From: a virus | Reading direction: 5' to 3' (one strand) | Virus genome (UHGV): UHGV-0286546 | Length of the DNA stretch: 64,000 nt | Shown here: positions 1 to 64,000 of the stretch, one piece after another | How the letters are laid out: each line of letters starts with the position of its first letter | Position numbering within the stretch: position 1 is the stretch's first letter | The notes under the pieces: generated by a model | The model's database searches: none | What the model saw: the letters and a program-made list of their open reading frames with translations, nothing else | What the model was told of the DNA's origin: nothing | Translations under genes and position numbers: made by a program

Positions 1-651
1 AAAAACGATTATATTTGGAAAATCAGACCAGGTAAAATTGCACCTTGGACTGGAACAGTATCTTATAAAAACTATGTTGGACCGAGTGAAAATATAATTA
101 AAGGTAATTCAAATATAGGCGAAGAGGTAGAGAAACATCCGGCTAAATATTTCTTTGAGGGTTTTACATTCAATAAAGTTATCGGTGTAAATTTAGATCA
201 AACAAAATTGGCTATTCTCAATTCGTCTCTGGAATCTGATGCAAATATTATTGTTTATGGATTTAAAGATGGAACCTTATCTCAATGCGAAAATTTGAGA
301 GCCAAATGGATTGGAGGCAAAATAAATGATTTGGTATTTTGTATTATTCATGATGATGTTACAATTACAAGAGCAAAAGTATTTGGTTGGACAGAAAGTG
401 AAATTGTTAAAACCAAATTACAGTCCGAATTAGTTAATTTAAAGTTAAAGGATTTCTATAATAAAGCTAATAAATTTAAAGAAATAATTGATAAAGAATA
501 TATCTCAAATACAATGGAAAAGTATAATTACCTCTCCGTTAAAATTAGAGGTTGGGATTATGTATTGTTTATATTCTTTTTCTTGGCTTTTGCGACTGTC
601 GGTTGGATTTTAATGTATATTAATGATATATGGGATGATAGAAGATTCTAG
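1..651 (+). CDS. Hypothetical protein, 5'-truncated at the window edge, with a C-terminal transmembrane helix
   Basis: The frame of ORF 208..651 stays open back to position 1 without stops, and the predicted start is a TTG. The C-terminus 'YVLFIFFFLAFATVGWILMYI' is hydrophobic. No recognisable family. Confidence 0.4.
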   Translation, partial: KNDYIWKIRPGKIAPWTGTVSYKNYVGPSENIIKGNSNIGEEVEKHPAKYFFEGFTFNKVIGVNLDQTKLAILNSSLESDANIIVYGFKDGTLSQCENLRAKWIGGKINDLVFCIIHDDVTITRAKVFGWTESEIVKTKLQSELVNLKLKDFYNKANKFKEIIDKEYISNTMEKYNYLSVKIRGWDYVLFIFFFLAFATVGWILMYINDIWDDRRF

Positions 652-724
652 TAAGTTATCTGTTTTACATATATAGCTAATTGTGTCATAATATATAATA
701 TAAGGTTATGATGGAGAGTTTGTT

Positions 725-1408
725 ATGACTAATGTATTTAAATATGGCATTTTAATTCTGTTATCAGTATTTTCATTTGATGTATTGGCAGAAGAACCGA
801 CACCTAAAAAGAAAGATACCTTTTTGTTGCTGCAATGTGAAAATCATCACAAGCGAGTACACAATAGGTTAAGAAATATTAATAATGATTTAGTAGGTGC
901 TGATTATTGGACAATTACTAATAACGATGGATTCTATTATGTTCCTTTCGGTGTTAATTGGGAAGATGTAGAAGAAGCTTGTTATGCTTATCCTGTATAT
1001 ATTGAAATCGCTACATATAATCGATCGGTTTCTTATGCTGATGCCAGAGAATGTAAAGAAGGTATATATGGAAGAGGTAAAAAATATAAACGAGATAGCC
1101 ACGGTGGTTTTTTTGAAGGTGTGTTTACAAATAGCTTTATTCCAGCAACTGAAACTTGTAATATTCAGGTAAAATATCGGTATGTTGATGGAACAGCTCT
1201 AAAGTTGCAAGCTACCGAAAAAAGAACTTGTGCATTAGCGAAATTGCATTTTTATAACCTTATTACAGATTCAGGTTATGGAAAAGAAGGTTGGCATAGG
1301 AATTGGCAAGACTTGAAATGTAAAGAAATTACTATAGAAACCTTTGAATTAAAAACTGGAATTTCTGTAAGAGAATTAAGACAAACTGTTGCAAAGGAAA
1401 TATTATAA
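725..1408 (+). CDS. Hypothetical secreted or periplasmic Cys-containing protein
   Basis: N-terminal signal-peptide-like segment 'GILILLSVFSFDVLA' followed by a hydrophilic Cys-containing body. No family recognised. Confidence 0.4.
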   Translation: MTNVFKYGILILLSVFSFDVLAEEPTPKKKDTFLLLQCENHHKRVHNRLRNINNDLVGADYWTITNNDGFYYVPFGVNWEDVEEACYAYPVYIEIATYNRSVSYADARECKEGIYGRGKKYKRDSHGGFFEGVFTNSFIPATETCNIQVKYRYVDGTALKLQATEKRTCALAKLHFYNLITDSGYGKEGWHRNWQDLKCKEITIETFELKTGISVRELRQTVAKEIL

Positions 1409-1971
1409 TGGTAGATATGCCAGAATATTTATATCTTAGACCGAATTGTCATATTGAAAAGGGTCCAGGTAATCTTAAAGTAATTCCAGCTATACTTAAA
1501 ATTAATAAAGAAATTGAAAGTGTAGAAGAATTTGAAGACATTTGTACATATTATCGTATACAAGGTGCAAATTTATATCTGCACGATTACAATCTTAGAA
1601 TCGATAATATTATGAGGGATTTATCTAAAACGAAAATGGCTCTCATTACAAATTATTCTAGTCCTAACAACTTTGCATTTAGTAGAAAAACTTTTATTAA
1701 AAATCAACACGACAGAGTTTATTTGTATGAAGTTGTTGGAATTGGAATGGATAACCCGAATTTAGAAAAAATAAATAAAAAGAGAAAGGAAAGAAGTGAT
1801 AATTTAAAAGAAATAATTAAAGCATCTAAATATTTAAAACAAGTCACAAATGACACTATAACATTAGATGAAAACAAATTATATGAACTTATAGTAGAAG
1901 AACAAAAAGACAATAAAATAATATCAGATATTTTAAAGAAAAGATATAAGATAATATTTAATATTAGATGA
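1408..1971 (+). CDS. Hypothetical protein
   Basis: Intact 187-aa ORF whose start overlaps the upstream stop (ATAATGG), suggesting translational coupling. No motif recognised. Confidence 0.35.
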   Translation: MVDMPEYLYLRPNCHIEKGPGNLKVIPAILKINKEIESVEEFEDICTYYRIQGANLYLHDYNLRIDNIMRDLSKTKMALITNYSSPNNFAFSRKTFIKNQHDRVYLYEVVGIGMDNPNLEKINKKRKERSDNLKEIIKASKYLKQVTNDTITLDENKLYELIVEEQKDNKIISDILKKRYKIIFNIR

Positions 1972-1978
1972 GAATAAA

Positions 1979-2197
1979 ATGAAGAAGAATATTGAATATA
2001 ACGAAGACGGTGCTGCTCCTTGTAAACATTGTAAACGTAATAAAATTAAAAGCTATCCATATATAAGTCAAGTAGACGATTTATATTATGCAAAATGTCC
2101 GCATTGTAATCATTTCGATCCTTATGAATTTTTAGGAATATCCAAGAAACGCGCAATCGAACATTGGAATGAAACTATGGAAGCAGGGGTAAAATAA
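1979..2197 (+). CDS. Small zinc-ribbon protein
   Basis: Two CxxC pairs (CKHCKRN ... CPHCNH) in 72 aa. Confidence 0.4.
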   Translation: MKKNIEYNEDGAAPCKHCKRNKIKSYPYISQVDDLYYAKCPHCNHFDPYEFLGISKKRAIEHWNETMEAGVK

Positions 2198-2228
2198 AAG
2201 GGGGATTGTTTATTTCCCCCTTCTTTTA
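2198..2228. terminator. Bidirectional rho-independent terminator between convergent genes
   Basis: Perfect 8-bp GC-rich stem AAGGGGGA/TCCCCCTT (2198-2205 / 2215-2222) with T-runs on both strands. Lies between the + ORF ending at 2197 and the - ORF ending at 2226. Confidence 0.6.
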
Positions 2229-2681
2229 TATATCAATAACTGCAACACTTGCTTCTTCTGCTAATTTTAATGATAACTCTAAATTGTCTTTCCAAAATTG
2301 TGATACAGCATTAAGATCACTTGAATTTCTATAGTAAACTAGTTTTATGCCAGATTGAATAATAAGTGACATACAATGCACGCACGGAGGATAACCATAA
2401 ACGAAAATAGAACAATCTGTCAAATCTTGTTTTGCATGTAATATCGCATTTTCTTCAGCGTGTAACATTAGCATACGTTTCATTTCTTTATCTTGTAAAC
2501 GCTCTTCCGAATCAACAATACCTTTTGCAAAACCATTAAAGCCGGTACTTATAATTCTTTTGTTTTTATCTACGATTACAGCGCCAATTTTACGACTTGG
2601 ATCTTTAGACATAGTAGAAACAGTCTTAGCAATAGTCATAAAGTGCTCAAGCCACTGTAATTCTCTTTTATATTTTTCCAT
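2226..2681 (-). CDS. dCMP (deoxycytidylate) deaminase
   Basis: Zinc-dependent cytidine/dCMP deaminase motifs 'HAEENAI' and 'PCVHC'. At 151 aa the size is typical of T4 cd / ComEB-like enzymes. Confidence 0.8.
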   Translation of the reverse strand: MEKYKRELQWLEHFMTIAKTVSTMSKDPSRKIGAVIVDKNKRIISTGFNGFAKGIVDSEERLQDKEMKRMLMLHAEENAILHAKQDLTDCSIFVYGYPPCVHCMSLIIQSGIKLVYYRNSSDLNAVSQFWKDNLELSLKLAEEASVAVIDI

Positions 2682-2759
2682 AGTTACCTCTTATTTTTGT
2701 TTTACATCATTTATTTTATATGACATACTTTACATAAAGTAAAGCAAAAAGGTAATCAA

Positions 2760-3056
2760 ATGGTTAAATGGTATATAAATACAGTTTATGACGGTCAGGA
2801 AAAAATAAGCGAATGTGGTTATTTTTTATGTAATTCGTTTCATAATTCAATTAAAAAGACTAATGGTATTTATTTTTCCTTTGCTGATTTGGATTACTGT
2901 GTTATTAAAGATTCACTTATAGCCGGAAGCTTAGGTAAAACTAAAGACATTTTACGGGTATTGAAATGGATTGTTGATAATAAATTTGATTGCTCACAAA
3001 AAGTAATAGATAAGTTTCTTAAGAAGACTTTAGATTATACGGAGAAACATCAATGA
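2760..3056 (+). CDS. Hypothetical protein
   Basis: ORF only. Overlaps the ligase start (ATGA). Confidence 0.3.
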   Translation: MVKWYINTVYDGQEKISECGYFLCNSFHNSIKKTNGIYFSFADLDYCVIKDSLIAGSLGKTKDILRVLKWIVDNKFDCSQKVIDKFLKKTLDYTEKHQ

Positions 3057-5002
3057 ATGAAAACATTAAAAAAATTTTAGAAAAATGTAATGAACAATAT
3101 TCTAATGGTCTTCTTTATAAGTTAACTAAAGAAGATGTTTTAGTCATTTCAGAAGATTTGTTGCTAGATTTAGAAGAAGATGAAGTAACAGATGAAATCT
3201 ATGATATTCTGTACTACACTGCTAAATCAAAATACCCAACAGATCTTTTCTTTACAAAACTGACATCTAATAATACGGGTTACGGTGAAGAGATTGTTCA
3301 CGAAATACCAATGGGAAGTATGGATGAGTTAAAAGCAGGCGATTGGGAAAAATGGAGTAAAGGTCATAAGAAGTTTGTACTTTCTGATAAATTAGATGGA
3401 TGCTCAATTATCCTTACCTATGAAAACGGTGAATTAAAAACCGCTGCAACAAGAGGTAGAGGTTTAAAAGGTAAAGATATTATGCGTCATGTAAAATTAA
3501 TTGGAAGTATTAAAAAAACAATTCCTTATAAAGATAAAGTTATTGTTCGTGGCGAATTACTTTTTAAAAAGTCTATGATCGATTGGTTAATAGGCGAAGT
3601 TAAAGAAACTACTGGCAAAGTTTATAAAAATGGTCGTAATATGATTGCCGGCTTATTAAATAGTAAAGAAGCTTCTTATGATCTTGCTAATGCGAATTTT
3701 ATTGCATATTGGACTTCTTTGCATTTTGGTAATTCTTTTAAATTTTTAAATGAACAAGGTTTCGAGGTTGCTTATAATCATGAAATCTATAGAAATTGGG
3801 AAGAAAAAGATTCAGAAGGTAAGGTTATTCAAAAAGAACTTACTGATGCTGATTTAATTTCTATGGTAAAGACTAGACTTGCAAATTCAAACTATGAATT
3901 AGACGGTATTATTCTTACTCAGTTAGATAATGTCGAAGAAGGTTTTGAAACCGGTACCATTAATCCAAAAGCAAGTCGTAAATTTAAGATCGGTATTTAT
4001 AATAATATTGCAGAATCTGTAGTTACAAATATTAAATGGCAAGTCTCTAAATTTGGTATCTTTACTCCTGTAATTGAAATTGAACCAAAAGAAGTAAGTG
4101 GTTGTACTGTCACAAATATCACTGCTCATAACTATAAAAATCTTATAACTAAAAAATGTGGTGTTGGTTCAAAGATTAAATTCTGTAGAGCAGGTTTAGT
4201 TATTCCATATTTGATGCAAGTACTTACTCCTTCAGAAAATTACAATTTACCGAATGTTAAAACGAGAACGGAAGGTGTTGATCTTATTCTCGACGATTAT
4301 GATCTAAATGAATACTCTTGTGAAACATTTATTCAATCTATGGTTTATTTTGGTAGAAAATTGGATATTGATCAGATGGGGTATGGTAATTGCTCAACCC
4401 TATTTTGGGAATGTATGAAGGATAATTTAGTACTCGATGCATTTGAGTTTTTAGGACTTCCAGAAGGTTTAATTTCTGATATATTAGGGAAGAATGGTGA
4501 AAAGCTTGAAGCTAGCTTAAAAGCCAAAAAAACAACCTCTACGGAAGCTCAGGTTTGTGCTGCGTTGAGTGTATTTGGAAAAGGTATTGGAGAAGCTGTT
4601 TTAAATAAAGTTTATTCCAAATATAATACATTGTTTGTAACAGAAGAACAACTTAATGCTCTGGAAGATTTTGGCGATGTAAGAATAGCGCAGTATTTAA
4701 ATGGAATTGAATCCTGGAAAACCATTCGTGAATTATTAATTAAAATAGGCTGGGTATTCAAAGAACCAAAAAATAAAGATGTAAGTGGACCAGTTGTATG
4801 TTTTTCTGGAATTCGTGATAAACAATTTGCAGCTTACCTAGAAGAAAACGGCGGAACTACTACCGATAGCTGGAAAAGCAGTGTAACACATTTAGTAGTA
4901 AAGGATAAAAACGGTAATTCTAGTAAAATTAAAAAGGCATTAGAAAAAAATATACCAATTTTAACCCTGGACGAAGCAAAAACATTATTTGGAGAAAAAT
5001 AA
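3053..5002 (+). CDS. ligA: NAD-dependent DNA ligase (LigA family) with C-terminal BRCT domain
   Basis: Adenylation motif 'KLDGCSI' (KxDG), 'ATRGRG..GKDI' motif, and a C-terminal BRCT-like segment 'VVCFSGIRDKQFAAYLEENGG...HLVV'. At ~650 aa the size matches LigA. Confidence 0.75.
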   Translation: MNENIKKILEKCNEQYSNGLLYKLTKEDVLVISEDLLLDLEEDEVTDEIYDILYYTAKSKYPTDLFFTKLTSNNTGYGEEIVHEIPMGSMDELKAGDWEKWSKGHKKFVLSDKLDGCSIILTYENGELKTAATRGRGLKGKDIMRHVKLIGSIKKTIPYKDKVIVRGELLFKKSMIDWLIGEVKETTGKVYKNGRNMIAGLLNSKEASYDLANANFIAYWTSLHFGNSFKFLNEQGFEVAYNHEIYRNWEEKDSEGKVIQKELTDADLISMVKTRLANSNYELDGIILTQLDNVEEGFETGTINPKASRKFKIGIYNNIAESVVTNIKWQVSKFGIFTPVIEIEPKEVSGCTVTNITAHNYKNLITKKCGVGSKIKFCRAGLVIPYLMQVLTPSENYNLPNVKTRTEGVDLILDDYDLNEYSCETFIQSMVYFGRKLDIDQMGYGNCSTLFWECMKDNLVLDAFEFLGLPEGLISDILGKNGEKLEASLKAKKTTSTEAQVCAALSVFGKGIGEAVLNKVYSKYNTLFVTEEQLNALEDFGDVRIAQYLNGIESWKTIRELLIKIGWVFKEPKNKDVSGPVVCFSGIRDKQFAAYLEENGGTTTDSWKSSVTHLVVKDKNGNSSKIKKALEKNIPILTLDEAKTLFGEK

Positions 5003-5008
5003 ACGAAA

Positions 5009-5335
5009 ATGCAAAAACCTGATTTTTTATCTTTTCGACATAATGATGCTGTAACAATACAAGATCTTCCCATAACTACCAGCGAAGTTGTCTTAAACGA
5101 ATGGAGGGATATAACGCTTTCGAATCAAGTTGTTACTTTTGATGATTTGACATCAGGAGAAAAAGTATATAAAGCTTTATTTATACATCTTTGTCGAATT
5201 CATCCAGAAAAAGAAGAAGACTATAAGACGTTACTGAAAATTTATAATGAAGATTACAGATTAACAGCCATAACTATTGAAAATGAAAATATGAAACAAA
5301 CATTAAATAAATTGAAAGAGACATTCGATGAATAA
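5009..5335 (+). CDS. Small protein, member of a 3-copy paralogous family in this window
   Basis: The C-terminal motif 'LLKIYNEDYRLTAITIENE' is shared with ORF 5328..5612 ('LLRLYNGDYRRAVITIETK') and ORF 44214..44591 ('CRIHRYDYRLAVLTYETK'). Confidence 0.45.
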   Translation: MQKPDFLSFRHNDAVTIQDLPITTSEVVLNEWRDITLSNQVVTFDDLTSGEKVYKALFIHLCRIHPEKEEDYKTLLKIYNEDYRLTAITIENENMKQTLNKLKETFDE

Positions 5336-5612
5336 TCATTTTGGAACAATGCCATATAATCCAAATTTTGCTTGTGACACAACTCCTGGCGCTAACGAAT
5401 CTTATGAAATATCACCGTTAGACATACAAATCTGCTATAAAAAGTTATTTGATATTTATAAAGGAGCTTTTCCGAATCAGGAAGGTGAATTTATAACGTT
5501 ACTTCGTTTATATAATGGAGATTATAGACGTGCAGTAATTACTATTGAAACTAAGTTACTAGAAAAAGAAGCAACTGAGATGAACGAATTGTTTGGAGCC
5601 AAGTTACCATAA
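5328..5612 (+). CDS. Small protein, tandem paralog of 5009..5335
   Basis: Shared Y-x-DYR-x-AV-x-T-x-ET motif. Overlaps its paralog's stop. Confidence 0.45.
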   Translation: MNNHFGTMPYNPNFACDTTPGANESYEISPLDIQICYKKLFDIYKGAFPNQEGEFITLLRLYNGDYRRAVITIETKLLEKEATEMNELFGAKLP

Positions 5613-5711
5613 ATTTGCTTTACAAAACACTTTCCTTATGTTATTATAAAAGTATGATAAAAATAAATTTATCATATTTTAGAAAAGGAAATAAAATAAG
5701 GAATAAAAATC

Positions 5712-6413
5712 ATGGTTTGCAAAGCATTAGATCGTAAATTAATTCGTGTATCAAAAGAACGAACAAAAAAAGTAGGTGTACGTAGTATAAATGACATTAT
5801 TAACAATACACCTAATCTTACTTTCGCTGAAAAAATCGCATACATTCGTCATCATTATACCTATTATGAGGGAAATTATCCTATGTTCCATCATAAAAAC
5901 GGTAAACCAAACGAAGTCAAAGCAGAACTCAATAATTTAATTGTAGATGTATTAAATAAAAAAGTACAGCCGGATGTTTTATCTGCATTTAATAAACGTA
6001 TTTTAGAATGGCGCAAAGAAAATAACATAGCAAATGAAAATATTGTTGACTCTTATATGCCAGTTGTTAATAAGCCTACTCCCGCTTGGAAACTTTCTGT
6101 TGAAACAGTTGAATCTGCTAAACCGTATATTTGTATAATTGATAAATACTTAAAGTCTTCTTTTAATGATTTAACAGATAAAGAAGAAGAAACTATTTCA
6201 TACAAAGAAATTAAGAAAAAAGCATTAGATTGGGTATATAATCTTTCCGAAGAAGAATTAGATAATTTAATTGCTTCTAATCGTATTTTAACTGATATTA
6301 AAGATAAATTGTTAAAAGCTAGAAATTATGAATACTCTTTAATTAAAGAAAAAATGAGACAATATGCAAAAGATTTAGGTTATTTAAATTCAGATCGAGC
6401 CTGTGCTGAATAA
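5712..6413 (+). CDS. Hypothetical protein
   Basis: Intact 233-aa ORF. No motif recognised. Confidence 0.3.
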   Translation: MVCKALDRKLIRVSKERTKKVGVRSINDIINNTPNLTFAEKIAYIRHHYTYYEGNYPMFHHKNGKPNEVKAELNNLIVDVLNKKVQPDVLSAFNKRILEWRKENNIANENIVDSYMPVVNKPTPAWKLSVETVESAKPYICIIDKYLKSSFNDLTDKEEETISYKEIKKKALDWVYNLSEEELDNLIASNRILTDIKDKLLKARNYEYSLIKEKMRQYAKDLGYLNSDRACAE

Positions 6414-6477
6414 AATTGTTTTACATATTTAAAAAACAGGATATTTTAAAATAGCTTGAATCAATAAGGAATACGTT

Positions 6478-6960
6478 ATGCTTAATTTCTATAAAAACTC
6501 AATCACAGTACCGTTTGTGGGTGGATTAGCTAGTTACGAGAAATTTGAACATGTACACGTGTATATTTATTATGATTGGTTAACTACTTATAAAACATTA
6601 GGATTAGTTTATAATTCAATTAAAAATTTATTCCTTGATAAAGAAAATATTGAGGTACCGGATAGTATTGGTTATGAAATTAAATTTTTAGACAAAGGAG
6701 CTGAAAATACCAAATTCGATCCTATTTTTAAGATTACTCGTAAAGATGGTGATACTGTTGCTCGTCATCAAGAAATATTAGCGGCAGTGGTATTAATTGA
6801 ATCATTAAACGAAATAAATAAAAAAAATTTAAATTTCAAAAGTACACCAGATCTTGATTTGTTATTAGCAACAATTCGCTTACAATACGCTTCTCCTTAT
6901 GATATGGGAAAGATATTAGCAATATTTTTTGATTCGGAGTTTGAAAAATGTTTTTCGTAG
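6478..6960 (+). CDS. Hypothetical protein
   Basis: ORF only. Confidence 0.3.
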   Translation: MLNFYKNSITVPFVGGLASYEKFEHVHVYIYYDWLTTYKTLGLVYNSIKNLFLDKENIEVPDSIGYEIKFLDKGAENTKFDPIFKITRKDGDTVARHQEILAAVVLIESLNEINKKNLNFKSTPDLDLLLATIRLQYASPYDMGKILAIFFDSEFEKCFS

Positions 6961-7280
6961 CTGATTTTCAATATAATTCTATTTATAATAGAAGGTGTAA
7001 AACGAGAGTAAGATTTATTTCTTATAATATAACTGATTTTTCGATAAAGAATGCACAGTATAATTATTTATGTGATCAGGAATTTCTCGAGTATTTAGGG
7101 AAAATTAGTAATACGATTCAAAATGTGAATAAAGCCGAATCTATACATAGAAATTATACTTTTATAATCGAAAGTTTTCCAGAAGAAATACAAACGTTAC
7201 TTTCTATATCAAAAGATGTTGTAGGAACTTTTAAAACTTACTTAAATGATGAAAAATTGGATAAATTAGCAAAGGAATAA
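6948..7280 (+). CDS. Hypothetical protein
   Basis: ORF only. Overlaps the upstream gene end. Confidence 0.3.
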   Translation: MFFVADFQYNSIYNRRCKTRVRFISYNITDFSIKNAQYNYLCDQEFLEYLGKISNTIQNVNKAESIHRNYTFIIESFPEEIQTLLSISKDVVGTFKTYLNDEKLDKLAKE

Positions 7281-7283
7281 AAA

Positions 7284-7697
7284 ATGTTTGGTTTAGAAAA
7301 GTTATTTAAAAGAAAAACAGATCGTTTTGTTTATGAATTAGGAAATTTATTAGATAATCCTGATAAAACTTTAGTATGTTATAGTGACTTGTACAAAAAG
7401 TTAGGTCTTTTTTCAAAATTAGAAGAGTTAAAAGTTTCTAATAATGAATCCAAATACCACTATAAGAATGTAAGAGCTAATGAAAAAACAATTACAAAGA
7501 TTGGACTAGCTTTAAAAGATAATTTAATAAACACAAAAAACAAATGGTCCAGAATCTATAAAAAAACTAAGCTTGGTAGTATGGCAGCTTGGGATTCGTT
7601 AATGTTTGCTCCTTTCAGTGACGAAAAAATAAAAGATGATACTATTGTTATTTTAGCTCCAACAGATAAAGATTATACTAAGTTTTCAGAGGAATAA
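7284..7697 (+). CDS. Hypothetical protein
   Basis: ORF only. Confidence 0.3.
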   Translation: MFGLEKLFKRKTDRFVYELGNLLDNPDKTLVCYSDLYKKLGLFSKLEELKVSNNESKYHYKNVRANEKTITKIGLALKDNLINTKNKWSRIYKKTKLGSMAAWDSLMFAPFSDEKIKDDTIVILAPTDKDYTKFSEE

Positions 7698-7862
7698 TAA
7701 TTATGCAAGATAACAATGAAATTGAAAATAAAGAGCCTTCTTTAGCTGATATGCTCGGTATGAGTTTTAATGAAGACGGATCGATGGCAAGTATTTCAGA
7801 TATCGGCGAAAGTAAAATGTTTAGAAAGCTAAATCATAAAGAGCGTAGAATACGAGCTGCTA

Positions 7863-8321
7863 TTGAAAGACGCAGAAAGAAACATGAAAGGAAAATCGAT
7901 GGGTTATTACGAAATAGAAGTTAATGATAATGATTGTGTAAGAATCGATATCGAAGACGAATTCATAGAAGATATGAAAGACTTATTCATAGATGAAAAG
8001 GATAAAGAAACTTTCATTAATTTGATGAAAAAGTATAAAGGTAAAAAAGTATATGATGTAACAGCTCATATCGGCTCAGTTCAAGTTTGTGATAGTGATT
8101 TGAAAGATACCGTAATTGAATACTTAGAAGATAACGATGATTTATTAGAAAGTAGACAGCCTATTGTTAAAGCTGCTCCACTTAAAAAAACTACAATAGA
8201 AAAGTTAAATGATATTATATATAGATTTGATAATATTATTTATAAAGACAAAGCACAATTAGATAAAAAAGAACTACTAGAAATAAGAGAGTTTTTGAAG
8301 GACACACTGCTAGATGGTTAA
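7863..8321 (+). CDS. Hypothetical acidic protein
   Basis: ORF only. Acidic (D/E-rich). Confidence 0.3.
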   Translation: MKDAERNMKGKSMGYYEIEVNDNDCVRIDIEDEFIEDMKDLFIDEKDKETFINLMKKYKGKKVYDVTAHIGSVQVCDSDLKDTVIEYLEDNDDLLESRQPIVKAAPLKKTTIEKLNDIIYRFDNIIYKDKAQLDKKELLEIREFLKDTLLDG

Positions 8322-9309
8322 AATAAGGTTAATTAGTGATATACATTTTGATGCTGGATTAAACGGATTAGAAGAGCATTCGACTAAAGATTCAAATCAT
8401 AGTCCTTTTGGCTCATATTTTGCTAAAGAATTAAAAAAAGAAAAAGCTGACGTTACTATAATTGCCGGTGATTTATCTGCAACTCTTAATGGTCATGATC
8501 TTTTCTTAAATACATTTTTTAATAATCAGAATGTTATATTTATAGGTGGAAATCACGAAGTTTATCGAGAAACTGGTCAGACTATCTATGAAATAAAAGA
8601 AGAGATGCGTCAAGCTTTTCCAGAAACTCATTTATTTTGGCACTATTTAGAAAATAATTGGATGTGGTTACCTGGCGCTAATCGGTCTGTAGCTGTTATC
8701 GGTAGTACTTTCTATACTGATTATGAATATACTAATTTTACAGTAGATTCATATAACGATTACAAAAAAGCTTGGAATGATGCACTTAAATTGTGGGGTT
8801 TGGGTAATTATACATATAAACCTGTAAAAAGACTCACGAAGAAAATGATTATAGCAGAAAACAAATTACTTGCATCTGAGAACTTAAACGATTTTAGATG
8901 GGGATTAGAAACACATATTACAAATATTACTCCAGAAACGTATTTAAAGCTCAACAGACAAGCAAAAGACGAAGTTATAAGGTGTCATAAGGAGATTGTT
9001 GAATGTAATCCAGAGGCTAAAATAATACTCGTTACACATCATTGCTTATCACCACAGTGTATAGATACTTCTTATGTAAGAGATAAATCTAATGCAAGTT
9101 ATGTATCTAATCTTGAAAAATGGATTTGTAAAGAATTACCGAATGTTCGTTTAGTTAATTCAGGACATGTACATTGTAGAAAAGATTTTACATTCGGCAA
9201 AGATAAAAAGAGATATATTGTAAATGCTTGCGGATATATTAGACGGCGTGAACCTTGGTTAAATGATAAGTTCAAACCTAATCTAATAATTAACACAGAA
9301 GAATTGTAA
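8314..9309 (+). CDS. Calcineurin-like metallophosphoesterase
   Basis: Metallophosphatase signature blocks 'IAGDLS', 'GGNHE', 'VTHHC' and 'NSGHVH'. Confidence 0.65.
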   Translation: MVKIRLISDIHFDAGLNGLEEHSTKDSNHSPFGSYFAKELKKEKADVTIIAGDLSATLNGHDLFLNTFFNNQNVIFIGGNHEVYRETGQTIYEIKEEMRQAFPETHLFWHYLENNWMWLPGANRSVAVIGSTFYTDYEYTNFTVDSYNDYKKAWNDALKLWGLGNYTYKPVKRLTKKMIIAENKLLASENLNDFRWGLETHITNITPETYLKLNRQAKDEVIRCHKEIVECNPEAKIILVTHHCLSPQCIDTSYVRDKSNASYVSNLEKWICKELPNVRLVNSGHVHCRKDFTFGKDKKRYIVNACGYIRRREPWLNDKFKPNLIINTEEL

Positions 9310-9326
9310 AAATATTTTTTGTAGAC

Positions 9327-9376
9327 AATCTCCCATTTAGTATTCTATATTATATACTTTTTGGGAGATTTTTTAA
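9327..9376 (+). terminator. Rho-independent terminator
   Basis: 9-bp perfect stem AATCTCCCA/TGGGAGATT (9327-9335 / 9362-9370) followed by TTTTT. The loop is long and contains an inner AGTAT/ATACT pairing. Confidence 0.5.
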
Positions 9377-9563
9377 TGCAATTTAACTTTTATAAATGTA
9401 ATGGTACTTGGAATATGAAAACAATAAATGAAGCATGTGACACCGAAACCATTACTTGTTTTGATAATACAGTAACAAACGAACAAATTATTGACATCGC
9501 ACTGATATTGGGTAAAGGTGATAATGTCGAAATAAATGTAAACTTTACAGAAAGGAACTAACA

Positions 9564-10199
9564 ATGGATGAAGTTGAACAGTTCGACGCTATGATGAATG
9601 ATGAACTCAAAGGAGCAGTAAACGATGTACTTAAAGCATTAGAAAGTTACACTTCGGAAAAATTAAATAGCTTAAGTAATTTACCAATGGATCTTGTCGA
9701 AGGGTTTTTATATGCAAATTCGATTAGTGTTCCTGAATCATTAAAAAAGCAAATGACAACTCCATACTCAATCGCAAAATACTTGTTACTTAAAGAACAA
9801 GAACGTGAAATGATTGAAAAAGTTGAAACTGAGTTAGAAAACGCTATTGACGCAGAAAAAGTAAATTGGCTTATTTATAAAGATTTAACAAACCGCATTA
9901 GCTTTTCTAAAAAAATTCCTATCAACAGTGATGAAGTACCACAGAGTTTGTCTGTAAAATATAAATACGATTCAGATAACGATAAACTCATATATAGTAT
10001 TTCAGACGGTAGTTGGGGTTGGGAAATATCATTAGCTCAGTTAAAAAGTATTTTAGAAAATAAAACAATCAGTCCAATTTCTGAATCTATTTCTAAGCAC
10101 TCTAAAGCTCCAGCAGATGTTAAATTTTCAACCAGTATGACAGATAATGAAATAGTTATTAACAGCGGACAAATAAAAATTATTGTTCAAAAGTGTTGA
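9564..10199 (+). CDS. Hypothetical protein
   Basis: Intact 211-aa ORF. Confidence 0.3.
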   Translation: MDEVEQFDAMMNDELKGAVNDVLKALESYTSEKLNSLSNLPMDLVEGFLYANSISVPESLKKQMTTPYSIAKYLLLKEQEREMIEKVETELENAIDAEKVNWLIYKDLTNRISFSKKIPINSDEVPQSLSVKYKYDSDNDKLIYSISDGSWGWEISLAQLKSILENKTISPISESISKHSKAPADVKFSTSMTDNEIVINSGQIKIIVQKC

Positions 10200-10234
10200 T
10201 ATACAAGGCTTTGATTACTATTTGGAAATTTATA

Positions 10235-10268
10235 AGGCTCATTTGTTATAAATGGGCTTTATTTTTTG
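10235..10268 (+). terminator. Rho-independent terminator
   Basis: Stem GGCTCATTT/AAATGGGCT(T) with one G.T wobble, followed by TTTATTTTTT. Confidence 0.5.
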
Positions 10269-10329
10269 TATAAACAGATATAATTTATTTATTGTTTGAA
10301 ACACAATATTTTTATACGGAGGAAAACTG

Positions 10330-10731
10330 ATGGGCGTAGTAAAAATACGATTGAATACGTGGCAAAGATGCGGTAATCGTGATACTAAATTTAAACGTGG
10401 TATTGCTCCGCGTGAAGGCTTTGTTGACGTATGTCCTGAAACCAACACCGTATTCGTCAAGAATGGCGAATATAAATGTAAACCTTGGGATACAGAAGTA
10501 TCTCGTAAAACAGACAAAGAGTATATTTCTAATCGAAAAGAGTTTTATTCTGGTTTATGCTTTGAATCAAAAGAAGATGCTCAAAGTTTTATGAATAAAC
10601 ATAAAGCGGAATTAGACAAACTCGCTGCTGAAAATCCACTCTTTGATCATTGGTCAATCATGAATGTTATTGAACGCTTTGAACCTAATCGTAAATTGGT
10701 ATATGGGAAGGACATCAAAGATGAAAAATAA
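10330..10731 (+). CDS. Hypothetical protein
   Basis: ORF with upstream GGAGGAAAA RBS. Confidence 0.35.
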   Translation: MGVVKIRLNTWQRCGNRDTKFKRGIAPREGFVDVCPETNTVFVKNGEYKCKPWDTEVSRKTDKEYISNRKEFYSGLCFESKEDAQSFMNKHKAELDKLAAENPLFDHWSIMNVIERFEPNRKLVYGKDIKDEK

Positions 10732-10969
10732 CCTCGATATATTGCTGAAGGTAATGAAAAGATATTCTGATCGCGCAGAACACTGTTTTAACGCAGGTAT
10801 AGTAATTAGTTTTCTGTTGTTTATCTTACCTTCGTTTTATCGTTTAATTGCACTAGTTGTTTGGTCTGTAGTAACACTTTTTGGTCTATATTTTATGGCC
10901 AAATCTAAGTATTATGGAAAACGATTTGATGGCATAATGAGTGCAGAAGAGAAAGCGTATAAAGAATAG
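10664..10969 (+). CDS. Small membrane protein (2 predicted TM helices)
   Basis: Hydrophobic stretches 'IVISFLLFILPSFYRLIALVVWSVVTLFGLYFM'. Confidence 0.3.
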   Translation: MLLNALNLIVNWYMGRTSKMKNNLDILLKVMKRYSDRAEHCFNAGIVISFLLFILPSFYRLIALVVWSVVTLFGLYFMAKSKYYGKRFDGIMSAEEKAYKE

Positions 10970-10998
10970 AAGTAATTTATTGTTCATGAGGGAAAAAT

Positions 10999-11400
10999 AT
11001 GACCAAAGTAGTTGGATATAAACAAAATCAAGAGCACTTTAATTGTTCACCTGAAATTAAAACAAAGATAAGTGAATTGTCATCAATATCAACTTGTCGC
11101 TATGATCCCACAGCCAAAAAAACAGGCGATATTGACGAATTTTTAAAAAGACCAATTAAATATACTTATGATATTACTGTAAAAAGTGAAGATGCATTAA
11201 GTGTATTTAAACATTCTTGTTATTTTGATAACAGAGAGGATGCTGAAAAAAATCATAAAAATTTAAGAGTTAAATATTATGATCAATTGACAGCTCCTTA
11301 TCTCGACAAAATAAAAAGAAAAGGTAAACTTTCGACTTATGATCAAGATGAAATTTTAGGAATTATTAAAAAATTCGATAATCTTAAGCTCGCTTCTTAG
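10999..11400 (+). CDS. Hypothetical protein
   Basis: ORF with GAGGGAAAAA RBS. Confidence 0.3.
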   Translation: MTKVVGYKQNQEHFNCSPEIKTKISELSSISTCRYDPTAKKTGDIDEFLKRPIKYTYDITVKSEDALSVFKHSCYFDNREDAEKNHKNLRVKYYDQLTAPYLDKIKRKGKLSTYDQDEILGIIKKFDNLKLAS

Positions 11401-11704
11401 TTGATTTCTTATCGCGCCGCTTAATAGCTTCCATAAACTTTTTCTTGTTTTCTGGATTCTTATACCAATCAGCTCTTGTTTTGGCGGCGCGAGCATTTAT
11501 TTCTTCTATATTCTTTTTGTTTCTGTGTGCTTTTTTTGCTGCCTCCGAATTACCAATCTGTCCTTTATACATATCACTTCTTAAAAATATTTCATCTTCA
11601 GATTTTGAGTTCTGAAATCTAGACTTTTGTAAATCACCAAAATTTTTAAATTCAGGATGCTGCAATAAATCTAACGTTTCATCTAGTATTTGTTCTATTC
11701 TCAT
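11384..11704 (-). CDS. Small basic (K/R-rich) protein
   Basis: C-terminal half is very lysine/arginine-rich ('KKAHRNKKNIEEINARAAKTRADWYKNPENKKKFMEAIKRRDKKSTKKRA'), so possibly nucleic-acid binding. Confidence 0.3.
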   Translation of the reverse strand: MRIEQILDETLDLLQHPEFKNFGDLQKSRFQNSKSEDEIFLRSDMYKGQIGNSEAAKKAHRNKKNIEEINARAAKTRADWYKNPENKKKFMEAIKRRDKKSTKKRA

Positions 11705-12183
11705 ATTAATTCTTTCCCCGGTGAATATATACGTTGTGCAAATTTATTCTTTTTATAATCAGATTCCCAACAATATATTATTTTAAAGCCTAGTGAATGA
11801 AATAACGCAAATCTAGCTTTTGTTCCTTCATATAATTGTCGGTATGTTGTTTTTGTTAATGGATTTAATGTATCGAAGACTTTTTTATATTTAATAGGAT
11901 TAGCATGATAAAAATCTCCTAAAAATTCATATATTGTACGAGTCGCTAAATTATATCCATCTACAATATATACTTTACCATTAAATCCGTATATAACTTT
12001 ACTTCTTTCTGGTACTTGTAAATTGTTCAACCAAATATCTTCAGTTTTTGATTGTCCATGCCGTAAATTAGTATTACCTACTTTTACAAATCCAATTTTA
12101 GGTTTTTTCGGTCTACAAAACTTTTTAATTGCTTTTCTTGTTGCTATTCTTGATTTTGCAGTTTTTGTCTTACTTGTTCTCAT
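11701..12183 (-). CDS. Vsr/PD-(D/E)XK-like nuclease (putative homing endonuclease)
   Basis: 'IVDGYNLATRTIYEFLGDFYHANP' resembles the Vsr 'FVDGCFWHG' core, followed by 'IIYCWESDY'. The same two-block pattern recurs in ORF 46430..47929 ('GVEFNGAYFHS' ... 'IHIWEDQW'). Confidence 0.45.
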   Translation of the reverse strand: MRTSKTKTAKSRIATRKAIKKFCRPKKPKIGFVKVGNTNLRHGQSKTEDIWLNNLQVPERSKVIYGFNGKVYIVDGYNLATRTIYEFLGDFYHANPIKYKKVFDTLNPLTKTTYRQLYEGTKARFALFHSLGFKIIYCWESDYKKNKFAQRIYSPGKELI

Positions 12184-13013
12184 CCTTCCCAGTTTCTCTT
12201 TGTTCTAGGTTTCTTATATTTTTGTACATATTTTTTGTTATTAAACCGATCATATTCGTATTCAATAATTTCAGCCAAACGTTTCATTAATTTAACATAT
12301 CGATCGGAATCCAAAGAATACACGTAATTGATTAAATCATCAGATAACATACAATCTTTTCCATCTTTTGCTTTTTTTATTTCTTTTATAATTGTATTTA
12401 TTACGTTTTGTTTTAATGCTTTGTCGTGCTCATCGTTTAAATTTATTTTATCGAATTGATCTTTTATGTATTTTCTAAAGTAATGTTGAACTTCTATAAA
12501 ATGTGCATTAAACTCCAAAGGTTGATTATAATATTCACGATTCGTTTTTATTTCATTTGTATCTGTGTTATATCGTTTTAAATCTTGTCTATGTATTAAT
12601 TCGTGAATGATAGAGCTTTTTATGTTTGTCTTCATAATTATTTTGACAATATCTGGTAGTGTTATTTTATTTGGAGTATTTAATATAGAAACATAAACAA
12701 TATCTTCTTTGTCTTCAGTATCTATAAATACAGTTGCGTCAGATATGTCTTTTGATAAAAATATGTACTTTATATCGTCCACTTCTATACAAGGTCCAAA
12801 AAATGCTTTATTATGTCCATTGTATTTATAAAAATCAGAAAAATCTCCAGTATCTAAAATGGTTTTAATTTTTGTTATAAATTTTCTAGCTTTCATATGA
12901 GCGAGAGTTTCAGCACGTAAATCATCTTCTGCGTTTTCTAATAAAAATCTTTCGAATGTTTCTTCTGTTTGTTCACTCAAATCCGATTTAAGTGCATACC
13001 ATAAAATTGTCAT
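12180..13013 (-). CDS. Putative zinc metallopeptidase (HExxH motif)
   Basis: 'IIHELIHRQD' contains an HExxH zincin motif, with a downstream 'EFNAHF' as possible third ligand. Otherwise no family recognised. Confidence 0.35.
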   Translation of the reverse strand: MTILWYALKSDLSEQTEETFERFLLENAEDDLRAETLAHMKARKFITKIKTILDTGDFSDFYKYNGHNKAFFGPCIEVDDIKYIFLSKDISDATVFIDTEDKEDIVYVSILNTPNKITLPDIVKIIMKTNIKSSIIHELIHRQDLKRYNTDTNEIKTNREYYNQPLEFNAHFIEVQHYFRKYIKDQFDKINLNDEHDKALKQNVINTIIKEIKKAKDGKDCMLSDDLINYVYSLDSDRYVKLMKRLAEIIEYEYDRFNNKKYVQKYKKPRTKRNWEG

Positions 13014-13160
13014 TCTTATTAATCCTTTGCTTTGTATTATTATCTAGAACTTTAAAATAATTTAGTAGAATTTTAAAAGAAAAACGTTCTATATTATGTA
13101 AGTGCTTAATTGTGAGGCTTACAAATTTGAATCTTGCTTAACTATTAGGAGATTTTAAAA

Positions 13161-13619
13161 ATGAATAAACAATTATCACCACTTGGACGTGGTTCTCTTT
13201 CTCGTATTATCGATTCACCTTTTTCTTCATTTATTGACGCATTTTTTTCAGAGGCTCTTCCTTTAAGCCTTGTTGATCGTCAAGAATCGTATCCGAAATA
13301 TAATATTCTCAGAAAAAACAAAGATGTAACTGATCAATTTACTATTGAACTCAGTTTGGCAGGTTTTTCTAAAGACACAATTAGTGTTTCAACAAAAAAT
13401 GATATTCTATATGTTGAAAATACTAATGCTGGCTGGAAAGAATGTGCAGAATGCGATTATCTTTATAAGGGTATTGCAGAACGTGATTTTAAATGGAAAC
13501 TTAAACTTCCTAAATTCTCAGTAATTGATAAAGTTACTTTTATTAATGGTATTCTTTCAATCGATATTTCTATTAAAATTCCTGAAAGTGAAAAACCTAA
13601 AATTTATACAATAGACTAA
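13161..13619 (+). CDS. ibpA: Small heat shock protein, IbpA/Hsp20 (alpha-crystallin) family
   Basis: Close resemblance to E. coli IbpA as recalled: 'YPKYNI' (YPPYNV), 'TIELSLAGFSKD', 'YKGIAERDFKWKLKL', 'INGILSIDISIKIPESEKPKI'. Confidence 0.8.
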   Translation: MNKQLSPLGRGSLSRIIDSPFSSFIDAFFSEALPLSLVDRQESYPKYNILRKNKDVTDQFTIELSLAGFSKDTISVSTKNDILYVENTNAGWKECAECDYLYKGIAERDFKWKLKLPKFSVIDKVTFINGILSIDISIKIPESEKPKIYTID

Positions 13620-13631
13620 TAAAAAGGAGAA

Positions 13632-13675
13632 AAGCGCTCTGCATATAATAACAACAGGGCGCTTATTTTTTGTTT
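13632..13675 (+). terminator. Rho-independent terminator
   Basis: 10-bp stem AAGCGCTCTG/CAGGGCGCTT with one G.T wobble, followed by ATTTTTTGTTTT. Confidence 0.6.
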
Positions 13676-13740
13676 TACATAATATTCCAAATAGTTTATT
13701 TTATCCTTATATCAACTAAATAAGAAAGGATATAACTCGA

Positions 13741-14163
13741 ATGTCATTCTTTGATATATTTAAAAATTTACTAAAGAAGAAAGAAGAAAATCCAATTACA
13801 GTAGAATGGTTTATTAAAAATTTGCCAGCTGAAATTTGTAATAAAGAAGATGAAGAAAGACTGCTCAACACATTGATTTGTGATGAAATATCTGAACATA
13901 ATGAAAATGTAGCAAATTTTATAATCCAAACTTCGAAAGCAGAGCGTCGAAAACTATTAGATCGATTTGATGCTATATTAAAATCATATGCCCAGTACAT
14001 TGAAGAAACCTCTGCTGTTACTTTACATTTTTTATTTGCTAATAAAGAAAAGTTATCTCCAGATACTGCTTTGGCTGTTGCAGAATGCGCTAGAAAAAAA
14101 TTGGAATATTCTAGTAAAATTTTAATTGAATTTGCTAAATTTTGTGATACTATTTTATCTTAA
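13741..14163 (+). CDS. Hypothetical protein
   Basis: Intact 140-aa ORF. Confidence 0.3.
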   Translation: MSFFDIFKNLLKKKEENPITVEWFIKNLPAEICNKEDEERLLNTLICDEISEHNENVANFIIQTSKAERRKLLDRFDAILKSYAQYIEETSAVTLHFLFANKEKLSPDTALAVAECARKKLEYSSKILIEFAKFCDTILS

Positions 14164-14175
14164 AGGGAATCAAAT

Positions 14176-15066
14176 ATGACAAAAAACGCTAATAATCCAA
14201 ATAATCCGTTTACTACATACGAATGGAGACATACTGTAATTCCAGTAGATCAATTGGATCCAAGAATTATTGATTTGCTTCCACCCGAGTTAAGAAAAGC
14301 TGTGGAAAAAGAAGTTGGTATAGGAAATCAACAAACTACTGAAGAAGAACCTGTACAAAAAGAAAAAATTAAATTCGATTATAAAATGGTTAATTGTAAT
14401 CAGGATTTAAAAGAACTTACTACCAAACTTAAGAAATCAAAAATTAAACAATATGGTATTCTTTTGTACGGAGTGTCCGGTGCAGGTAAATCTTTCTACG
14501 GTCAATGGTTGGCACAAGAACTCAAAATGCCTGTAATTAAAAAACGTGCTTCTGATCTCAATGATAAATTTGTGGGACAAACAGAACAGAATATCAAAAA
14601 GGCGTTTCAGGAAGCAAAAGAAAAGAAAGCTATTCTGATCATTGATGAGGCAGATTCAATGCTTTATGATAGACGTTCTTCGACTCAAATGTATCAGGCT
14701 ACTGCAGTAAATGAAGTATTAACTCAAATGGAAGATCATCCCTATCCGTTTATCATGACTTCTAACCTCAAAGACAAAATTGATACTGCTGCATTACGTC
14801 GCTTTATCTTCAAAATTAAATACGATTATATGAAACCTGAAAATGTACAAGCCGGAGTAAAAACATACTTTGGTAAAGAGTTTAAACTGAGTAAAGAACA
14901 ACTTGATCAGCTTAAATATATCTGTTCTGGTGATTTTAAAGTTGCTAAAGCTAAAGTTGATATTCTTGAAAATGGTGAATGCACTAATGATATGATTTTC
15001 AAATATCTTCTAAAAGAACAGGAAGAAAAAGAAATTAAACAAGGCAGTAATAAAATTAATTTCTAA
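14176..15066 (+). CDS. AAA+ ATPase (single AAA module)
   Basis: Walker A 'GVSGAGKS', Walker B 'ILIIDEAD', sensor-1 'MTSN', and an arginine-finger region 'AALRRF'. It is a paralog of each half of ORF 55076..57433 through the shared 'HPYPFIMT(S/T)NL' block. Confidence 0.7.
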   Translation: MTKNANNPNNPFTTYEWRHTVIPVDQLDPRIIDLLPPELRKAVEKEVGIGNQQTTEEEPVQKEKIKFDYKMVNCNQDLKELTTKLKKSKIKQYGILLYGVSGAGKSFYGQWLAQELKMPVIKKRASDLNDKFVGQTEQNIKKAFQEAKEKKAILIIDEADSMLYDRRSSTQMYQATAVNEVLTQMEDHPYPFIMTSNLKDKIDTAALRRFIFKIKYDYMKPENVQAGVKTYFGKEFKLSKEQLDQLKYICSGDFKVAKAKVDILENGECTNDMIFKYLLKEQEEKEIKQGSNKINF

Positions 15067-15087
15067 ACAATAAACAAGAAAGCAATC

Positions 15088-15124
15088 AAACCGGTAATTA
15101 ATACAAAAATTGCCGGTTTTTTAT
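15088..15124 (+). terminator. Rho-independent terminator for the + operon ending at 15066
   Basis: Stem AAACCGGTAATT/AATTGCCGGTTT with one wobble, followed by a T-run. Confidence 0.5.
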
Positions 15125-15140
15125 TTTAAACAATTATAAT

Positions 15141-15180
15141 AAAAAGCAGGCACCTGTAGAAAAAGGGTACCTGCTTGTTG
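15141..15180 (-). terminator. Rho-independent terminator for the minus-strand gene ending at 15182
   Basis: Stem AGCAGG(C)ACC/GGT(A)CCTGCT with a T-run on the minus strand. Confidence 0.45.
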
Positions 15181-15181
15181 C

Positions 15182-15769
15182 TTATACGATTCTTACAAAT
15201 TTTTGTGTATCTGTATCGTATTCAATTACATTAAACGTTCCATGCTCATAATTAAGCCCGTGAAGCTCCCATCCGATATCTAGAGCATTCATCACTCCTC
15301 CGTGAGAAACAATCAATGCACAGTCAAAAAATGAGTCCCAAAGGCCATTAATACAGGCATTTACCCGTTTAAAGGTTTCATGCTTACTTTCACCACCAGG
15401 AAAGCTTAATTCCCAAGTATTTTTTGTTCCCCAATACATTTTATCGATTAACAAAGAATACTTTTTACGAACGTCTTCCATTTTTTGTCCTTCTGCAATA
15501 CCAAAATCACATTCTCGTAATTCGTTTTTAGTAATTACAGAGATAGGCTTAGAGTAGGCTTCGACAATGTGTTTTGCAGTTTCTTGTGCACGTAATAACG
15601 GCGAACAATAAATCACTTCAATATTAAATTTTCGTAAAGCTTGTCCGACTTTCCATGCCTCTTCTTTACCTTCTTGTAATAACGGTAAATCTGCATAAAC
15701 ACCATTCCAAATTTTAAACTTGTTAGCCAAAGTTAAACCATGACGAACAATAATCAGTTTTTTCTTCAT
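15182..15769 (-). CDS. Histidine phosphatase (phosphoglycerate-mutase superfamily)
   Basis: N-terminal 'IIVRHGLTLAN' RHG catalytic motif and a C-terminal 'SHGGV' motif. Confidence 0.65.
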   Translation of the reverse strand: MKKKLIIVRHGLTLANKFKIWNGVYADLPLLQEGKEEAWKVGQALRKFNIEVIYCSPLLRAQETAKHIVEAYSKPISVITKNELRECDFGIAEGQKMEDVRKKYSLLIDKMYWGTKNTWELSFPGGESKHETFKRVNACINGLWDSFFDCALIVSHGGVMNALDIGWELHGLNYEHGTFNVIEYDTDTQKFVRIV

Positions 15770-15858
15770 ACAATAATATTTTTAAGTTAGACATAATAAT
15801 TTATTTAAACTTTTTTAATATTATTTAATTATTTGAACTTTGTAAAATCGATTGTTAT

Positions 15859-15913
15859 ATAAAAAATCTCCAGTGTTTTTAATAGTTAACACCGGAGATC
15901 TTTGGTTTTTTTT
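15859..15913. terminator. Bidirectional hairpin terminator downstream of nrdD
   Basis: 12-bp stem ATCTCCAGTGTT/AACACCGGAGAT with one mismatch, flanked by an A-run on one side and a T-run on the other. Confidence 0.55.
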
Positions 15914-15919
15914 ATTAGA

Positions 15920-18070
15920 TTATTTACCCAATTGTTCTTGAATCTGTGAATAACTCATGAACTTACGATTTTTCCAATCGTGCTCACGTCTGGCTTTATT
16001 CCAACCTTCAACTTTAGAAAAGTAACCAATAACACGAGTATAGTGATTAACATTCTTAGATTGACATTTAGGACATTCATCTACTTTACCTTTATGAACA
16101 TGACCACAATCTTGACATTCTACATATGTACTATTAATCGCAAAATGAGCCATTCCATATTTAACAGCATCTGAAATTAAAGTTTTAGCTTGAGAAGATG
16201 TAATCTCGGAATCGACGTTAATATGAACAATTGAACCACCTGTCATAAGCTCATTAATTTCACCGTCACGTTTCATCTTTTCGTAAATAGTATGATCTTC
16301 CCACAAACTACACCACTGATTAGCATAGATATTATATTCACCCTTGACTAAGATCTTATCTGCTTTTGCTAATTTAGGTGCCATACCTTCTGCTGGAATA
16401 GCTTCAATATTCCAAATGATATTTTCTTTTTCTGCGGCGACTTTACATTCGTTATTAAAGTAAACAAGAAAATCTTTCATATAATCATAGTCTGAATGAT
16501 TAAACTTCTTCTTTAAAATTTCATCTGCTTCAACATAGCCAACACAACCAAATGTAGAGAACATGTGTGACATATTAATCCAACCGTTAGTAATCCAAGG
16601 TTGAGTACCGCATTTTTCTAACTTATGAATTAATACACGGTGTGCTTTAAGAATTTTAGACATTTCTTCAACACGTTCACTAATAATAGCTTTGAAATCA
16701 TCATAGCTATCGGCTTCATAAGCAGCACGTGCAAAGTTAAGAGTAACAACGCGGTGAGAACCTAATGAAACTTGTGAACCTCCGAAAGAGTTAACACCAT
16801 CAGCCATAGCAATCATATCAGAATCTGATAACAGCCTACAACAGGACGCTACCTTCGTACCTTCTGAACAATACACATTGAATTTAGAAATATCTTTCTT
16901 AGTAACATAACCATATAATTTGTCGCTTTGAGATACTAATTCACGTTTACCAGTTTCTTTATCTACATCAATAGCTAAATTAATAGTAGTTACTGGAAAA
17001 GGAAATTGAAGACCATTACGAAGAGGATCACCAGCATCAAAAATATCGATATAAATTTCTTGTAATTCTTCGATGTAATCCAATACAAAATCAGTAAAGG
17101 CTTCTTTAGTATTTGGCAGTTCATTATCTTCTACGATTGCAGCTTTCTTTTCAAAATACCAAGCATAATTATCTTCATTAATCAAGTTTCTAAGTTTTTC
17201 TCTATCGAAGCAAGAAACATTTGTAAATGGAGATTCTACTGCAGATCTACTATAATGATTAACTGTATGAATAAACTGCTGAAAACAATTTACAATATAT
17301 TTACGTAATTTTTTATCTGTACGCAATTCATCTAATGTAATTCTTTCACGATAAATAGCCAAGTGTGCTGTATCTAAGAAGAAAGTACCGACTGCAACCG
17401 CACCTGCTACGTTATATGAAAGTTCACGAATTGTATCACCTAAAATGGATACATATGTTGAAACTCTTTTTGCTTGACTGGAATGTACTTGACCAAATTT
17501 ACGACCTTCCATTACTAATTTAGAAGCATCAATACAATAGCAATACGGCATAAGAATTTTTGTACTATCGTTCAAAGCTAAGGAATAATCAAACATAGAA
17601 GCCATACATTTTTTAGCTGTTTCTTTACCATATAATTCTTTAATTGTTTGATAAAGATAATCATAACCTGCTAATTTTTTATATGCTAAAATGGCTTCTG
17701 TACAAATACCTTCCATATTAATAGATGTTTTATTAGCATTTGGATCTACTGAAATATCATTAGCAGTTTGAAGATCACCAAATGTTAAAAGTGAAATAAT
17801 TGATAATGGATCGAAGTATTTTTTAGATAACCCGTGTATTTCAAGGATTTCTTCAACTTTTGTATTGAGTTCTTCTTTATCTTTTACACCATATTTAGAT
17901 TTAATGGATTTTGCTAAACATTCTGAAATATTTTTAATAGTGCGTGTAGTATTTGCTTCTGAAAGACTAATATCAATAAGCTTATTCATTTCTTCTTGAT
18001 ATGGATTTTCTTCAAGATAGTTAAACTTAGGATATTTTAAAGAAATTGCTCTTTTATTATTCGGGCTCAT
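15920..18070 (-). CDS. nrdD: Anaerobic ribonucleoside-triphosphate reductase (class III RNR)
   Basis: Size of 716 aa, a C-terminal Zn ribbon 'CQDCGHVHKGKVDECPKCQ', and a glycyl-radical-like 'TRVIGYFS' motif. It is directly followed by a radical-SAM activase gene. Confidence 0.8.
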   Translation of the reverse strand: MSPNNKRAISLKYPKFNYLEENPYQEEMNKLIDISLSEANTTRTIKNISECLAKSIKSKYGVKDKEELNTKVEEILEIHGLSKKYFDPLSIISLLTFGDLQTANDISVDPNANKTSINMEGICTEAILAYKKLAGYDYLYQTIKELYGKETAKKCMASMFDYSLALNDSTKILMPYCYCIDASKLVMEGRKFGQVHSSQAKRVSTYVSILGDTIRELSYNVAGAVAVGTFFLDTAHLAIYRERITLDELRTDKKLRKYIVNCFQQFIHTVNHYSRSAVESPFTNVSCFDREKLRNLINEDNYAWYFEKKAAIVEDNELPNTKEAFTDFVLDYIEELQEIYIDIFDAGDPLRNGLQFPFPVTTINLAIDVDKETGKRELVSQSDKLYGYVTKKDISKFNVYCSEGTKVASCCRLLSDSDMIAMADGVNSFGGSQVSLGSHRVVTLNFARAAYEADSYDDFKAIISERVEEMSKILKAHRVLIHKLEKCGTQPWITNGWINMSHMFSTFGCVGYVEADEILKKKFNHSDYDYMKDFLVYFNNECKVAAEKENIIWNIEAIPAEGMAPKLAKADKILVKGEYNIYANQWCSLWEDHTIYEKMKRDGEINELMTGGSIVHINVDSEITSSQAKTLISDAVKYGMAHFAINSTYVECQDCGHVHKGKVDECPKCQSKNVNHYTRVIGYFSKVEGWNKARREHDWKNRKFMSYSQIQEQLGK

Positions 18071-18082
18071 TTTTATTCCTCG

Positions 18083-18634
18083 TTATTTTTTAAAAGTTAA
18101 TATACCATCGTTAGAAAGTAGGTTATAGTCACCATCATAAAAATTTTGATTAGGACTTGCCAATATAAAGTTTGAATCTGTTTTTTCTGATTTTCTACAA
18201 GAATTTTTATCAAAAGTGCCACATTTAAAGAATTTAGCTCCTTTTAGGTTTAAACTTTTAACAACTTCTATTGAATATCCAGTATAGATACAAACATCAA
18301 AATCATCTTTGAGATTGTTTAAAAGATATTTCGTATACTCTAGATTTGATTTGTAAAGGGGATCTCCTCCGATTAAAATTACTTTATTTGTCATAGCTCT
18401 TTCGCAGTAATCCTTTACTCTATTTAATATCTCTTCTTTTGTTTCAGAATAGGTATCTTCGTATTGTAAATTCATGCTATGACAACCTGGACAATGATGT
18501 TCGCAACCTGTCATTATTACGGCTATCGCATTGCCATCCGGAGTAGGATAATCAAGCCAAGTTTCTTCTAAAGCTATTGTAAACATTAACTTTTTCCTTA
18601 AATACTGTTTATAATGAATAGCCAAGGAAACCAA
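18083..18634 (-). CDS. nrdG: Anaerobic RNR activating protein (radical SAM)
   Basis: CxxxCxxC cluster 'CEHHCPGC', small size, and a position that would put it in an operon with nrdD. Confidence 0.75.
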   Translation of the reverse strand: MVSLAIHYKQYLRKKLMFTIALEETWLDYPTPDGNAIAVIMTGCEHHCPGCHSMNLQYEDTYSETKEEILNRVKDYCERAMTNKVILIGGDPLYKSNLEYTKYLLNNLKDDFDVCIYTGYSIEVVKSLNLKGAKFFKCGTFDKNSCRKSEKTDSNFILASPNQNFYDGDYNLLSNDGILTFKK

Positions 18635-18729
18635 GGCTTTTGATATTATGAATGTATATTATAGAACACGAAGTGAACTATAATTCTACTTGGGAATATT
18701 TCACTTTTATTAATTCTTACGGAGATATT

Positions 18730-18772
18730 TTTTAGAAAAGAAATGCTCCGTAATTTTGACTTTTCGGAGCAC
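18730..18772 (-). terminator. Rho-independent terminator (minus strand)
   Basis: Stem TGCTCCG/CGGAGCA with a T-rich tract on the minus strand. Confidence 0.45.
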
Positions 18773-18781
18773 TTCATTGAA

Positions 18782-19777
18782 TTATAATGATTTTTTATGA
18801 TAAACTTTCGAAACAGAAATTCCACCTGATTTTTTGACCACAGGAACAGGTTTTTCCGTTTCTATAGGAGTATCAGGCAGGAGTGAAATATCGTTATCCA
18901 CGGCCTCAAAAACAGGCTTTATTTGTGTTTTATTTTCTTCCTTTTTAACATCCGATTTTAATCTTATTTTAGACAGATTTGGTACATTTTTATTTTTCTC
19001 TTGATTTTTATTTTTTCTAGTATTAACAGCAAGAATAATTGCTATTTGAAGATAGTCTGTACCTATTATGACCAAAAAAATAAGAATCGTAATTGAATTT
19101 TGAAGACTATCGTATGTTGTACAATTTTTTTGAGTTATTTTACAGATTGTTGTTAATACACTTGCTATTTCACTTTTATTTTTTGAATTTTGTTGAGTTG
19201 TTTGCTCAGTTAAGGTTAAAGTCGAGTCTGCTTTTGCTAAAGATTCTTCTAATTTTTGTAATGCAGCTTTATCTAATCTTCTTTTGGTATTATTACAATT
19301 ATTTTCAGCTGCATTCATATTTTTTGAAGTTTTAGCGCGTTTTAAGCAGTTTTCATAATCTAATTTATTCCAATCTATACTATTCTGATATTCAGTTTGA
19401 GCAATCTTTGCAAGGTCCTCTGAACGAGTTTGTTTTAATTCTGCATTTTCAGCCGCCTTATTATAAGCTGCTGCATTTACCATTGCTTGTTTAGTTTCAG
19501 TTGATACAAGAGAATCTAGTTTAGCAAATATACCGACAGCAGAATAAACAAACAGTAAAGCAAGGATAAGAGTAATTACATATTTTACTTTACGCAGATT
19601 CTGCCATTCATCAACAATAAAATTAAATAATAAAAAGCGTCCTAAGTCAATTATAATAAATAGGATCAAAATAAACATACCAGCAGTTGCGAATAATTCA
19701 GTCATACCAAGAGCTGTCATTATAGATGATATAACAGCAAGACACAGTGCAACCCCTAACATAAAAATGTATTTCAT
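18782..19777 (-). CDS. Membrane protein with coiled-coil and a Pro-rich C-terminus
   Basis: Three N-terminal hydrophobic helices, a long coiled-coil-like central region, another TM segment, then a 'PDTPIETEKPVPVV' tail. No family recognised. Confidence 0.35.
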   Translation of the reverse strand: MKYIFMLGVALCLAVISSIMTALGMTELFATAGMFILILFIIIDLGRFLLFNFIVDEWQNLRKVKYVITLILALLFVYSAVGIFAKLDSLVSTETKQAMVNAAAYNKAAENAELKQTRSEDLAKIAQTEYQNSIDWNKLDYENCLKRAKTSKNMNAAENNCNNTKRRLDKAALQKLEESLAKADSTLTLTEQTTQQNSKNKSEIASVLTTICKITQKNCTTYDSLQNSITILIFLVIIGTDYLQIAIILAVNTRKNKNQEKNKNVPNLSKIRLKSDVKKEENKTQIKPVFEAVDNDISLLPDTPIETEKPVPVVKKSGGISVSKVYHKKSL

Positions 19778-19869
19778 TATTCTATTCTCTTTATATTTGT
19801 TTATATAAAAGAAAAAGCTCTAATAAAAGCTTAACTCTTATTAGAACTTGGATAGAAATTTTATTATGA

Positions 19870-20211
19870 TTAACCCCAGGATATAACAATTTTAGTATCT
19901 AATGGAAGGATTTTAGGCAAGATTGAGAAAACAGTTTTAATCATTTGTTTATTCCAAGAAGTTAATGTACCATCTTGTTTTTCATATTCTTGAATTAACT
20001 GATCTTCTTTACGTATAATTTCACCAACAGTATATTCTTCTTCTCCACATACTGTATTAGTGCCTTCTCTTGCAAACACTGCACTAAATTTATTACCAGA
20101 AGTATTTGAATTACCCAAATATCCGAATAAATGCTGTGCTTCATTAAGTGTAAAACCAGGTATTTCAAAATAAGTATTAATAGACATGTTTATTCCAATC
20201 GTGTAATACAA
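19870..20211 (-). CDS. Hypothetical protein
   Basis: ORF only. Confidence 0.3.
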   Translation of the reverse strand: MYYTIGINMSINTYFEIPGFTLNEAQHLFGYLGNSNTSGNKFSAVFAREGTNTVCGEEEYTVGEIIRKEDQLIQEYEKQDGTLTSWNKQMIKTVFSILPKILPLDTKIVISWG

Positions 20212-20773
20212 ATGATTTTTTTAAAGTCTTTTAATGAAGTAAAAGTAGGTCCTTCATGAGTATAAACACTTAACTGAGTATATCTACGACCCGGAAATCT
20301 ACGTTTAATGGTATTTAAATTGTCACTGATATATCCATTTGATTTATCTGTAAATATTTCATCACCAATTTGCATATTTTCTATTCTTGTTAGCATACTA
20401 TTAGGTGAACGTGGTTTGGACATTTATTTCTCCATTTTGTGTAACTCTTTAATTATATTCATCATATAGCGTAAAATAACTGTTGTAAAACATAAAATAT
20501 ACGTTATACTTATTTTTTAATATAAAGTCTTTCACTATATTTATTTAAAATTTTACAACATTCTCGAATGTCTTTGTTATTAAAATCCAATTTTTCAAAA
20601 CCGAATTTCTTTGCATATAAATCTTTACCCTGTGCCAACATAGTTATTGCGCAAACTAATGACACTTTTGAATAATACCGATATTCCATTAAGTATCCCA
20701 TCTTTCCTCACATAAAAAAATTGACCTAACATGTTTTATTTATTAGGCCAATTCGTTGAAATAGTAAAACAAA

Positions 20774-20974
20774 TTATTCTTTTACTTCAACTTTTTTGTA
20801 CCGTTTACAATGACAAAAACCCGGTTCTGTTTGATTACGAAAATCTAAGCACATACATTTAGTAGAATCATCTTTATATGCAAGACAAGGACAATATCCA
20901 TCATTGTTTTTTACTTTTTCTGAAATCTCTTTAAAAAATTTCTCGTCTGGGTTTTTTTCAATTTTAAGTTTCAT
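20774..20974 (-). CDS. Small Cys-rich (zinc-binding) protein
   Basis: 'CPCLAYKDDSTKCMC...CHCKRY' holds 7 Cys in 66 aa. Confidence 0.35.
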   Translation of the reverse strand: MKLKIEKNPDEKFFKEISEKVKNNDGYCPCLAYKDDSTKCMCLDFRNQTEPGFCHCKRYKKVEVKE

Positions 20975-21558
20975 TAGTTATCTCCATTTAAATGTTCCCA
21001 AATATCCTCAATATTAATTGGTGAATATTTAGCTGTGTTTTTAAAATTCGAACTCGTATCAACACCTATATGTGCAGCTTTGAATCCTAATTTGTTATAA
21101 ATATCGTCATAATTATTTATATCATGAATATGACCATATAAATGTATCGAATCTTTTCTAAATGCACCATCAAATTCTAAAATAGGAAAATGCTTTAAAA
21201 TAATAGTAATTTCTTTACCATTATACAAAGTCCATTTTAATTTATGATAATCTCTTACACTTTGCCACAAATTATTGTTAAGAAATTTATATTGGATTTT
21301 TGTTCTATCGTGATTTCCAAGAATTAGGTGCTTTTGACCATTCAACTGTTTTAATGTATTTTCAATTTTTTCTTGATCATAATTCATCGAAAAATCACCG
21401 AGATGAAAGACTATATCACCTTTACCAACGACTTTATTCCAATTATTAATAAGAGTTTGATCATGTTCTTCAATGGTATTAAAAGGTCTTTTATTACCTA
21501 GTTTTAAAATATTATTATGACCAAAATGTGTATCTGATGTAAAGAATAAATTAGGCAT
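20974..21558 (-). CDS. Calcineurin-like metallophosphoesterase
   Basis: Signature blocks 'FFTSDTHFGH', 'GDFS', 'GNHD' and 'GHIH'. Confidence 0.7.
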   Translation of the reverse strand: MPNLFFTSDTHFGHNNILKLGNKRPFNTIEEHDQTLINNWNKVVGKGDIVFHLGDFSMNYDQEKIENTLKQLNGQKHLILGNHDRTKIQYKFLNNNLWQSVRDYHKLKWTLYNGKEITIILKHFPILEFDGAFRKDSIHLYGHIHDINNYDDIYNKLGFKAAHIGVDTSSNFKNTAKYSPINIEDIWEHLNGDN

Positions 21559-21733
21559 ATATTAACCCCACATTACATAGTGCTTAATAAAGTGTTTTAT
21601 ATAATACCAGTATCCATCTTCGTCAATAAACAATTGATAATCTTTGCCATCAAGAACATCTATTACACGATCTGGTATTTCTGACCAACGGGCTACTGTT
21701 TTTATTCCGTTTTTAAATCTTTCAAATATATAC

Positions 21734-22465
21734 TTATTTGTCATCAAAATCTACCTTGATATCTGTTAGCCTAAATAATGTACTAGACGATTTAATATTT
21801 TGTATTCTACCGTTTAATTTTAATTTTAAATTATTATCTTTAAAATCTTTTATAACAGTCTCTTCGAATACCTTTTTAAAGAATTCATACATACATTTAT
21901 TGTCTTTAAAGGTAATTCTATCGGCATAATCGATTTTTAATCCCCATTTGTCACATAAAGCTTTAACTAATCCACCTAATACTTCTTTAACAATGGTATA
22001 GTTGGCTTTTTTTTCTTCAGCCTGTTTTTGTCTTCGTTTATCTGCACTACTTAAATTTACAACTTCTTTAAATTCAGCTGTATCAAAAATTTCAATAGAA
22101 AATTCTTCATCTTCTGTCATAACATCATAATGAATATTTGCATATGAGCTATTCTCAAATTTAATTGTATATGTATTTGGAAGTGTACCGCTCGTAACTA
22201 AGGTATATAATAAATCGGAACCAGAAAAATAATTGTTGCTTCCCGGATTTAACTTTTTATACTCTGAGTGTGCAGCAAATAGATCACGCTTTGTAAAAAA
22301 ATATCTAAAATGGGAAAGAGATTGCATAACAGATGTATTTTCTAATCTAGCCGGTCTGGTTTTAAAAGATGTATAACGCCAACGAAGCGCTCCTTGTCGC
22401 TCATTGTCCCTTCTCCACCAAGCTTTTTCTTGTATTACTTCACTACGCATTCTCTTTCCTTTCAA
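21734..22465 (-). CDS. Hypothetical protein
   Basis: Intact 243-aa ORF. Confidence 0.3.
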   Translation of the reverse strand: MKGKRMRSEVIQEKAWWRRDNERQGALRWRYTSFKTRPARLENTSVMQSLSHFRYFFTKRDLFAAHSEYKKLNPGSNNYFSGSDLLYTLVTSGTLPNTYTIKFENSSYANIHYDVMTEDEEFSIEIFDTAEFKEVVNLSSADKRRQKQAEEKKANYTIVKEVLGGLVKALCDKWGLKIDYADRITFKDNKCMYEFFKKVFEETVIKDFKDNNLKLKLNGRIQNIKSSSTLFRLTDIKVDFDDK

Positions 22466-22474
22466 TTGTTTATT

Positions 22475-23365
22475 TTATACCGCAATATCAAATTTTACTC
22501 TTTCGCCGTGTTGATATCCTTCAAGACTAGCCATACCCGGCATAAAATTAAATACTGTCGCAGAAGGATCTAATACCAACTTAGGTAATTCATATTGTTC
22601 TTTTCGCCATGTCGGTAACATCTCTTTTACTTTTTCTACATGATTATCATAAATGTGACAATTACACAAATTTAAAGTTACTGTACCGGGTTTCATATTT
22701 ACAGTTTGACACATAAGATGCAAAAGTAAAGCATAAAATGACAAATCAGTCGGAACTCCAAGTATTGTATCAGCAGATCGTTGATTGACTGTAATATGTA
22801 ATCTACCACCTAAATAATTAAACTGAAATACATAAACACAAGGCGGAAGTCCCATAGTATCTGCGTTTGCTGGATCCAAAGCAGTAATTAACAAACGCCT
22901 ATCGTATGGATTTTTCTTTAACGTATCAACAACATGTTGTAATTGATCAAAACCTTGTCCTGTATAATCGGTATTTTCATCTATATATTTGGCGCCAAAA
23001 TGTCTATAATTGAAGCCATAAATATTTCCTAAATCATTTTCTTGTAATTGAAATGCTTTACGCTCTTCATCTGATAAGCCAGCAGGTACTTTTTTAGGAT
23101 TACACCATTCTTTCCAATATCCACATTCACGCTCAACAAAAACCTTCTTAGATGTTATGCCTTCGAGAAAACAGCTTACTTCACCTTTCATGCTTTTAAA
23201 AAACTGCTGACGAAAGGTAAGCATAGGAAAACCGTCTTTTAAATCCCAAGTAAGAACTTTATTTAATCTTACTAAAGTGTTATTACCTGTACGACACGGA
23301 TTAATTTCTCCGTTATTTAAAATATCTTCTACAATATCTAAATATTGATTATCATATGCACTCAT
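22475..23365 (-). CDS. Thymidylate-synthase-family enzyme with cytosine-specific Asp (dCMP hydroxymethylase- or dCMP methylase-like)
   Basis: Aligns with E. coli ThyA across 'RRLLITALD...LPPCVYVFQF...QRSADTILGVPTDLSFYALL'. The catalytic Cys of the PPC block is conserved. The pyrimidine-specificity Asn of ThyA 'FNIASY' is replaced by Asp ('TDLSFY'), as in T4 gp42. Confidence 0.7.
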   Translation of the reverse strand: MSAYDNQYLDIVEDILNNGEINPCRTGNNTLVRLNKVLTWDLKDGFPMLTFRQQFFKSMKGEVSCFLEGITSKKVFVERECGYWKEWCNPKKVPAGLSDEERKAFQLQENDLGNIYGFNYRHFGAKYIDENTDYTGQGFDQLQHVVDTLKKNPYDRRLLITALDPANADTMGLPPCVYVFQFNYLGGRLHITVNQRSADTILGVPTDLSFYALLLHLMCQTVNMKPGTVTLNLCNCHIYDNHVEKVKEMLPTWRKEQYELPKLVLDPSATVFNFMPGMASLEGYQHGERVKFDIAV

Positions 23366-23384
23366 TTACATTTTCCTTGTTTTG

Positions 23385-24032
23385 TTATTTAATCCATCGA
23401 ATAATAGGTTCACTTGTACAGTCTTTTTGCCATACATACCAACAATACGCTGCAGCTCCAGAATTTTTAAATGTACCACCACCTTTACCACAGCCTTGTC
23501 TATCTACATGAACATAAACATATTTTGGTGGATATTGTTTAAATAAAGAATAACGTTTAGCTGATTCAAGAAAAGTTAATTTCATAAACATTACTACTAA
23601 ACCATTATCTTTTACTGCTTCTATACTTCTTTCAACAAATTCACGAGCTTTCGAATACGGAGGATTTGTAATTATACAATCAAATTTATTATCATACTTT
23701 TTATTAGTTAAAAAATCTAAACCTGATTCTTCACCATATCCTCTGTCAACTAAATCTGTAGAAAAAACTGTATATCCATTATCTTTGAGAACTTTACTTA
23801 TTGCACCGTCACCACATGCGTTTTCCCATATAGTATTAGGTAAAGTTAGGTTTGTTTCTTTTGCTACATTAAGAAATAATTTTACAGAATCAGGATGAGT
23901 AGCATAAAAATCGTTTTCTTCTACTTCTTCTTCCTTTTTCCTGTGATTAGTAGTATAAAAGCCTTTATTTCCACCAGTCCAATCTTTACTCATGTAATAA
24001 AATCCTTCCAAAATCATATTTAAACTGATCAA
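23385..24032 (-). CDS. SAM-dependent methyltransferase with NPPY motif (putative DNA N6-adenine/N4-cytosine MTase)
   Basis: Motif I-like 'ENACGDGAIS' and motif IV 'ITNPPY'. Confidence 0.5.
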   Translation of the reverse strand: MISLNMILEGFYYMSKDWTGGNKGFYTTNHRKKEEEVEENDFYATHPDSVKLFLNVAKETNLTLPNTIWENACGDGAISKVLKDNGYTVFSTDLVDRGYGEESGLDFLTNKKYDNKFDCIITNPPYSKAREFVERSIEAVKDNGLVVMFMKLTFLESAKRYSLFKQYPPKYVYVHVDRQGCGKGGGTFKNSGAAAYCWYVWQKDCTSEPIIRWIK

Positions 24033-24648
24033 TTAAAAAATCCGAGCCGTTAACCTGTTTAAATAGCATATATGTATTCTTTTTATTGTAAGGTTGTATA
24101 AAACGAGCTTCAATATATTTTTTAGCTTCTGTAATACTATGAAAAGAATGTAAGGATTTATCATAGTATTCAGTTGACCATTTTTTATATTTAGGTGTTA
24201 CAATACAATATTCCATTTTACCGTCTGGATATTTTACCATTACATATAAATCATCATTAGAATAGGTATGACGACTATATACTTTAATACACTCGGCAAG
24301 ATTACGTGTTTCATCTGTTATTTCTAAAGCATTACCAGCTAAAGAAAGAATTTGTACTGTACATTGTCCTAAATCAATAGGTACATTTAAATCTATTTCT
24401 TGAGTATGTGTTGCGTAAATAAAAAGAATATCTGATCTATTAGCAGTCAAATTTCTTAAAATAGAGTATTGAGATGTATTTGAAAAATTATGAGCGGAAT
24501 GTGAAGGTGTTTCTTTTTTAATTTCTAAGACTACTGTCAAACCATTATTTAATTGCAATATACCATCAATATCACTAGCACTTACACAAAATGGCATTAT
24601 TGTATTAAAATCTAAAGGTTGTTCAATAGCTTTTATATTACGAATCAT
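23986..24648 (-). CDS. Hypothetical protein
   Basis: Intact 220-aa ORF. Confidence 0.3.
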   Translation of the reverse strand: MIRNIKAIEQPLDFNTIMPFCVSASDIDGILQLNNGLTVVLEIKKETPSHSAHNFSNTSQYSILRNLTANRSDILFIYATHTQEIDLNVPIDLGQCTVQILSLAGNALEITDETRNLAECIKVYSRHTYSNDDLYVMVKYPDGKMEYCIVTPKYKKWSTEYYDKSLHSFHSITEAKKYIEARFIQPYNKKNTYMLFKQVNGSDFLIDQFKYDFGRILLHE

Positions 24649-24665
24649 CTCTTTACTTTCATATC

Positions 24666-25301
24666 TTACATATTTTCAAGATACCATAATACATTTTCTT
24701 GTAAAGCAGAAATCGTACTATTATTAAAAAATACACAATCTGGATTATCTACTTCAATCCAATCTCTTTCTGAAGGATGAACAGCATCGAGCATGACTTT
24801 TTCTTTTTCCGTAAGATCCATACCTTTATTATACTTTTCCGCAGCTTCCCAATATTCCGGTCTATCTCCACGTTCTACTCTTACAATTGTTCCACCTATA
24901 CTTCTAAGCATTTCTAGTTCATTTGGAAATCTAACATCTGTAATAACAAAATTATGCTCGTTATCGTCTAAAATTTTCTTTTTTACATTTAAATCCCAAA
25001 TATGTTTAAGAAAAGTAGGTCTAACTATATCTGTACCAATAGTAGTTAAAGCTCGACGCGGCGTAAATTCAAAACCAAATGCGTTAGACCAATATATGTC
25101 AGGTTGCTCTCTCCATTCTCTACTTTCTACTGTACGACCACTTAACATTTCTCGGGACCAACCAAACATTACACTAGCAACATCTTTTACACAATCCGCA
25201 AAAGCTAACGTAACAAAACTAGGGTCGTTCTCACAAATAATCTTTGCAATGGTATCTTTTCCTGAACCTTTTAAACCAGTAATTCCAATGATTTTTCTCA
25301 T
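24666..25301 (-). CDS. Deoxynucleoside monophosphate kinase (T4 gp1-like)
   Basis: The N-terminus 'IIGITGLKGSGKDT' matches T4 gp1 'LIFLSGVKRSGKDT'. Also 'ALTTIGTDIVR' and 'FVITDVRFPNELEMLRSIGGTIVRV' parallel gp1 blocks. Confidence 0.8.
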   Translation of the reverse strand: MRKIIGITGLKGSGKDTIAKIICENDPSFVTLAFADCVKDVASVMFGWSREMLSGRTVESREWREQPDIYWSNAFGFEFTPRRALTTIGTDIVRPTFLKHIWDLNVKKKILDDNEHNFVITDVRFPNELEMLRSIGGTIVRVERGDRPEYWEAAEKYNKGMDLTEKEKVMLDAVHPSERDWIEVDNPDCVFFNNSTISALQENVLWYLENM

Positions 25302-25547
25302 TTTTATTTTCCTTCATATACAGTAGAAATAGTACAACCACCTCTTTGTTCCATAGCTTCTCTAAGGGCAGATGCAACGCATTGAGTTTTATCTGCAGGG
25401 ATAGGTAAGCCGATCTTATAACCACTAGCATCTTCAAAAACTAAATATGTTTCACTTTTACCATTATTAGTCGGTATATTAACGATCTGAATTTTTTTAG
25501 CATTTTCCATATTATAAAACATGACTTACTTTTCCCTTCAAAATCAA

Positions 25548-26069
25548 TTACTTAGTACCTGTCGATCCGAATGACCCAGACTGTCTCTTTGTCTTTGGGC
25601 CTTTTTCATATTGTTCAGGCTTTACATACTTGAGAGCTTCACTAGATACATTTTCAATAATACCCTGTGTAATTTTTTCACCTGGATTGATTACTGTTGC
25701 GTAAGTCTTAATACCAAATAACATTCCAATAAAACCTAAAATTCCAGGATAACGTACTTTAATATCTTGACTGCCTTTAACTACTTTAAACAAATTTAAA
25801 TGGATTTCGCCTCTGTAACCCGGATCAATTACGCAAGCTCCTCTTACCAAACCTTTTTTAACTGAAACTCCGGATTTATTTTCGATTCTAAAAGTTTTAT
25901 TTTTTTCAACTTTAACTTTAATACCAGAAGGAATGTTAACTTGTTCATTCATTCTAAGAATATAAGGTTTTCCATTATTCCAATCGTTAGGTACATAAAA
26001 ATCCAATCCATTATCTTCATCTCGATTACCAGTAGGATCTTTAACGTCTCTTACTTTTGTATATATCAT
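25548..26069 (-). CDS. dUTPase-superfamily nucleotide pyrophosphatase (dUTPase or dCTPase/dUTPase)
   Basis: dUTPase motif III 'VIDPGYRGEI' and C-terminal motif V 'RQSGSFGSTG'. At 173 aa the size matches T4 gp56 dCTPase. Confidence 0.75.
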   Translation of the reverse strand: MIYTKVRDVKDPTGNRDEDNGLDFYVPNDWNNGKPYILRMNEQVNIPSGIKVKVEKNKTFRIENKSGVSVKKGLVRGACVIDPGYRGEIHLNLFKVVKGSQDIKVRYPGILGFIGMLFGIKTYATVINPGEKITQGIIENVSSEALKYVKPEQYEKGPKTKRQSGSFGSTGTK

Positions 26070-26153
26070 TTTTCACTTCCTTTTTTAATTAAGTACAAAT
26101 ATCATATTATAGAATTTATTGTCAACAGCGTTCTACAAAAGTATTTTTTCCAA

Positions 26154-29100
26154 TTATTCATTACTCTCGTCACTTTCAATCAAATTTTCTTTGTTTCTTT
26201 CAAAGTAATGATATTTGGAGCGTAAAACGTATTTGTGATCTTTGTCTAATTGAATAGGTATCAAAGTAAGTAGTTCATCATACTTCACTGTTGACATTAA
26301 GACAGGGCTTAATTTTTGAACAGCAGCGAATCTACCCCCTTCTGACCAATCCTGTTTGTTTATATGCTTAATTAATGCTTCTTTGGTTATATTCTTACCT
26401 GTAAACTTCTTCGGTAAAACAACTTGCTCTTTAAGTTTAGGTAATTGTTCGATTAACTCGTCTACATTCCAAACATACTTAGATTCACAATATAATGTTT
26501 GCATCTCACCTGTTTTTGGATTAATTTGATTAGGTGTTCGTGTATACCTATTTGCTGTACTACACATTTCATCTGCACCTGTTAAATGTAACTTATACAT
26601 CAAATAATACCAGATAATTTTATATTCATTTACTTTAACTGGTCTACTTAAACGTACAACAATATGATATGATCTATGCCCTGACCAAACAACGCGATAC
26701 AGCTTATCTTTTATTGGTTCGATTAGCTCTTCTTGTTCTTCTTTGGTTAAATAATCACATTCAAATAACAGATTTTGATTATAAACACCTGCCCTGGTTG
26801 GATATTCGTCTAAGTTGTCTTTAAAAGAATTTAAGGCCTGTAAATAAGCAGGAGTTTCACTTTTGACATAATCTTCGGCATAGTATGGACCAAATACTGA
26901 TTCTGCATCTAATAAGTTCTTAGCGAAGTTAATATATACATCTGTGTTTATCTCTTCCATTGTTAAAGAGTTTACATCATCAACCAGTAACATATTTTGA
27001 GTAAAACCTGTAATTTTACTTTCTGTGTTTACAATCTCTGTCACTGGATCACCGAACTCATCTAAAATAGGTTTGCCCTTTTCATCCTTTTTAACAACTT
27101 TTCTAGCATTTCTACTTCTACTATAATATTCTTGTGTGCGCGGATCGTTTTCAAAACCTACAACAAAAGCTAAACTACGACCATCTAACTTTTCTCTTGT
27201 TATTCCGTCATAAATTTCGCCAATACTGTGTTTTTTATAAATGACAAAATCACGAGGAGAGATACCTTCTAATGGTGGGCGTTCAGTTACAAGGTTACAT
27301 AAAATTTTAGAAGTAGCTTTACCAAATTTTTCATTAGACAGATAAAAGCCTTTTGATTTGATTTTTCCATTACTAAATTGACAATAGTAATTATTAACAT
27401 TGTTCTGTTGTAAAATAGCAATATCATCAAATTCGAGGACTAACCCTGTTTCTTCCATCCATTTTTCAGCAATAGGCATAAAATCTACGTCTGCTTGCTT
27501 TTCAATCATAATACCATCAGTGTTTGTCTGTATGATATTAAAACCAGCCTCATATAATCTTTTTGCCAAGATGAATAGTAACAACTGTCCATAAGTACAA
27601 ATCGTACTATTCGACCAAGAATCAAACAACGCATTATACTGACTTAGCATTGCCCCAATTGATCCATTAAGAATAAGTTTAAGACCCAAGTTGAGTAATG
27701 TATTTCCTTCTTTTTTTGCTTTTAATCTTGTATGATAAACGTCTTTATATGCATCTGGATTTGAAGCACCTCTTGACATTAAATTATATACCACTAACAA
27801 AGATGGATATAGAGAAGCAACGTCCATATTAACTAAATTCTTACTTCCGTATTTAATTAAAGCTTGATGTAATCCACCGAATCCAAATTGATATAAATGT
27901 CCTTCATCATTACCACCCATGTAATATTCAAATTTTTCTGTAATATAATGAGGATTCGTCTGGTTTTTAATATAGAAATCTAACAATGGAGTACCAGCTA
28001 ATTCTTTATAAGCTAATTCTGGAATACTATAATAAACTTTTTTACCATTGATTTCTTTGTAGGTATTGTCTGGATTTGGTTTAGCATCTTCACCACACAA
28101 AACTTTACTTGCAAATGACGCTGCTTTGTTAATAAGAGTTTTTGCGCCCATTCCAAATTCAATAATGAGGTTCCAACGAATATCATAAGAATCTCTTGCA
28201 AACTCTCTAAACTTGTGTTTAGGATTTTCTTTTGCCTTTTCAATATCTTCTGGATCTGGTAAAAAGAGATCTCTAGTGTTATCCACGTCCATTTCACAAT
28301 ATTGTTCTACTTCTTTACGCTGTTTCATAGAAAGTGAAGTACCAATATTAAATGGAACAGAAGAATCGTAATTTCGTCTATTAAGTACTGACATTGTTAA
28401 TTTTTTCAGAGAATTTCGTCTAATATCAAAAGGCAGATGAAAAGTTAAGTCCCAAGATAAAAACGTTGGAGCTATTTCATATCTTTTTTTAGTTTTAAAT
28501 TCTGGTCGTAAAGGATAACGCTTTGCTAATTCGTGATCTTCAATAATTAAGTCAGAATATTCTTTAACTGTTGGAGCAGAATCATCTAAATATGGATATA
28601 ACATGGCATGCTTAATTACTACATCGTCATATGCAGCATTATTAAATCCAATTAAAATTTTATCTTTTATCCATTTACTTAATGCTTGGCCATCATTCCA
28701 ACATACTACTTTGTTTTTACCATCAACCGTTTTAGCAATAAATAACCAATCGTATTTAAAGACTTCGATATCGTAAATCCATTCATATTTTTTAGTAAAA
28801 TTATATCCCTGCTCAATAATTTCTTTTTCGGAGAGTATATTTTTTAATTTTGCTTTAAATACATCTTTATACCACTTTGTATACCATTCTGATGGCTCAC
28901 CTTTTTCATCACCGTAGACTTTAAAGGTTTTATCTTCGCTTGCGCTACCCTCTTGTTCTGAGATAACAGTTATTTGATCTTTATAACCAAACAAGGATAC
29001 AATTTTATTTAAGTTTTCTTCATCTGAACTATAAACAGGTACAGTGGTTAATAACTCTTTTAATGTACTAACCCATTCTCTTTTTAATTTGTCTGAGTCT

Positions 29101-29825
29101 AATAAACAAATCTCATCATTTCTGCAATAGAGTAATTTATCATTTGTATAACAATCGTATATTTTAAAGTACTCTATTTTTTTACCTTCTTTGCATAACT
29201 TAGCTTCGAAATTAAAACCTTTTATTAATTCCTTTTGGTATAATTCAATCAATTCTTTAAATTTACTGATAATTTCTACTGTACTGCAATACGGGGATTT
29301 TTCAATAGTTTTACCTACAGAACTCGAATTTAAGATACTAGGAATTCTGTGTAGGTTGTCATCGATTTCTGGCAATACAACGTAAGGTATCTCAAAGCTT
29401 TTTGTTTTACTTATACGGTCATCAGAATAAACAATGAGATTGTCTTTTTCTCTCAGCATAACGCGAATAGTAGGTTCAACAAAGAAACCTTTTTCATAAT
29501 CTTCGAAAAATGCTTTATATGCACTATATCCAACAAATGCAAAAACGAGAGTATTGAAATCTAAAGTACCCTTAATGAAATAATTATAAAGAAAATCGGC
29601 CATTACATTTTTAGTAAATAAACCGTCATAATTATTATCCTTGACGTATGTAACGTGTGTGTCTGCTGACTTAAATTTACTTTTAAAGCAATTAGATAAA
29701 TATGTCATACCAGAAGGAGAATCGAATATTTCTTCTTTGTCCTTGGGTAAATACGATTCTGAAATTAATACCAATTTTGGACCTAATGTACTTTGATATT
29801 CCTTCTTACTACGTACGTTTGTCAT
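26154..29825 (-). CDS. Family B DNA polymerase with C-terminal archaeo-eukaryotic-primase (AEP)-like domain
   Basis: PolB motif A 'DVASLYPSL', motif B 'KLILNGSIGA' and motif C 'NTDGI', plus an exonuclease-like 'YDIEV'. The last ~200 aa carry AEP motif II 'WSGHRSYHIV' and motif III 'ADEMCSTANRYTRTPNQINPKTG'. Confidence 0.85.
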   Translation of the reverse strand: MTNVRSKKEYQSTLGPKLVLISESYLPKDKEEIFDSPSGMTYLSNCFKSKFKSADTHVTYVKDNNYDGLFTKNVMADFLYNYFIKGTLDFNTLVFAFVGYSAYKAFFEDYEKGFFVEPTIRVMLREKDNLIVYSDDRISKTKSFEIPYVVLPEIDDNLHRIPSILNSSSVGKTIEKSPYCSTVEIISKFKELIELYQKELIKGFNFEAKLCKEGKKIEYFKIYDCYTNDKLLYCRNDEICLLDSDKLKREWVSTLKELLTTVPVYSSDEENLNKIVSLFGYKDQITVISEQEGSASEDKTFKVYGDEKGEPSEWYTKWYKDVFKAKLKNILSEKEIIEQGYNFTKKYEWIYDIEVFKYDWLFIAKTVDGKNKVVCWNDGQALSKWIKDKILIGFNNAAYDDVVIKHAMLYPYLDDSAPTVKEYSDLIIEDHELAKRYPLRPEFKTKKRYEIAPTFLSWDLTFHLPFDIRRNSLKKLTMSVLNRRNYDSSVPFNIGTSLSMKQRKEVEQYCEMDVDNTRDLFLPDPEDIEKAKENPKHKFREFARDSYDIRWNLIIEFGMGAKTLINKAASFASKVLCGEDAKPNPDNTYKEINGKKVYYSIPELAYKELAGTPLLDFYIKNQTNPHYITEKFEYYMGGNDEGHLYQFGFGGLHQALIKYGSKNLVNMDVASLYPSLLVVYNLMSRGASNPDAYKDVYHTRLKAKKEGNTLLNLGLKLILNGSIGAMLSQYNALFDSWSNSTICTYGQLLLFILAKRLYEAGFNIIQTNTDGIMIEKQADVDFMPIAEKWMEETGLVLEFDDIAILQQNNVNNYYCQFSNGKIKSKGFYLSNEKFGKATSKILCNLVTERPPLEGISPRDFVIYKKHSIGEIYDGITREKLDGRSLAFVVGFENDPRTQEYYSRSRNARKVVKKDEKGKPILDEFGDPVTEIVNTESKITGFTQNMLLVDDVNSLTMEEINTDVYINFAKNLLDAESVFGPYYAEDYVKSETPAYLQALNSFKDNLDEYPTRAGVYNQNLLFECDYLTKEEQEELIEPIKDKLYRVVWSGHRSYHIVVRLSRPVKVNEYKIIWYYLMYKLHLTGADEMCSTANRYTRTPNQINPKTGEMQTLYCESKYVWNVDELIEQLPKLKEQVVLPKKFTGKNITKEALIKHINKQDWSEGGRFAAVQKLSPVLMSTVKYDELLTLIPIQLDKDHKYVLRSKYHYFERNKENLIESDESNE

Positions 29826-29859
29826 ATTTATTCCTATCAGTAAAAATTAAAAAACGTTA

Positions 29860-29894
29860 TATAAAAATAGAATACGAGGAAGCCCCGTATTCTA
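29860..29894 (-). terminator. Rho-independent terminator (minus strand)
   Basis: Perfect 8-bp stem AGAATACG/CGTATTCT (29869-29876 / 29886-29893) with a T-run on the minus strand. Confidence 0.5.
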
Positions 29895-29926
29895 CTTCAT
29901 TATTTTTCAAAATTGTGAAATTATTT

Positions 29927-30172
29927 TTAATCGAGACCTGCAGCTGCTTCATACAAGGCATATATGTGCTTCTCTTCATCACGTTCTGATTTTGCTTTAG
30001 CTCTTTGTTTTACAACGTGACGCAAAGCTTTAACATCAAATCCTGCACTTTTTGCTTCTGCGTAAATGTCACGAATATCACCAGAGACGGCTTTTTTCTC
30101 TTCTTCTAAATGCTCAATACGTTCAATCAAAGATTTCAAACGTGCATTATCAATTCCACCGATTTCAGTCAT
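29927..30172 (-). CDS. GapR-like DUF2312 nucleoid-associated protein
   Basis: 'LKSLIERIEHLEEEKKAVSGDIRDIYAEAKSAGFDVKALRHVVKQRAKAKSERDEEK' closely parallels Caulobacter GapR ('LKSIIDRVERLEVEKAEI...YAEAKGNGFDVKVLKKVV...') as recalled. This gene looks more GC-rich than its neighbours. Confidence 0.65.
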   Translation of the reverse strand: MTEIGGIDNARLKSLIERIEHLEEEKKAVSGDIRDIYAEAKSAGFDVKALRHVVKQRAKAKSERDEEKHIYALYEAAAGLD

Positions 30173-30179
30173 TTTAAAA

Positions 30180-30503
30180 TTACTCCTTTGTTAAGTTTTT
30201 TGGATCAAAATTACAAACATTTCTATCTTTAAAAGATTTAACTTCTAACCAATCTTTTAGAGTAGCAACGTAAGAGGTTTTTTTAGTTTCTTTATTACGA
30301 TATTTTAACTGAACACAAGAAGGCTGTCCTTTATAAGTCGTAATACTTACACTATAACCATTACTTTTAAGAAATTCATATACTTTTTTTTCTAATGTAA
30401 TCTGAAAACCTCGTCTTTCTATTGTAATAAGTTCTGGTTCTTCAATCTTACAACAAGTACATTTACATTCTTTTTTAAATAAATTTGTTAACCATTTAAG
30501 CAT
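30180..30503 (-). CDS. Hypothetical Cys-cluster protein
   Basis: N-terminal 'CKCTCC' followed by 'PSCVQ'. Confidence 0.3.
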   Translation of the reverse strand: MLKWLTNLFKKECKCTCCKIEEPELITIERRGFQITLEKKVYEFLKSNGYSVSITTYKGQPSCVQLKYRNKETKKTSYVATLKDWLEVKSFKDRNVCNFDPKNLTKE

Positions 30504-30508
30504 TAGTA

Positions 30509-31606
30509 TTAATCCTCTAAAATTTCACCAGTTTCGGGATCGAATTTAATGTTTTCGTTATCTTCTATTTCCGGTATATCTTCCATCTGTTCAAAAGAAG
30601 CTTTTACAAATTCTTTAACTTTTTTCGTAAACTCTTCCATCAAATCAGTATTAGACTTTAACCAACTCAAAGCTTTTTCTTTACCTTGTGCTACGTTTTC
30701 ACCATTGTATTTGAACCAAGCACCAGATTTTTCTAATAAACCGAATTTAACGGCATAATCTAAAACTTCTTCTGCTTTATCAATACCTTTACCAAAACGA
30801 ATTACAAAGTTAGCAGTCGTAAACGGAGGAGCAACTTTGTTTTTAATAATTTTAACTTCAGTGTCTCTAGCTGTAATAATGTCGCCTTCTTTTACTTGAC
30901 CTTTGCCTGCGATTCTCATACGAATAGAAGCATAAAACTGCATAGCTAATCCTCCCGGTGTGGTTTCTGGATTGCCAAACATTACTCCGATTTTCATACG
31001 AATCTGATTTGTAAATAAGCACAAACAATTGGCTTCATTTGCAATAGGTGCAAGTTTTTTAAGCGCTTGTGAGATAATTCTAGCTTGAGTACCAATAAAG
31101 TTATCTCCAATTTCACCATTCAATTCAGCTTTTGTTCTACCAGATGCAATACTATCGAAAATAATGACATCAACTAACTTATTTGTCATTAACATTTCCA
31201 TCATCTGAAAAGCTTCTTCCATAGAGCTTGGTTGGCTGAACAGGAGCTTGTTTAAATCAATACCAAGAGCTTTGGCATATTTTGCATCAAAAGCGTTTTC
31301 TAGGTCCAAAAAAGCAGCCGTATAACCAGCCTTTTGAGCCTCTGCACATACCTGTAAACAAATAGTTGATTTACCTGATGATTCTGGTCCAAAAATTTCA
31401 ACGAATCGACCAAGAGGTAATCCTGAAACACCTGTAGCTAAATCCAATGAAATACTACCTGTAGAAATAGCATCACATTGTTTAACTTCTGCAGAATTAA
31501 ATGTCATCATAGCACCCGGACCAAATTGTTTGTTAATTAGTTTGAGTGCTTTATCTACATTTGAATCACCTGCAGATACTTCTACTTCTTCTTTCTTTTT
31601 TACCAT
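30509..31606 (-). CDS. recA: RecA recombinase
   Basis: 'SLDLATGVSGLPLGRFVEIFGPESSGKST' covers the RecA L1/Walker A region. The C-terminal 'GAWFKYNGENVAQGKEKA' is the RecA C-domain signature. Confidence 0.9.
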   Translation of the reverse strand: MVKKKEEVEVSAGDSNVDKALKLINKQFGPGAMMTFNSAEVKQCDAISTGSISLDLATGVSGLPLGRFVEIFGPESSGKSTICLQVCAEAQKAGYTAAFLDLENAFDAKYAKALGIDLNKLLFSQPSSMEEAFQMMEMLMTNKLVDVIIFDSIASGRTKAELNGEIGDNFIGTQARIISQALKKLAPIANEANCLCLFTNQIRMKIGVMFGNPETTPGGLAMQFYASIRMRIAGKGQVKEGDIITARDTEVKIIKNKVAPPFTTANFVIRFGKGIDKAEEVLDYAVKFGLLEKSGAWFKYNGENVAQGKEKALSWLKSNTDLMEEFTKKVKEFVKASFEQMEDIPEIEDNENIKFDPETGEILED

Positions 31607-31702
31607 TATATTCTTTTCCTTCTCATAAAATATAGGTATTATTTAGAATATTAAATCAATTCTTTTTCTACAAAGTTATTTTAAAGAAATTTCTGTTTTT
31701 TA

Positions 31703-31741
31703 TATAAAAGAAAGAGACACCAAAATTAATCAGTGTCTCTT
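31703..31741 (-). terminator. Rho-independent terminator downstream of clpP
   Basis: Perfect 8-bp stem AGAGACAC/GTGTCTCT with a T-rich tract on the minus strand. Confidence 0.55.
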
Positions 31742-31800
31742 CTACCTATTTTGAAAGGAAAAGAAATAGGATTTATATATAGAACTGTTGTTTTTAGAAA

Positions 31801-32388
31801 TTATTTACGTTTTTTTACAATTTCATCACAACAGCCATAATCAATCGCTTCTTGAGCATTTAACCACAAATCACGTTGACTATCTGATTTAATGGTTTCG
31901 ACGTCTTTACCACAGCATTTAGCCAATCTTTCCATAGCTACGTCATTGATTCGTTCCATTTCTTTATAGTTTACTCTGGCATCCTGTACATTACCACTAT
32001 AACCTCCAGAAACCTGATGAATCATTACTCTAGCAGATGGATAAATTCTACGATGACCTTTTTCTCCACTCGCAGCAATAACAATACCCATACTAGCAGA
32101 CAAACCAGAAATTACCGTATAAACAGGACAACTGATTGATTCCATAATATCAATAATTGCTAATCCAGCTGTAACTGAACCACCTTGAGAATTAATAACC
32201 ATTGTAATAGGCTCATCTGGATTTTCTGACGCCAAATACAAAAGCTGTGCTGTTACCGATTCTGCCAATTCATCTCTAATTTCACCTTGACACAATACAA
32301 TTCTATCCTGTAAAAGTCTGGTGGTTAGAGATACAGCACGTTCGTTACCGTTTTGATCTCTATGAATAACTGCAGGCAATTCCAACAT
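31801..32388 (-). CDS. clpP: ATP-dependent Clp protease proteolytic subunit ClpP
   Basis: Catalytic Ser in 'GLSASMG', His in 'RVMIHQ', and 'GQGGSVTAGLAI'. Confidence 0.85.
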   Translation of the reverse strand: MLELPAVIHRDQNGNERAVSLTTRLLQDRIVLCQGEIRDELAESVTAQLLYLASENPDEPITMVINSQGGSVTAGLAIIDIMESISCPVYTVISGLSASMGIVIAASGEKGHRRIYPSARVMIHQVSGGYSGNVQDARVNYKEMERINDVAMERLAKCCGKDVETIKSDSQRDLWLNAQEAIDYGCCDEIVKKRK

Positions 32389-32457
32389 TTTAAAATTTTC
32401 CTTTTTATTTGTTAATGATAAATTTATTATATATCAATATCAATTCGTGTAAAACAA

Positions 32458-32880
32458 TTAATTTAATTCTAACTCAGATGATTTTTCTTCCATATCCATT
32501 TCTGTTAATACAAAGGCTTCTCCATCTTCTGGGTAAACGCGTATAACAGCTTCACGAATAGCGCATCCTCTTTTTAATCTAAATGGTATAGTTTTCCACC
32601 ATTCTTTAATAGATTCTGCTTGTTCTTTGTCAAAATCTCGAAGATCACCAAAGATAGCTACAGTTTTCATATATTCACTGGCGTCATCCTCTTTTCGTTC
32701 AATAATTTCTACATCGAGACTACCTTCTGAGCCCTTTGGTAGATTAGTGGTTCCATCTTTACTTGGATTATACCAAGTATCTCTTTTAAATACTGTAGAT
32801 AAATCCACGCCTCTACCACCGCCGATTGCATTATAATCATCGATCCGAATTATTCCTGTCACATGTGTCCAAGTGCTCAT
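32458..32880 (-). CDS. Hypothetical protein, paralog of 34045..34458
   Basis: The two are alignable over their whole length: 'WTHVTGIIRIDD...GSEGSLDVEIIER...FGDLRDFDKE...EWWK'. Confidence 0.4.
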   Translation of the reverse strand: MSTWTHVTGIIRIDDYNAIGGGRGVDLSTVFKRDTWYNPSKDGTTNLPKGSEGSLDVEIIERKEDDASEYMKTVAIFGDLRDFDKEQAESIKEWWKTIPFRLKRGCAIREAVIRVYPEDGEAFVLTEMDMEEKSSELELN

Positions 32881-32891
32881 CTTTTTATCCT

Positions 32892-33989
32892 TTATTCTGC
32901 TTTCAGAGTAAACGCTTCATCTTTTTTAAGAAGATTTAAAAGTTGTTCTTCAGTTTTTCTAATTGCAGAAAATACAACCTGCGTAGATAAACCTAAACTC
33001 TGAGCAGCCAAATATGCAGATTTTGTTTTATTATATTCTGCTCTAATTTGCATTACCTCATTAAAAGTAAGAATTTTTCTAGGCTTATTTGCATTCATTT
33101 CCTTATGATACATTGCATGTTCTTCTTTAGTTACATGCTTTAAATTTTCCAAACGATTATCTGAATGATCTCCGTTTAAATGGTGTACTTCTGTAGCAAC
33201 CAATTCACTATCACGCTTTTTATACGGATTATGTAAAAAAGTATCAGCTGCTAATTTATAAATCGCCTTAGAAATACCATTAATAGTAACATATAAGCTA
33301 TTTGTTTTCGTAGATGGTTGTAGTTCTTTTTTACTTATCAATTTTCTAATATGATATGTAGAGCAAGTTACACCATATTCATTTGTATAGTAATAAGGTT
33401 CACTATAAATTTGATAATCAGGAAAATTAGTAATATTAAACCACTGTGGATGATTACGCAAATACTCCAAATATTCTTTTTCTCTTTCTTTTTCAGCATC
33501 TGTCATAACGATAATATTTGATTTCTTAGTATCTTCTTCTTTGTTATCGTTTACCGAAGTTAACACTTCTTCGTTAGATTTAACTTCTTCCTCTTTTACT
33601 GGAGCAGTTAAATTAGATAAAACGCGTGGTTTACCGTAGCGTTGTTTTACATAACTACCATCTAATACAGATTCCATACTAACGCCTGTCTTATCACAAG
33701 CATCTTGTAAAGTAAATTGATTTTCCATGCTAGGATCATATGTACTATTATATTTATCAATATCTACTTGAGTCCAACCCGCATATTGTTTACGATTTTC
33801 AATTACGCGATTCATACCTTCTCTAACTGTTGTAGTTTTAGTTGAATGTCTTTTGCCATCATTTTTGACAAGTGTAATATCATAAATTACTTTTTTACTA
33901 CACAAACTAGATCTCACGTCAAAACAAATATATTTCGGTAAATTATATTTTCTAGTCATGTTTTTTCCTTTCATAAATTTTAAAAACAA
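32892..33989 (-). CDS. HNH homing endonuclease with C-terminal HTH
   Basis: HNH motif 'HHLNGDHSDNRLENLKHVTKEEH' and a C-terminal HTH-like 'SAYLAAQSLGLSTQVVFSAIRK'. Confidence 0.65.
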   Translation of the reverse strand: MFLKFMKGKNMTRKYNLPKYICFDVRSSLCSKKVIYDITLVKNDGKRHSTKTTTVREGMNRVIENRKQYAGWTQVDIDKYNSTYDPSMENQFTLQDACDKTGVSMESVLDGSYVKQRYGKPRVLSNLTAPVKEEEVKSNEEVLTSVNDNKEEDTKKSNIIVMTDAEKEREKEYLEYLRNHPQWFNITNFPDYQIYSEPYYYTNEYGVTCSTYHIRKLISKKELQPSTKTNSLYVTINGISKAIYKLAADTFLHNPYKKRDSELVATEVHHLNGDHSDNRLENLKHVTKEEHAMYHKEMNANKPRKILTFNEVMQIRAEYNKTKSAYLAAQSLGLSTQVVFSAIRKTEEQLLNLLKKDEAFTLKAE

Positions 33990-34044
33990 AAATACTATAA
34001 ACTATAAAAAGTATATCGTAAAACAGATTTCAATTAATAAATGT

Positions 34045-34458
34045 TTAAGAATTTTTAATTTCCATGTCTTTTTCAGTTAATACAAAAGATTCACCATCTT
34101 CTGGAATTACTTGCAATACAGCTTGACGAATCAAACATGTTTTACCACACCGCTTAGAAATATTCTTCCACCATTCTCTAATCGAATTACATTTTTCTTT
34201 ATCAAAATCTCGCAAATCACCAAAGATAGAAATAGTTTTAAAATAAGCAGCTGAATCTTCTTCATTTCTTTCAATAAATTCTACATCTAAACTTCCTTCT
34301 GATCCGGTTGGCATGTTCCCATTTTTATTAGGATGAGTCCAAGTATCACGAATAAAAACTTTCAAAAAATCTGTAGGCTGTCCAATCAAAACACCAAGAT
34401 CATCAATTCTAATTGTACCTGCGACATGTGTCCATACACTCATTATATTTCCTTTCAT
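34045..34458 (-). CDS. Hypothetical protein, paralog of 32458..32880
   Basis: See paralog entry 32458..32880. Confidence 0.4.
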   Translation of the reverse strand: MKGNIMSVWTHVAGTIRIDDLGVLIGQPTDFLKVFIRDTWTHPNKNGNMPTGSEGSLDVEFIERNEEDSAAYFKTISIFGDLRDFDKEKCNSIREWWKNISKRCGKTCLIRQAVLQVIPEDGESFVLTEKDMEIKNS

Positions 34459-34552
34459 AAAATTAAAACAAAATATTATTTACTATATCTTCTCAATAAT
34501 GTAAAACAAAAAAAATAAGGAGCTACTTAATTTCGCTCCTCATTAACATTAT

Positions 34553-35914
34553 TTACGCAATGTCCGAAGGTGTAGGACTATAATTTACTTCTTTATTATA
34601 AAATGGTCCAACCTTATCTAACATCTTAGCAAGTTTAGTTTTGATTGTTACTTTTTCAAGGCTTACTGTACCTTCTTCAGCTTCGTCTTTTTTAAGTAAA
34701 ATCTTTGTAATGATCTTACCTAATTCGAAACACATTTCTTCAGTAAAACCTCTAGTGGTGACTGCTGCTGTACCTAAACGAATACCCGTACAGTCAGAAG
34801 GCTTTTTATCATCTTTAATCATATTTTTATTACAAATGATACTGTAAGAAGTAAGTCTATCTTCTGCTTCCTTACCGTACATGTCAGTCTTAGAAATATC
34901 TACAAGTACTAAATGATTATCAGAACCACCAGATACAAAATCAATCAAATTATTTGTGTCTTCAGCTTTGATTCCTTTAATCATTGCTTGCATATTTAAA
35001 AGAATTTGTTTAGCATATTTTTTAAAGGCCGGAGTTTGTGCTTCTATAAAACATTGAGCCTTTGCTGCAATAGTTGCTTGATTTGAACCACCTTGAGTAC
35101 GAGGAAATACACCAGCATTTAATTTATTACATAAATCTTGATCATTCCAAAGAATCAATCCACCTCTTGGTCCACGTAACGTTTTATGCGTCGTAGAAGT
35201 AACTACATCTGCATAAGGTAACGGAGAAGGATGTAAACCGGCAGCAACCAAACCAGCAATATGTGCCATATCAACCATTAAATAACAAGATTTGATTGGA
35301 GTTTCAGGATTATTAGAGCCTCCACAATCATAATAAACGGATTGATTGTAATCATCAACCATACTTTTAATTCTTTCAAATTCAATGATGCGAGAATAAG
35401 CACTTGCTCCAACAACCAATAATCTAGGTTTACAAGAATAAAGTTTCTCTCTAATTTCTTCATAATTTAAATAACCATTTTCATCGAGGCCATAATATTC
35501 AGCAACATATTCTTTACTTGTATCTGACGCTGGTGAAACGTGAGTCAAGTGTCCACCTGCTGCTAAACTCATTCCAAGAACTTTGTCACCAGGTTTTAAC
35601 AATCCTGCATATACAGCTTGATTTGCTTGAGAACCTGACCAAGGCTGAACGTTAGCATAATTACAATTAAAGAGTTTACATGCCTGCTCAATAGCATAAT
35701 TTTCGAGCTTATCAATAATATGACATCCAGCGTAATGTCTACCTTGTTTAGATACTTCCTTAGAAAAACCCTCAGAATATTTTACAGAAAAATGTGAACC
35801 CATAAGATCTAAAATATCCTGTGAAGGGTAATTTTCAGATGCAATCAATTCAATATCATTATTGAGTCGCCAAGTTTCTTCTTTTTCTAACTCTTGCAAA
35901 TATTTATTAATCAT
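34553..35914 (-). CDS. glyA: Serine hydroxymethyltransferase
   Basis: PLP-lysine block 'TTHKTLRGPRGGLIL' and the Gly-rich 'GGHLTHG' region. Length is 453 aa. Confidence 0.9.
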   Translation of the reverse strand: MINKYLQELEKEETWRLNNDIELIASENYPSQDILDLMGSHFSVKYSEGFSKEVSKQGRHYAGCHIIDKLENYAIEQACKLFNCNYANVQPWSGSQANQAVYAGLLKPGDKVLGMSLAAGGHLTHVSPASDTSKEYVAEYYGLDENGYLNYEEIREKLYSCKPRLLVVGASAYSRIIEFERIKSMVDDYNQSVYYDCGGSNNPETPIKSCYLMVDMAHIAGLVAAGLHPSPLPYADVVTSTTHKTLRGPRGGLILWNDQDLCNKLNAGVFPRTQGGSNQATIAAKAQCFIEAQTPAFKKYAKQILLNMQAMIKGIKAEDTNNLIDFVSGGSDNHLVLVDISKTDMYGKEAEDRLTSYSIICNKNMIKDDKKPSDCTGIRLGTAAVTTRGFTEEMCFELGKIITKILLKKDEAEEGTVSLEKVTIKTKLAKMLDKVGPFYNKEVNYSPTPSDIA

Positions 35915-35929
35915 TGTTCGTTTCTCCTT

Positions 35930-36940
35930 CTATATAAAGTTTTCTTCTAATCTAAATAAACGGGTTAATTCTTGTTTCTTTTTATTTTCATCGAATTTTA
36001 TATCCTCTTCTGTATTATAATAATCTGATGTGTATTTATAAAGCTGATTATAGAATTCTTTTTTGTTTTCTGGTGTTAAATAAAAAATATCTTTTCTAAA
36101 CATAGCTTGTATATCTGCATCAATTACATTATAGTATCCTTTTGGTAACGGTACTTGTCCTAAAAACATATCAAACCAAGTATTTATATAATCTTTATCT
36201 TTTAAATTTTCAAAAACAAGGTTTTTTCCATTCCTTAAAATAAATCTTCCAAAAGTTCCAATAATCATTTGTACATTAGCTTTAAATTCATCTGGATCAT
36301 TTAAATAAGCAATGGAGTCTAGTATGTCATATTTTTTATTAGCTAAACTGTTTGTCATATCATCTACATAATGCTGTAACTCATGTAAATAATTATAATC
36401 TGTATCCAAAAATAATTTTACGATGTCTAGCTTTGTGATGTTTTCGATATTTTCAACAAAGATAATTAAAGTTTTTGTTTCATCGTCATATCCCAGCAAA
36501 ACATCTTCCGGCATTTTATATTCATTGCGCTCAGAAAACTTAACTGTTAACTTTCCAAAGACTGTATCAATTGAAAATGAATGATTATTATCTAAAGAAG
36601 AGTATAGACTTGTTTTTCTAAATTCATCTATATCATATGGAAGTGAAGCCACTGATCCATATGTTTTATATGCACCAATCATATCTTTTTCATTTCTAGA
36701 TAACTTACTATATATATCTTTTAATAAATCTCGATATATATCATTGGCAATTCTTCTTTCTCTAGTTAATTGTAACGGATCAAAAGCTTCTGTCAAATAT
36801 AAGTATTGCTTTACAGGATATTTGGCAGGAATGGAAAAACCCTTTATTTGTTGTAATGATTTTTCTACTAATCTTCCTACTTCTGTTTCAGATGTATGTT
36901 TCATAGCCAATTTATATATATTGTCCAGGTATTCATTCAT
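35930..36940 (-). CDS. Hypothetical protein
   Basis: Intact 336-aa ORF. Confidence 0.3.
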   Translation of the reverse strand: MNEYLDNIYKLAMKHTSETEVGRLVEKSLQQIKGFSIPAKYPVKQYLYLTEAFDPLQLTRERRIANDIYRDLLKDIYSKLSRNEKDMIGAYKTYGSVASLPYDIDEFRKTSLYSSLDNNHSFSIDTVFGKLTVKFSERNEYKMPEDVLLGYDDETKTLIIFVENIENITKLDIVKLFLDTDYNYLHELQHYVDDMTNSLANKKYDILDSIAYLNDPDEFKANVQMIIGTFGRFILRNGKNLVFENLKDKDYINTWFDMFLGQVPLPKGYYNVIDADIQAMFRKDIFYLTPENKKEFYNQLYKYTSDYYNTEEDIKFDENKKKQELTRLFRLEENFI

Positions 36941-36951
36941 CTATTTTGTCT

Positions 36952-38019
36952 TTAATCAGCGTAATTATCAAAATATCTTTTAACGTAAACAACCGGTGTA
37001 CCTTTGTCACCACTTCCTGATGTTAAATCCATTAAAGATCCAAGTAAATCTGTATATCTTCTGGGTGTAGTTCCTTGTGATGCCATACTACCTTTTAAAT
37101 CATTATTTTTAGTTTTAATTTCTTGTTTAATAGCATTTGTAAGTTCTTCACCAGATAGATTTTTATATTTGTCATCGGCAAAATTTTTAATCTTAATTTC
37201 ATTTGGTGTACCTTCAAGACCAGAAGTATATGCAGGGCTTACAACAGGATCAGCGAATTCCCAAATTCCTCCAATAGGATCTTTAAAACAGCCATCTCCA
37301 TAAACCATTACTTCAACTTTTTTACCAGTTTTTCCGTAAAGATATGCTTGAATCCCTTCTACAACTTGTTGAGCAAATTTACGAGATGGAAATAATTTTA
37401 ATTTTTCTTCTGTAGCTTTATTTGAACCATAAAGTCCATATTCACATTTATCAGCACAAATATCTGCCAGAGTAAATTTACCTAATTTTTCTCCACATTG
37501 AGGATGTAATCTACAATCAATAGCAGAATCAAAATCATAATTTAATGATTCATTCGGTAATTTTATATAAGCGGATTTACCTTCTCCTTCTATAATTGAT
37601 TTATAGTATTCATCATAATTAATACCTGTAAATGGATGACTTCTATACACATTTCCAACTTCATCCACACAGTCTAATCTAAGATAAACCCCCGTTTGTG
37701 CGGCACGAGCAATTGCTTTTAAAATCATTGCAAATCTATTTCTGGAAAAGATAGGACTTACAACAGTGATATAATTATGATTGCCCATTTTATTGCGAAT
37801 ATCCTCTGCAATTTCATCAACAGTAACATAATTTCCTTCTGCTCTTGCTACTATGGATTCTGTGATACCAATAATATCTCTATCTTCAATATTATCAATA
37901 GCATTGAGAACAGTATCACAAACTATTTGACAAATATCATCACCTTCACGAATAATTGGCATAATTAAACCAGTTGAACTAACTCCATATTTTTTCATGT
38001 ATAAGCTTCCTTTTCGCAC
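36952..38019 (-). CDS. F420-0:gamma-glutamyl ligase (CofE)-family domain protein with extra C-terminal region
   Basis: The N-terminus 'IREGDDICQIVCDTVLNAIDNIEDRDIIGITESIVARAEGNYVTVDEI' follows the CofE-family pattern (GDDl...dgDi..i.SKiVSkAEGr.v.l). The protein is ~100 aa longer than typical CofE. Confidence 0.4.
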   Translation of the reverse strand: MRKGSLYMKKYGVSSTGLIMPIIREGDDICQIVCDTVLNAIDNIEDRDIIGITESIVARAEGNYVTVDEIAEDIRNKMGNHNYITVVSPIFSRNRFAMILKAIARAAQTGVYLRLDCVDEVGNVYRSHPFTGINYDEYYKSIIEGEGKSAYIKLPNESLNYDFDSAIDCRLHPQCGEKLGKFTLADICADKCEYGLYGSNKATEEKLKLFPSRKFAQQVVEGIQAYLYGKTGKKVEVMVYGDGCFKDPIGGIWEFADPVVSPAYTSGLEGTPNEIKIKNFADDKYKNLSGEELTNAIKQEIKTKNNDLKGSMASQGTTPRRYTDLLGSLMDLTSGSGDKGTPVVYVKRYFDNYAD

Positions 38020-38185
38020 TATAATATTTTTTACGTGTTCTTACAACCATTATTTAGAATATTTTAGTTAATTATTTCTACCGATAAAATTTTTCCTTTT
38101 ATTTACTTATATTACACTGTTCTAGAAAAATAGTTATACGTTTTGTCTAATATTTTAACCTTTCTAAATAAAATGAAACAAATCA

Positions 38186-38590
38186 ATGGCCATTAAAAGT
38201 AAATTAGATCCAGAAGATAAGATAGAATTACTCATTAAACTTGCTTTTGGAATACCACCGAAAGATTTATCAAAAGAGTATGACTTATCAGAAGAAAAAA
38301 TTATTAATCTTAGAAAAAATAATTACTTAAAATACAATGAATTTTTCGATCATTGGAGAATCGATAAAGAGGTTGCGGTTTTAGATTTAACTCCTAAACA
38401 TGAAAGAGCTTTAAGTATAGTCAAAAAGTTTTATAAATCAAAAATTACAATCATTTCTGCAAATTCTATTTTATATAACGGTAAACCTTGTACAATGTCT
38501 GAAATCTTAGATATGGCAGACTATATTCTTCAAAAAGATAATATAATGTGCTTTAAAGATTTACCGCTTCAAATTAAAAATCATTATTAA
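38186..38590 (+). CDS. Hypothetical protein
   Basis: First gene of the plus-strand block after the divergent intergenic region. Confidence 0.3.
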   Translation: MAIKSKLDPEDKIELLIKLAFGIPPKDLSKEYDLSEEKIINLRKNNYLKYNEFFDHWRIDKEVAVLDLTPKHERALSIVKKFYKSKITIISANSILYNGKPCTMSEILDMADYILQKDNIMCFKDLPLQIKNHY

Positions 38591-38609
38591 AAAAGGAGAA
38601 TAAATAAAA

Positions 38610-39020
38610 ATGGCGATACAGCAAAAAGTCGTTGATATTTCCAGTAAAGAATTAACAAAACAGCAGTATGCCGAATCAACTAAAGGTATATATATGAATA
38701 TGCTTTGTGGTTGTAGATGGGACCCTGTTGATAATAAATATAAAATGGCACCTATTGTTTATTCTGATGTACCACTCGAAGGCGAAAAAGTTAAATACGG
38801 AAGTGGACAAGAATTCGTTGTAAATTATTCCTGTCTTGCTGAAGAATTTGCACACAAAACCGAAGTAAAAGATATGTGGTGGAAGAAAGCTCAGGAAATT
38901 GTAGATATGTATAAAGAGCAGTGCCAAATCGAAGACCACATCAAATCACACAATACAGATCTTAAAAAGTTACGTAAAGAAGGCGTACTTAAAGATCAAG
39001 AAGATTTAGATAAAGAATAA
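38610..39020 (+). CDS. Hypothetical protein
   Basis: ORF with AAGGAGAATAAA RBS. Confidence 0.35.
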   Translation: MAIQQKVVDISSKELTKQQYAESTKGIYMNMLCGCRWDPVDNKYKMAPIVYSDVPLEGEKVKYGSGQEFVVNYSCLAEEFAHKTEVKDMWWKKAQEIVDMYKEQCQIEDHIKSHNTDLKKLRKEGVLKDQEDLDKE

Positions 39021-39508
39021 TGTCTACAAACTATTCTAAAATTAAAACTATTTCCGAAGACACCGGTTTAAAAGAATCACAAGTTGCTGAAGTACTTTAT
39101 TCTTACCTATGCTGGTGTCTTCAAGAAGTTTTAATATCCGGAGAATCAAGAACAGTCTTCGGTACTTTGTCTTTAAATGAAAATAATCGCCTAAAACTAG
39201 AAAACGATAAAGAAGGACTAATTTCGCTACTCGGAAAATCAGACATTAAAATGATTAGAAAGATTTGCGAAGAAGGACCAGACTTTAAAATTTTTGGATA
39301 ATATAATTGATAAAAACTACATTCAAAGAAGAAAGAGACCTCGAAGAACTAATAGAAGATACATTCGACCTATGTGTTTCTAATAAAGATGAAATATACT
39401 GGTTAATTTGTCTTTTACGCGGATTTATGAATATTCCGAATAAACGTACTGAATACTGCCAAGAAAACTTCGAAATAAACAGATGGCAATATCAACTACA
39501 CCCAATCA

Positions 39509-40021
39509 TTGAAAAACATAAAAAAAGGTATCATCACAGTTGCTATGAGTAGTGCAAAAGAATTTACATTATCACACGAAGAATTAAGTAGTAAAGAAAT
39601 GGTATATATTGCATGTACTATTCTTGAATCACGTGGATATCAGGGTTTTACTCAATTATTACAAATAGTAGACGATCCAACCATTATTCTTAAAATTATC
39701 CGCTTTCTTTATGGTATGGAAATTAAAGTACCACCTCTAAAGGAATTCATAAATTGTCTACGTGCTGCTGAATATACCTTCTGTGACATGCATAAAAAAA
39801 TTCACGTGAACTTATGCGCTAAACCAGTCGATATACGTAATTTCATGGGTATTACAGAAGAAGAAGAAAAAGAACTTCTACAAATCTTCGATGAATGGTG
39901 TACTTTTATGCATAAAAACGGTATAGACCTCACAAATATCATGCACATCAACCGAAACAATACCAAAAAACGTATAAAAATGAATGCAATAGGCAAAAAA
40001 TGGACTAAAAAGTTATACTAA
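39509..40021 (+). CDS. Hypothetical protein
   Basis: Intact 170-aa ORF. Confidence 0.3.
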   Translation: MKNIKKGIITVAMSSAKEFTLSHEELSSKEMVYIACTILESRGYQGFTQLLQIVDDPTIILKIIRFLYGMEIKVPPLKEFINCLRAAEYTFCDMHKKIHVNLCAKPVDIRNFMGITEEEEKELLQIFDEWCTFMHKNGIDLTNIMHINRNNTKKRIKMNAIGKKWTKKLY

Positions 40022-40070
40022 AATATACAGTTCTAATTATATAGTATAAAACAAATAAAGAGTTAATATT

Positions 40071-40766
40071 ATGAGTGACGATTTTCCTAAATATTGGACC
40101 GAAGAAGAAGTAAATCCAGAAACAGGCGAAATTTATGATAATTCTACTGCTTTAATGCCCGTTGTAGAAGAAGAAGCTCCTTTACCTACTATAGCGGAGC
40201 AAAGAGAAATTGTAAACGAAGCAACGGATGTATCCAAAGAAAGTAAATCTATGCTCAACAGCCTCATAGAAATGAATACCGTTGCTCAAACTCTTGCTGC
40301 TATCCGTACAAATGAAACTGCTGAACAAAGACGAAACGTAATTACTGCATGGAGCGAAAACTTTATAAACGCCAGAATGCAAAACAACGTATCTGCTGAA
40401 TTACTCAAACAAAAATTACTCGAACGTCTAATTCAAAATCTTCCTAACCTTGACCTAGAAACTACTGCTAGAATCTACAATGATTTAACAGACGTTTCTT
40501 CAGTCGACGCACAACAAGCCTTCTCTGCAATTACCGGTGGTGGCGCGGCTGTTCCTGGAAATTCTGGAGGCATCTCTCTAACGATAAATAATGCAACGAG
40601 TGAAGGAGCTACAATTACAAACAATACTCTAAATGCTAGCCCTCAACAAGTCGGTCAACTAAAAGAAGTCAATACTTTAAACTCTTCAATAAAAGCCTGG
40701 AATAACATGCCCTTACCAAAGAAAAAAGTAATAGATACAGAATACATTGAAAATAAAAAAGATTAA
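40071..40766 (+). CDS. Putative terminase small subunit
   Basis: Acidic 231-aa protein immediately upstream of the large terminase. The call rests on position only. Confidence 0.3.
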   Translation: MSDDFPKYWTEEEVNPETGEIYDNSTALMPVVEEEAPLPTIAEQREIVNEATDVSKESKSMLNSLIEMNTVAQTLAAIRTNETAEQRRNVITAWSENFINARMQNNVSAELLKQKLLERLIQNLPNLDLETTARIYNDLTDVSSVDAQQAFSAITGGGAAVPGNSGGISLTINNATSEGATITNNTLNASPQQVGQLKEVNTLNSSIKAWNNMPLPKKKVIDTEYIENKKD

Positions 40767-40808
40767 TTCAGTAGAAATTCTATATCAAAAATATTAAAAA
40801 GGATTTTC

Positions 40809-42890
40809 ATGGAAGATTTACCATTAGAAATTGAAGAAAAAATAGAACAATTACCGATTTTACCTTTTGAAATAAACGAAGAATTTCAAGAGCTTATGTT
40901 TTCTGACTTGTTTTCTGATATTTTCAATTTTTATAAAGAAAATTATTTACCAGATACACTTAAAACAAAATCAGAAATTTATCAAAGAATAAGTTTGTAC
41001 CTAAATCTTACCGGACAAGGCGATAAATTTACAGAAGAAACTGATAAACTCCTTTGGCGAAGACCTTGCCCTGATATTCATACCTTCTTGGCAGATAAAT
41101 TTTACATGGGATATAACAACAGTACTTTGTATCCATTCTGGCGTGAAAAACTAGAGTACATGTTTAGAGATTCTTCACCTGTTAGAAAAGCTATATTTTC
41201 GGGTTGTATAGGATCTGGTAAGTCGACAGTAGCTCGTAAAGCCTTCGTATACGTTCTATATCGCTTACTTTGTTTACGCTATCCACGCTCTGTACTTAAT
41301 ATTGACCAAGATGCTACAATTGCAAACGTCGTTATTGCTACAACTCTGAAACAAGTGTATGAAGTTAATATTCTTCCATTTATTAAACTTATGGAAACAA
41401 TGCCTTGCTTTCAAAGAGTTATGTCACAGAGGTCCTTTGAAAACTTTAATCTCGAAGATCCTCTTTGCCCTATACCTTTTTATTTTGAAAAAAGCAGTGG
41501 TACAATACATTTTCCTGACAATATTATTTTAACCAGTGGTAGTCAACCGACACACTTTACTGGTATGAATGTCATTAATTCATTCTGCTTCACAGAAACT
41601 ACAAAAGTATATACAAACGTTGGAACAATTACATTTGCTTCATTATTAACGCGTTTTAATCGTAAAGAAAAAATATATACATATACTATAGACAAAAACG
41701 GAAATAAAGAAAAAAGTTTAATTACAGACGTTAAAGTAACCGGGTATAAAACAGATTTAATTAGAATCTATTATGAGGATGATAGATATATCGAATGTAC
41801 TCCAGAACATCCTTTTGTAATATCTAATCCAAAAGAGAACGATAAACATGTAATATATGAAAACGGAATCCCATACAAACAAGCTCAATACTTAACAGAA
41901 GAAGATGAAATAGTATCCGAAAAACATGCCTTTGTTTATGAATTAATTGACAATCGACCAGATTCGGCATATTTCAACAAACCGTTTTATATTGGAATAA
42001 GTACGCATGATAATACGCTTGTAAAGTCACATTCTGTTAAATTTTTAAGACCTTACTCACATTTTACAAACAAATCACTAAAAAATGAAGCGAATTTAAT
42101 AAAAAAGAGTATTATTACAAAGATTTTGACAGCAGGTTTGAAACCAAAAATAAATATCATAAAAGAAAATTTAACTTTACAAGAAGCATATACTTTAGAA
42201 AAAGAATTGATCAATAAATATGGAAAAAGATATGACAATTCCGGAATATTAGCAAATATAAGTTCAGGTGGGGAAGGTATAATACTAACTACTCCGGATA
42301 TAATTAAAAGAAAAAGTGAAAATATAAAGAAAACTAAAGCAAAAATTCGTGCGCAAAAAATCGCCGAAAAACAACAAGAATGGGATACTTTGATAAGTAG
42401 TATATCTGGACGTTTGGCTATAATGATCGTATGCTTGCAATACATTGACGCTGTTCGGAAACGTTACCAACAAGGTGCTAATTCACCGCATAAGAAAGAA
42501 GTATCGAGGCAAAATATGATTAAATATAATAAATCAGAAGAACATAGAAAATTAACAGCGTATTATAATTCCATTCGTCCAAAAGTTTCTTCTAAAGAGA
42601 GTAGAGAAAAATTAAGTAAAAGCCAAAAAGAAGCATGGCGTAGAAAACCAATAGAAGAAAAAAGAGAAGTCAGTATCGGAAGAAGTTTAACAAATGCTTG
42701 GAATGTTTTACAAAAAATAGAAGGAAACAAAATTAACTCAAAGATTTTTAATGCTCATAGAATACCAAAAACTATGCATTCACGTACCGATCCTTGCTGG
42801 GAAACCTTGGTTAAAAAAATAGGAAGTGTTGAAAAGTTTTTAGATATGGTTAATAAAAAATACGGTAAGAGGTTTATATATGAAGATTAA
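40809..42890 (+). CDS. Terminase large subunit N-extein fused to intein N-lobe plus GIY-YIG/NUMOD endonuclease
   Basis: Terminase Walker A 'SGCIGSGKST'. The intein starts at Cys 41586 ('CFTETTKVYT') with block B 'TPEHPF'. A GIY-YIG core ('FVYELID...FYIGIS') and NUMOD-like DNA-binding repeats ('SEEHRKL...SKESREKLSKSQ') follow. Confidence 0.75.
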   Translation: MEDLPLEIEEKIEQLPILPFEINEEFQELMFSDLFSDIFNFYKENYLPDTLKTKSEIYQRISLYLNLTGQGDKFTEETDKLLWRRPCPDIHTFLADKFYMGYNNSTLYPFWREKLEYMFRDSSPVRKAIFSGCIGSGKSTVARKAFVYVLYRLLCLRYPRSVLNIDQDATIANVVIATTLKQVYEVNILPFIKLMETMPCFQRVMSQRSFENFNLEDPLCPIPFYFEKSSGTIHFPDNIILTSGSQPTHFTGMNVINSFCFTETTKVYTNVGTITFASLLTRFNRKEKIYTYTIDKNGNKEKSLITDVKVTGYKTDLIRIYYEDDRYIECTPEHPFVISNPKENDKHVIYENGIPYKQAQYLTEEDEIVSEKHAFVYELIDNRPDSAYFNKPFYIGISTHDNTLVKSHSVKFLRPYSHFTNKSLKNEANLIKKSIITKILTAGLKPKINIIKENLTLQEAYTLEKELINKYGKRYDNSGILANISSGGEGIILTTPDIIKRKSENIKKTKAKIRAQKIAEKQQEWDTLISSISGRLAIMIVCLQYIDAVRKRYQQGANSPHKKEVSRQNMIKYNKSEEHRKLTAYYNSIRPKVSSKESREKLSKSQKEAWRRKPIEEKREVSIGRSLTNAWNVLQKIEGNKINSKIFNAHRIPKTMHSRTDPCWETLVKKIGSVEKFLDMVNKKYGKRFIYED

Positions 42891-43008
42891 AAAAATAGAA
42901 AAAATACACCTAGATGAACCTGTACCAGTGTATGATTTAACTGTAGAAAATGAAAATCACAACTTCGCATTGAGCCTAGACGATGGTACTATTGCGTTTG
43001 CCCACAAT
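41586..43008 (+). mobile_element. Intein with embedded GIY-YIG homing endonuclease inserted at the terminase Walker B (fractured/split into two ORFs)
   Basis: The N-extein ends 'VINSF', and the C-intein 'VYDLTVENENHNF...IAFAHN' precedes the C-extein 'CDEIND'. The spliced junction 'INSFCDEI' reconstitutes a Walker B like T4 gp17 'IYIDECAF'. The C-lobe sits in a different frame and has its own AAGAGG RBS plus ATG at 42880. Confidence 0.7.
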
Positions 43009-44253
43009 TGTGATGAGATCAATGATTACGGTAGTGTCGAAAGTACAATCGCATTATTAAATACCCTAGATAACAGATTTTCTAGTAGATTTTCTAATGT
43101 GGATTTGGTATTTCAAAGCGTTGTGAGTTCGGCTCGTACAACCAATTCTGCTTTGGGTGAGTATGTTCGTCACTTACCACAAAATGACCCTTCTATTCTA
43201 AAATTAAATCCAATGTTGTGGGAAGTTAAACCAGACCCAGACTTTAAAGGAGACGGTACAACTTTTCCAGTAATGGTAGGCAATGGTAGTATTCCGTCTA
43301 AAATTATTACTGACCCCGGTGAATTAAAAGCTATAGAAGAAAGTAAGTATGAACCACCAGCTGGATGTATTTTAATTAATGTACCAACAATCTTTCGTTC
43401 TAAATTCGAATTACAATTAGATCAATCGATACAAGATATTGCAGGTATAACTACAGATGATGACAACAGTGTATTTCGTGATACTACACAATTAGAAGAT
43501 ACTCGGCTTAATCCTGAATTTGTTTTAGAGGTTAACATAAGAGATAATACAAACATTCTTGACTTATTAAAGCAATACGATTTGTTTGAAATGAACTTGA
43601 ATAATACTTGGCAATTTAAAAGAGCACCGAAAGCAGATCGTTATGGGCATGTAGATTTAGCCGGCGGTGGTTCTGATGGACAATGTGACGCTGCCGTTTG
43701 TATTTTACATAAAGAATATCAGTATAATGAAGTAACTAAGTTGAAAGATATAATTTATGTAGTTGATTTATTATTAGCCATTAATGCAAAGAATAAGGTT
43801 GATATAAAAGCTATTCAAAACTTTTTAATTGATTTAGTAGTAGAAAGAAATATACCTATTCATACTATAACGGCAGATCAATGGCAAAGTTTGATGTTTT
43901 TACAGACTTTAGAGGCATCGGGTTGTTTTAGTAAGGTTGACAAATTATCTGTAGATACCAAGTTAGAGCCTTATACTAATTTAGCTACAATGTTAGAGCA
44001 AGGACAAGTTAAAGTAGGTAGTTGTCCTAAACTTAAAAAAGAATTAGAAGCATTAATATTAGATAAAGGTAAAGTAACACGTACGACAGAACTTAAAGAT
44101 TTAGCAGATGCATTAGTAGGTGCTGTATGGAATGCTCAATTAAATTATACAGATGTACCTATTTATGAATATACTAAACCAGAACTTAAAACAAGAGTAC
44201 TTACGTATACAGATTATATAGATTCCTCCTCCGAATTATTATGTGATTTATAG
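42880..44253 (+). CDS. Intein C-lobe (43 aa) + terminase large subunit C-extein (nuclease domain)
   Basis: Intein blocks F/G 'VYDLTVENENHNF' and 'AHN' are followed by the +1 Cys at 43009-43011. The C-extein continues the terminase. Confidence 0.7.
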   Translation: MKIKKIEKIHLDEPVPVYDLTVENENHNFALSLDDGTIAFAHNCDEINDYGSVESTIALLNTLDNRFSSRFSNVDLVFQSVVSSARTTNSALGEYVRHLPQNDPSILKLNPMLWEVKPDPDFKGDGTTFPVMVGNGSIPSKIITDPGELKAIEESKYEPPAGCILINVPTIFRSKFELQLDQSIQDIAGITTDDDNSVFRDTTQLEDTRLNPEFVLEVNIRDNTNILDLLKQYDLFEMNLNNTWQFKRAPKADRYGHVDLAGGGSDGQCDAAVCILHKEYQYNEVTKLKDIIYVVDLLLAINAKNKVDIKAIQNFLIDLVVERNIPIHTITADQWQSLMFLQTLEASGCFSKVDKLSVDTKLEPYTNLATMLEQGQVKVGSCPKLKKELEALILDKGKVTRTTELKDLADALVGAVWNAQLNYTDVPIYEYTKPELKTRVLTYTDYIDSSSELLCDL

Positions 44254-44591
44254 AATTTTGTTTCATATGTTAATACAGCCAATCTATAATCATAACGATG
44301 GATTCTACACAGAGTCTGTAATTCTTCAGCTTGTTCTTTAGAATCATTTTCCAAGTACCATTCGTAGAGACTTCTGTATAATTCTTGAGGAGTAGGTTTA
44401 TTATATTTTCTTTCATATAAGGTATCTTCGATCTTATTTAGAATGCTATCACTTGTTTTAGCAACATCACCTAAAGATTCTGAACAGTAATCCAACGAGT
44501 CTAACACTTTGTCCATTTTTTCAAGTAGCTCACTTGGAACTTCAAATATAATCGGGTGACTGTGCATTGCTATATCTTCCTCTTCTGACAT
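44214..44591 (-). CDS. Small protein, third member of the 5009/5328 paralog family
   Basis: C-terminal 'CRIHRYDYRLAVLTYETKFY' motif. Confidence 0.4.
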   Translation of the reverse strand: MSEEEDIAMHSHPIIFEVPSELLEKMDKVLDSLDYCSESLGDVAKTSDSILNKIEDTLYERKYNKPTPQELYRSLYEWYLENDSKEQAEELQTLCRIHRYDYRLAVLTYETKFYKSHNNSEEESI

Positions 44592-44731
44592 TTCAACCTC
44601 AAAATTTGTTTTACTTTAATTTCAATTTATAATAATGATTTTTGATTGTAAAGCAAATTATTATTCTCTTTTAATCAACTTCTGCTTTTTATCTTTTTTG
44701 ATTATTGGATTTTTTAAAGGTTCTATAATCT

Positions 44732-45538
44732 ATGTCAAAATTTAAAAATACGGTTTTGCATGCAGATAAAGAGGCAGAAAAAACTAGGAAGTATAATATG
44801 TTAAATGAAGACATTTGGTCATTTATACGTGTTGTATTCTTTTCTGGAGTAATCTTGTTAAGTAATATACACGAAGTAAATGCCAAAACTAATTACGAAG
44901 CTTTGCATATTAACCATGATGTCATTGCTAAATATGAAAGTGGTGATAAAGGGTACGAAGCTATAGCAAAAGATAATTATAGTGGACATTCTTATGGTAA
45001 ATGGCAAATCTCAACTTATCGTAAAAATGGTAAATCTTCTACATTTGATTATTTTCTAAAATATGCTAAAGAAAACGATGTAGAATTATATAATATACTA
45101 GAAAAAGCAGGTGGATATAAAGCAGCATATAGAGGTGATAAATTATTTACTAAAGTATGGTTAAATCTTGCTTCTAATAAAAAATTTCAAAACCTCTATG
45201 ATAACTTTATATTAAATACTCAAATTGTTCCAGTATATCGTCGTTTAGATGATACGCATGATGCCAGATTAGATAGAGTAACTACGTGGGGTTCTTCTAA
45301 TGATGCAGTTCAAGCGGCGATTAAATCAATTATTATTCAACATGGATGTGGCGGTGCCTATAAAATGATTAATACAGTTATGGACACACATAATCCAAAA
45401 ACAGAGGAAGACTTTTTAAATAGGTTGTATAACCTTAGAATTAGTAAATTTCCTCTGTATGTCGGTCGTTATAAAGCCGAACACAAAGAATTGAAACAAA
45501 TTCTTATTACCCACAAACAAAACAATAAAATAATCTAA
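44732..45538 (+). CDS. Hypothetical membrane-anchored or secreted protein
   Basis: N-terminal hydrophobic segment 'FIRVVFFSGVILLSNI'. A TATAAT box lies immediately upstream of the ATG. No family confidently recognised. Confidence 0.3.
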   Translation: MSKFKNTVLHADKEAEKTRKYNMLNEDIWSFIRVVFFSGVILLSNIHEVNAKTNYEALHINHDVIAKYESGDKGYEAIAKDNYSGHSYGKWQISTYRKNGKSSTFDYFLKYAKENDVELYNILEKAGGYKAAYRGDKLFTKVWLNLASNKKFQNLYDNFILNTQIVPVYRRLDDTHDARLDRVTTWGSSNDAVQAAIKSIIIQHGCGGAYKMINTVMDTHNPKTEEDFLNRLYNLRISKFPLYVGRYKAEHKELKQILITHKQNNKII

Positions 45539-45633
45539 TCTTTAATTATATCTGTCTCTTAATTGTAAAAGTCATCTTTAAATAAGGTGGCTTTTTTCTT
45601 ATTCGTTCTATATAAGGTAATCATTTTTTTATT

Positions 45634-46305
45634 ATGGAGTTAACTATGTCAGTCTTATATGGTTTATGGTGGGGTTTTTTACGTAGATGGTTTGGTGGAT
45701 TATTTCCTGATGAACAATATAAAATTCTTGGTAACCGCGGACTACAAACAACAGTAATGATTCTTAGTTTGTTACCAGTTATATTCGTCCATACAAAAGA
45801 AATCTACAGTACCTTAAACATTTACGTTATTCTTGCTATTACTCTATTTATTACGTTATGGATTCAATTTCAGTTTTGGTCAAGAGGTCACGGTGCTACA
45901 TTCTTAGACATGGGACGTACTAAAGATCCTGATTTAAGCCGTTATGACAGATGGTTCAAAAAGCCGTTAGACAAATGCTGGGATAAATTACTACAATTAA
46001 AACAAAATAATAAAATTGCAGCTTTCTTATTACAAAAATGGTCAGGAAGAAAGTACGGTTATACTTATGATATGATTTACCACACTCTTCGTTACACCAT
46101 TTGTATGATTGTTCCTGCCATCTTATTAAAATCTTGGGCATTTATTATAATAGGTCTTATTTCTGCTCCTCTTTATGAATTAGCAATAAGATTCTATGAA
46201 AAAGCTAACTATAAATATGCTTGGATGAAATTACCTTGGTTAAACAGTCCAAATAAGCCTACTGAAATTATTTATGGTTTTATTTTCGGAGTACTGGTAT
46301 ACTAA
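45634..46305 (+). CDS. Integral membrane protein (about 4 TM helices)
   Basis: Multiple hydrophobic helices. Confidence 0.35.
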   Translation: MELTMSVLYGLWWGFLRRWFGGLFPDEQYKILGNRGLQTTVMILSLLPVIFVHTKEIYSTLNIYVILAITLFITLWIQFQFWSRGHGATFLDMGRTKDPDLSRYDRWFKKPLDKCWDKLLQLKQNNKIAAFLLQKWSGRKYGYTYDMIYHTLRYTICMIVPAILLKSWAFIIIGLISAPLYELAIRFYEKANYKYAWMKLPWLNSPNKPTEIIYGFIFGVLVY

Positions 46306-46429
46306 ATGAAAATACTACAACTACTTATATTGTTCTTTAGTATTTTACTTATTTGTATAATAATGGCTTTTATTGCTTTACAAAGAGTATAGATTAAAGC
46401 ATAATAATTAAAAAGGAGAGGTTGTTTTA

Positions 46430-47929
46430 ATGAAATATATTTGTCAGTATTGTGGTAAAGAATATGAAGCTGATGTCAATAATGGACCTTGGCAAAAAGA
46501 TAATACACAAAAAATGGTAAAACAGGGTGTAAATGTTTCCAGATTCTGTTGCTATGAATGTGGTAAAGCTGCACGTAAAGAAAAAATAGCTAAAAACTGG
46601 CAAAATAAAAGCTTAGAAGAAAGAGAAAGCATAAACAAAAAACGTAAATCATCAATTCTTCCTAAAGTTTGTAAAAATTGCGGTAAAACCTTTATACCAA
46701 ATCAAGCCGGAGGATCAAAAAATGGTGTCTATCTTTGTTCTGATCAATGCCGAAAAGAATATTTCCAACAAATTCCAGAATCCGGTATGCGTATTTGTGA
46801 AGAATGTGGTAAAGAATACTATTATGAAAAAAATCAAGGTAATTGGAATAAAGATAACGAATTAATAGATTCTTCTGAAAACAATAAAGAATTTTCAATT
46901 AAAAGTCATAGATTCTGTTGTTATGAATGCGGTGTAAAACATAAAGAAAAATTAAGAAAAATAACTAATCTACAAAAATATGGTTATTTGAGTCCATGGC
47001 AGGATATTGTTATTCGTGAAAAAATGTTTGATAAAATGAAAAAGGATGGTACATTGTTTAGTTCAAAGCCAGAAAAAGAAATTCGTGCATTTATAGAAAG
47101 TCTCGGTTTTAGTACTGACAAATTTATCATTGGTGACGGACGCACTTCTCAGCGCTTTGAAATTGATATATACATTCCAGAAAAAAATATCGGTGTTGAA
47201 TTTAATGGTGCATACTTTCATAGTATTAATGGTAAAAAAATAGGCTTTATATCGCATAATTATCACTATAACAAATCAAAAATTGCTAAAGAAAAAGGTA
47301 TAGAATTAATACACATTTGGGAAGATCAATGGGCAAACCAAAAAGATATTGTAAAAGATATATTAAAAGCTAGATTAGGTGTAATTGATAAAGATAATCG
47401 TATATACGCTAGACAATGTACGATTAAAGAAATATCAACAGAAGAATATAAAACCTTTTGCGAAAAATACCATATGCAAGGATATAGAAGTGCCAAAATA
47501 AAATACGGTTTATTCTATCAAGGTAAACTCGTACAAATATCTTCCTTTAGCCGAACTAGAAATACCGGTAAAGCCATACAGAAAAACCAAGAATATGAAT
47601 ATGAATGGTGTCGTGGCTGTATAGCTTCTAATAACTTTGTAATCGGAGGTACTTCAAAATTATTAAAACATTTTATCAAAGAATACGATCCTGATTCAAT
47701 TCTATGCTATGCAGATTGGAATTTATTTAATGGAAACGGCTATAAAGAAGCAGGTTTTGAATTTGACGGATATACAGGACCAGATAAATTCTATATTCAA
47801 CCAAAACCAATACTTAGAATAAATCGTAATCCTCATAAGTATAAAGAATATAAACGACTCGTAGAAGATCATAAATTATGGTTATGTTATGGAGCCGGAT
47901 CATTACGGTTTAAATGGATTAAAAAATGA
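46430..47929 (+). CDS. Homing-endonuclease-like protein: N-terminal repeated zinc ribbons + Vsr/PD-(D/E)XK-like nuclease domain
   Basis: Four 'CxxCGK...CCYECG' ribbons, a nuclease core 'FEIDIYIPEKNIGVEFNGAYFHS' ... 'IELIHIWEDQW', and a C-terminal domain of unknown function. Confidence 0.5.
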   Translation: MKYICQYCGKEYEADVNNGPWQKDNTQKMVKQGVNVSRFCCYECGKAARKEKIAKNWQNKSLEERESINKKRKSSILPKVCKNCGKTFIPNQAGGSKNGVYLCSDQCRKEYFQQIPESGMRICEECGKEYYYEKNQGNWNKDNELIDSSENNKEFSIKSHRFCCYECGVKHKEKLRKITNLQKYGYLSPWQDIVIREKMFDKMKKDGTLFSSKPEKEIRAFIESLGFSTDKFIIGDGRTSQRFEIDIYIPEKNIGVEFNGAYFHSINGKKIGFISHNYHYNKSKIAKEKGIELIHIWEDQWANQKDIVKDILKARLGVIDKDNRIYARQCTIKEISTEEYKTFCEKYHMQGYRSAKIKYGLFYQGKLVQISSFSRTRNTGKAIQKNQEYEYEWCRGCIASNNFVIGGTSKLLKHFIKEYDPDSILCYADWNLFNGNGYKEAGFEFDGYTGPDKFYIQPKPILRINRNPHKYKEYKRLVEDHKLWLCYGAGSLRFKWIKK

Positions 47930-48519
47930 ATCAAAGAGAATATAAACGCTTTTTACATCTACCTAAAGAAAAGCGCCCAGAATCCTTTTTTAAATATAGA
48001 AATCTAGCCGAAAAACTACTAGGATATAAAAGAAGACAAAACCTAGTAATACATCATTTACGCGATACAGAAGAACAACGCGAGTTTAACGACAATTACT
48101 ACGAACGCTGGGGAATAGACTTCAATGGTGAAATGAAATACTGTATTCTCGTAACCAAAGAAGAACACACCGCAATTCATAAATTAAGTGAAGAAACAAA
48201 AGCCAAAATTTCAAAATCAGTATCTATTAGCAAAACAAAACTCACCCAAGAACAACGTAAAGAAAATAAAAAATACGCAGACAGTAACTATAGAAAACAA
48301 AATAAAGAAAAAATCAAAAAATACAAAGAAGAATACTATATAAAAAATCAAGAAACGATTAAAGAAAATGTTAAAGAATACAGAAATTCACACAAAGACA
48401 AAATACGCGAATATAATAAAAAATGGAAAGAGAAAAATCGTGATAAAGTCTTAGAAGCTAAACGAAAAGCCTATCAAAAGAAAAAACAACTAAAAAATTC
48501 TAACAACAAAGCCTCCTAA
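47926..48519 (+). CDS. HNH endonuclease with Lys-rich repeat DNA-binding tail
   Basis: 'NLVIHHLRD...N...HTAIH' HNH core, then repeated 'N-Y-R-K-x-NKEKI-K-x-Y-K-E-Y' modules. Confidence 0.55.
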   Translation: MNQREYKRFLHLPKEKRPESFFKYRNLAEKLLGYKRRQNLVIHHLRDTEEQREFNDNYYERWGIDFNGEMKYCILVTKEEHTAIHKLSEETKAKISKSVSISKTKLTQEQRKENKKYADSNYRKQNKEKIKKYKEEYYIKNQETIKENVKEYRNSHKDKIREYNKKWKEKNRDKVLEAKRKAYQKKKQLKNSNNKAS

Positions 48520-48584
48520 ATACAGCATTTGTTCTATATTATGAGCAGTCAAATCTACTTTAATAACTATAGGACAAAAATAAC

Positions 48585-49136
48585 ATGTTACATCCATTAA
48601 GTAAAGTTCAAAATCTTAAGGATCCGTTGAAGATGTTTGTGGCGACATTCCAAATCGTCTTCCAACCAAATTCCCCTCTTGTTTCATTAATTAAAACCGA
48701 CAACCTCGAACTACGTTGTCAAACCTTTGGATTACCTAAAATTACAGGTGATAAAACAGTCGTACAATGGGGCGGATTCGAGCGCAGATATGCAGGTAAA
48801 CAAACCAGAGCCGGTGACTGGACTTGTACGTTCACTGAAGTATGGGATTCCTCAATTACAGAAGCCTTTAAGGTATGGAACAATATGTATCATTCATATT
48901 TAAATGGTACAATTTCATTACTCGATGCTTATACTGCCACCGTCAACGTTACACTTGTTAACCCAGATGTTTATGATCCAAAACCAGAAGGATTAACTCG
49001 TTACGATATGCGTTTATTCGACGTATTCCCAACAGAAGTAAGTTACCCAACAATTAACGCCTCAAGTAGTGACCCTATCGAAATTACAGTTACATTGAGT
49101 TATAACTATTTCTTAATGGGCGACGAAAACGACTAA
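48585..49136 (+). CDS. Hypothetical protein (possibly virion-associated)
   Basis: Intact 183-aa ORF followed by a strong terminator. Confidence 0.3.
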   Translation: MLHPLSKVQNLKDPLKMFVATFQIVFQPNSPLVSLIKTDNLELRCQTFGLPKITGDKTVVQWGGFERRYAGKQTRAGDWTCTFTEVWDSSITEAFKVWNNMYHSYLNGTISLLDAYTATVNVTLVNPDVYDPKPEGLTRYDMRLFDVFPTEVSYPTINASSSDPIEITVTLSYNYFLMGDEND

Positions 49137-49164
49137 AATATAATTAAGTATTTGATTTTTAAAG

Positions 49165-49199
49165 AAAATGCCAGGTTTTATTCTACTTGGCATTTTTTA
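49165..49199 (+). terminator. Rho-independent terminator
   Basis: Stem AATGCCA/TGGCATT followed by TTTTTT. Confidence 0.6.
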
Positions 49200-49331
49200 T
49201 TTATTTTCCTCAGAGGGTGTTATAAATTTACCTAGAATAAACAAACTTTGATTTGGGATAAAACCTAATAATAATAAAGTTCTAATAATTAACTTGAAAT
49301 TTTACTTATATTTATTAGGACTTTATTTGTA

Positions 49332-52300
49332 ATGACAAAACATCCCGCAACTAATAAAAAAGATAAACGTACTCTTTTAATTGAAAATTCTGAATTTACT
49401 ACTAAGATTAAATTAGGTACGTCATTAAAAGAATCTCTTGAAATGTCTGCTGGTAAAAATGGTACGATGATAGTTAAAAATGTTCCATGTACTATTTTAA
49501 ATCGTGAGAATCAGAACGGTCGCGTTTATTCTACAGAAATAATGCAAGTTGCTATAAGTGAAGCAAAACAATTACATTTATTTGAACAGAAGCAACTCTT
49601 ATCACAAGCAGACGAACATCCAGAAGGTTCATTTGTTGCTCCTTCACACGCTTCACACGTTGTTATCAATGCCTATATTAAACCAAATGTAAAAATTGTT
49701 GTTGAAGGTGCAGAAGAACAGCATGACGTTTTGTTTATGGATTGGGAAGTTTTAAATACGCAAGAAGGTAAAAATTTAAGAGCCTTATTGGAAGCGGAGT
49801 GTTCAATTGGTACATCTATTCGAGGTGTCGGTGATCTCAAAGGAAAAAGTGTTGAGAATTATTCAATTTTGGGTGTAGACATTGTTGGTAATCCGTCTTC
49901 TAGTACTTATACACGTATGCCAGTATCTGAGTCAGTAAAAGTAGAAGTTAAAGATCCTAGAGATTTGAAAGAAACGTTTACAGTTAGTACTTCTTCTACT
50001 AATGTTGTGCGTGATTTGGAAGCAGCTGCGCGTATTCAAGAGCAGTTAGATTCGATTGGGTATGGTACAGTAACAAAAACTTCTACAAAGGTTGATGAAG
50101 AAACAGATCCTAAAACCGGTGCACAGACATCTATTACTACATTGGAAGCAGAAACGAGTGATGATGTAGCAGATTTGGATCAAGCTTTAATGATGGCTAA
50201 GAATGCGATGCTAAATGGAACAGTTAATGTAGATAGTATTACAATTGAGAATATTAAAGAAGAAGAACCTAAAGAATCTGCTCCAATTAAAGATGAGAAA
50301 GAATTGAAAGAAGAAGATCGTGATAATGACGAAGAGCGTTATGGTAAATGTTCTTGGTGTGGTGAAGAATTTCCGTTATCTGATTTGAAAAAAGAAAAAA
50401 ATTTAGGATACGTATGTAATCATTGTGCGAAAGGAATCGAATCTCGCGAAGGTCCATTATCTTGGGAAAATGAATATGTACCCGAATCTACTATGAATGA
50501 AGGTGTTGATAAGCTGAAAGATGCTATTTCTGCTATTATGTATAATGAAGGATTGACACTTGAACAGGCTTGTCGTAAATTCTGTGAACAGCATGAAAAT
50601 ATTCCATATGAGTACGTATTGGAGTATATGAGACCTACTGTAACAGAAGCTAAAGAAGAAAATAAAGAAAATCCTAATGCAGGTAAAAAGTTTGTATTAA
50701 AGACGCCTGCTGGTTTTGTTGCTATGGATGGTAATGCATTGGTATTTAAGGATGATCCGAAAGAAGCATTACATTTTATAGTAGGTAAAGAAGAATCAGG
50801 TTTAGTCCATTTATCTGGTGTTGAAAAAATCTTAGATACAATGGGTGTATATGATGTTGAAAAATATTATAGAAAAGAAGTAACAGATATTAGTGCCCCT
50901 GAAGAAGAAAATGGCGTAGAACCTGTTGAAGAGGGATTATTAGGTGGTACAGTAGGTGCAGCTGCTGGTGGTGCTATTGGTGGTGCTGTTGCTGGTCCAT
51001 TGGGTGCATTATCTGGTGCTGCTTCTGGATATAGTTTAGGAAGTAATATTGGTGATGATTTGTCTTCCGATGATAAGCAAGAATCGACATTAGAAGAAGG
51101 TGATAGTAAATTCAGTGCTAAAATTAAAATGACAAAAGAAGATGGTACTGAATCTAATGAAGAATTACCGATTACCAGTACAGAAATGAGCTCAGTATTA
51201 AATGAAGTAGCTAATCACTGGAAACAAAAGTCTGAATCTGGTAAAGGAAGAGTAGATATTATGGTTGTTGATAATACTACGGGTCAATCCTTTATGTATA
51301 ACCCGCAATCTAATTCATTGGATCCGATTCAGCAACAAGTTCAGCAAGAAGCCTTCAGTGGTCAGGATGCAGTAGAACAGAATAATAATACTTTATCTGT
51401 TAAAGTCGATGATAACAATACTGTTGCTAAAGAGTTTGATAATCCAGTACAAGCAAGCGTTGCAAAAGCTGGTTTAGAACAAGGTAAGCTCGACGGTAAT
51501 GTAATGATGAGCGAAGCCGGAGATCCAATTGGCGTAGATTTAACTACAGACCAAACCTATAATGGTAAATTAGGACCTGTTCCATATACACTTTGGTTTA
51601 AATGTACTGATAATAACTTTGATTTATTAGATAATGATTTGAAAAAGTTATACGATAAGAGAGTAATTTGGAACTGGAATCAACATAGTAGCATGCCGAA
51701 TGTATTATATGTAACCGGTTTAAATGAACAAGATTGTAATAGACTTTTAAATAATTTGCGTAAAATGGGAAACAAATTAGTCGGTGAAGATTTTATGCAA
51801 GTTAAAGATGAAAGTGTTAAAGAAGCTGATTCAGAAAAAAATATCGATAAAACAAATAACCGTTATGAAGATGTTGTTCCTGGTTGGTATGCTGCAGCAG
51901 AAGGAATCGGTGTTACTGGTCCGTTTGCAAGTGAAGAAGAAGCATGGCGTGGATTAGAAGATGTACGTGATTATGTAACAGTTGAATACATTGATCCTGC
52001 AGAATTAGAAGAGAAATTATATAAAAATCCTTCTGAACCTTCTGATCCTTACGTTGATGCTCCTTTAAATGATAGTACAGAATCAATGAAAGAAGAAAAA
52101 GTTAAAGTTGTACTGTCAGACCTTAACTGGGACGAACAAGGATTAGTAGACAGTTATGATCCAGAAGCAAATGAATTCCATGAATATGTTAATAATTTAC
52201 CTGATACAATTACATTAGACATGGATACTAAAGAATTTGATAATGATGATCCTAATGCTGTTAAACAATCTATTTTAAATGCAGCTAAAAAGCGTGGATA

Positions 52301-52337
52301 TAATGTTGCTGACGCTGTAATTCAAAGTATAGAATAA
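49332..52337 (+). CDS. Large acidic protein with N-terminal prohead-protease-like domain, Zn ribbon and Gly-rich segment
   Basis: The N-terminal ~200 aa loosely resemble HK97-type prohead proteases ('VYSTEIMQ...HPEGSFVAPSHASH'). There is a Zn ribbon 'CSWCGEEF...CNHCAKG', a glycine-rich 'GGTVGAAAGGAIGGAVAGPLGALSGAASG' segment and long acidic stretches. Confidence 0.3.
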   Translation: MTKHPATNKKDKRTLLIENSEFTTKIKLGTSLKESLEMSAGKNGTMIVKNVPCTILNRENQNGRVYSTEIMQVAISEAKQLHLFEQKQLLSQADEHPEGSFVAPSHASHVVINAYIKPNVKIVVEGAEEQHDVLFMDWEVLNTQEGKNLRALLEAECSIGTSIRGVGDLKGKSVENYSILGVDIVGNPSSSTYTRMPVSESVKVEVKDPRDLKETFTVSTSSTNVVRDLEAAARIQEQLDSIGYGTVTKTSTKVDEETDPKTGAQTSITTLEAETSDDVADLDQALMMAKNAMLNGTVNVDSITIENIKEEEPKESAPIKDEKELKEEDRDNDEERYGKCSWCGEEFPLSDLKKEKNLGYVCNHCAKGIESREGPLSWENEYVPESTMNEGVDKLKDAISAIMYNEGLTLEQACRKFCEQHENIPYEYVLEYMRPTVTEAKEENKENPNAGKKFVLKTPAGFVAMDGNALVFKDDPKEALHFIVGKEESGLVHLSGVEKILDTMGVYDVEKYYRKEVTDISAPEEENGVEPVEEGLLGGTVGAAAGGAIGGAVAGPLGALSGAASGYSLGSNIGDDLSSDDKQESTLEEGDSKFSAKIKMTKEDGTESNEELPITSTEMSSVLNEVANHWKQKSESGKGRVDIMVVDNTTGQSFMYNPQSNSLDPIQQQVQQEAFSGQDAVEQNNNTLSVKVDDNNTVAKEFDNPVQASVAKAGLEQGKLDGNVMMSEAGDPIGVDLTTDQTYNGKLGPVPYTLWFKCTDNNFDLLDNDLKKLYDKRVIWNWNQHSSMPNVLYVTGLNEQDCNRLLNNLRKMGNKLVGEDFMQVKDESVKEADSEKNIDKTNNRYEDVVPGWYAAAEGIGVTGPFASEEEAWRGLEDVRDYVTVEYIDPAELEEKLYKNPSEPSDPYVDAPLNDSTESMKEEKVKVVLSDLNWDEQGLVDSYDPEANEFHEYVNNLPDTITLDMDTKEFDNDDPNAVKQSILNAAKKRGYNVADAVIQSIE

Positions 52338-52434
52338 ATAAAGTAATAAATACAAATAATTACAGTTCTATATAAAGAAAATAGTTAATAAATACTAATT
52401 TTAAACGTCTAGATTATAAAATTGAGGTTAGAAC

Positions 52435-53154
52435 ATGATGACAAAAGAACAGATTTTGGCTGCTTTGAAAGAAAGTAATGCCTTAAACGTCAATAAAGCT
52501 GAAGATACAATTCAGAACATTGACAAAAAAGTAGTTGACGATTCTAAAGCCGCTGAAGGTATGGGTGCTGATCCGTTACCGACACAGAAAGAAGTCGAAA
52601 AAGTTGTTAATGCTGCAGAAGGTCCAATGATTCCGGTTGATAAAGACGGAATGTCAAAAGACGGCGGTGATGATAATCGTATGGAAGATGGTAAAGTCGA
52701 AGCTGAAAAGAAAAGAGAAGACAATGGCATGAAAGATGTTATTAATGTTTCTAGCCGTAAAGTTGAAGAAGCTACTGAAGTTAATAACGAATTGTTAGAT
52801 CAGTTGAAAGAAGCTGCTGAACGCGAAGAAAAATATAAAAACAAAATCAATGAAATTACTGCTCTGTGTGAAAAAGCTTTGAAGAATCAGTATGAAGCAT
52901 TGACTAAAGAACATGCAGCTGGTATGAAGACTGTATTTGAATCCGTTATTGCAGAAGGTGAAAAATTAGAGAAAGAGTTATCTGAAGCTGCTGCAAAAAA
53001 TGAAAAAATGTACAAAACAGCTAAAAAATTACATGAAAATTCTGCTAAATTGAGCAAAATTTTGTTAGAAGCTGTTAAGAAAGCTCAGCCAGAAAAACAA
53101 ATGACTCGTTACATGACAGCAAAAGCACGCGCTGTAGCTTCTCTGCGTAAATAG
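52435..53154 (+). CDS. Coiled-coil acidic protein (scaffold-like)
   Basis: E/K-rich heptad-like sequence of 239 aa. Confidence 0.3.
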   Translation: MMTKEQILAALKESNALNVNKAEDTIQNIDKKVVDDSKAAEGMGADPLPTQKEVEKVVNAAEGPMIPVDKDGMSKDGGDDNRMEDGKVEAEKKREDNGMKDVINVSSRKVEEATEVNNELLDQLKEAAEREEKYKNKINEITALCEKALKNQYEALTKEHAAGMKTVFESVIAEGEKLEKELSEAAAKNEKMYKTAKKLHENSAKLSKILLEAVKKAQPEKQMTRYMTAKARAVASLRK

Positions 53155-53179
53155 GTCATCGTTATTTCTCCTAACGTTG

Positions 53180-53225
53180 CAAAGTAGAAGGATCAGACTG
53201 AAAGGTTTGGTCCTCTTCTTTTGTT
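53180..53225 (+). terminator. Possible rho-independent terminator
   Basis: Imperfect stem AGAAGGATC.../...GGTCCTCTTCT followed by TTTTGTT. Confidence 0.35.
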
Positions 53226-53249
53226 CTAAGTAATAAAGGAGGATAAATT

Positions 53250-53927
53250 ATGCTTGAATATATTATGTCTATTATTTTAAAACTATTTCACAAAGAAGAT
53301 AAGAAAATGTTAACTATAGAACAATTACATGAAATTAACGGTAAATTGAATAAAGCAGAATGTGAATATTATTTAAACGCATTAAATGAAGTATTACCCA
53401 AATATGAGATTAATACTAAATTACGGTTATGTCATTTCTTATCGCAAGTTATACATGAAAGTGGACATTTAAAATATAAAGTAGAAAATCTTAATTATTC
53501 AAGTAAAGCCTTAAGAAGTGTATTCTGTAAATATTTTAAGACAGATGCAGTAGCAAACGAATATGCGCGTAAACCAGAAAAAATTGCCAATAGAGTATAT
53601 GCTGACAGAATGGGTAATGGTAACGAAGCAAGTGGTGAAGGTTGGAAATATCGTGGACGTGGATTATTACAACTCACTGGTAAATGTAATTATAAAGAAT
53701 GTGGTGAGTATTTAGGACTCGATTTGGTAAATAATCCTGATTTAATTTGTGATGATCCTAAAGTAAATATAATGAGTGCTTGCTGGTATTGGCAGAAAAA
53801 CAAATTAAACGAGTTAGCCGATAAAGATGATTGTAAAAGCTGTACTAAAAAGATAAACGGTGGCTTAAACGGATATGATGACAGAGCTAAAATATTATGT
53901 ACAGCAAAAAGTATTTTAAAGGATTAA
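53250..53927 (+). CDS. Endolysin, glycoside hydrolase family 19 (chitinase-like lysozyme)
   Basis: 'CHFLSQVIHESGHLKY' (GH19 catalytic Glu region) and 'YRGRGLLQLTGKCNYKECG'. Strong AAGGAGG RBS upstream. Confidence 0.7.
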   Translation: MLEYIMSIILKLFHKEDKKMLTIEQLHEINGKLNKAECEYYLNALNEVLPKYEINTKLRLCHFLSQVIHESGHLKYKVENLNYSSKALRSVFCKYFKTDAVANEYARKPEKIANRVYADRMGNGNEASGEGWKYRGRGLLQLTGKCNYKECGEYLGLDLVNNPDLICDDPKVNIMSACWYWQKNKLNELADKDDCKSCTKKINGGLNGYDDRAKILCTAKSILKD

Positions 53928-54014
53928 TATATTAGAAATTTTTATGATACTTTTTAGATAATAGTTAGTATTCTATATAGTATAAGTTATGTTTTTATCA
54001 TAGGATTATAAAAA

Positions 54015-54470
54015 TTGAATAATATTAAACCAGATTTTTTAGATGAGATATTTACAGAAGAATGGTATAATGATGTTTCAAAAGCAGCAGATTTAGCATT
54101 AGAGCATTCTGAAAAATTAAATATGTCTGAAGATGAAGTAATAAGATATATCATTGATTATAACATCACTAAAAGATTACAAGAACAAGTTTTAGATACC
54201 CTAGTTAGTAAACTGCCAAAAGTAATTGATTGGAGAGGTATGAGTATTACAGAGGCATTTTTAGAATTTAAAGATATCATTGACAGTTGTAATATTTGTG
54301 ATAAATTTAAAACGTATAAAGCTCGTATAAATCTTAATTCAAATCAGCTGTTAAACGAGTTTTATATTTGGAAAGAATTAGTAAACAGTGATTATCCTAG
54401 ATTATTTGTGAGCATAACACCAACAAAAACAAAAAATACATATAAACTAGAAGTTAAGAAAATTAAATAA
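54015..54470 (+). CDS. Hypothetical protein
   Basis: ORF only. Confidence 0.3.
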   Translation: MNNIKPDFLDEIFTEEWYNDVSKAADLALEHSEKLNMSEDEVIRYIIDYNITKRLQEQVLDTLVSKLPKVIDWRGMSITEAFLEFKDIIDSCNICDKFKTYKARINLNSNQLLNEFYIWKELVNSDYPRLFVSITPTKTKNTYKLEVKKIK

Positions 54471-54675
54471 AGTAACTATTCTGTAATGGAATAAACAACT
54501 GATTAATAGATTCTGGGTTAAGTACAGTACGAATTACACCGCCTGGGATTCTTGTATACAACACATTAAATCCAAGTTCATTAAAATTACCATCGACTGA
54601 CTCAAACAGTTTTAATTTTTTGAGTTTGTCTTCGTCGATCTCAGTATAAATCTTCGTTTTCTTCTTAAACATAAC

Positions 54676-54933
54676 TTAATAAAATTTACTATTAAACGTA
54701 CTTGTAATATAATCAACAATATTCGGAAATTCTAATACATCTTTATCCGACAGAATTAATTTTTTCTTATCAAAAGTGAGAATATTGTTATCAAGAGTAT
54801 ACTTTTTAGCAATAAACTCTTTAATTTCATTTAGAGAAAGATACATTTGCTTTTTATTTGAAGTAATAATTTTAATACCGGTTTCATCTAAATTAATTAT
54901 GCGCATTATTGCTTTCTCCTTTTGTTTTTCCAA
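54676..54933 (-). CDS. Hypothetical small protein
   Basis: ORF only. There is an adjacent 69-aa ORF 54463..54672 on the same strand. Confidence 0.25.
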   Translation of the reverse strand: MEKQKEKAIMRIINLDETGIKIITSNKKQMYLSLNEIKEFIAKKYTLDNNILTFDKKKLILSDKDVLEFPNIVDYITSTFNSKFY

Positions 54934-55075
54934 TGAAAGTATGCTATTATATTAGAATTCAAAAGTAAAGCCTCAAACTTCCATTATTGGAAAATATTTT
55001 TCAGTAGAAAAGAAAAATATGAAAATTCTTTAATACATGTTTATAAAAAAGTAAAAAGTATTGAGGTAAATAAAA

Positions 55076-57433
55076 ATGGTATTGAGACCTTTGAAAGTTC
55101 GTATTAGAAAAGATAAAATTACATCTCTTGATGATATTAATGAAAAAGTAAAAGAAGAAGTAAAAACTGAAGAACTTGCCCCTTTCAAAAATTTAACTTT
55201 CAGATTTGATATGCTTTGCAGTGAGACCACCCACGCTCAGTTATCAGAAGAAGAATGTGTAAAAGCAGGTAGTATCGATTTTAATCTGTGTGAATATGAA
55301 AGATTAAAATTGTTAATGTACAACTATAATTATAAGAAAAACTTAATTAAAAATGCAAAAGAAAAGAATGCTTGGTCATATATAGATGATATAATTTCGT
55401 ATTTAAGTATGTTTGATTCAGCATATTTTACTGAGCTTAAATTCTTAAAAAAATATAGAATTTATTATGTTGAAAAGGAAATCAATAAATTACCTTCAAT
55501 TAAAGCATACTTAAAAAAATTTGAAAACGGTTATACGTATCCTCAATTAAATATAAAACTATTGAGACGTGACAAAGACTTTATGGGGATTATAGAAAAA
55601 GCAGTTAAAGAATCAAGTAAAGAATTAACTAAATACTTTAAACAAAAATTAGCTGAAAATCCAAAAAAATCAATCTGTACTCAAAATGTTCATTGGTATT
55701 TAGATCTTGTCTGCAAAGATAATAAAAAAATAAAAGATCTTGCAGAATTACATTTTTTACTCAGCAATTCTTCTTTTTATAACAGGCTTTACGGAGGAAG
55801 AAATCTATCTGATTGTCTTAAAAGATTAGATTATAAAGATATGCCTTTGTCAGAAATCGTTAAATATTCAAATACTATTTTTTTAATACAGTCAGATAAA
55901 GCAGATTTATCAGAAGCAACGTTATTTTTAATACGTGTTATTTTAATTTCTTGCTCGAGGGGGTATAAAACTAAAGAAGAATTAATTAATAGTTTTATCC
56001 CAAAAGGTAAGAAAACGGATTTGACCTCGAAAGACTTCTATTATGTTAAACAATATGAGTATATAAAATCAATCCTGAATAACGCAATTAAGAAAAACAG
56101 TAAAGGTATAAATATTTTAATTTATGGTGCTCCGGGAGGCGGAAAAACAGCCTTATCTCGCGTGTTAATTGATGACTTGAAGGTTGAACGCTATGAAATA
56201 CCAAATGATGCCGAAATTGATAATGATGTAGATGCTGTTCAAAAAGAAACAGTACTAGGTAATGAAGGTAGGATTGTTAGATTCAAACTTATTTCAGATA
56301 TGTTAAAAGAAAACAAGAATTGTGCACTGTTATACGATGAAGCAGAAGACTTTTTCAGAAAAAACGATAATAAGAGTCAATCTAAAGCAGCAGTAAACAA
56401 ATTCTTAGAAGATAATCCAAATCCTGTTATCTGGACTACAAACTCACTTGGTTGTATGGAAGAATCATATCTTAGACGCTTTACTTATGTCTTAAATATT
56501 GATAATCTCCCAAAAGATGTATATAATAATGTCTTAATTAAACTCTGTAATAAATATAAACTAGAGCTTCCTGAAGATATTAAAAACTTATACCTCGAAT
56601 ATAGACCTAATTTCGGTATTGTTGAAAAAACTTTCAATAATTTTAATCTGTCAGAAAGTAAAGACATTAATTTACTTAAACAAGATTTAATGGATTCTCT
56701 CCAGGGCTTTAATTTTGGATATAGTGTTAAAAAATTACCTGTAAATAACTTTAAATTTAATCCAGAATTAATTAATGCGAGTGAAAATTTAATAGATCTT
56801 ACAAAAAATATTAAACAAGCAGGCAGATTGGATTTTTCTATGCTATTATGGGGTGTACCTGGCTCAAGTAAAACTTCATATGCTCGCTACCTTGCTGAAG
56901 AATTAGGATTAACAGTAATAAATAAAAATTATACTGAACTGTCTTCTATGTGGGTAGGTGAAACTGAAAAAAATATCGCAAATCTATTCGCACAAGCAGA
57001 ACAGGAAAAAGCTATGATTATACTTGATGAAGCAGATGTATTACTCCAGGATCGAAAAAAGTCCTTTAGAAGCTGGGAAATAACACAAACTGAAGCATTA
57101 TTAACAGCAATGGAATTTCATCCTTATCCATTTATTATGACAACTAATCTATACGAAAATTTAGATGCAGCTGTTATGAGAAGAATACTTTATAAAGTAA
57201 AACATGACTATTTAACTAAGGATCAAATCAAACTCGCATTTAAACATTTCTTCGATTTAGATATAACAGAAAACTTATATTTATCTAGACTTACTTCTGG
57301 TGATTTTGCTGTAATTAAAAAACAAGCAGAATATCAAGGTAAAATGAAAGATAAAGAATGGTTAATACAAAAACTAACTGAAGAAATGAATCAAAAGAAA
57401 ATGACAAATGTGAGTAAAACTATTGTAATGTAA
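55076..57433 (+). CDS. Tandem (type II) AAA+ ATPase
   Basis: D1 has Walker A 'GAPGGGKT', Walker B 'LLYDEAED' and sensor-1 'WTTNS'. D2 has 'GVPGSSKT', 'MIILDEAD', 'MTTN' and 'AAVMRRI'. D2 is paralogous to ORF 14176..15066. Confidence 0.75.
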   Translation: MVLRPLKVRIRKDKITSLDDINEKVKEEVKTEELAPFKNLTFRFDMLCSETTHAQLSEEECVKAGSIDFNLCEYERLKLLMYNYNYKKNLIKNAKEKNAWSYIDDIISYLSMFDSAYFTELKFLKKYRIYYVEKEINKLPSIKAYLKKFENGYTYPQLNIKLLRRDKDFMGIIEKAVKESSKELTKYFKQKLAENPKKSICTQNVHWYLDLVCKDNKKIKDLAELHFLLSNSSFYNRLYGGRNLSDCLKRLDYKDMPLSEIVKYSNTIFLIQSDKADLSEATLFLIRVILISCSRGYKTKEELINSFIPKGKKTDLTSKDFYYVKQYEYIKSILNNAIKKNSKGINILIYGAPGGGKTALSRVLIDDLKVERYEIPNDAEIDNDVDAVQKETVLGNEGRIVRFKLISDMLKENKNCALLYDEAEDFFRKNDNKSQSKAAVNKFLEDNPNPVIWTTNSLGCMEESYLRRFTYVLNIDNLPKDVYNNVLIKLCNKYKLELPEDIKNLYLEYRPNFGIVEKTFNNFNLSESKDINLLKQDLMDSLQGFNFGYSVKKLPVNNFKFNPELINASENLIDLTKNIKQAGRLDFSMLLWGVPGSSKTSYARYLAEELGLTVINKNYTELSSMWVGETEKNIANLFAQAEQEKAMIILDEADVLLQDRKKSFRSWEITQTEALLTAMEFHPYPFIMTTNLYENLDAAVMRRILYKVKHDYLTKDQIKLAFKHFFDLDITENLYLSRLTSGDFAVIKKQAEYQGKMKDKEWLIQKLTEEMNQKKMTNVSKTIVM

Positions 57434-57435
57434 TT

Positions 57436-57470
57436 AAGAAAAGCTCCCGTAAAAAGGAGCTTTCTTTTTA
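57436..57470. terminator. Bidirectional rho-independent terminator between convergent operons
   Basis: Perfect stem AAAGCTCC/GGAGCTTT followed by CTTTTT. Lies between the + gene ending at 57433 and the - gene ending at 57495. Confidence 0.6.
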
Positions 57471-57494
57471 ATATTTTTATATCCAACTAAAAAC

Positions 57495-57869
57495 CTAAAC
57501 TTCAGCTGATACTTCCTCAACAATATATGGATTCTCGGCTCTAATCTTGTCCTTACTCTCTAACCAAGCTACTTTAAGCTCCTCAACATTATCTGCATCT
57601 CTTGCAACAGCTTCGAGATAGTCATTACGAAGCTTATCAGAGGTTTGAATATAGAGCTGTTCACGGGTTGCACGGATAGCTTCATTCTGCTCGGCAATAG
57701 TCGGCTCAGGTTTTTCAGGAGCATAGCCAGATAAGTACCAAGAACCGTCATAAGCCTGTTCAACTTCCATTTTAACCATTCCGATAGATTGATAATAAGC
57801 AGAATTTGTGCCAGTACCAACTTCACAAAGCTTGGTTTCTTCATTTATTACTTTTGCATATTTTTTCAT
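57495..57869 (-). CDS. Putative tail-fibre assembly/chaperone protein
   Basis: Small protein immediately downstream of a fibre gene. Paralog of 59423..59809 (shared '...REQLY...ENPY' ends). Confidence 0.4.
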   Translation of the reverse strand: MKKYAKVINEETKLCEVGTGTNSAYYQSIGMVKMEVEQAYDGSWYLSGYAPEKPEPTIAEQNEAIRATREQLYIQTSDKLRNDYLEAVARDADNVEELKVAWLESKDKIRAENPYIVEEVSAEV

Positions 57870-57879
57870 TTTAGTTTAC

Positions 57880-59376
57880 TCATTTACAAGGATAGAAAGT
57901 CATTTTGTTAAAATTAGTCCAAGAAATTACATCGCCTTTAGCAACAGCATACTCAAATCCAGCTGACTGGCCGCTTAGATACTTTGCTCCGGTTGAATTG
58001 TTATAAATCACAATACCATTAATTGTTAGGCTTCGTACTCCGTTATCTGAAAGATTATGAATACCAATTATAAAACCAGATTTTGTGGCTGTATAAGGCG
58101 AAGCCATTGAAACCCCTGCTGTATAATCAGGCATACCCCAACCAACAATGTTTGCTTTTCCCGCTGCGCTTACATTATCCAGAGCAACATTAGCTTTACT
58201 TGTTAAATCAACAGTTCCCCAACTCGCCGTTGTTCCGTTTGTTGTTAGGAATTTACCGCTCTGCCCTGACTGACTCGGTAGGCTGTCTTTAGCATCAATA
58301 GCAGTTTTAACAGCCTTGTTGCTAGGGTACTTTGTTGTGCTATCATCAAGAGTCTGTGAGAGGTTTGAGATGTCCTGTTTGCCGTTTAATTCACGAGCAT
58401 AGTCATTCCAATCCACAGCGTGAAACGGAAGCCCGATTGTTAATTTGGTAATAGGATATGGAGATGTTGCACTTGTAAACCATTGACCGATGTAACAAGG
58501 GAAATTGTCTTTCCAAAAAAGATTACCATTTGAGTCTAAATCACACCGATAAACCTTGTTTTCTGAAGGTTTATACCATATATTATAACGAACCAAAGAA
58601 GGTTCATTTTCTTGTTGATAGATTTGACCTAGACTACCAGTGCTTATAAATTGAATGCTACCATTTTGTGTATATTTTCCAATAAACAACTCTTGACCGC
58701 CAGAATTGTTCCAAGTAATTGTTCGAGTTACAACTTTATCAAGTGTAAGTTCAATATTCTTCAAACTACCGTCAGCATTTCTACCATTCGGAATAAGTCC
58801 TTTAACCCCTGGCAAAGAAAACGCGGTCGAACCGATATAACCAAAGCCGTTAAATACTTGGTCGATGGAGGTAACACCTGTTCCATTTGTTATCATAACA
58901 ATAGCTAAAGGCAAACACCATCCTGATTGCCAAGTAGAACCACTATCAGTTGTATATTTAACATAGTTGTTAGCCGTATCATACCAGAACATATACGGCT
59001 GTCCACTAGGAGCTGTACTTCCACTATATTGCTGTGTATCTAATGAAAGTAATTGTATTGTGTTATTCGGTAATACACAAAGAATATGTTTTGAAGAAGC
59101 ATAACTTGATGGAGAAATTTGCATATCACTTGTAATTGTAGCAGTATCAAATACCCCACTTCCATTCGGCACATAAACCTTACTACCGGCTTTTAACGTC
59201 AGAGTACCATTATTCAACTCAAGTTTAATGTCCTGTGGAATTTCCGTAATGCAGTTGGTGATTTGAGAAGTATTAAGAGTGTTATCCCATACATTAGGTA
59301 CAGTATTCCACAGATCTCTATCAGCTTTATCGTTTATTTGTTCAGCCAATTTTCCTAAATCTATATCTTGAGTCAT
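57880..59376 (-). CDS. Tail fibre / receptor-binding protein
   Basis: G/S/T/N-rich 498-aa protein sitting in the fibre cluster, followed by a chaperone-like gene. Confidence 0.5.
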   Translation of the reverse strand: MTQDIDLGKLAEQINDKADRDLWNTVPNVWDNTLNTSQITNCITEIPQDIKLELNNGTLTLKAGSKVYVPNGSGVFDTATITSDMQISPSSYASSKHILCVLPNNTIQLLSLDTQQYSGSTAPSGQPYMFWYDTANNYVKYTTDSGSTWQSGWCLPLAIVMITNGTGVTSIDQVFNGFGYIGSTAFSLPGVKGLIPNGRNADGSLKNIELTLDKVVTRTITWNNSGGQELFIGKYTQNGSIQFISTGSLGQIYQQENEPSLVRYNIWYKPSENKVYRCDLDSNGNLFWKDNFPCYIGQWFTSATSPYPITKLTIGLPFHAVDWNDYARELNGKQDISNLSQTLDDSTTKYPSNKAVKTAIDAKDSLPSQSGQSGKFLTTNGTTASWGTVDLTSKANVALDNVSAAGKANIVGWGMPDYTAGVSMASPYTATKSGFIIGIHNLSDNGVRSLTINGIVIYNNSTGAKYLSGQSAGFEYAVAKGDVISWTNFNKMTFYPCK

Positions 59377-59422
59377 TTTATTTAGACTATCCCTTTAAAA
59401 ATTATTGATTTAATTGATGTGC

Positions 59423-59809
59423 TTAGTAACTTTCTTCTGTTGGATATGGATTTTCTTCTTTAATTTTAGCAACTATTTCTGCTCTCTTAACTTTAAGAGC
59501 TTCAATCTCTGCTAGAATCTCTTCAGTCTCTTCTTCATCTCTTAAAGATTGTATTTGACAAGTGATTGGGTCTTTTTGGTCTCGATAAAGAGCTTCACGA
59601 GTCTGACGAACTTCTTCGTAGGTTGGAGTAGGTTTCTCAGGCTCTTCACCTGCAAAATACATTTTGCCGTCCCATGCTGTAACGATCTCTTTGTTAGTAG
59701 CTTCGATAGAGTCTAATGATATACCTAATGCAAACGCACCATCTTTTACAGCCTCGGCATCACTTCCTGAAAGTTTTATTTCATTATTTAGTAATCCAAT
59801 ATAAATCAT
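59423..59809 (-). CDS. Putative tail-fibre assembly/chaperone protein
   Basis: Paralog of 57495..57869, positioned after a fibre gene. Confidence 0.4.
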   Translation of the reverse strand: MIYIGLLNNEIKLSGSDAEAVKDGAFALGISLDSIEATNKEIVTAWDGKMYFAGEEPEKPTPTYEEVRQTREALYRDQKDPITCQIQSLRDEEETEEILAEIEALKVKRAEIVAKIKEENPYPTEESY

Positions 59810-61146
59810 TATTTTTCTCCTAAAGCGTATCTAAAAATTACGGCATCTGCTGTTACAGTACTATTATACACAAAAATCTGTCCTTTACCGATGTAGAACA
59901 TCCCACGGGCAGCATTCGCTACTGTTTTTGGTATTCCGCTGTTGAAAATAGGAGTTGTTCGGTTCTCATCTCCCTCAGCATATATTAAAGCCTGCCCATA
60001 AACATCTGTGCCATTTATTCTAATTTCTATATACCCATTTGCAGGAGCCTGAAAATAAGCCTGAGGTGCAAGAGATACAGATATTACTCTAGCACTTGAA
60101 GCAACACCAGATAGAAGTGTATTTCTTCCTGCAGCACTAAGATTGTCCATATCAACATTAGCTTTATTCGCTAGTTGCTCTAAAGCCCTTCCAGCATTAA
60201 TTAAATTGGCATCTTGTGCTGTTTCACCAACATAGAAGTACAGATACATTTCTGTTGCTCTTTGTTGTACCGGCGCTCCATTTTGGTAGGTTGATGATGA
60301 GAGAGAAGCATCAAATCCAAGTGAAAAGTTGACAGAATCGCTATTATTATTAGCTGGTTTAGAATACCACCCAATTGCGCCTAAGTTTTTTATGCCATAA
60401 AAACTTCCTGTCTTCTTAGGGTAATATGATGTAATAGCATTTCCGTCATTATTATATGCACTACCAGTAATATTCGGCAGGGTTTCTAGCACATAATTTC
60501 CGACATTGTTACGGCAGCCGACAAATCCCCATTTAGATTGAGGCAGCTTAAATTGTGTATTGGCTGTATCTAAGACATAATACCAAGCAACACCTTGAGA
60601 TGCGTATAGAGCGGAAACATCTGTATCCTCAGCGACATCTGCAATTCTGTAACCTTTCGGAGTAAGCTTATAGGTGATGTTTCCATCTGTCTGCTCTGTT
60701 CCTAAATTGTACTCTGACAACAGTTCTTCATAAGCCGATACATACACTGTTCCGGAAGCCCAATTCCCATTAGAAAGAAGCCAAGATGAATTATTTAAGG
60801 TATGGTCTACAAACTTAGCATCAAATAAGGAATAGGGATTATTAAGCTCAATCTCACGAGTTACATCTACACTTTCCTCAACACCAGTTGCTACTTGGAT
60901 AAAATATGGGTATTGAATAGCTTCTTGTTGAACTGGAGCATTATCTTGGTAGGTTGATGAACTGCGGGAAGCGTTGAAATTCATTTGATTATTATTAGAA
61001 CCGGAGCCCATGCCACCATAGGGATTATTACCATCATAAAAAGCACCTGAACCACCAGTTAGCCCATTTTGTCTCCCATAGAAAGTTCCTTTAATATTCG
61101 GCAAGCTCTCAGCCTTAATACTTCCCATCAAAGCTAAATCTTGCAA
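59809..61146 (-). CDS. Tail fibre distal part with duplicated receptor-binding modules (in frame with upstream fibre ORF across one TAG)
   Basis: Contains a full copy and a partial copy of the ~200-aa module found in 61216..62448 ('VYVSAY...GVAWYYV.DT.N.QFKLP..KWGF...PNITG...SSSTY.D.APVQ...EMYLYFYVG'). The predicted start is a TTG with no RBS. Confidence 0.55.
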   Translation of the reverse strand: MQDLALMGSIKAESLPNIKGTFYGRQNGLTGGSGAFYDGNNPYGGMGSGSNNNQMNFNASRSSSTYQDNAPVQQEAIQYPYFIQVATGVEESVDVTREIELNNPYSLFDAKFVDHTLNNSSWLLSNGNWASGTVYVSAYEELLSEYNLGTEQTDGNITYKLTPKGYRIADVAEDTDVSALYASQGVAWYYVLDTANTQFKLPQSKWGFVGCRNNVGNYVLETLPNITGSAYNNDGNAITSYYPKKTGSFYGIKNLGAIGWYSKPANNNSDSVNFSLGFDASLSSSTYQNGAPVQQRATEMYLYFYVGETAQDANLINAGRALEQLANKANVDMDNLSAAGRNTLLSGVASSARVISVSLAPQAYFQAPANGYIEIRINGTDVYGQALIYAEGDENRTTPIFNSGIPKTVANAARGMFYIGKGQIFVYNSTVTADAVIFRYALGEK

Positions 61147-61215
61147 GCCATTGATATTAACAACCTTAGGCAGTCTGATTGTACCGGCTGTATCATCAAT
61201 AACAAACTTACCACA

Positions 61216-62448
61216 CTAACCAAGTTTAGAATTAGTGACTTCTGCCTGCCAGTTTGTTTCAGTTGCTGCAAGGTTAGGATTTAATTGGATAATAGTCTTA
61301 ATCTTGTTTGTAAAAGACACAAACTGAGATTGACTGATAACTTGTCCATTCAAGTACCTGCGTTTATTTTGTGTTTCATCAATACCAAGTGGCGCAATAC
61401 CGATGTCACCTATTTCTAAACTACCACCTGAATCTTTTTTAAGCTTTTCTACATCTGTAACAAGGGTATCTAAATTTACTTCACTCTCTACTATTACTGT
61501 ATTACCTACATAGAAGTATAAGTACATTTCAGTTGCGCGCTCTTGTACTGGAGCATTGTCTTTGTAGGTTGATGAACTGCGGGAAGCGTTGAAACTTGTT
61601 GTCCTTCCGCCACTATCTGTAGTTATCCAACTAGATGGTCCTGCTACATATTGCGGAGTTTCCAATTTAAAAGCTCCAGTCGGTGTAGAGGAATAAGCAG
61701 TATACTGAATAGCACCGGTAATATTCGGCACACTCTCTGATACGTAGTCACCAGCTTTATTTCTGAGTCCTGTGAATCCCCATTTAGTTCTTGGAAGTTT
61801 AAATTGTTTATTTTCAGTATCAATAACGTAATACCAAGCTACTCCTGTTTTTTCATAGAGAGAGGTGAGGTTAGCTAATTGATCTGGTAAACAAATTTTA
61901 TAATTATTTTCTGAACGATAGAAAGAAATAGTAATATCGTCTATTGTTTCGGTTTCAAGGACCGTAGAAGCACGTTCTTTTTCTTTTAATAATTTGTTAT
62001 AGGCAGATACATAAACAGCCGCAGAATGCCAAGAAAAGTTATCTGCGCGTGTCCAAGAGATATTATTAATGATATGATCTGACCATTTAAAGTCGAACAG
62101 ATTAAAGCCACTTATTTTAGAAGAATCTGCAGTAACTTCATCTGTAACATTATAAACGGTATTAAGATCTTTTTCTGCTAATGCAAGGTATTCAGCTGTA
62201 GTACCGTTCCAAATTTTAAGCATAGTATCGTTTGGATTAGCGTTTTCTATAGCTTTTACGGTAACTGCACCGTTTGTTCCTGTGTCTCCGTTAACAGAAG
62301 TAATACCAACATTGATATTGAGATCTTCTGTAGTTTTATTACCGTCTAATTCTACCCCATTAATTTTGGGTTTATTTATGAGGTCTTGGTAATCTGTAGT
62401 AGAAGAAACAGAATCTGCGATTATAATTTTACCTTGTCTAATACTCAT
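61216..62448 (-). CDS. Tail fibre protein (N-terminal NKP-x-ING motif + receptor-binding module)
   Basis: The N-terminal 'DYQDLINKPKINGVELDGNK' fibre motif also appears in 62470..63987 ('DYELLTNKPMVNGITLVGNR'). A repeat module follows. Upstream motif AAATATAAAGAGAGATAATAAGA-ATG. Confidence 0.6.
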   Translation of the reverse strand: MSIRQGKIIIADSVSSTTDYQDLINKPKINGVELDGNKTTEDLNINVGITSVNGDTGTNGAVTVKAIENANPNDTMLKIWNGTTAEYLALAEKDLNTVYNVTDEVTADSSKISGFNLFDFKWSDHIINNISWTRADNFSWHSAAVYVSAYNKLLKEKERASTVLETETIDDITISFYRSENNYKICLPDQLANLTSLYEKTGVAWYYVIDTENKQFKLPRTKWGFTGLRNKAGDYVSESVPNITGAIQYTAYSSTPTGAFKLETPQYVAGPSSWITTDSGGRTTSFNASRSSSTYKDNAPVQERATEMYLYFYVGNTVIVESEVNLDTLVTDVEKLKKDSGGSLEIGDIGIAPLGIDETQNKRRYLNGQVISQSQFVSFTNKIKTIIQLNPNLAATETNWQAEVTNSKLG

Positions 62449-62469
62449 TCTTATTATCTCTCTTTATAT

Positions 62470-63987
62470 TTAAGAATTTAGTTGTGCTTCTAAAGCGGCA
62501 ATTCTAGCTTCTAATGCATTAATTTTATTTGCCAGTGTTGTATTCTGAGTTTGCGCGTTATCATCTGTAATAAAGTACGTAACAGCATCATCATAAGTAG
62601 CTAATGCATCATATTCAGCAAGTGTACCTTTCCACAATCTACTATTTACATAATTATCTGATGTAACTACATTTTCAGGTACTTCGTAGGTATTCGTAAT
62701 TGTGTTATTTTCAATTTTAATACCATTACCTGCTGTTAAAGTATCTTGTTTAGTGTCTAATTTTTGGTCTGTTTCTGTTTTTGTATAGTAGTCACTTAAA
62801 TCAACGGTAGTTGAACCAATAAGCTCAAAAGATGAAGTACTCTCAAGCCAAATATATTCGTCGTAAATATTATCACCACTTACAGATGTTTTAGGCAGTA
62901 AGTATAATACCATTTTTTGACCAGTTGCAGGTAACGCATCAACAATTTTTATTTCAAATTGTGAAATACTTGCAATCGCACTAGCAACATCAGAGGCTGT
63001 TTGATACCCTGCATCATTAGTAAGAGAACTAACATTAGTAGGAATTTCAGATTTTAAAGCAATGTTAGGTTTATCAGCAGTATAAATAGGATCTGTTTCT
63101 GTTTGTAAAGCTGTAGCGCCCTTGCTTGCACCTTGCCTTATTACATCTAAATCAGAAATAACATCTTGCTTTTTAGCTAATTCTTCATTTACATAAGATG
63201 TGTCTGCTTTTCCAGAAATATCTTGATGTTCAGTCAAATATCCCGAATCATTCTCTAACTGAGATACTTTTGTCGGAATATCAACGCTTTTAGCATACGT
63301 ATTTTCTATTTCTTCTTTTGTATAAACATCTGTAATACCATACCCAGCAAGAGTAGTTGCTTTATCAGCTTTTTTATTTTCTAATGTATTTTCGACGGTA
63401 TTAACTCTTGTATTAGTAGCATAATCTCCGGCAGGTTGAATTCCTAACTCTCCCAAAGATCTATTACCAACTAAAGTAATGCCATTAACCATCGGTTTAT
63501 TAGTAAGTAATTCGTAATCTCTACTATCTGGTTGGTAGTCGCCTAAGAAGATAACTACTTCTGTTCTTACACCTGCCTCAAATGGTTTAGATAATACAAT
63601 CGTATCTTTGGCATCGTTTAAGTTAAATTCAGTAGAAAGAATCTGAGTATTTTCAATATTAACGTAGAAGATGTTTGCTTTACTTAATACTGTCATACCG
63701 AGTGGAATTTCATTACTATAACTCTCAAATGTATAACTAACTTTATATTGAGTCATAGAACCACCACCGACAGAAATCCATCTCGAAGTACCACCATCTG
63801 AGGTTGGTAATACGTTAATACTATCTATTGGAGCATTACTGGTTGCATCATATAAGTAGATTCTAGTATTTTCACGGATAACAATATATTCACCGCCTGT
63901 TTCATTATTATAGTTGGCGGCATCTGCGACGTGTTCTAACTGTCTAAAACCTAATTTTGTTAAATAAGAGGATACTTTGGTTGCCAT
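62470..63987 (-). CDS. Tail fibre / tail spike protein
   Basis: Contains the 'DYELLTNKPMVNGITLVGNR' motif and a C-terminal coiled coil 'NKINALEARIAALEAQL'. Confidence 0.55.
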   Translation of the reverse strand: MATKVSSYLTKLGFRQLEHVADAANYNNETGGEYIVIRENTRIYLYDATSNAPIDSINVLPTSDGGTSRWISVGGGSMTQYKVSYTFESYSNEIPLGMTVLSKANIFYVNIENTQILSTEFNLNDAKDTIVLSKPFEAGVRTEVVIFLGDYQPDSRDYELLTNKPMVNGITLVGNRSLGELGIQPAGDYATNTRVNTVENTLENKKADKATTLAGYGITDVYTKEEIENTYAKSVDIPTKVSQLENDSGYLTEHQDISGKADTSYVNEELAKKQDVISDLDVIRQGASKGATALQTETDPIYTADKPNIALKSEIPTNVSSLTNDAGYQTASDVASAIASISQFEIKIVDALPATGQKMVLYLLPKTSVSGDNIYDEYIWLESTSSFELIGSTTVDLSDYYTKTETDQKLDTKQDTLTAGNGIKIENNTITNTYEVPENVVTSDNYVNSRLWKGTLAEYDALATYDDAVTYFITDDNAQTQNTTLANKINALEARIAALEAQLNS

Positions 63988-64000
63988 CTTTTCTTCCTAT

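Follow-up and report, generated by a model that had tools for sequence, protein, structure and literature searches.

A phage ThyA-family enzyme with Asp at the base-selecting position, predicted to supply 5-methyl-dCMP for replacement of cytosine in DNA

Introduction

Does this phage replace the cytosine of its DNA, and if so, with which base? The question is raised by a group of nucleotide-metabolism genes in a 64-kb stretch of phage DNA (hereafter the window, meaning the whole stretch that was analysed), in which a homologue of thymidylate synthase (TS, ThyA) carries Asp at the position of Asn177 (Escherichia coli numbering). Asn177 is known to determine uracil selection, and its replacement by Asp reverses the base preference (PMC8670742; PMC13326640). 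A sequence-only reading had proposed a T-even-like module that replaces cytosine with 5-hydroxymethyl- or 5-methylcytosine, possibly further decorated. The phage is uncultured and AT-rich (70% A+T), and its host is probably from the anaerobic gut or rumen. The window covers 64 kb of a genome whose full size may be 100-240 kb, and the absences reported below cover the window.

Results

Organization of the nucleotide module

The genes considered here are as follows (coordinates, strand, description, and basis).

2226..2681, minus strand: dCMP-deaminase-family zinc deaminase (PF00383, phrog_174)
22475..23365, minus strand: ThyA-family enzyme with Asp at the Asn177 equivalent, predicted dCMP C5-methylase (5-methyl-dCMP synthase) (PF00303 and signature residues)
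23385..23993, minus strand: NPPY (N6-adenine/N4-cytosine type) DNA methyltransferase, 202 aa (phrog_799, PF07669)
23986..24648, minus strand: conserved 220-aa protein between the kinase and ThyA (present in L004, L008, and L012)
24666..25301, minus strand: dNMP kinase in the family of T4 gp1 (DNMK), with 5-methyl-dCMP as its predicted substrate (PF21448, phrog_139)
25304..25522, minus strand: small ORF of 48-72 aa that separates the kinase from the dUTPase-family gene (position)
25548..26069, minus strand: member of a distinct subfamily of the trimeric dUTPase family, dUTPase and/or candidate dCTPase (PF00692)
34553..35914, minus strand: serine hydroxymethyltransferase (GlyA/SHMT) (PF00464, NF000586)

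All module ORFs lie on the minus strand and, apart from the methyltransferase start, where the sequence-only reading had placed them. Its grouping of ThyA-Asp, a kinase of the DNMK family, and a dUTPase-family protein was confirmed, and the module is conserved and co-oriented. The order Pol, dUTPase-family gene, small ORF, DNMK, 220-aa ORF, and ThyA-Asp is kept in three related contig lineages (L004, L008, and L012), with the kinase conserved beside ThyA-Asp and the small ORF at the same position in each. The small ORF had no family match in Pfam or PHROG. The 220-aa protein, which is 44% identical to L008 9291..9944, had no match in Pfam, PHROG, or NCBIfam; its AF2 model was poor (pLDDT 56.7), and a fold search returned no significant match. 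Its residues D26/D28...E42-x-K44 form a pattern compatible with a PD-(D/E)xK nuclease, a tentative assignment.

The methyltransferase (phrog_799, 3.6e-63; PF07669, 29.7 bits; motif IITNPPYSK) does lie inside the module, as had been noticed, with its start at 23993 rather than 24032. The 202-aa gene call was taken from L012 and overlaps the upstream 220-aa ORF by 8 nt. Its counterpart in L008 (6452..7060, 84% identical) lies elsewhere in the module of that lineage. The position thus varies among related genomes, indicating that this gene does not belong to the pathway as a fixed component.

The ThyA-family enzyme and its base-selecting residue

The 296-aa product of ORF 22475..23365 matched PF00303 over the entire model (positions 1-266 of 266; E=5.8e-72, 242.5 bits; Pfam), which bears out its earlier description as a ThyA homologue across the core. 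The superfamily's catalytic Cys146 and its phosphate-binding arginines are present, and C146, E58, W80, W83, Y94, R21, R126, R127, and R166 are all retained. Its best matches of solved structure are true TSs (phmmer, E=9e-56), in which GVPFNIASYAL pairs column for column with GVPTDLSFYAL of the query. MAFFT alignment with E. coli ThyA (sequence from NC_000913) also put Asp at position 177, and alignment with T4 gp42 agreed, so that the Asn-to-Asp switch of the sequence-only reading stands. Asp177 occurs in all of the 120 closest database homologues (61-99% identity), indicating that it is neither a sequencing error nor an isolated change.

Position 147 has switched together with position 177: His147 is replaced by Val in the query and by Leu, Met, or Val in every one of the 120 relatives. 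These two positions are the residues most associated with cytosine-modified metavirome contigs (PMC8670742). Other fixed changes in the clade are C168 to Ala, F176 to Thr/Ala, and D205 to Asn. Canonical TSs combine Asn177 with His147, whereas the query has Asp177 and Val147. It nevertheless scored 192 bits against the TS model TIGR03284, above the cut-off of 108, and annotation pipelines would therefore mislabel it as TS. The nearest outgroups of the clade are TSs of the Leu-His-Asp-Asn type (identity at most 41%), and the clade stands isolated at 50% clustering. The Asn-to-Asp switch appears to have arisen here independently, on a TS scaffold of canonical, eukaryote-like type.

Signature residues of methylases and hydroxymethylases

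The window enzyme shares Asp at the Asn177 equivalent with the T4-type dCMP hydroxymethylases (dCH), which are marked by four further features: Asp/Glu three residues ahead of the catalytic Cys (Cys-3), Ser/Thr at the second residue ahead of the catalytic Tyr (Tyr-2), replacement of Trp83, and loss of the TS-type C-terminal tail (PMC6400193). The Cys-3 rule is also given in PMC13326640, and mutation of this residue (D145N) abolishes T4 dCH activity (PMC6400193; PMC13326640). None of the four was found here. Leu143 occupies Cys-3 in the query and throughout the 120 relatives; Tyr-2 is Asn in the query and in 117 relatives and Pro in the other three; Trp83 is retained in 118 of the 120. The query ends in ...IAV at the I264 equivalent, and the tail ...F-x-[IV]-A-[VI] stops exactly at this residue, the TS end, in all 120 relatives. 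Together with an identity to gp42 of 22% over 131 aa, this argues against the T-even-like reading.

The marker of 5-hydroxy-dCMP synthase, D169N (PMC13326640), is likewise absent from the query and all 120 relatives, which keep Asp169, indicating that the window enzyme is not of this type. It instead shows the residues of Xp12-type dCMP methylases, namely Asp177, a hydrophobic residue at 143, and retained Asp169; the Leu143 rule is termed a correlation by its own authors. Since the markers of both hydroxylated products are absent, 5-methyl-dCMP is the most likely product judging from the active site, as in Xp12-type phages. Of the earlier proposal, cytosine modified at C5 before replication is still the best reading, with 5-methyl clearly favoured over the hydroxymethyl option. 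Five of seven tested metavirome Asp177 ThyA homologues, together with the Xp12 positive control, made 5mdC (bioRxiv 10.1101/2024.12.05.627091). The window enzyme does not share a clade with the verified Xp12 and PaMx74 enzymes: its identity to them is 28-30%, which does not exceed that to E. coli ThyA (32%), and function therefore cannot be transferred by homology.

Kinase and dUTPase-family protein

The kinase belongs to the DNMK family (PF21448, 66.7 bits, cut-off 27.1; phrog_139, 4.2e-47), and its P-loop GLKGSGKDT (GxxGSGKD) pairs with GVKRSGKDT of gp1. It had been called a close gp1 homologue; the family holds, but not the closeness (23% identity, E=3e-6; gp1 itself scores 357.9 bits on PF21448).

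The protein at 25548..26069 matched PF00692 (38.9 bits, gathering threshold 22) and has all five dUTPase motifs, including the C-terminal R-x-x-G-F-G-S-T-G. It did not reach the curated dut models TIGR00576 (64.4 vs 102.55 bits) and NF001862 (54.6 vs 103 bits; NCBIfam), and its subfamily has Lys for the Asn that closes motif III and an insertion of 10-24 aa. Staphylococcal phage Duts, which have an insertion at the same place, are its best matches of solved structure. Membership of the dUTPase superfamily, as first described, is thus supported, whereas the likeness to gp56 is one of length alone: T4 gp56 matches the all-alpha PF08761, and BLASTP found no similarity between the two (E=12). The comparison with the gp56 dCTPase is thus not supported. 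A dCTPase role for this trimeric protein is possible on other grounds than likeness to gp56; the window yielded no recognised dCTPase.

Deaminase, SHMT, and co-inheritance

A dCMP deaminase at 2226..2681 had been predicted, and PF00383 (5.2e-20, 71.7 bits, gathering threshold 25) and phrog_174 (5e-43) confirm it. Its zinc motifs HAEENA and PCVHC (HAE and PCxxC) align with those of human DCTD, which is among its solved relatives along with the cyanophage and T4 dCMP deaminases. It is 33-35% identical to the deaminases of Xp12 and PaMx74. It is predicted to convert dCMP to dUMP and/or 5-methyl-dC nucleotides to thymidine nucleotides. Deaminases linked to the metavirome ThyA homologues were proposed as a source of dT nucleotides, and the one examined in vitro turned 5mdCTP into dTTP (bioRxiv 10.1101/2024.12.05.627091).

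The SHMT (PF00464, 5.1e-116, 388 bits; NF000586, 450.5 bits, cut-off 335; NCBIfam) had gone unmentioned in the first reading. It is predicted to regenerate 5,10-methylene-THF, from which the ThyA-family enzyme takes its one-carbon unit.

The only genes common to the window and the otherwise unrelated L005 locus are those for ThyA-Asp (66% identity), the dUTPase-family protein (66%), SHMT (45%), and the deaminase (55%). In the window, 20 kb separate the deaminase from ThyA; in L005, its distance to ThyA-Asp is 5 kb, and the dUTPase-family gene is a neighbour of ThyA-Asp. SHMT is 0.8 kb from ThyA-Asp in L005 and L007.

Neither the window nor the DNA within 10 kb of the ThyA-Asp gene in relatives contains a detectable DHFR. 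The window has no second or canonical TS and no ThyX, which fits thymidylate production via the same branch. It also has no glycosyltransferase, dioxygenase, or carbamoyltransferase, and the suggested further decoration of the DNA is not supported by its gene content. The site GGCC is avoided in the lineage (0.37x), which is unexpected if all cytosine is 5mC; this test is non-discriminating.

Discussion

We infer that the ThyA-family enzyme takes dCMP as substrate and yields 5-methyl-dCMP, and that 5mC replaces cytosine in virion DNA. We hold it probable, with moderate confidence, that the phage makes 5-methyl-dCTP before replication in the manner of Xp12. In Xp12 and PaMx74, a ThyA N177D homologue and a dCMP-deaminase-family enzyme accompany complete replacement of C by 5mC (bioRxiv 10.1101/2024.12.05.627091). 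The window resembles these phages in Asp177 on the ThyA fold with Cys146, Asp169, and Tyr94 retained, in the presence of a deaminase gene, in the pre-replicative logic, and in the predicted methyl product. Besides the low ThyA identity, it differs in gene content: Xp12 and PaMx74 have a row of pyrophosphohydrolase/HAD hydrolase, ThyA, deaminase, and DHFR, whereas in the window a trimeric dUTPase-family gene is combined with a gp1-family kinase and SHMT, DHFR is absent, and the deaminase is distant.

Engineered TSs provide a second comparison. Lactobacillus casei N229D and E. coli N177D, which also combine a canonical active site and tail with the Asn-to-Asp change, there as a single substitution at the base-reading position, shifted in preference to dCMP and formed 5mdCMP (Liu and Santi, 1992; Hardy and Nalivaika, 1992; as described in PMC8670742). 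In contrast to these mutants, the window clade is a natural conserved lineage with further fixed changes at 147, 168, 176, and 205. RB69 gp48 and DLP3 gp80 are Asp177 ThyA homologues as well, which act on dCMP with a cognate dNMP kinase; these 5-hydroxy-dCMP synthases carry D169N and L143E and use flavin and O2 (PMC13326640), whereas the window enzyme retains Asp169 and Leu143.

Several observations speak against 5mC. A methylase yields dihydrofolate, yet DHFR is missing from the window and the neighbourhoods searched, and SHMT with no accompanying DHFR is what the cofactor cycle of a hydroxymethylase would be expected to need (PMC6400193). The lack of a recognised dCTPase, the distance of the deaminase, and the 28-30% identity to the Xp12 and PaMx74 enzymes weigh on the same side. 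A T-even-like pathway, in which the ThyA homologue forms 5hm-dCMP and regenerates THF so that the DNA contains hmC, open to decoration, would account for this cofactor set, for Asp at the base-reading position, and for a PF21448 kinase adjoining ThyA, as gp1 serves gp42; T4 too has a dCMP deaminase and makes its modified dCTP before replication. We consider it unlikely, however, because gp42 shows Asp at Cys-3 and Ser at Tyr-2, has Trp83 replaced by Val, and lacks the C-terminal tail, none of which applies to the window enzyme, and because that enzyme is far closer to true TSs than to gp42. The dUTPase-family fold differs from that of gp56, and the glucosyltransferases of T4, or other transferases, are missing from the window.

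A somewhat poorer prospect is that the genes serve only as a thymidylate bypass from dCMP through a 5-methyl-dC nucleotide to a dT nucleotide, with dCTP not excluded and little or no 5mC in virion DNA. The window without canonical TS or ThyX, the high thymidylate demand of a genome with 70% A+T, the 5mC-selective deaminases linked to Asp177 ThyA (bioRxiv 10.1101/2024.12.05.627091), and the lack of a recognised dCTPase to exclude dCTP are all in keeping with it. Such a route would be roundabout compared with use of the host ThyA; the same enzyme pair accompanies complete replacement in Xp12 and PaMx74, and a dedicated dNMP kinase beside ThyA implies that the modified monophosphate enters a triphosphate pool open to the polymerase. 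Least credible, and in our view highly improbable, is an ordinary TS that methylates dUMP despite Asp177 amid routine phage nucleotide metabolism, with dUTPase and deaminase supplying dUMP, TS forming dTMP, and the kinase forming dTDP. The TIGR03284 score agrees with such an enzyme, and a dTMP pathway would normally be supplied by dUTPase, dCMP deaminase, dNMP kinase, and SHMT as well. Against it stand the reversed base preference conferred by Asp, the fixation of Asp177 and loss of His147 throughout a clade whose nearest outgroups keep Asn and His, and the 5mdC formed by most of the tested metavirome Asp177 enzymes.

In the preferred 5-methyl-dCTP pathway, Asp in place of Asn177, with a hydrophobic residue in place of His147, would make the enzyme take dCMP over dUMP. 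With 5,10-methylene-THF, normal TS chemistry including hydride transfer would give 5-methyl-dCMP and dihydrofolate, the conserved C-terminal tail sealing the closed active site during hydride transfer. The adjoining kinase would form the diphosphate and host NDP kinase the triphosphate. The phage SHMT would maintain methylene-THF, and dihydrofolate may be reduced by the host or by a gene outside the window. The deaminase would constitute the thymidylate branch, acting on dCMP to give dUMP or on 5-methyl-dC nucleotides to give dT nucleotides, as shown for Xp12-type phages. The dUTPase-family enzyme would remove dUTP and may hydrolyse dCTP, thereby feeding the ThyA step and excluding plain C. 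The phage would add a member or a lineage to an established pathway. The strategy itself has a precedent in phage Xp12, but the enzyme lineage that would carry it out here is new.

Organization of the nucleotide-metabolism region

The genome of the window phage is AT-rich (G+C about 30%), and 15.2-38.0 kb of the window forms a single long minus-strand block of replication and nucleotide-metabolism genes. Listed in the direction of transcription, with the deaminase gene last, the genes are as follows.

Genes of the block and the deaminase gene
34553..35914, minus strand, serine hydroxymethyltransferase (SHMT); upstream of the polymerase, as are UvsX/RecA, ClpP, an HNH endonuclease and a CofE-like ligase
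26154..29825, minus strand, B-type DNA polymerase (1223 aa; phrog_1252)
25548..26069, minus strand, dUTPase-family protein, after the polymerase
between the dUTPase-family and kinase genes, minus strand, small ORF
24666..25301, minus strand, DNMK-family dNMP kinase
23986..24648, minus strand, 220-aa conserved protein
23385..23993, minus strand, NPPY DNA methyltransferase (202 aa)
22475..23365, minus strand, ThyA-like protein, last in the segment
further along the block, minus strand, metallophosphoesterase, NrdG, NrdD and histidine phosphatase
2226..2681, minus strand, dCMP deaminase

The NPPY methyltransferase noticed in the sequence-only reading does lie in this module, though its gene starts at 23993 and not at 24032. 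No close isolated phage was found: megablast gave no match in the phage collection, the best match of the ThyA-like protein among 50,697 phage records was 35% identical, and that of the polymerase among isolate phages was 29% identical. Contigs carrying this lineage reach about 240 kb.

Several other genes were observed in the window. The polymerase has no Pfam match at E<=0.01 and phrog_1252 is its sole family match; the nearest relatives among isolate phages match roughly half of its length at 24-29% identity, and it is extended by about 340 aa at the N terminus and about 250 aa at the C terminus. There are also the ClpP protease (31801..32388, minus; 4.7e-59), an Hsp20 small heat-shock protein (13161..13619, plus), an NAD-dependent DNA ligase with a BRCT domain (3053..5002, plus) and a 693-aa ORF with a weak intein-splicing match (40809..42890, plus). 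NrdD is intact in the window (15920..18070); among related contigs it is intein-interrupted in L004 (15684..19010) and split by inserted NUMOD3/DUF7487 homing-endonuclease-like ORFs in L008 (14717..17695) and L009 (4876..7964).

The ThyA-like protein is a TS scaffold with Asp177

The ThyA-like protein matched Pfam PF00303 from end to end (5.8e-72). phmmer placed its 'GVPTDLSFYAL' over 'GVPFNIASYAL' of solved thymidylate synthases (TSs), and alignment with E. coli ThyA from NC_000913 put the Asp at the Asn177-equivalent position, confirming the Asn-to-Asp switch proposed from the sequence. A protein search returned 857 database matches at E<=1e-20. Each of the 120 closest relatives listed (61-99% identity) carries Asp177, and none of them retains His147, with Leu, Met or Val in its place. 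The substitution is a property of the lineage. Positions 177 and 147 were the ones most strongly associated with cytosine-modified phage contigs in MetaGPA (PMC8670742).

Asp177 ThyA homologues are documented to give three products: 5-hydroxymethyl-dCMP, 5-hydroxy-dCMP and 5-methyl-dCMP. The enzyme had been read as T-even-like, that is, as a possible dCMP hydroxymethylase (dCH) such as T4 gp42, whose product is 5-hydroxymethyl-dCMP. A ternary-complex study of T4 dCH gives the signature: an Asp/Glu at Cys-3 (three positions ahead of the catalytic Cys) to activate the substrate water, with D145N inactive; Ser/Thr at -2 from the catalytic Tyr (Tyr-2); Val in place of Trp83; and loss of the C-terminal TS tail, which closes the active site for hydride transfer (PMC6400193). 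None of these features was present. The Cys-3 residue is Leu in the window enzyme and all 120 relatives, the Tyr-2 residue is Asn or Pro in all 120, Trp83 is kept in 118, and the tail (...F-x-[IV]-A-[VI]) stops exactly at the equivalent of E. coli Ile264 in every one. The 5-hydroxy-dCMP makers RB69 gp48 and DLP3 gp80 are marked by D169N, plus L143E (PMC13326640), and Asp169 is kept in 120/120 relatives. Since the defining features of both classes were tested and are absent, these residues indicate that the window enzyme is neither a T4-type hydroxymethylase nor a 5-hydroxy-dCMP synthase.

By similarity, the window enzyme is far more TS-like (9e-56 against solved TSs; 192 bits with TIGR03284) than gp42-like (22% identity over 131 aa, E=2e-9). 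When 1.84 billion cluster representatives were searched exhaustively, the clade had one representative (494 bits), and the next was 39% identical (233 bits). Among 149 outgroups, many of them DHFR-TS fusions, 96 have the canonical Leu-His-Asp-Asn signature. The picture from these comparisons is of a canonical TS after an Asn-to-Asp switch. 5-Methyl-dCMP is the known product of the Xp12 and PaMx74 phage enzymes and, out of seven metavirome enzymes assayed, of five (bioRxiv 10.1101/2024.12.05.627091). Because the dCH and D169N signatures are missing from a TS-like scaffold with this switch, 5-methyl-dCMP is favoured and, given that the enzyme acts on dCMP, is quite probably the product.

The main point against a methylase is a missing DHFR, because methylation yields dihydrofolate and hydroxymethylation regenerates THF (PMC6400193). 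In tblastn of the window, nothing was found for DHFR, the Xp12/PaMx74-type pyrophosphohydrolase, gp56, alpha/beta-glucosyltransferase, a second TS or ThyX; with Pfam also searched, no DHFR, pyrophosphohydrolase, second TS, ThyX, glycosyltransferase, dioxygenase or carbamoyltransferase was detected in the 64-kb window. The single RHRxxS (ThyX-type) match spans a stop codon. The genome, of which the window covers 64 kb, may be as long as 100-240 kb, so that a DHFR gene could lie elsewhere in it, and host DHFR could also serve a methylase.

Partner enzymes

The kinase belongs to the DNMK family of T4 gp1 (66.7 bits; cut-off 27.1), as had been suggested, but it is not a close homolog of gp1, being only 23% identical. 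Its place beside the Asp177 ThyA gene is fixed in three related contig lineages (L004, L008 and L012), which supports its predicted role in phosphorylating the modified monophosphate.

The protein at 25548..26069 is a trimeric dUTPase-family protein (PF00692) with all five motifs. Its assignment to the dUTPase superfamily thus stood, whereas its likeness to gp56, the T4 dCTPase, did not, as T4 gp56 is all-alpha (PF08761) and shows no similarity to it (E=12). It falls under the curated dut cut-offs (64 vs 102.55 bits), and its closest matches are staphylococcal phage Duts with an insertion at the same place. In the homologues of its subfamily (155-174 aa; P0121-P0213), motif III ends in Lys in place of a conserved Asn, with a 10-24-residue insertion directly after it, whereas more distant relatives of about 147 aa retain the Asn and have no insertion. 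By these features, the window protein is a member of a distinct subfamily, and this subfamily travels with Asp177 ThyA across unrelated phage lineages. The Lys was considered as the loss of the uracil-contacting Asn, and this was rejected: Asn84 of E. coli Dut is upstream of motif III, in a segment gapped here. The dCTP pyrophosphatases of T4, RB69 and DLP3 are all-alpha, and no trimeric-fold dCTPase of a modified-cytosine phage was found in the literature searched. One subfamily member, P0157, is deposited in a Succinivibrionaceae MAG (MGN1393820.1); it possibly hints at the host group, or is from a phage contig binned with the MAG.

The deaminase, recognised in the sequence-only reading, is a genuine zinc enzyme of the dCMP-deaminase family and shares 33-35% identity with its Xp12 and PaMx74 counterparts. 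SHMT, which that reading did not list, regenerates 5,10-methylene-THF, the one-carbon donor. Two genes from it is a 355-aa homologue of CofE, the F420-0:gamma-glutamyl ligase (36952..38019, minus; PF01996, 2.1e-45), with a large insertion and far under the NCBIfam cofE cut-offs; its position raises the idea of putative phage-driven polyglutamylation of a folate-type cofactor. Between the two genes is a 336-aa ORF (35930..36940, minus) with a zincin-like HELQH motif and no family match. This ORF was considered as a hidden DHFR and rejected, having no family or PDB match and an HExxH motif instead.

The 220-aa ORF always lies between the kinase and Asp177 ThyA genes in related contigs, and four homologues were found. 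Its AF2 model was poor (pLDDT 56.7), and Foldseek against PDB gave nothing below E=0.028 (TM<0.25). Its invariant residues D26/D28 and E42-x-K44, which fall on predicted strands, could fit a candidate PD-(D/E)xK nuclease core, at low model confidence.

Restriction palindromes

GGCC is under-represented in the window (0.37x; 12 observed, 32.6 expected, z=-3.6) and in L004 and L008 (0.39x), but not in T4, Xp12 or PaMx74. CATG is at 0.56x (z=-5.6) and GATC at 0.78x. Among the controls, fully modified T4 avoids GATC (0.35x), CATG and TCGA, and PaMx74 avoids GATC and CTAG. Palindrome avoidance was dropped as a proxy for modification after this calibration on T4, Xp12 and PaMx74, as controls avoid palindromes too.

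Comparison with other lineages and known systems

The otherwise unrelated lineage L005-L007 has exactly four genes in common with the window, namely those for Asp177 ThyA (66% identity), the dUTPase-family protein (66%), SHMT (45%) and the deaminase (55%). In L005-L007 all four fall inside a stretch of about 6 kb, and Asp177 ThyA is surrounded by radical-SAM, NUDIX and MazG-like genes. In L005 (1..9959; ENA SHIW14-1 scaffold_434, 81.7 kb), four radical-SAM genes, a NUDIX hydrolase, a PF18909 (dATP/dGTP diphosphohydrolase N-terminal, MazG-like) protein and a Cys/Met-metabolism PLP enzyme precede it, and an FeS-assembly protein, SHMT and the deaminase follow. This gene set might serve a more elaborate base modification.

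In Xp12 and PaMx74, an annotated pyrophosphohydrolase/HAD hydrolase adjoins ThyA, followed in a row by a deaminase and DHFR, whereas the window has no such row. The window enzyme is 28-30% identical to theirs, a distance equal to that from E. coli ThyA. We infer that the system probably works like the Xp12-type 5mC pathway with an enzyme outside the Xp12/PaMx74 clade. Metaviromes have already been mined systematically for Asp177 ThyA homologues with linked deaminases (PMC8670742; bioRxiv 10.1101/2024.12.05.627091), and the system is therefore of a known kind, within which it forms a new lineage whose set of partners is unusual; it is not a new kind of system.

Proposed pathway

Going beyond gene content, residues and conservation, we infer the following pathway. 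dCMP would come from host DNA breakdown, perhaps also from the Dut-family enzyme if it hydrolyses dCTP. With methylene-THF as the donor, this dCMP would be methylated by the Asp177 enzyme; the product would then be phosphorylated to 5-methyl-dCTP by the DNMK kinase and the NDP kinase of the host, for incorporation by the phage polymerase, and SHMT would recharge THF. The deaminase would feed the thymidylate branch from dCMP or, as shown in Xp12-type systems (bioRxiv 10.1101/2024.12.05.627091), from 5-methyl-dC nucleotides; this proposed supply would explain why no ordinary TS is seen.

A more far-reaching joint reading is complete C-to-5mC replacement by an undescribed parts list of new dCMP methylase, dUTPase-fold dCTPase, SHMT and deaminase, which we regard as unlikely in its entirety. 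Under it, the methylase would have evolved independently on a canonical TS scaffold, the trimeric dUTPase-fold enzyme (Asn-to-Lys plus insertion) would have become the dCTPase, one-carbon supply would be driven by SHMT, perhaps together with the CofE-like ligase nearby, and the deaminase would make phage thymidine nucleotides from 5-methyl-dC nucleotides with no need of a thymidylate synthase.

Implications

Curated models call the Asp177 enzyme 'thymidylate synthase' (192 bits; cut-off 108 bits), and annotation therefore misses the modification unless position 177 is checked. This enzyme amounts to a naturally occurring counterpart of the classic N229D/N177D specificity-switch mutants, with the TS scaffold otherwise intact; it would be a clean system for studying uracil/cytosine discrimination and a possible reagent for 5-methyl-dC nucleotides.

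If confirmed, these findings would add a widespread phage lineage, found in samples of anaerobic gut or rumen type, whose DNA is probably 5mC-substituted. Most type II restriction enzymes are ineffective on 5mC-substituted DNA; with Xp12 DNA, cutting failed for about 90% of the enzymes tested (PMC7653180). Such DNA may also be harder to sequence or amplify, and these phages could therefore be under-represented in viromes.

What the first reader, a model, noticed from the sequence alone, without database searches (positions are those of the whole stretch)
40809..44253. Large terminase interrupted at its Walker B motif by a GIY-YIG-containing intein that is broken into two reading frames
The N-extein (40809-41585) ends '...GMNVINSF'. 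An intein then begins with Cys ('CFTETTKVYT', block B 'TPEHPF') and runs directly into a GIY-YIG nuclease core ('FVYELID...FYIGIS') plus NUMOD-type DNA-binding repeats. It hits a stop at 42890.

A new ORF in the +1 frame starts at 42880 with its own AAGAGG-N7-ATG. That ORF encodes exactly a 43-aa C-intein ('VYDLTVENENHNF...IAFAHN') followed by the C-extein 'CDEIND...'. Splicing would regenerate 'INSFCDEI', which is equivalent to the T4 gp17 Walker B 'IYIDECAF'.

Inteins normally carry LAGLIDADG or HNH nucleases, so a GIY-YIG intein is rare. The two-ORF arrangement resembles the fractured-gene split inteins described from metagenomes. If it is real, packaging ATPase activity would depend on protein trans-splicing.
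Basis: partly seen in the sequence, partly recalled or inferred. Interest (0 to 1): 0.8.

Follow-up and report, generated by a model that had tools for sequence, protein, structure and literature searches.

The report
Split terminase intein carrying fused nuclease
A gut phage's essential DNA-packaging enzyme is encoded as two overlapping genes that a split self-splicing protein element (intein) must stitch together, and unusually the element's GIY-YIG homing nuclease is fused in frame to its front half, a half-way form between two known gene arrangements.

Summary
ORF1 (40809-42890) is the TerL N-extein, then a 113-aa N-intein, then a 321-aa GIY-YIG nuclease. ORF2 (42880-44253) is a 43-aa C-intein followed by the TerL C-extein. 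It starts at a conserved ATG with a Shine-Dalgarno site and overlaps ORF1 by 11 nt.

This is not a sequencing frameshift. The same layout occurs in about 31 ORF1 and 42 ORF2 protein clusters that are 36-80% identical, and in independent assemblies. Near-identical phages (98.7% DNA identity) carry an uninterrupted TerL that lacks exactly bases 41586-43008.

The arrangement is a variant of the "fractured genes" of Dassa et al. 2009. The difference is that the nuclease is fused in frame to the N-intein rather than free-standing. Relatives at the same site show the empty site, a three-ORF form (1-nt indel), a decayed-nuclease form and a re-fused cis mini-intein. Trans-splicing and nuclease activity are inferred, not shown.

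The parts
40809..41585 (+). TerL N-extein (259 aa), the ATPase N-part. Walker A GSGKST lies at about 41202-41228. It ends ...GMNVINSF.
   Evidence: Walker A residues are invariant in alignments A4 and A5. The segment is collinear and 98.6% identical with the first 777 nt of the intein-free terL in L020. PF27249 MJ0330_N is recorded for homologs.
41586..41924 (+). N-intein (IntN, 113 aa). Cys1 is at 41586-41588 and block B TPEH at 41799-41810. It ends in the acidic stretch YLTEEDEIVSEK.
   Evidence: The Hint profile hits the NrdJ-1 and DnaE inteins. Pfam Intein_splicing matches profile positions 23-96. C1, T and H are invariant in 31 clusters. Mean pairwise identity is 0.64, against 0.69 for the extein.
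41925..42890 (+). GIY-YIG homing-endonuclease module fused in frame to IntN (321 aa plus TAA). The catalytic core lies at about 41931-42293, followed by a variable helical linker and a conserved C-terminal domain ending KRFIYED*.
42867..42872 (+). Shine-Dalgarno-like AAGAGG, 7 nt upstream of the ORF2 ATG, embedded in the nuclease coding sequence.
   Evidence: An equivalent purine-rich motif (GGAAGGA, AAAGGA, AAGGAG, TAGGAGG) sits at the same distance in all related split loci, although it encodes different residues there.
42880..42890 (+). 11-nt overlap ATGAAGATTAA, holding the ORF2 start codon and the ORF1 stop codon (translational coupling).
   Evidence: The same 11-nt overlap is present in L007, L013-L019 and L021. 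In the cis mini-intein of L010 this ATG is ATA.
42880..43008 (+). C-intein (IntC, 43 aa): MKIKKIEK...VYDLTVENENHNF (block F)...AFAHN (block G).
   Evidence: Pfam Intein_splicing matches profile positions 122-155. It aligns to the Npu DnaE and NrdJ-1 IntC. In 42 clusters the terminal Asn is invariant and the penultimate residue is His or Lys.
43009..44253 (+). TerL C-extein (414 aa plus stop). It starts with Cys+1, then Walker B D-E (43012-43017), then the rest of the ATPase and the nuclease domain.
   Evidence: tblastn to annotated TerLs. It is 100% identical to residues 260-673 of the intein-free P0041. The nuclease domain is modelled with high pLDDT and hits TerL nucleases.
41586..43008 (+). 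The whole mobile element (1,423 nt): IntN, nuclease, stop/start junction and IntC. It is absent from near-identical phages.
   Evidence: The BLAST and ungapped comparison with L020 breaks exactly here. Five near-identical empty alleles (four distinct sequences) are known.

Best explanation
This is a naturally split, class-1 intein inserted one residue before the Walker B Asp-Glu of the large terminase of a ~240-kb AT-rich gut phage.

The gene is transcribed as one unit and translated as two polypeptides. ORF1 gives N-extein, IntN and a GIY-YIG nuclease. ORF2 gives IntC and the C-extein. ORF2 initiates at an ATG with its own Shine-Dalgarno site that lies inside the nuclease's last codons, so the two are translationally coupled.

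IntN and IntC then associate across the canonical split site, which is the loop where homing-endonuclease domains sit in contiguous inteins. They trans-splice to give a 673-aa TerL with the junction ...VINSF-CDEIND..., identical to the TerL of intein-free sister strains. The by-product is a non-covalent IntN-nuclease/IntC complex. It presumably acts as the homing endonuclease that cuts intein-less terL alleles during co-infection and so spreads the element.

Shown here: the anatomy, the folds, the exact insertion boundaries, conservation of the two-ORF layout and of all catalytic residues, presence/absence polymorphism, and purifying selection on the exteins.

Inferred: translation re-initiation, trans-splicing, nuclease activity and homing.

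In evolutionary terms it is a fractured gene in the sense of Dassa et al. 2009 whose nuclease gene has lost its 5' boundary (fused in frame to IntN) but kept its 3' boundary (own stop plus the downstream start).
For: Anatomy.

Not an error:
- About 31 ORF1-type clusters of 622-693 aa all end F[IV]YE[DNI].
- 42 of the 120 best ORF2-homolog clusters are IntC+C-extein ORFs starting at the same Met.
- The 11-nt overlap and SD are present in all loci examined.
- L021 (another study, a 480-kb contig) is 100% identical over 3,445 nt. L019 differs at 45 nt but has the same frames.

Intein:
- The profile hits NrdJ-1 at E 3e-10 and Npu DnaE at 4e-5.
- Cys1, TxxH, the terminal Asn and the +1 Cys/Thr are conserved.

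Exact insertion:
- The L020 empty site has 98.6-98.8% identical flanks.
- The in-silico spliced TerL differs from L020's TerL by 1 aa in 673, with 30 nucleotide differences.

GIY-YIG. TerL.

Recent mobility: the window and L019 differ at 40 of 2,022 extein sites but only 5 of 1,423 intein sites, and the exteins are mosaic irrespective of intein status.

Constraint on the element: IntN identity is 0.64, the GIY-YIG core 0.55 and the nuclease C-terminal domain 0.66, against 0.69 for the extein.

Forms that cannot be rescued by any frameshift still keep intact intein halves: L016/L017 (three ORFs) and L022 (double stop after IntN plus a 48-aa nuclease remnant).

Precedent for the mechanism: Dassa et al. 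2009, PMC2677866; TerL inteins splice and must do so for packaging, PMC5050341.
Against: There is no experimental evidence of splicing, of re-initiation at 42880 or of DNA cleavage.

Pfam's own GIY-YIG and Intein_splicing models score below their curated cut-offs on the window proteins.

Thirteen of the split clusters have Lys instead of the usual penultimate His. This is tolerated in some inteins (my own knowledge), but it is not proof of activity.

The homing signature is weak. Only one flanking site (-1, TTC versus TTT) co-segregates with the element among 7 alleles.

Only 64 kb of the genome was available, so a second, intact terL elsewhere in the genome is not formally excluded. None exists in the window.
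Confidence: 0.8

Rival explanations
1. A sequencing or assembly frameshift within 42844-42890 has artificially broken an ordinary contiguous intein with an in-frame nuclease domain.
For: The two frames overlap in an A-rich stretch (an A6 run at 42855-42860 and an A7 run after the stop), where homopolymer errors are common.
Against: The identical two-ORF layout appears in dozens of clusters 36-80% identical, from many samples and assemblers. The A-runs are not conserved, whereas the ATG, the SD and the stop are. L021 is identical to the window and L019 nearly identical, and both are independent assemblies. No contiguous nuclease-containing version was found in any search. The only contiguous form (L010) lacks the nuclease and has ATA in place of the ATG.
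Confidence: 0.01
2. Programmed +1 (or -2) ribosomal frameshifting near the ORF1 stop produces a single cis-splicing precursor. The ATG would then be incidental.
For: An SD-like element lies upstream of a stop codon, superficially like the prfB +1 frameshift site (my own knowledge). The overlap region is highly conserved.
Against: There is no conserved slippery sequence. The codon before the stop is GAT, AAT or ATT, whose +1 frame codon is not cognate. In P0029 the stop lies three codons later. The Met codon is conserved in all 42 split clusters but is Ile (ATA) in the one contiguous relative. The L016/L017 and L022 layouts have further stops that a single shift cannot bypass, yet they retain intact intein halves.
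Confidence: 0.04
3. The two polypeptides are not spliced. Either the intein halves only act as an affinity clamp that assembles a two-piece terminase, or this terL is a decaying pseudogene complemented by another copy.
For: Fractured phage genes can work without splicing, for example Aeh1 NrdA, cited in PMC2677866 and PMC3045599. 13 of the 42 split clusters lack the penultimate His.
Against: The break lies inside the Walker B strand, one residue from the catalytic D-E, so about 480 extra residues would sit in the active site. Published mapping of TerL inteins on the pentamer suggests assembly is unlikely with an intein present (PMC5050341). All splicing nucleophiles and the terminal Asn are conserved over deep divergence. 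The exteins show 1 non-synonymous change among 30 differences against the empty allele. No second terL occurs in the window.
Confidence: 0.06
4. Splicing works, but the GIY-YIG module is no longer an active homing nuclease. The element would then be inherited vertically or moved only by general recombination.
For: The flanking co-conversion signal is minimal, with one site. Decayed (L022) and nuclease-less (L010) derivatives show that the module can be lost. Pfam does not recognise the domain.
Against: The catalytic residues are invariant, and both the core and the C-terminal domain are conserved almost as well as the extein. The intein is about 5-fold less diverged than its exteins between two strains, and it is polymorphic among strains about 99% identical.
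Confidence: 0.2

Closest known systems
Fractured genes: split inteins with an intervening free-standing GIY-YIG or Vsr-like homing endonuclease gene (Dassa et al. 2009, PMC2677866)
   Same: A phage housekeeping gene is split into adjacent co-oriented ORFs, each carrying an intein half. The split lies at the endonuclease-insertion loop. A GIY-YIG nuclease is encoded between the halves. The nuclease 3' end overlaps the IntC start codon (6-69 bp there, 11 bp here). A terminase is among the hosts. The closest solved intein, NrdJ-1, matches at E 3e-10; from my own knowledge it belongs to that data set.
   Different: Here the nuclease has no 5' boundary. There is no stop after IntN and no start codon of its own, so it is translated as N-extein-IntN-nuclease, giving two ORFs rather than three. 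Dassa's model only postulates such a transition (step IIIa). Their terminase example is split atypically, with a 122-aa C part, whereas this one is split canonically. The three-ORF form does exist in relatives (L016/L017) and differs by a 1-nt indel.
Thornevirus (Bacillus phage SP-15, Listeria phage LIS04) fragmented terL
   Same: These are cultured phages whose TerL is split in the Walker B strand by a homologous split intein. It is 27% identical to the window's intein, has the same split point, and its IntC starts MKV...
   Different: The insertion point is three residues upstream (..RDIF|CGLLDE versus ..NSF|CDE). The intervening gene is an unrelated 230-aa ORF in SP-15, or a PD-(D/E)xK-type endonuclease in LIS04, and is not fused to IntN. 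The N-extein is additionally fractured. The database records annotate the pieces separately.
AceL-TerL and GOS-TerL natural split inteins
   Same: These are naturally split inteins in phage large terminases from metagenomes, with trans-splicing demonstrated experimentally (PMC11766414).
   Different: They are atypically split, with an IntN of 25-37 aa and an IntC of 104-115 aa, and have no fused nuclease. Here IntN is 113 aa and IntC is 43 aa.
Mycobacteriophage TerL inteins, site TerL1-e in Walker B (Kelley et al. 2016, PMC5050341)
   Same: An intein sits in the Walker B motif of TerL. Splicing is required to build the active site, and a P-loop site is also used. Relatives here (L008, P0036, P0160) also carry a Walker A intein.
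   Different: Those are contiguous cis-splicing inteins. The 2025 actinobacteriophage survey found LAGLIDADG nucleases in most inteins, plus HNH, Vsr-like and endonuclease VII-like ones. They occur in unrelated TerL families.
I-TevI-type GIY-YIG homing endonucleases
   Different: I-TevI is encoded in a group I intron and is free-standing as a protein. This one is covalently attached to an intein half and to half of its host protein until splicing occurs. NUMOD modules were not detected in the window protein.

Membership tests
Intein (Hint domain, class 1) | N-terminal Cys/Ser nucleophile (block A) and block B T-x-x-H | tested here: met
   Cys260 and TPEH are present. C, T and H are invariant in 31 clusters.
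Intein (Hint domain, class 1) | Blocks F and G: C-terminal Asn (usually His-Asn) followed by a +1 Cys/Ser/Thr | tested here: met
   The window has ...AFAHN|C. Across 42 clusters Asn is invariant, the penultimate residue is His in 29 and Lys in 13, and +1 is Cys in 35 and Thr in 9.
Intein (Hint domain, class 1) | Sequence or profile similarity to the Hint fold | tested here: met
   The profile of IntN+IntC hits the NrdJ-1 intein at E 3e-10, Npu DnaE at 4e-5, and other inteins. Pfam Intein_splicing gives only sub-threshold but complementary hits.
Intein (Hint domain, class 1) | Precise in-frame interruption of a host protein that exists uninterrupted elsewhere | tested here: met
   L020, L023-L026 and L005 have ...NVINSF-CDEIND... 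uninterrupted. The DNA alignment breaks exactly at 41586 and 43008.
Intein (Hint domain, class 1) | Protein splicing activity | not testable with these tools
   This needs expression and detection of the ligated exteins.
Naturally split intein / fractured gene (Dassa 2009) | Host gene in two separate ORFs, each with one intein half, split at the endonuclease-insertion loop | tested here: met
   The IntC start aligns with the start of Npu DnaE IntC, and with the position where the L010 mini-intein is continuous.
Naturally split intein / fractured gene (Dassa 2009) | Free-standing endonuclease ORF between the halves, with its own start and an upstream stop ending the IntN ORF | tested here: not met
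   In the window, IntN runs straight into the nuclease with no stop and no in-frame start. The feature is met in relatives L016/L017 and, as a remnant, in L022.
Naturally split intein / fractured gene (Dassa 2009) | Endonuclease 3' coding end overlaps the start of the IntC ORF | tested here: met
   An 11-nt overlap ATGAAGATTAA is conserved in all split loci. Dassa et al. report 6-69 bp.
GIY-YIG nuclease superfamily | GIY-YIG alpha/beta fold | tested here: met
GIY-YIG nuclease superfamily | Catalytic residues: Tyr of GIY, Tyr-x-Gly of YIG, Arg, His/Tyr, Glu, Asn | tested here: met
   Y6, F22-Y23-G25, R43, H47, E93 and N112 are invariant in alignment A2, and they align in register with the PDB GIY-YIG proteins.
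GIY-YIG nuclease superfamily | Match to a curated GIY-YIG profile (Pfam) | tested here: not met
   No Pfam GIY-YIG hit at E<=10 for the window protein or for 12 family members. Free-standing relatives found with the family profile do hit PF22945 LEM-3_GIY-YIG, up to E 2e-12.
GIY-YIG homing endonuclease (I-TevI type) | NUMOD-type DNA-binding modules downstream of the catalytic domain | tested here: inconclusive
   NUMOD3 hit 1 of 12 members, and not the window protein. More distant free-standing relatives have NUMOD1 or NUMOD3, but outside the region aligned to this family. The model shows long helices plus a small C-terminal domain.
GIY-YIG homing endonuclease (I-TevI type) | Site-specific cleavage of the element-less allele, and homing | not testable with these tools
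   Indirect support only: presence/absence polymorphism among ~99% identical strains, and 5 of 1,423 intein differences against 40 of 2,022 extein differences.
Large terminase (TerL) | N-terminal ASCE ATPase plus C-terminal RNase H-like nuclease fold | tested here: met
   Foldseek gives HK97 TerL at 6.8e-8, T4 gp17 at 4.5e-5, and the G20c, P74-26, RB49 and HCMV terminase nuclease domains. tblastn hits annotated TerLs.
Large terminase (TerL) | Walker A GxxxxGK[ST] and Walker B hhhhDE, with the intein inside Walker B | tested here: inconclusive
   GSGKST and D261-E262 are invariant, and the D-E is preceded by V-I-N-S-F-C. The ATPase core of the model has pLDDT below 50, and the sequence profile finds no solved TerL, so the assignment rests on sequence pattern alone.

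The most novel reading that the evidence does not exclude
The in-frame IntN-GIY-YIG fusion is a stable, functional architecture and not a transient accident. That would make it the first GIY-YIG nuclease that is covalently part of an intein fragment, and a living intermediate on the long-postulated path by which free-standing homing endonuclease genes become intein domains.

One phage clade holds, at a single insertion site, every state of the cycle:
- the empty site;
- the three-ORF fractured gene;
- the half-fused two-ORF form;
- the decayed-nuclease split form;
- a contiguous mini-intein regenerated from a split ancestor by deletion between short direct repeats.

A further possibility is that tethering the nuclease to the unspliced TerL N-half delays or gates nuclease release until IntC is made.
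Probability: 0.55. Interest if true: 0.72.

Novelty: new variant of a known kind. Interest (0 to 1): 0.62.

Why it matters
**Evolution of inteins.** Two models describe how free-standing homing endonuclease genes become in-frame intein domains: Dassa et al. 2009, step IIIa, and the frame-shifting route proposed in the 2025 actinobacteriophage intein preprint. In both, the step itself is inferred. This clade offers sequence-level snapshots of it. A 1-nt indel separates the free-standing from the fused nuclease. A ~135-nt deletion between direct repeats turns a split intein back into a contiguous mini-intein.

**Phage biology.** DNA packaging in a widespread group of gut jumbo phages would depend on protein trans-splicing. 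About 38% of the sampled TerL clusters carry the element.

**Practical use.** This is a canonically split natural intein related to NrdJ-1, with Cys or Thr at +1 and many natural variants, so it is a candidate for the protein-ligation toolbox. The nuclease is a new long-target GIY-YIG enzyme whose natural target (the empty terL site) is known.

Tried and rejected
- Megablast of the region against GenBank phages found nothing.
- Exact look-ups of ORF1 and ORF2 found nothing. Near-identical cluster representatives (P0001, P0040) later gave loci.
- A single-sequence phmmer of the nuclease against the PDB gave nothing meaningful.
- PHROGs gave only one family of unknown function.
- A viral-contig scan with the intein+nuclease peptide patterns gave no relatives.
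- A TerL sequence profile against the PDB gave only a spurious tRNA-ligase hit.
- Structure-based verification of Walker B failed, because the ATPase core of the TerL model has low confidence.
- A clean co-conversion tract was sought and not found. The three-way comparison suggested that sites -1 and +15 travel with the element, but with seven alleles only -1 holds, so I do not claim a homing tract.
- Paralogs of the nuclease or the intein, a second terL, and tRNAs were searched for in the window. None was found.
- I considered whether P0020/L018 shows the element at a second TerL site. Its C-extein is the Walker B one, so it is more likely a chimera.

Full report
**1. The observation**

ORF1 is at 40809-42890 (693 aa) and ORF2 at 42880-44253 (457 aa), both on the + strand, with ORF2 in the +1 frame. 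All quoted peptide strings are present. So are the AAGAGG-N7-ATG and the 11-nt overlap ATGAAGATTAA. The ORF2 frame is open only from 42844, so a hypothetical frameshift would have to lie within 42844-42890.

**2. Is the two-frame layout real?**

Yes, on three lines of evidence.

- A search with the intein+nuclease part returned about 31 clusters of full-length ORF1-type proteins (622-693 aa, 36-62% identical in that part). All of them end ...F[IV]YE[DNI].
- A search with ORF2 returned 120 best clusters. Of these, 42 are IntC+C-extein ORFs that start at the same Met, 68 are uninterrupted TerLs of 668-676 aa, and 2 are truncated intein-free fragments.
- In every split locus whose DNA I read (L007, L013-L019, L021), ORF2 starts 11 nt before the ORF1 stop. 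A purine-rich SD lies 7-8 nt upstream of the ATG, although the residues it encodes in the ORF1 frame vary.

The DNA around the overlap is the best-conserved stretch between the window and L007, whereas the A-runs that could have caused an error are not conserved. L021 comes from a different study and a 480-kb contig, and it is identical to the window over all 3,445 nt. L019 differs at 45 positions and keeps the same frames.

**3. Identity of the parts**

*Terminase.* The C-extein matches annotated large terminases by tblastn. An AlphaFold model of P0041 (the intein-free allele, 100% identical in the C-extein) hits HK97 TerL (E 6.8e-8), T4 gp17 (4.5e-5) and several TerL nuclease domains.

Walker A (GSGKST) and a D-E pair right after the insertion point are invariant down to 30% identity. 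The hydrophobic run V-I-N-S-F-C before D-E fits a Walker B strand. The ATPase core of the model is poorly predicted and no solved TerL is reachable by sequence profile. The Walker B assignment therefore rests on the sequence pattern.

*Intein.* Pfam Intein_splicing gives weak but complementary hits: the N half of the profile on ORF1 and the C half on ORF2. I joined IntN and IntC in silico, added the natural mini-intein of L010 and the SP-15 pair, and searched with that profile. It hits the NrdJ-1 intein at E 3e-10, then the Npu/Ssp DnaE split inteins and other inteins. Cys1, block B T-x-x-H, the terminal Asn and a +1 Cys or Thr are conserved throughout.

An exhaustive profile search finds 14,252 relatives. 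Nearly all of the top 150 are free-standing proteins of 110-380 aa, and some of those match Pfam LEM-3_GIY-YIG, NUMOD1 and NUMOD3. NUMOD modules in the window protein itself remain unproven.

**4. Exact boundaries and the empty site**

L020 is a 178-kb contig from another sample. It is 98.6-98.8% identical to the window on both sides and lacks exactly 41586-43008, which is 1,423 nt. The in-silico spliced TerL differs from L020's TerL by one residue in 673, while the DNA differs at 30 positions. The exteins of the split allele are therefore under the same purifying selection as an ordinary terL. Four further near-identical empty alleles were read.

Between the two intein-bearing strains (the window and L019), the exteins differ at 40 of 2,022 sites but the element at only 5 of 1,423. 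The exteins are recombination mosaics irrespective of intein status. This indicates that the element shares a more recent ancestor than its host genes, as expected for a mobile element. A co-conversion tract could not be shown, since only the -1 site co-segregates.

**5. Variants at the same site in the same phage clade**

- (a) Empty site: L005, L006, L009, L011 and L020.
- (b) The two-ORF form of the window, with several nuclease subtypes of 625-693 aa.
- (c) A three-ORF fractured gene, L016/L017: a 372-aa N-extein+IntN, a 261-aa free-standing nuclease, and a 457-aa IntC+C-extein. It differs from the fused form by a single extra base at the IntN/nuclease boundary, which turns the TATGAT of Tyr-Asp into a start codon in the new frame.
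- (d) L022: IntN ends in a double stop, and only the last 47 codons of the nuclease survive, with the stop/start junction intact.
- (e) L010: a contiguous 156-aa mini-intein. Its linker EEGNSS-I-KIKK is the IntC-frame reading of the nuclease 3' end. It equals L022 minus about 135 nt lost between two GAAGGA(C)AATTC repeats, with ATG changed to ATA. This cis intein therefore descends from a split one.
- (f) A second, unrelated intein in Walker A, either HNH-type or mini: L008, P0036 and P0160. P0160 carries both elements.

Per-domain conservation across 31 ORF1 clusters shows constraint on the element. Identity is 0.64 for IntN, 0.55 for the GIY-YIG core and 0.66 for the nuclease C-terminal domain, against 0.69 for the extein. 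Only the linker is free, at 0.32.

**6. Mechanism**

The most likely sequence of events is as follows. ORF1 and ORF2 are co-transcribed, and ORF2 is translated by coupled re-initiation. IntN and IntC associate and trans-splice to regenerate ...NSF-CDE.... The IntN-nuclease/IntC complex is released and cuts empty terL alleles in co-infecting phages.

The anatomy, folds, conservation, polymorphism and selection are shown here. Re-initiation, splicing, cleavage and homing are inferred from established knowledge of class-1 and split inteins, of GIY-YIG homing endonucleases, and of the need for TerL inteins to splice (PMC5050341).

The rivals are unlikely for the reasons given in their entries. They are an assembly error, a programmed frameshift, a non-spliced two-piece enzyme or pseudogene, and an inactive nuclease.

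**7. Comparison with what is known**

Dassa et al. 2009 (PMC2677866) described 26 metagenomic fractured-gene loci. In these, split-intein halves flank a free-standing GIY-YIG or Vsr-like nuclease gene whose 3' end overlaps the IntC start, and one host is a terminase. The window shares all of this except one defining feature: the nuclease is not free-standing, because it is fused in frame to IntN.

That state corresponds to half of their hypothetical step IIIa. It also fits the route proposed in a 2025 preprint on actinobacteriophage inteins, in which a free-standing nuclease is shifted into frame by 1-2 bp indels. That survey lists in-frame LAGLIDADG and HNH nucleases, and Vsr-like or endonuclease VII-like ones out of frame or antisense. 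For GIY-YIG it cites only the fractured-gene context. My literature searches found no report of a GIY-YIG module translationally fused to an intein part. The library searched is incomplete, so this is not proof of absence.

Three other precedents are relevant. TerL inteins in Walker B are known as cis inteins. Natural split TerL inteins (AceL-TerL, GOS-TerL) are atypically split and carry no nuclease. The cultured Thornevirus phages SP-15 and LIS04 carry a homologous split intein three residues upstream in the same strand, with unrelated intervening genes. Their database records annotate the pieces separately.

**8. Verdict**

It is a new variant of a known kind (fractured gene / natural split intein), not a new category. 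Its interest lies in three things:

- the in-frame IntN-GIY-YIG fusion;
- its abundance in a gut jumbo-phage clade;
- the unusually complete series of evolutionary states at one site.

Noticed in passing
window 44279-44593 (minus-strand ORF 44214-44591, 125 aa, overlapping the 3' end of terL): This is a hypervariable cassette. L019 differs from the window and L020 at a very large share of positions here, while the flanks are ~98-99% identical. It looks like an allelic gene replacement directly downstream of terL. The function is unknown.
   Followed up: no
L012 1-3060 (IMGVR_UViG_3300037067_027643, 285 kb): A family-B DNA polymerase is fractured by a free-standing GIY-YIG gene (…ELYENKKD*). 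The gene's 3' end overlaps by 20 nt a downstream ORF starting MKIKKIEKGKQIDYINYIDTDS. The junction has the same style as in terL, but no obvious IntC is present. The RFC-like gene at 5284-6723 of the same locus contains a stretch similar to this IntC.
   Followed up: partly
L008 4075-7242; P0036 / L022 1024-2589; P0160: There is a second intein site in the same TerL family, inside Walker A (GxIG|C...HN|[CS]GKST). It carries an HNH-type nuclease in L008 and P0160, and is a mini-intein in P0036. P0160 has both this cis intein and the split GIY-YIG element.
   Followed up: partly
L018 164-3395 (P0020, 3.5-kb contig): The N-extein is the end of a different TerL nuclease domain (...KIDHPVA|CFVGDTKIKL...). 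It is joined within the intein, near block B, to this family's nuclease, IntC and Walker B C-extein. This is either a chimeric assembly or a recombinant between two intein alleles that share the nuclease.
   Followed up: partly
L002 (Bacillus phage SP-15) 1-5467; L001 (Listeria phage LIS04) 1784-5458: Thornevirus terL is in at least three pieces. A PD-(D/E)xK-type endonuclease gene interrupts the N-extein in SP-15, or the start of IntN in LIS04. A split intein lies in the Walker B strand. The GenBank records annotate the pieces as unrelated or hypothetical proteins.
   Followed up: partly
L022 2577-2735 versus L010 (mini-intein linker): A 48-aa ORF in L022 is the surviving C-terminal tail of the nuclease, and it nearly matches the C-terminus of the free-standing 338-aa P0161. 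L010 lacks this segment through a deletion between GAAGGA(C)AATTC direct repeats, which regenerated a contiguous intein.
   Followed up: yes
window 41585 (third base of the last N-extein codon): The codon is TTC in both intein-bearing alleles and TTT in all five near-identical empty alleles (four distinct sequences). It is the only flanking site that co-segregates with the element. It could be a minimal co-conversion mark or part of the nuclease target or immunity, but the sample is too small to tell.
   Followed up: partly
window 1-64000 and related loci L019-L021: The window is 31% G+C and has no tRNA genes. Relatives sit on contigs of 160-257 kb (one of 480 kb) from human and animal gut metagenomes. 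The region upstream of terL carries genes whose products hit the SHMT and F420_ligase Pfam families. A conserved 231-aa ORF (40071-40766) immediately precedes terL in all loci and may be the small terminase, which was not tested.
   Followed up: no

Follow-up and report, generated by a model that had tools for sequence, protein, structure and literature searches.

Two open reading frames on the minus strand of a gut phage genome, ORF A at 62448..61216 and a second one at 61215..59809, share one frame and are separated by a single stop, the TAG at 61218..61216. The question that this locus raises is whether the pair encodes two proteins, one protein made in two forms, or one protein whose gene has been interrupted. 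All coordinates refer to the window, i.e. the whole 64-kb stretch of DNA that was analysed, unless a related locus is named. On the minus strand the junction reads ...AAT TCT AAA CTT GGT TAG TGT GGT AAG TTT GTT ATT GAT GAT..., and the gene obtained by reading through it has 879 codons (410 + TAG + 468) plus a final TAA at 59811..59809, so that the amber is codon 411 of the fused gene (Table 1). An earlier reading of the same DNA, hereafter the original prediction, had placed a lone TAG at 61216-61218 between two ORFs in the same frame, had noted that the 69 nt from this TAG to a TTG start read cleanly, and had proposed one gene of ~856 codons with an internal amber. Translation bore out the shared frame and the lone stop, and the 69 nt are indeed 23 open codons (CGKFVIDDTAGTIRLPKVVNING). 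The single gene also stood, as orthologues align across the stop, and only its length has to be revised to 879 codons because the 23 intervening codons had been omitted.

Table 1. Features of the fibre locus in the window and disabling lesions in orthologues from related loci (positions of the latter are those of the related locus).
Feature	Position	Strand	Basis or remarks
Tail-fibre (receptor-binding protein) gene	59809..62448	-	Translation; contiguous orthologues across the whole length
Amber TAG, codon 411	61216..61218	-	Conserved Gln codon CAA/CAG in relatives
ORF A, 410 aa, ATG start: anchor, module 1, linker, first ~65 aa of module 2	61219..62448	-	
23 codons (CGKFVIDDTAGTIRLPKVVNING), coding, core of module 2	61147..61215	-	Homology to modules 1 and 3; near-invariant in orthologues
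Last 445 aa of the gene, from the end of module 2 through module 3 to the C-terminal tip domain	59812..61146	-	
128-aa gene	59423..59809	-	ATG overlaps the fibre TAA (TAATG); paralogue of the 124-aa gene
124-aa gene, last of the fibre operon, ends in TAG	57495..57869	-	Follows the second fibre; terminator-like hairpin after it
L024 (P0014)	9775-12301		CAA to TAA at Gln5
L025 (P0018)	796-3279		GGA to TGA at Gly54
L026 (P0019)			CAA to TAA at Gln21
L031 (P0016)	5001-7600		CAA to TAA; the Gln lies in YPYFI-Q-VATG and is equivalent to window Q518; remaining frame open and homologous
L032 (P0022)	3147-5691		Extra A (+1) in the A6 run GAAAAAAC, codons 199-200

In a search of 5.8 billion proteins, numerous matches were uninterrupted, with lengths of 826-890 aa and identities of 60-82%; most of them are encoded on contigs of 240-245 kb. 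Overall the contiguous orthologues were 58-82% identical and aligned over the whole length; P0001-P0013 and P0017 are single uninterrupted proteins of 826-1193 aa that span the junction. Another same-frame junction with only a TAG between its parts was observed in the window (34553..36940, minus strand, TAG at 35930). There the TAG is followed directly by AAGGAG and then an ATG, and the downstream gene encodes a methyltransferase, which makes it an ordinary gene boundary. Since contiguous orthologues align across the stop in the fibre gene and only one other such junction exists in the window, the same-frame arrangement of the pair is not due to chance. Judged from these sequence comparisons, the ORF pair is a single tail-fibre gene split by an amber codon, and we suggest that 61216..62448 and 59809..61146 be recorded in annotation as one disrupted tail-fibre gene and not as two proteins. 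Neither megablast nor tblastn against 50,697 GenBank phage records found a close cultured relative; the source is an uncultured gut phage of ~240 kb.

The architecture of the fused protein places the stop inside a module. The protein opens with an anchor (aa 1-110) that carries a Phage_tail_C-like motif at residues 77-102, and continues with three tandem modules of ~200 aa and a C-terminal tip; module 1 spans aa 115-318 and module 3 spans aa 538-745 of the fused protein. The repetition is visible at both levels, as three DNA repeat copies at a spacing of 615-663 nt and as a BLASTP match of ORF A 115-318 to residues 128-333 of the downstream part (45% identity, E = 4e-50). The original prediction had the downstream ORF opening in the middle of a module with a partial repeat, and this holds: ORF A 207-312 matches the very first residues past the TAG with E = 7e-11 (FVIDDTAGTIRLPK versus YVIDTENKQFKLPR). 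In a three-way module alignment the TAG falls at column 94 of ~205, within module 2 and not at a domain boundary, and therefore the stop cuts the module in the middle. It aligns with the Val of KTGVAWYYVID, where modules 1 and 3 read G-V-A-W-Y-Y-V-I-D and module 2 reads G-*-C-G-K-F-V-I-D, which puts it inside the conserved core G-x-x-x-[YF]-V-I-D.

Orthologues hardly differ over their first ~110 residues. Most differences fall in a single loop of module 1, a single loop of module 2 and the stretch that runs from module 3 to the C-terminus and is mosaic between genomes. The repeated modules had no significant match in Pfam or PHROGs, even at E = 10. For the intact orthologue P0001, AlphaFold2 gave a mediocre model (pLDDT 68, pTM 0.31), and Foldseek found no match to it in the PDB below E = 0.001. 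The weak Foldseek matches were jelly-roll folds of the TNF/C1q/CBM35 type; they probably fall on the C-terminal domain of the model, as receptor-binding tips often look like this. The modules stay an unnamed fibre domain. A second fibre type is encoded in the window at 57880..59376. In some relatives (P0020 and P0021) the anchor and module 1 of the fibre described here are joined directly to the body of this second fibre type (ITNCITEIPQDIKLEL...). Modules have therefore been exchanged between the two fibre genes.

What did the relatives carry at the amber position? In the protein alignment of the 19 best orthologues, 18 have Gln and one has Ile, and the Gln is flanked by an invariant stretch, NWQAEVTNSKLG-Q-CGKFVIDD. 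A wider alignment of 60 homologues gave at least 90% conservation of Gln at this position. The DNA of 23 relatives, drawn from IMG/VR, JGI metagenomes, ENA and Logan, has CAA in 20 cases and CAG in three. A stop at the amber position was found in none of the 23 relatives at the DNA level, none of the 19 aligned orthologues and none of the 60 aligned homologues. The comparison proposed with the original prediction, whether related phages have a sense codon here, thus points to Gln (18/19 proteins; CAA or CAG in 23/23 DNAs). Two of the three CAG carriers, L025 and L031, are close relatives with near-identical flanking sequence, and therefore one C-to-T transition is enough to yield the TAG of the window; from CAA, the codon of most relatives, two changes would be needed.

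The part of the gene past the stop has the properties of a coding sequence. Its 468 codons contain no further stop or frameshift in an AT-rich gene. As compared with the closest intact orthologue (L022/P0001), dN/dS was 0.11 for aa 412-540 and 0.07-0.10 for the upstream segments, with dS of 0.26-0.57. On these substitution patterns, the downstream half is not an old pseudogene and evolved as coding sequence.

We consider a point nonsense mutation, which converted a conserved Gln codon to amber and split one tail-fibre gene, the best explanation of the locus, at a probability of about 0.8, in preference to programmed readthrough. The conserved codon, most simply a CAG, would have become TAG in the middle of module 2 by one C-to-T transition. 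Under the standard code translation would stop there, leaving a 410-aa fragment in which the anchor and module 1 are complete, module 2 is present to one third, and everything from there to the distal tip, including module 3, is missing. Such a fragment would not work as a fibre, rare near-cognate readthrough aside, and the allele would then be a loss of function. The mutation is probably recent, since the 468 codons after it have stayed open and keep a signature of purifying selection. The phage presumably survives by its other fibre genes, so that this fibre would be dispensable in at least some hosts; the gene may be conditionally dispensable. Other fibre genes are indeed present, of 505 and 498 aa in the window, with larger ones upstream. 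A recent nonsense mutation was also the second option of the original prediction, and that part is upheld by the Gln in relatives, the uniqueness of the stop and the downstream dN/dS of 0.11. The phase-variable host-range switch coupled to it is unsupported, as it is not obvious how a point nonsense mutation could be switched back.

The rival reading that survives best is a sequencing or assembly error, in which the true codon would be CAG or CAA and the T a wrong consensus base. The window differs from the CAG allele of close relatives by one base, the T is known from the consensus only, and one related Logan contig (L026) is visibly error-ridden. Against this, the exact 410-aa product is on record on five contigs from two sources, ENA and JGI/IMG, although these may all derive from one sample, and a sequencing error is less likely for that reason. 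All other window proteins that were looked up are on record there as well. The exact 445-aa ORF B was not on record in the encoding-contig index, and a scan of JGI metagenomes for the TAG allele returned four distant relatives only, all with CAA. Substitution errors are rare in an Illumina consensus, no other gene in the window is broken, and independent disruptions with intact neighbours in other samples, described below, show that such alleles do occur. Taken together, we infer a real mutation and regard an error at this base as unlikely.

A second rival holds that the TAG is decoded as Gln by a suppressor tRNA(CUA), encoded elsewhere in the phage or supplied by the host, to give a full-length fibre, possibly late in infection only. 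The TAG does lie exactly at a conserved Gln, as code-15 suppression would also produce, and gut phages that reassign TAG to Gln by means of suppressor tRNAs have been described (10.1101/2021.08.26.457843; PMC9523058; PMC10607447). The pattern is not specific, as an ordinary CAG-to-TAG mutation likewise leaves a TAG opposite Gln in standard-code homologues. We scanned all six frames of the window for ORFs that would merge under reassignment of TAG, TGA or TAA. Global reassignment of any of the three was rejected: with TAG as sense and a minimum of 70 aa per ORF, no more than two pairs merged in the 64-kb window, namely the fibre junction and the ordinary gene boundary at 35930. The window's own contig, scaffold_5 of ENA ERZ28658812 (locus L021), adds 10 kb upstream. 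In these 10 kb the standard code gives open frames without interruption for structural genes of 680, 761, 875 and 505 aa and for a 1079-aa gene as far as its 3' part lies within the locus. The scaffold itself, at 480,241 bp, is about twice as long as related contigs that look complete (237-245 kb) and is probably a two-copy (concatemer) assembly.

The fibre-gene amber is therefore the only in-frame TAG of its kind in the 64 kb and the 10 kb of flanking structural genes, whereas gut phages known to be recoded encode suppressor tRNAs and have dozens of genes with in-frame TAGs (10.1101/2021.08.26.457843; PMC10607447; PMC9523058), with 41 ORFs affected in phAss-1 (PMC10607447). The sequence scanned for recoding amounts to about one quarter of the ~240-kb genome; the other three quarters or so, about 170 kb, leave room for a suppressor tRNA gene. 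ARAGORN detected no tRNA in the 64-kb window or in L021-L026. When it was run on the window and 30 related loci, a single tRNA-Cys was found, in an unrelated 51-kb contig, and none in the loci of the clade; Rfam had no match on the window. TAG also terminates eight other ORFs in the ORF table of the window, including the last gene of the fibre operon, which stops where its paralogue at 59423..59809 stops. Its ending in TAG followed by a terminator-like hairpin indicates that TAG is a true stop in this very operon. The original prediction had described TAG as a normal stop elsewhere, as it is at the ends of 208..651 and 6478..6960 among others, and had judged global TAG recoding unlikely, a judgment that the ORF-merging scan confirmed for the 64-kb window. 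In addition, no relative has a TAG at the site, and the TAA, TGA and frameshift lesions of the same gene in relatives would be beyond rescue by a TAG suppressor. Decoding as Gln is thus very unlikely, and the site alone gives no ground to flag the genome as stop-codon recoded.

Least likely among these rivals is programmed, context-driven readthrough of the UAG, which would yield a fixed ratio of 410-aa and 879-aa fibre isoforms. This was the first option of the original prediction, which had put programmed readthrough or suppression together as a source of long and short forms. The two parts do lie in one frame, and the predicted fold of the 141 nt around the stop is more stable than the folds of shuffled sequences (z = -3.1). 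The fold is not conserved, however. The same region in relatives gave z values of -2.4, -0.05 and -1.6 with different structures, and an RNA structure that stimulates readthrough was rejected on this ground. Between 61195 and 61237 on the minus strand, the TAG sits in the 3' arm of an 8-bp hairpin (CACUAAUU / GGUUAGUG) that the CAA relatives do not form. This hairpin owes its existence to the mutation, and L022, L023 and L024 have no such hairpin or a different one; that it contains the TAG is probably a coincidence. The base following the stop is U, which is not known as a leaky context in bacteria. More decisive is that the stop is conserved in no relative, its absence from all 23 relatives in itself largely refuting the idea, and that it lies within a module, so that the short form would end in a partial domain. 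Relatives with TAA, TGA or a frameshift in the same gene speak against both long-and-short schemes. Independent expression of ORF B was rejected as well: neither candidate start, the TTG at 61146 or the ATG at 61128, has an AGGA/GGAG at 6-12 nt, in agreement with the earlier remark that the downstream ORF is without a Shine-Dalgarno motif, and therefore independent translation of the downstream half is unlikely. Most genes of the window do show AGGA/GGAG at a spacing of 6-12 nt, and this use of Shine-Dalgarno motifs would argue against a Bacteroidota host.

Several orthologues start at Met76 or end early in the database, and their DNA was therefore examined. Five of them carry a disabling lesion (Table 1). 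One of them, L026 (Logan ERR2235336), has stops or frameshifts also in its homologues of the 875-aa, 505-aa and 785-aa genes besides the fibre TAA at Q21; such damage points either to errors of assembly or to a genome in decay, and we discounted this contig. For L022-L025, L031 and L032, tblastn showed that the neighbouring genes are full length, without stop or frameshift. Counting the window, reliable distinct disabling lesions are thus present in 5 of ~21 orthologues (6 of ~22 with L026), from different sequencing runs. They comprise amber, ochre and opal codons and a +1 slip in an A6 run, at six different sites when L026 is included. The occurrence of all three stops and a frameshift argues against anything specific to TAG and indicates that null alleles of the fibre gene occur repeatedly.

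As a rough control we used the 15 listed members of each of two neighbour clusters. In the AAA-ATPase cluster all 15 listed members are full length, and in the cluster of the 875-aa gene 13 of the 15 are; the other two, of 199 and 669 aa, share a 3.2-kb contig, and we take them to be a single split gene. The comparison of 5/21 disrupted fibre orthologues with 1/29 disrupted control sequences (Fisher p = 0.07) is suggestive only and does not prove an excess, because the 90% clustering of the database hides truncated members. Purifying selection on the fibre gene between genomes is strong (dN/dS ~0.1). It is a tentative possibility, on the doubtful side, that the gene is a hot spot at which null alleles arise again and again, independently, in this jumbo-phage clade in its natural gut populations. 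If so, loss of one receptor-binding fibre would be repeatedly advantageous locally and a dead end in the long term, a natural counterpart of the loss of stf in laboratory lambda. A variant in which the amber allele is partly suppressed and tunes fibre dosage is less likely. Recurrent knock-outs fit selection on the presence or absence of this fibre, and the disruptions may represent loss of an accessory fibre. If confirmed, the recurrence would illustrate cleanly, and in nature, how selection repeatedly removes an accessory fibre from gut phages, and would bear on host-range dynamics and on the trust to be placed in the fibre gene content of metagenome-assembled phage genomes.

The genes around the fibre gene add some detail. 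A similar small gene lies 3' of the fibre gene in all relatives, and the 128-aa and 124-aa products of the window are probably fibre assembly chaperones. An upstream nonsense mutation could reduce the expression of such a small gene through polarity. The neighbouring 505-aa fibre-like gene also varies in length between genomes. In L024 (9086-9754) the orthologue of the 505-aa fibre-like gene (window 62470..63987) has only 222 aa owing to an in-frame internal deletion, and in L031 the orthologue of this upstream 505-aa gene has 623 aa. Elsewhere in the window (46430..47929, plus strand), a 499-aa ORF located among replication and structural genes matches PHROG families of homing/HNH endonucleases.

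How does this locus compare with known systems? The code-15 crAss-like phages, Lak phages and phAss-1 (10.1101/2021.08.26.457843; PMC9523058; PMC10607447) resemble it in that a late structural gene of a gut phage has a TAG at a Gln position. They differ in having dozens of such codons and not one, while here TAG still ends genes of the same operon, relatives use the standard code at the site, and the accessible sequence holds no suppressor tRNA. The amber (am) mutants of T4 and lambda grown on supE (glnV) hosts offer a parallel at the level of the codon. They too include CAG-to-TAG changes at Gln, for which a Gln-inserting tRNA would restore the wild-type protein exactly. Those mutants were selected as conditional lethals, whereas the present allele comes from a metagenome, with no suppressor detected in the sequence read. 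In phage Q-beta, stop-codon readthrough makes the extended structural protein A1; there the stop is conserved and the short product is complete and functional. The fibre gene shares with it a same-frame extension past a single stop in a virion protein gene, but its stop occurs in a single genome and cuts a domain short.

The closest analogue is the side-tail-fibre gene stf of lambda PaPa, which Hendrix and Duda reportedly found in 1992 to be split into orf-401 and orf-314 by a frameshift. In both cases one fibre gene appears as two adjacent ORFs through one point lesion, and intact versions exist in relatives, Ur-lambda for stf and the contiguous orthologues for the gene described here. Lambda is viable since its fibre is accessory; the present fibre is only presumed to be dispensable. 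The lesion of stf is a frameshift in a laboratory stock, whereas the amber substitution described here arose in gut phages in nature. As an event, one amber mutation is ordinary; what is worth following is that the same receptor-binding gene has been knocked out in different ways in several independent samples with its neighbours intact.
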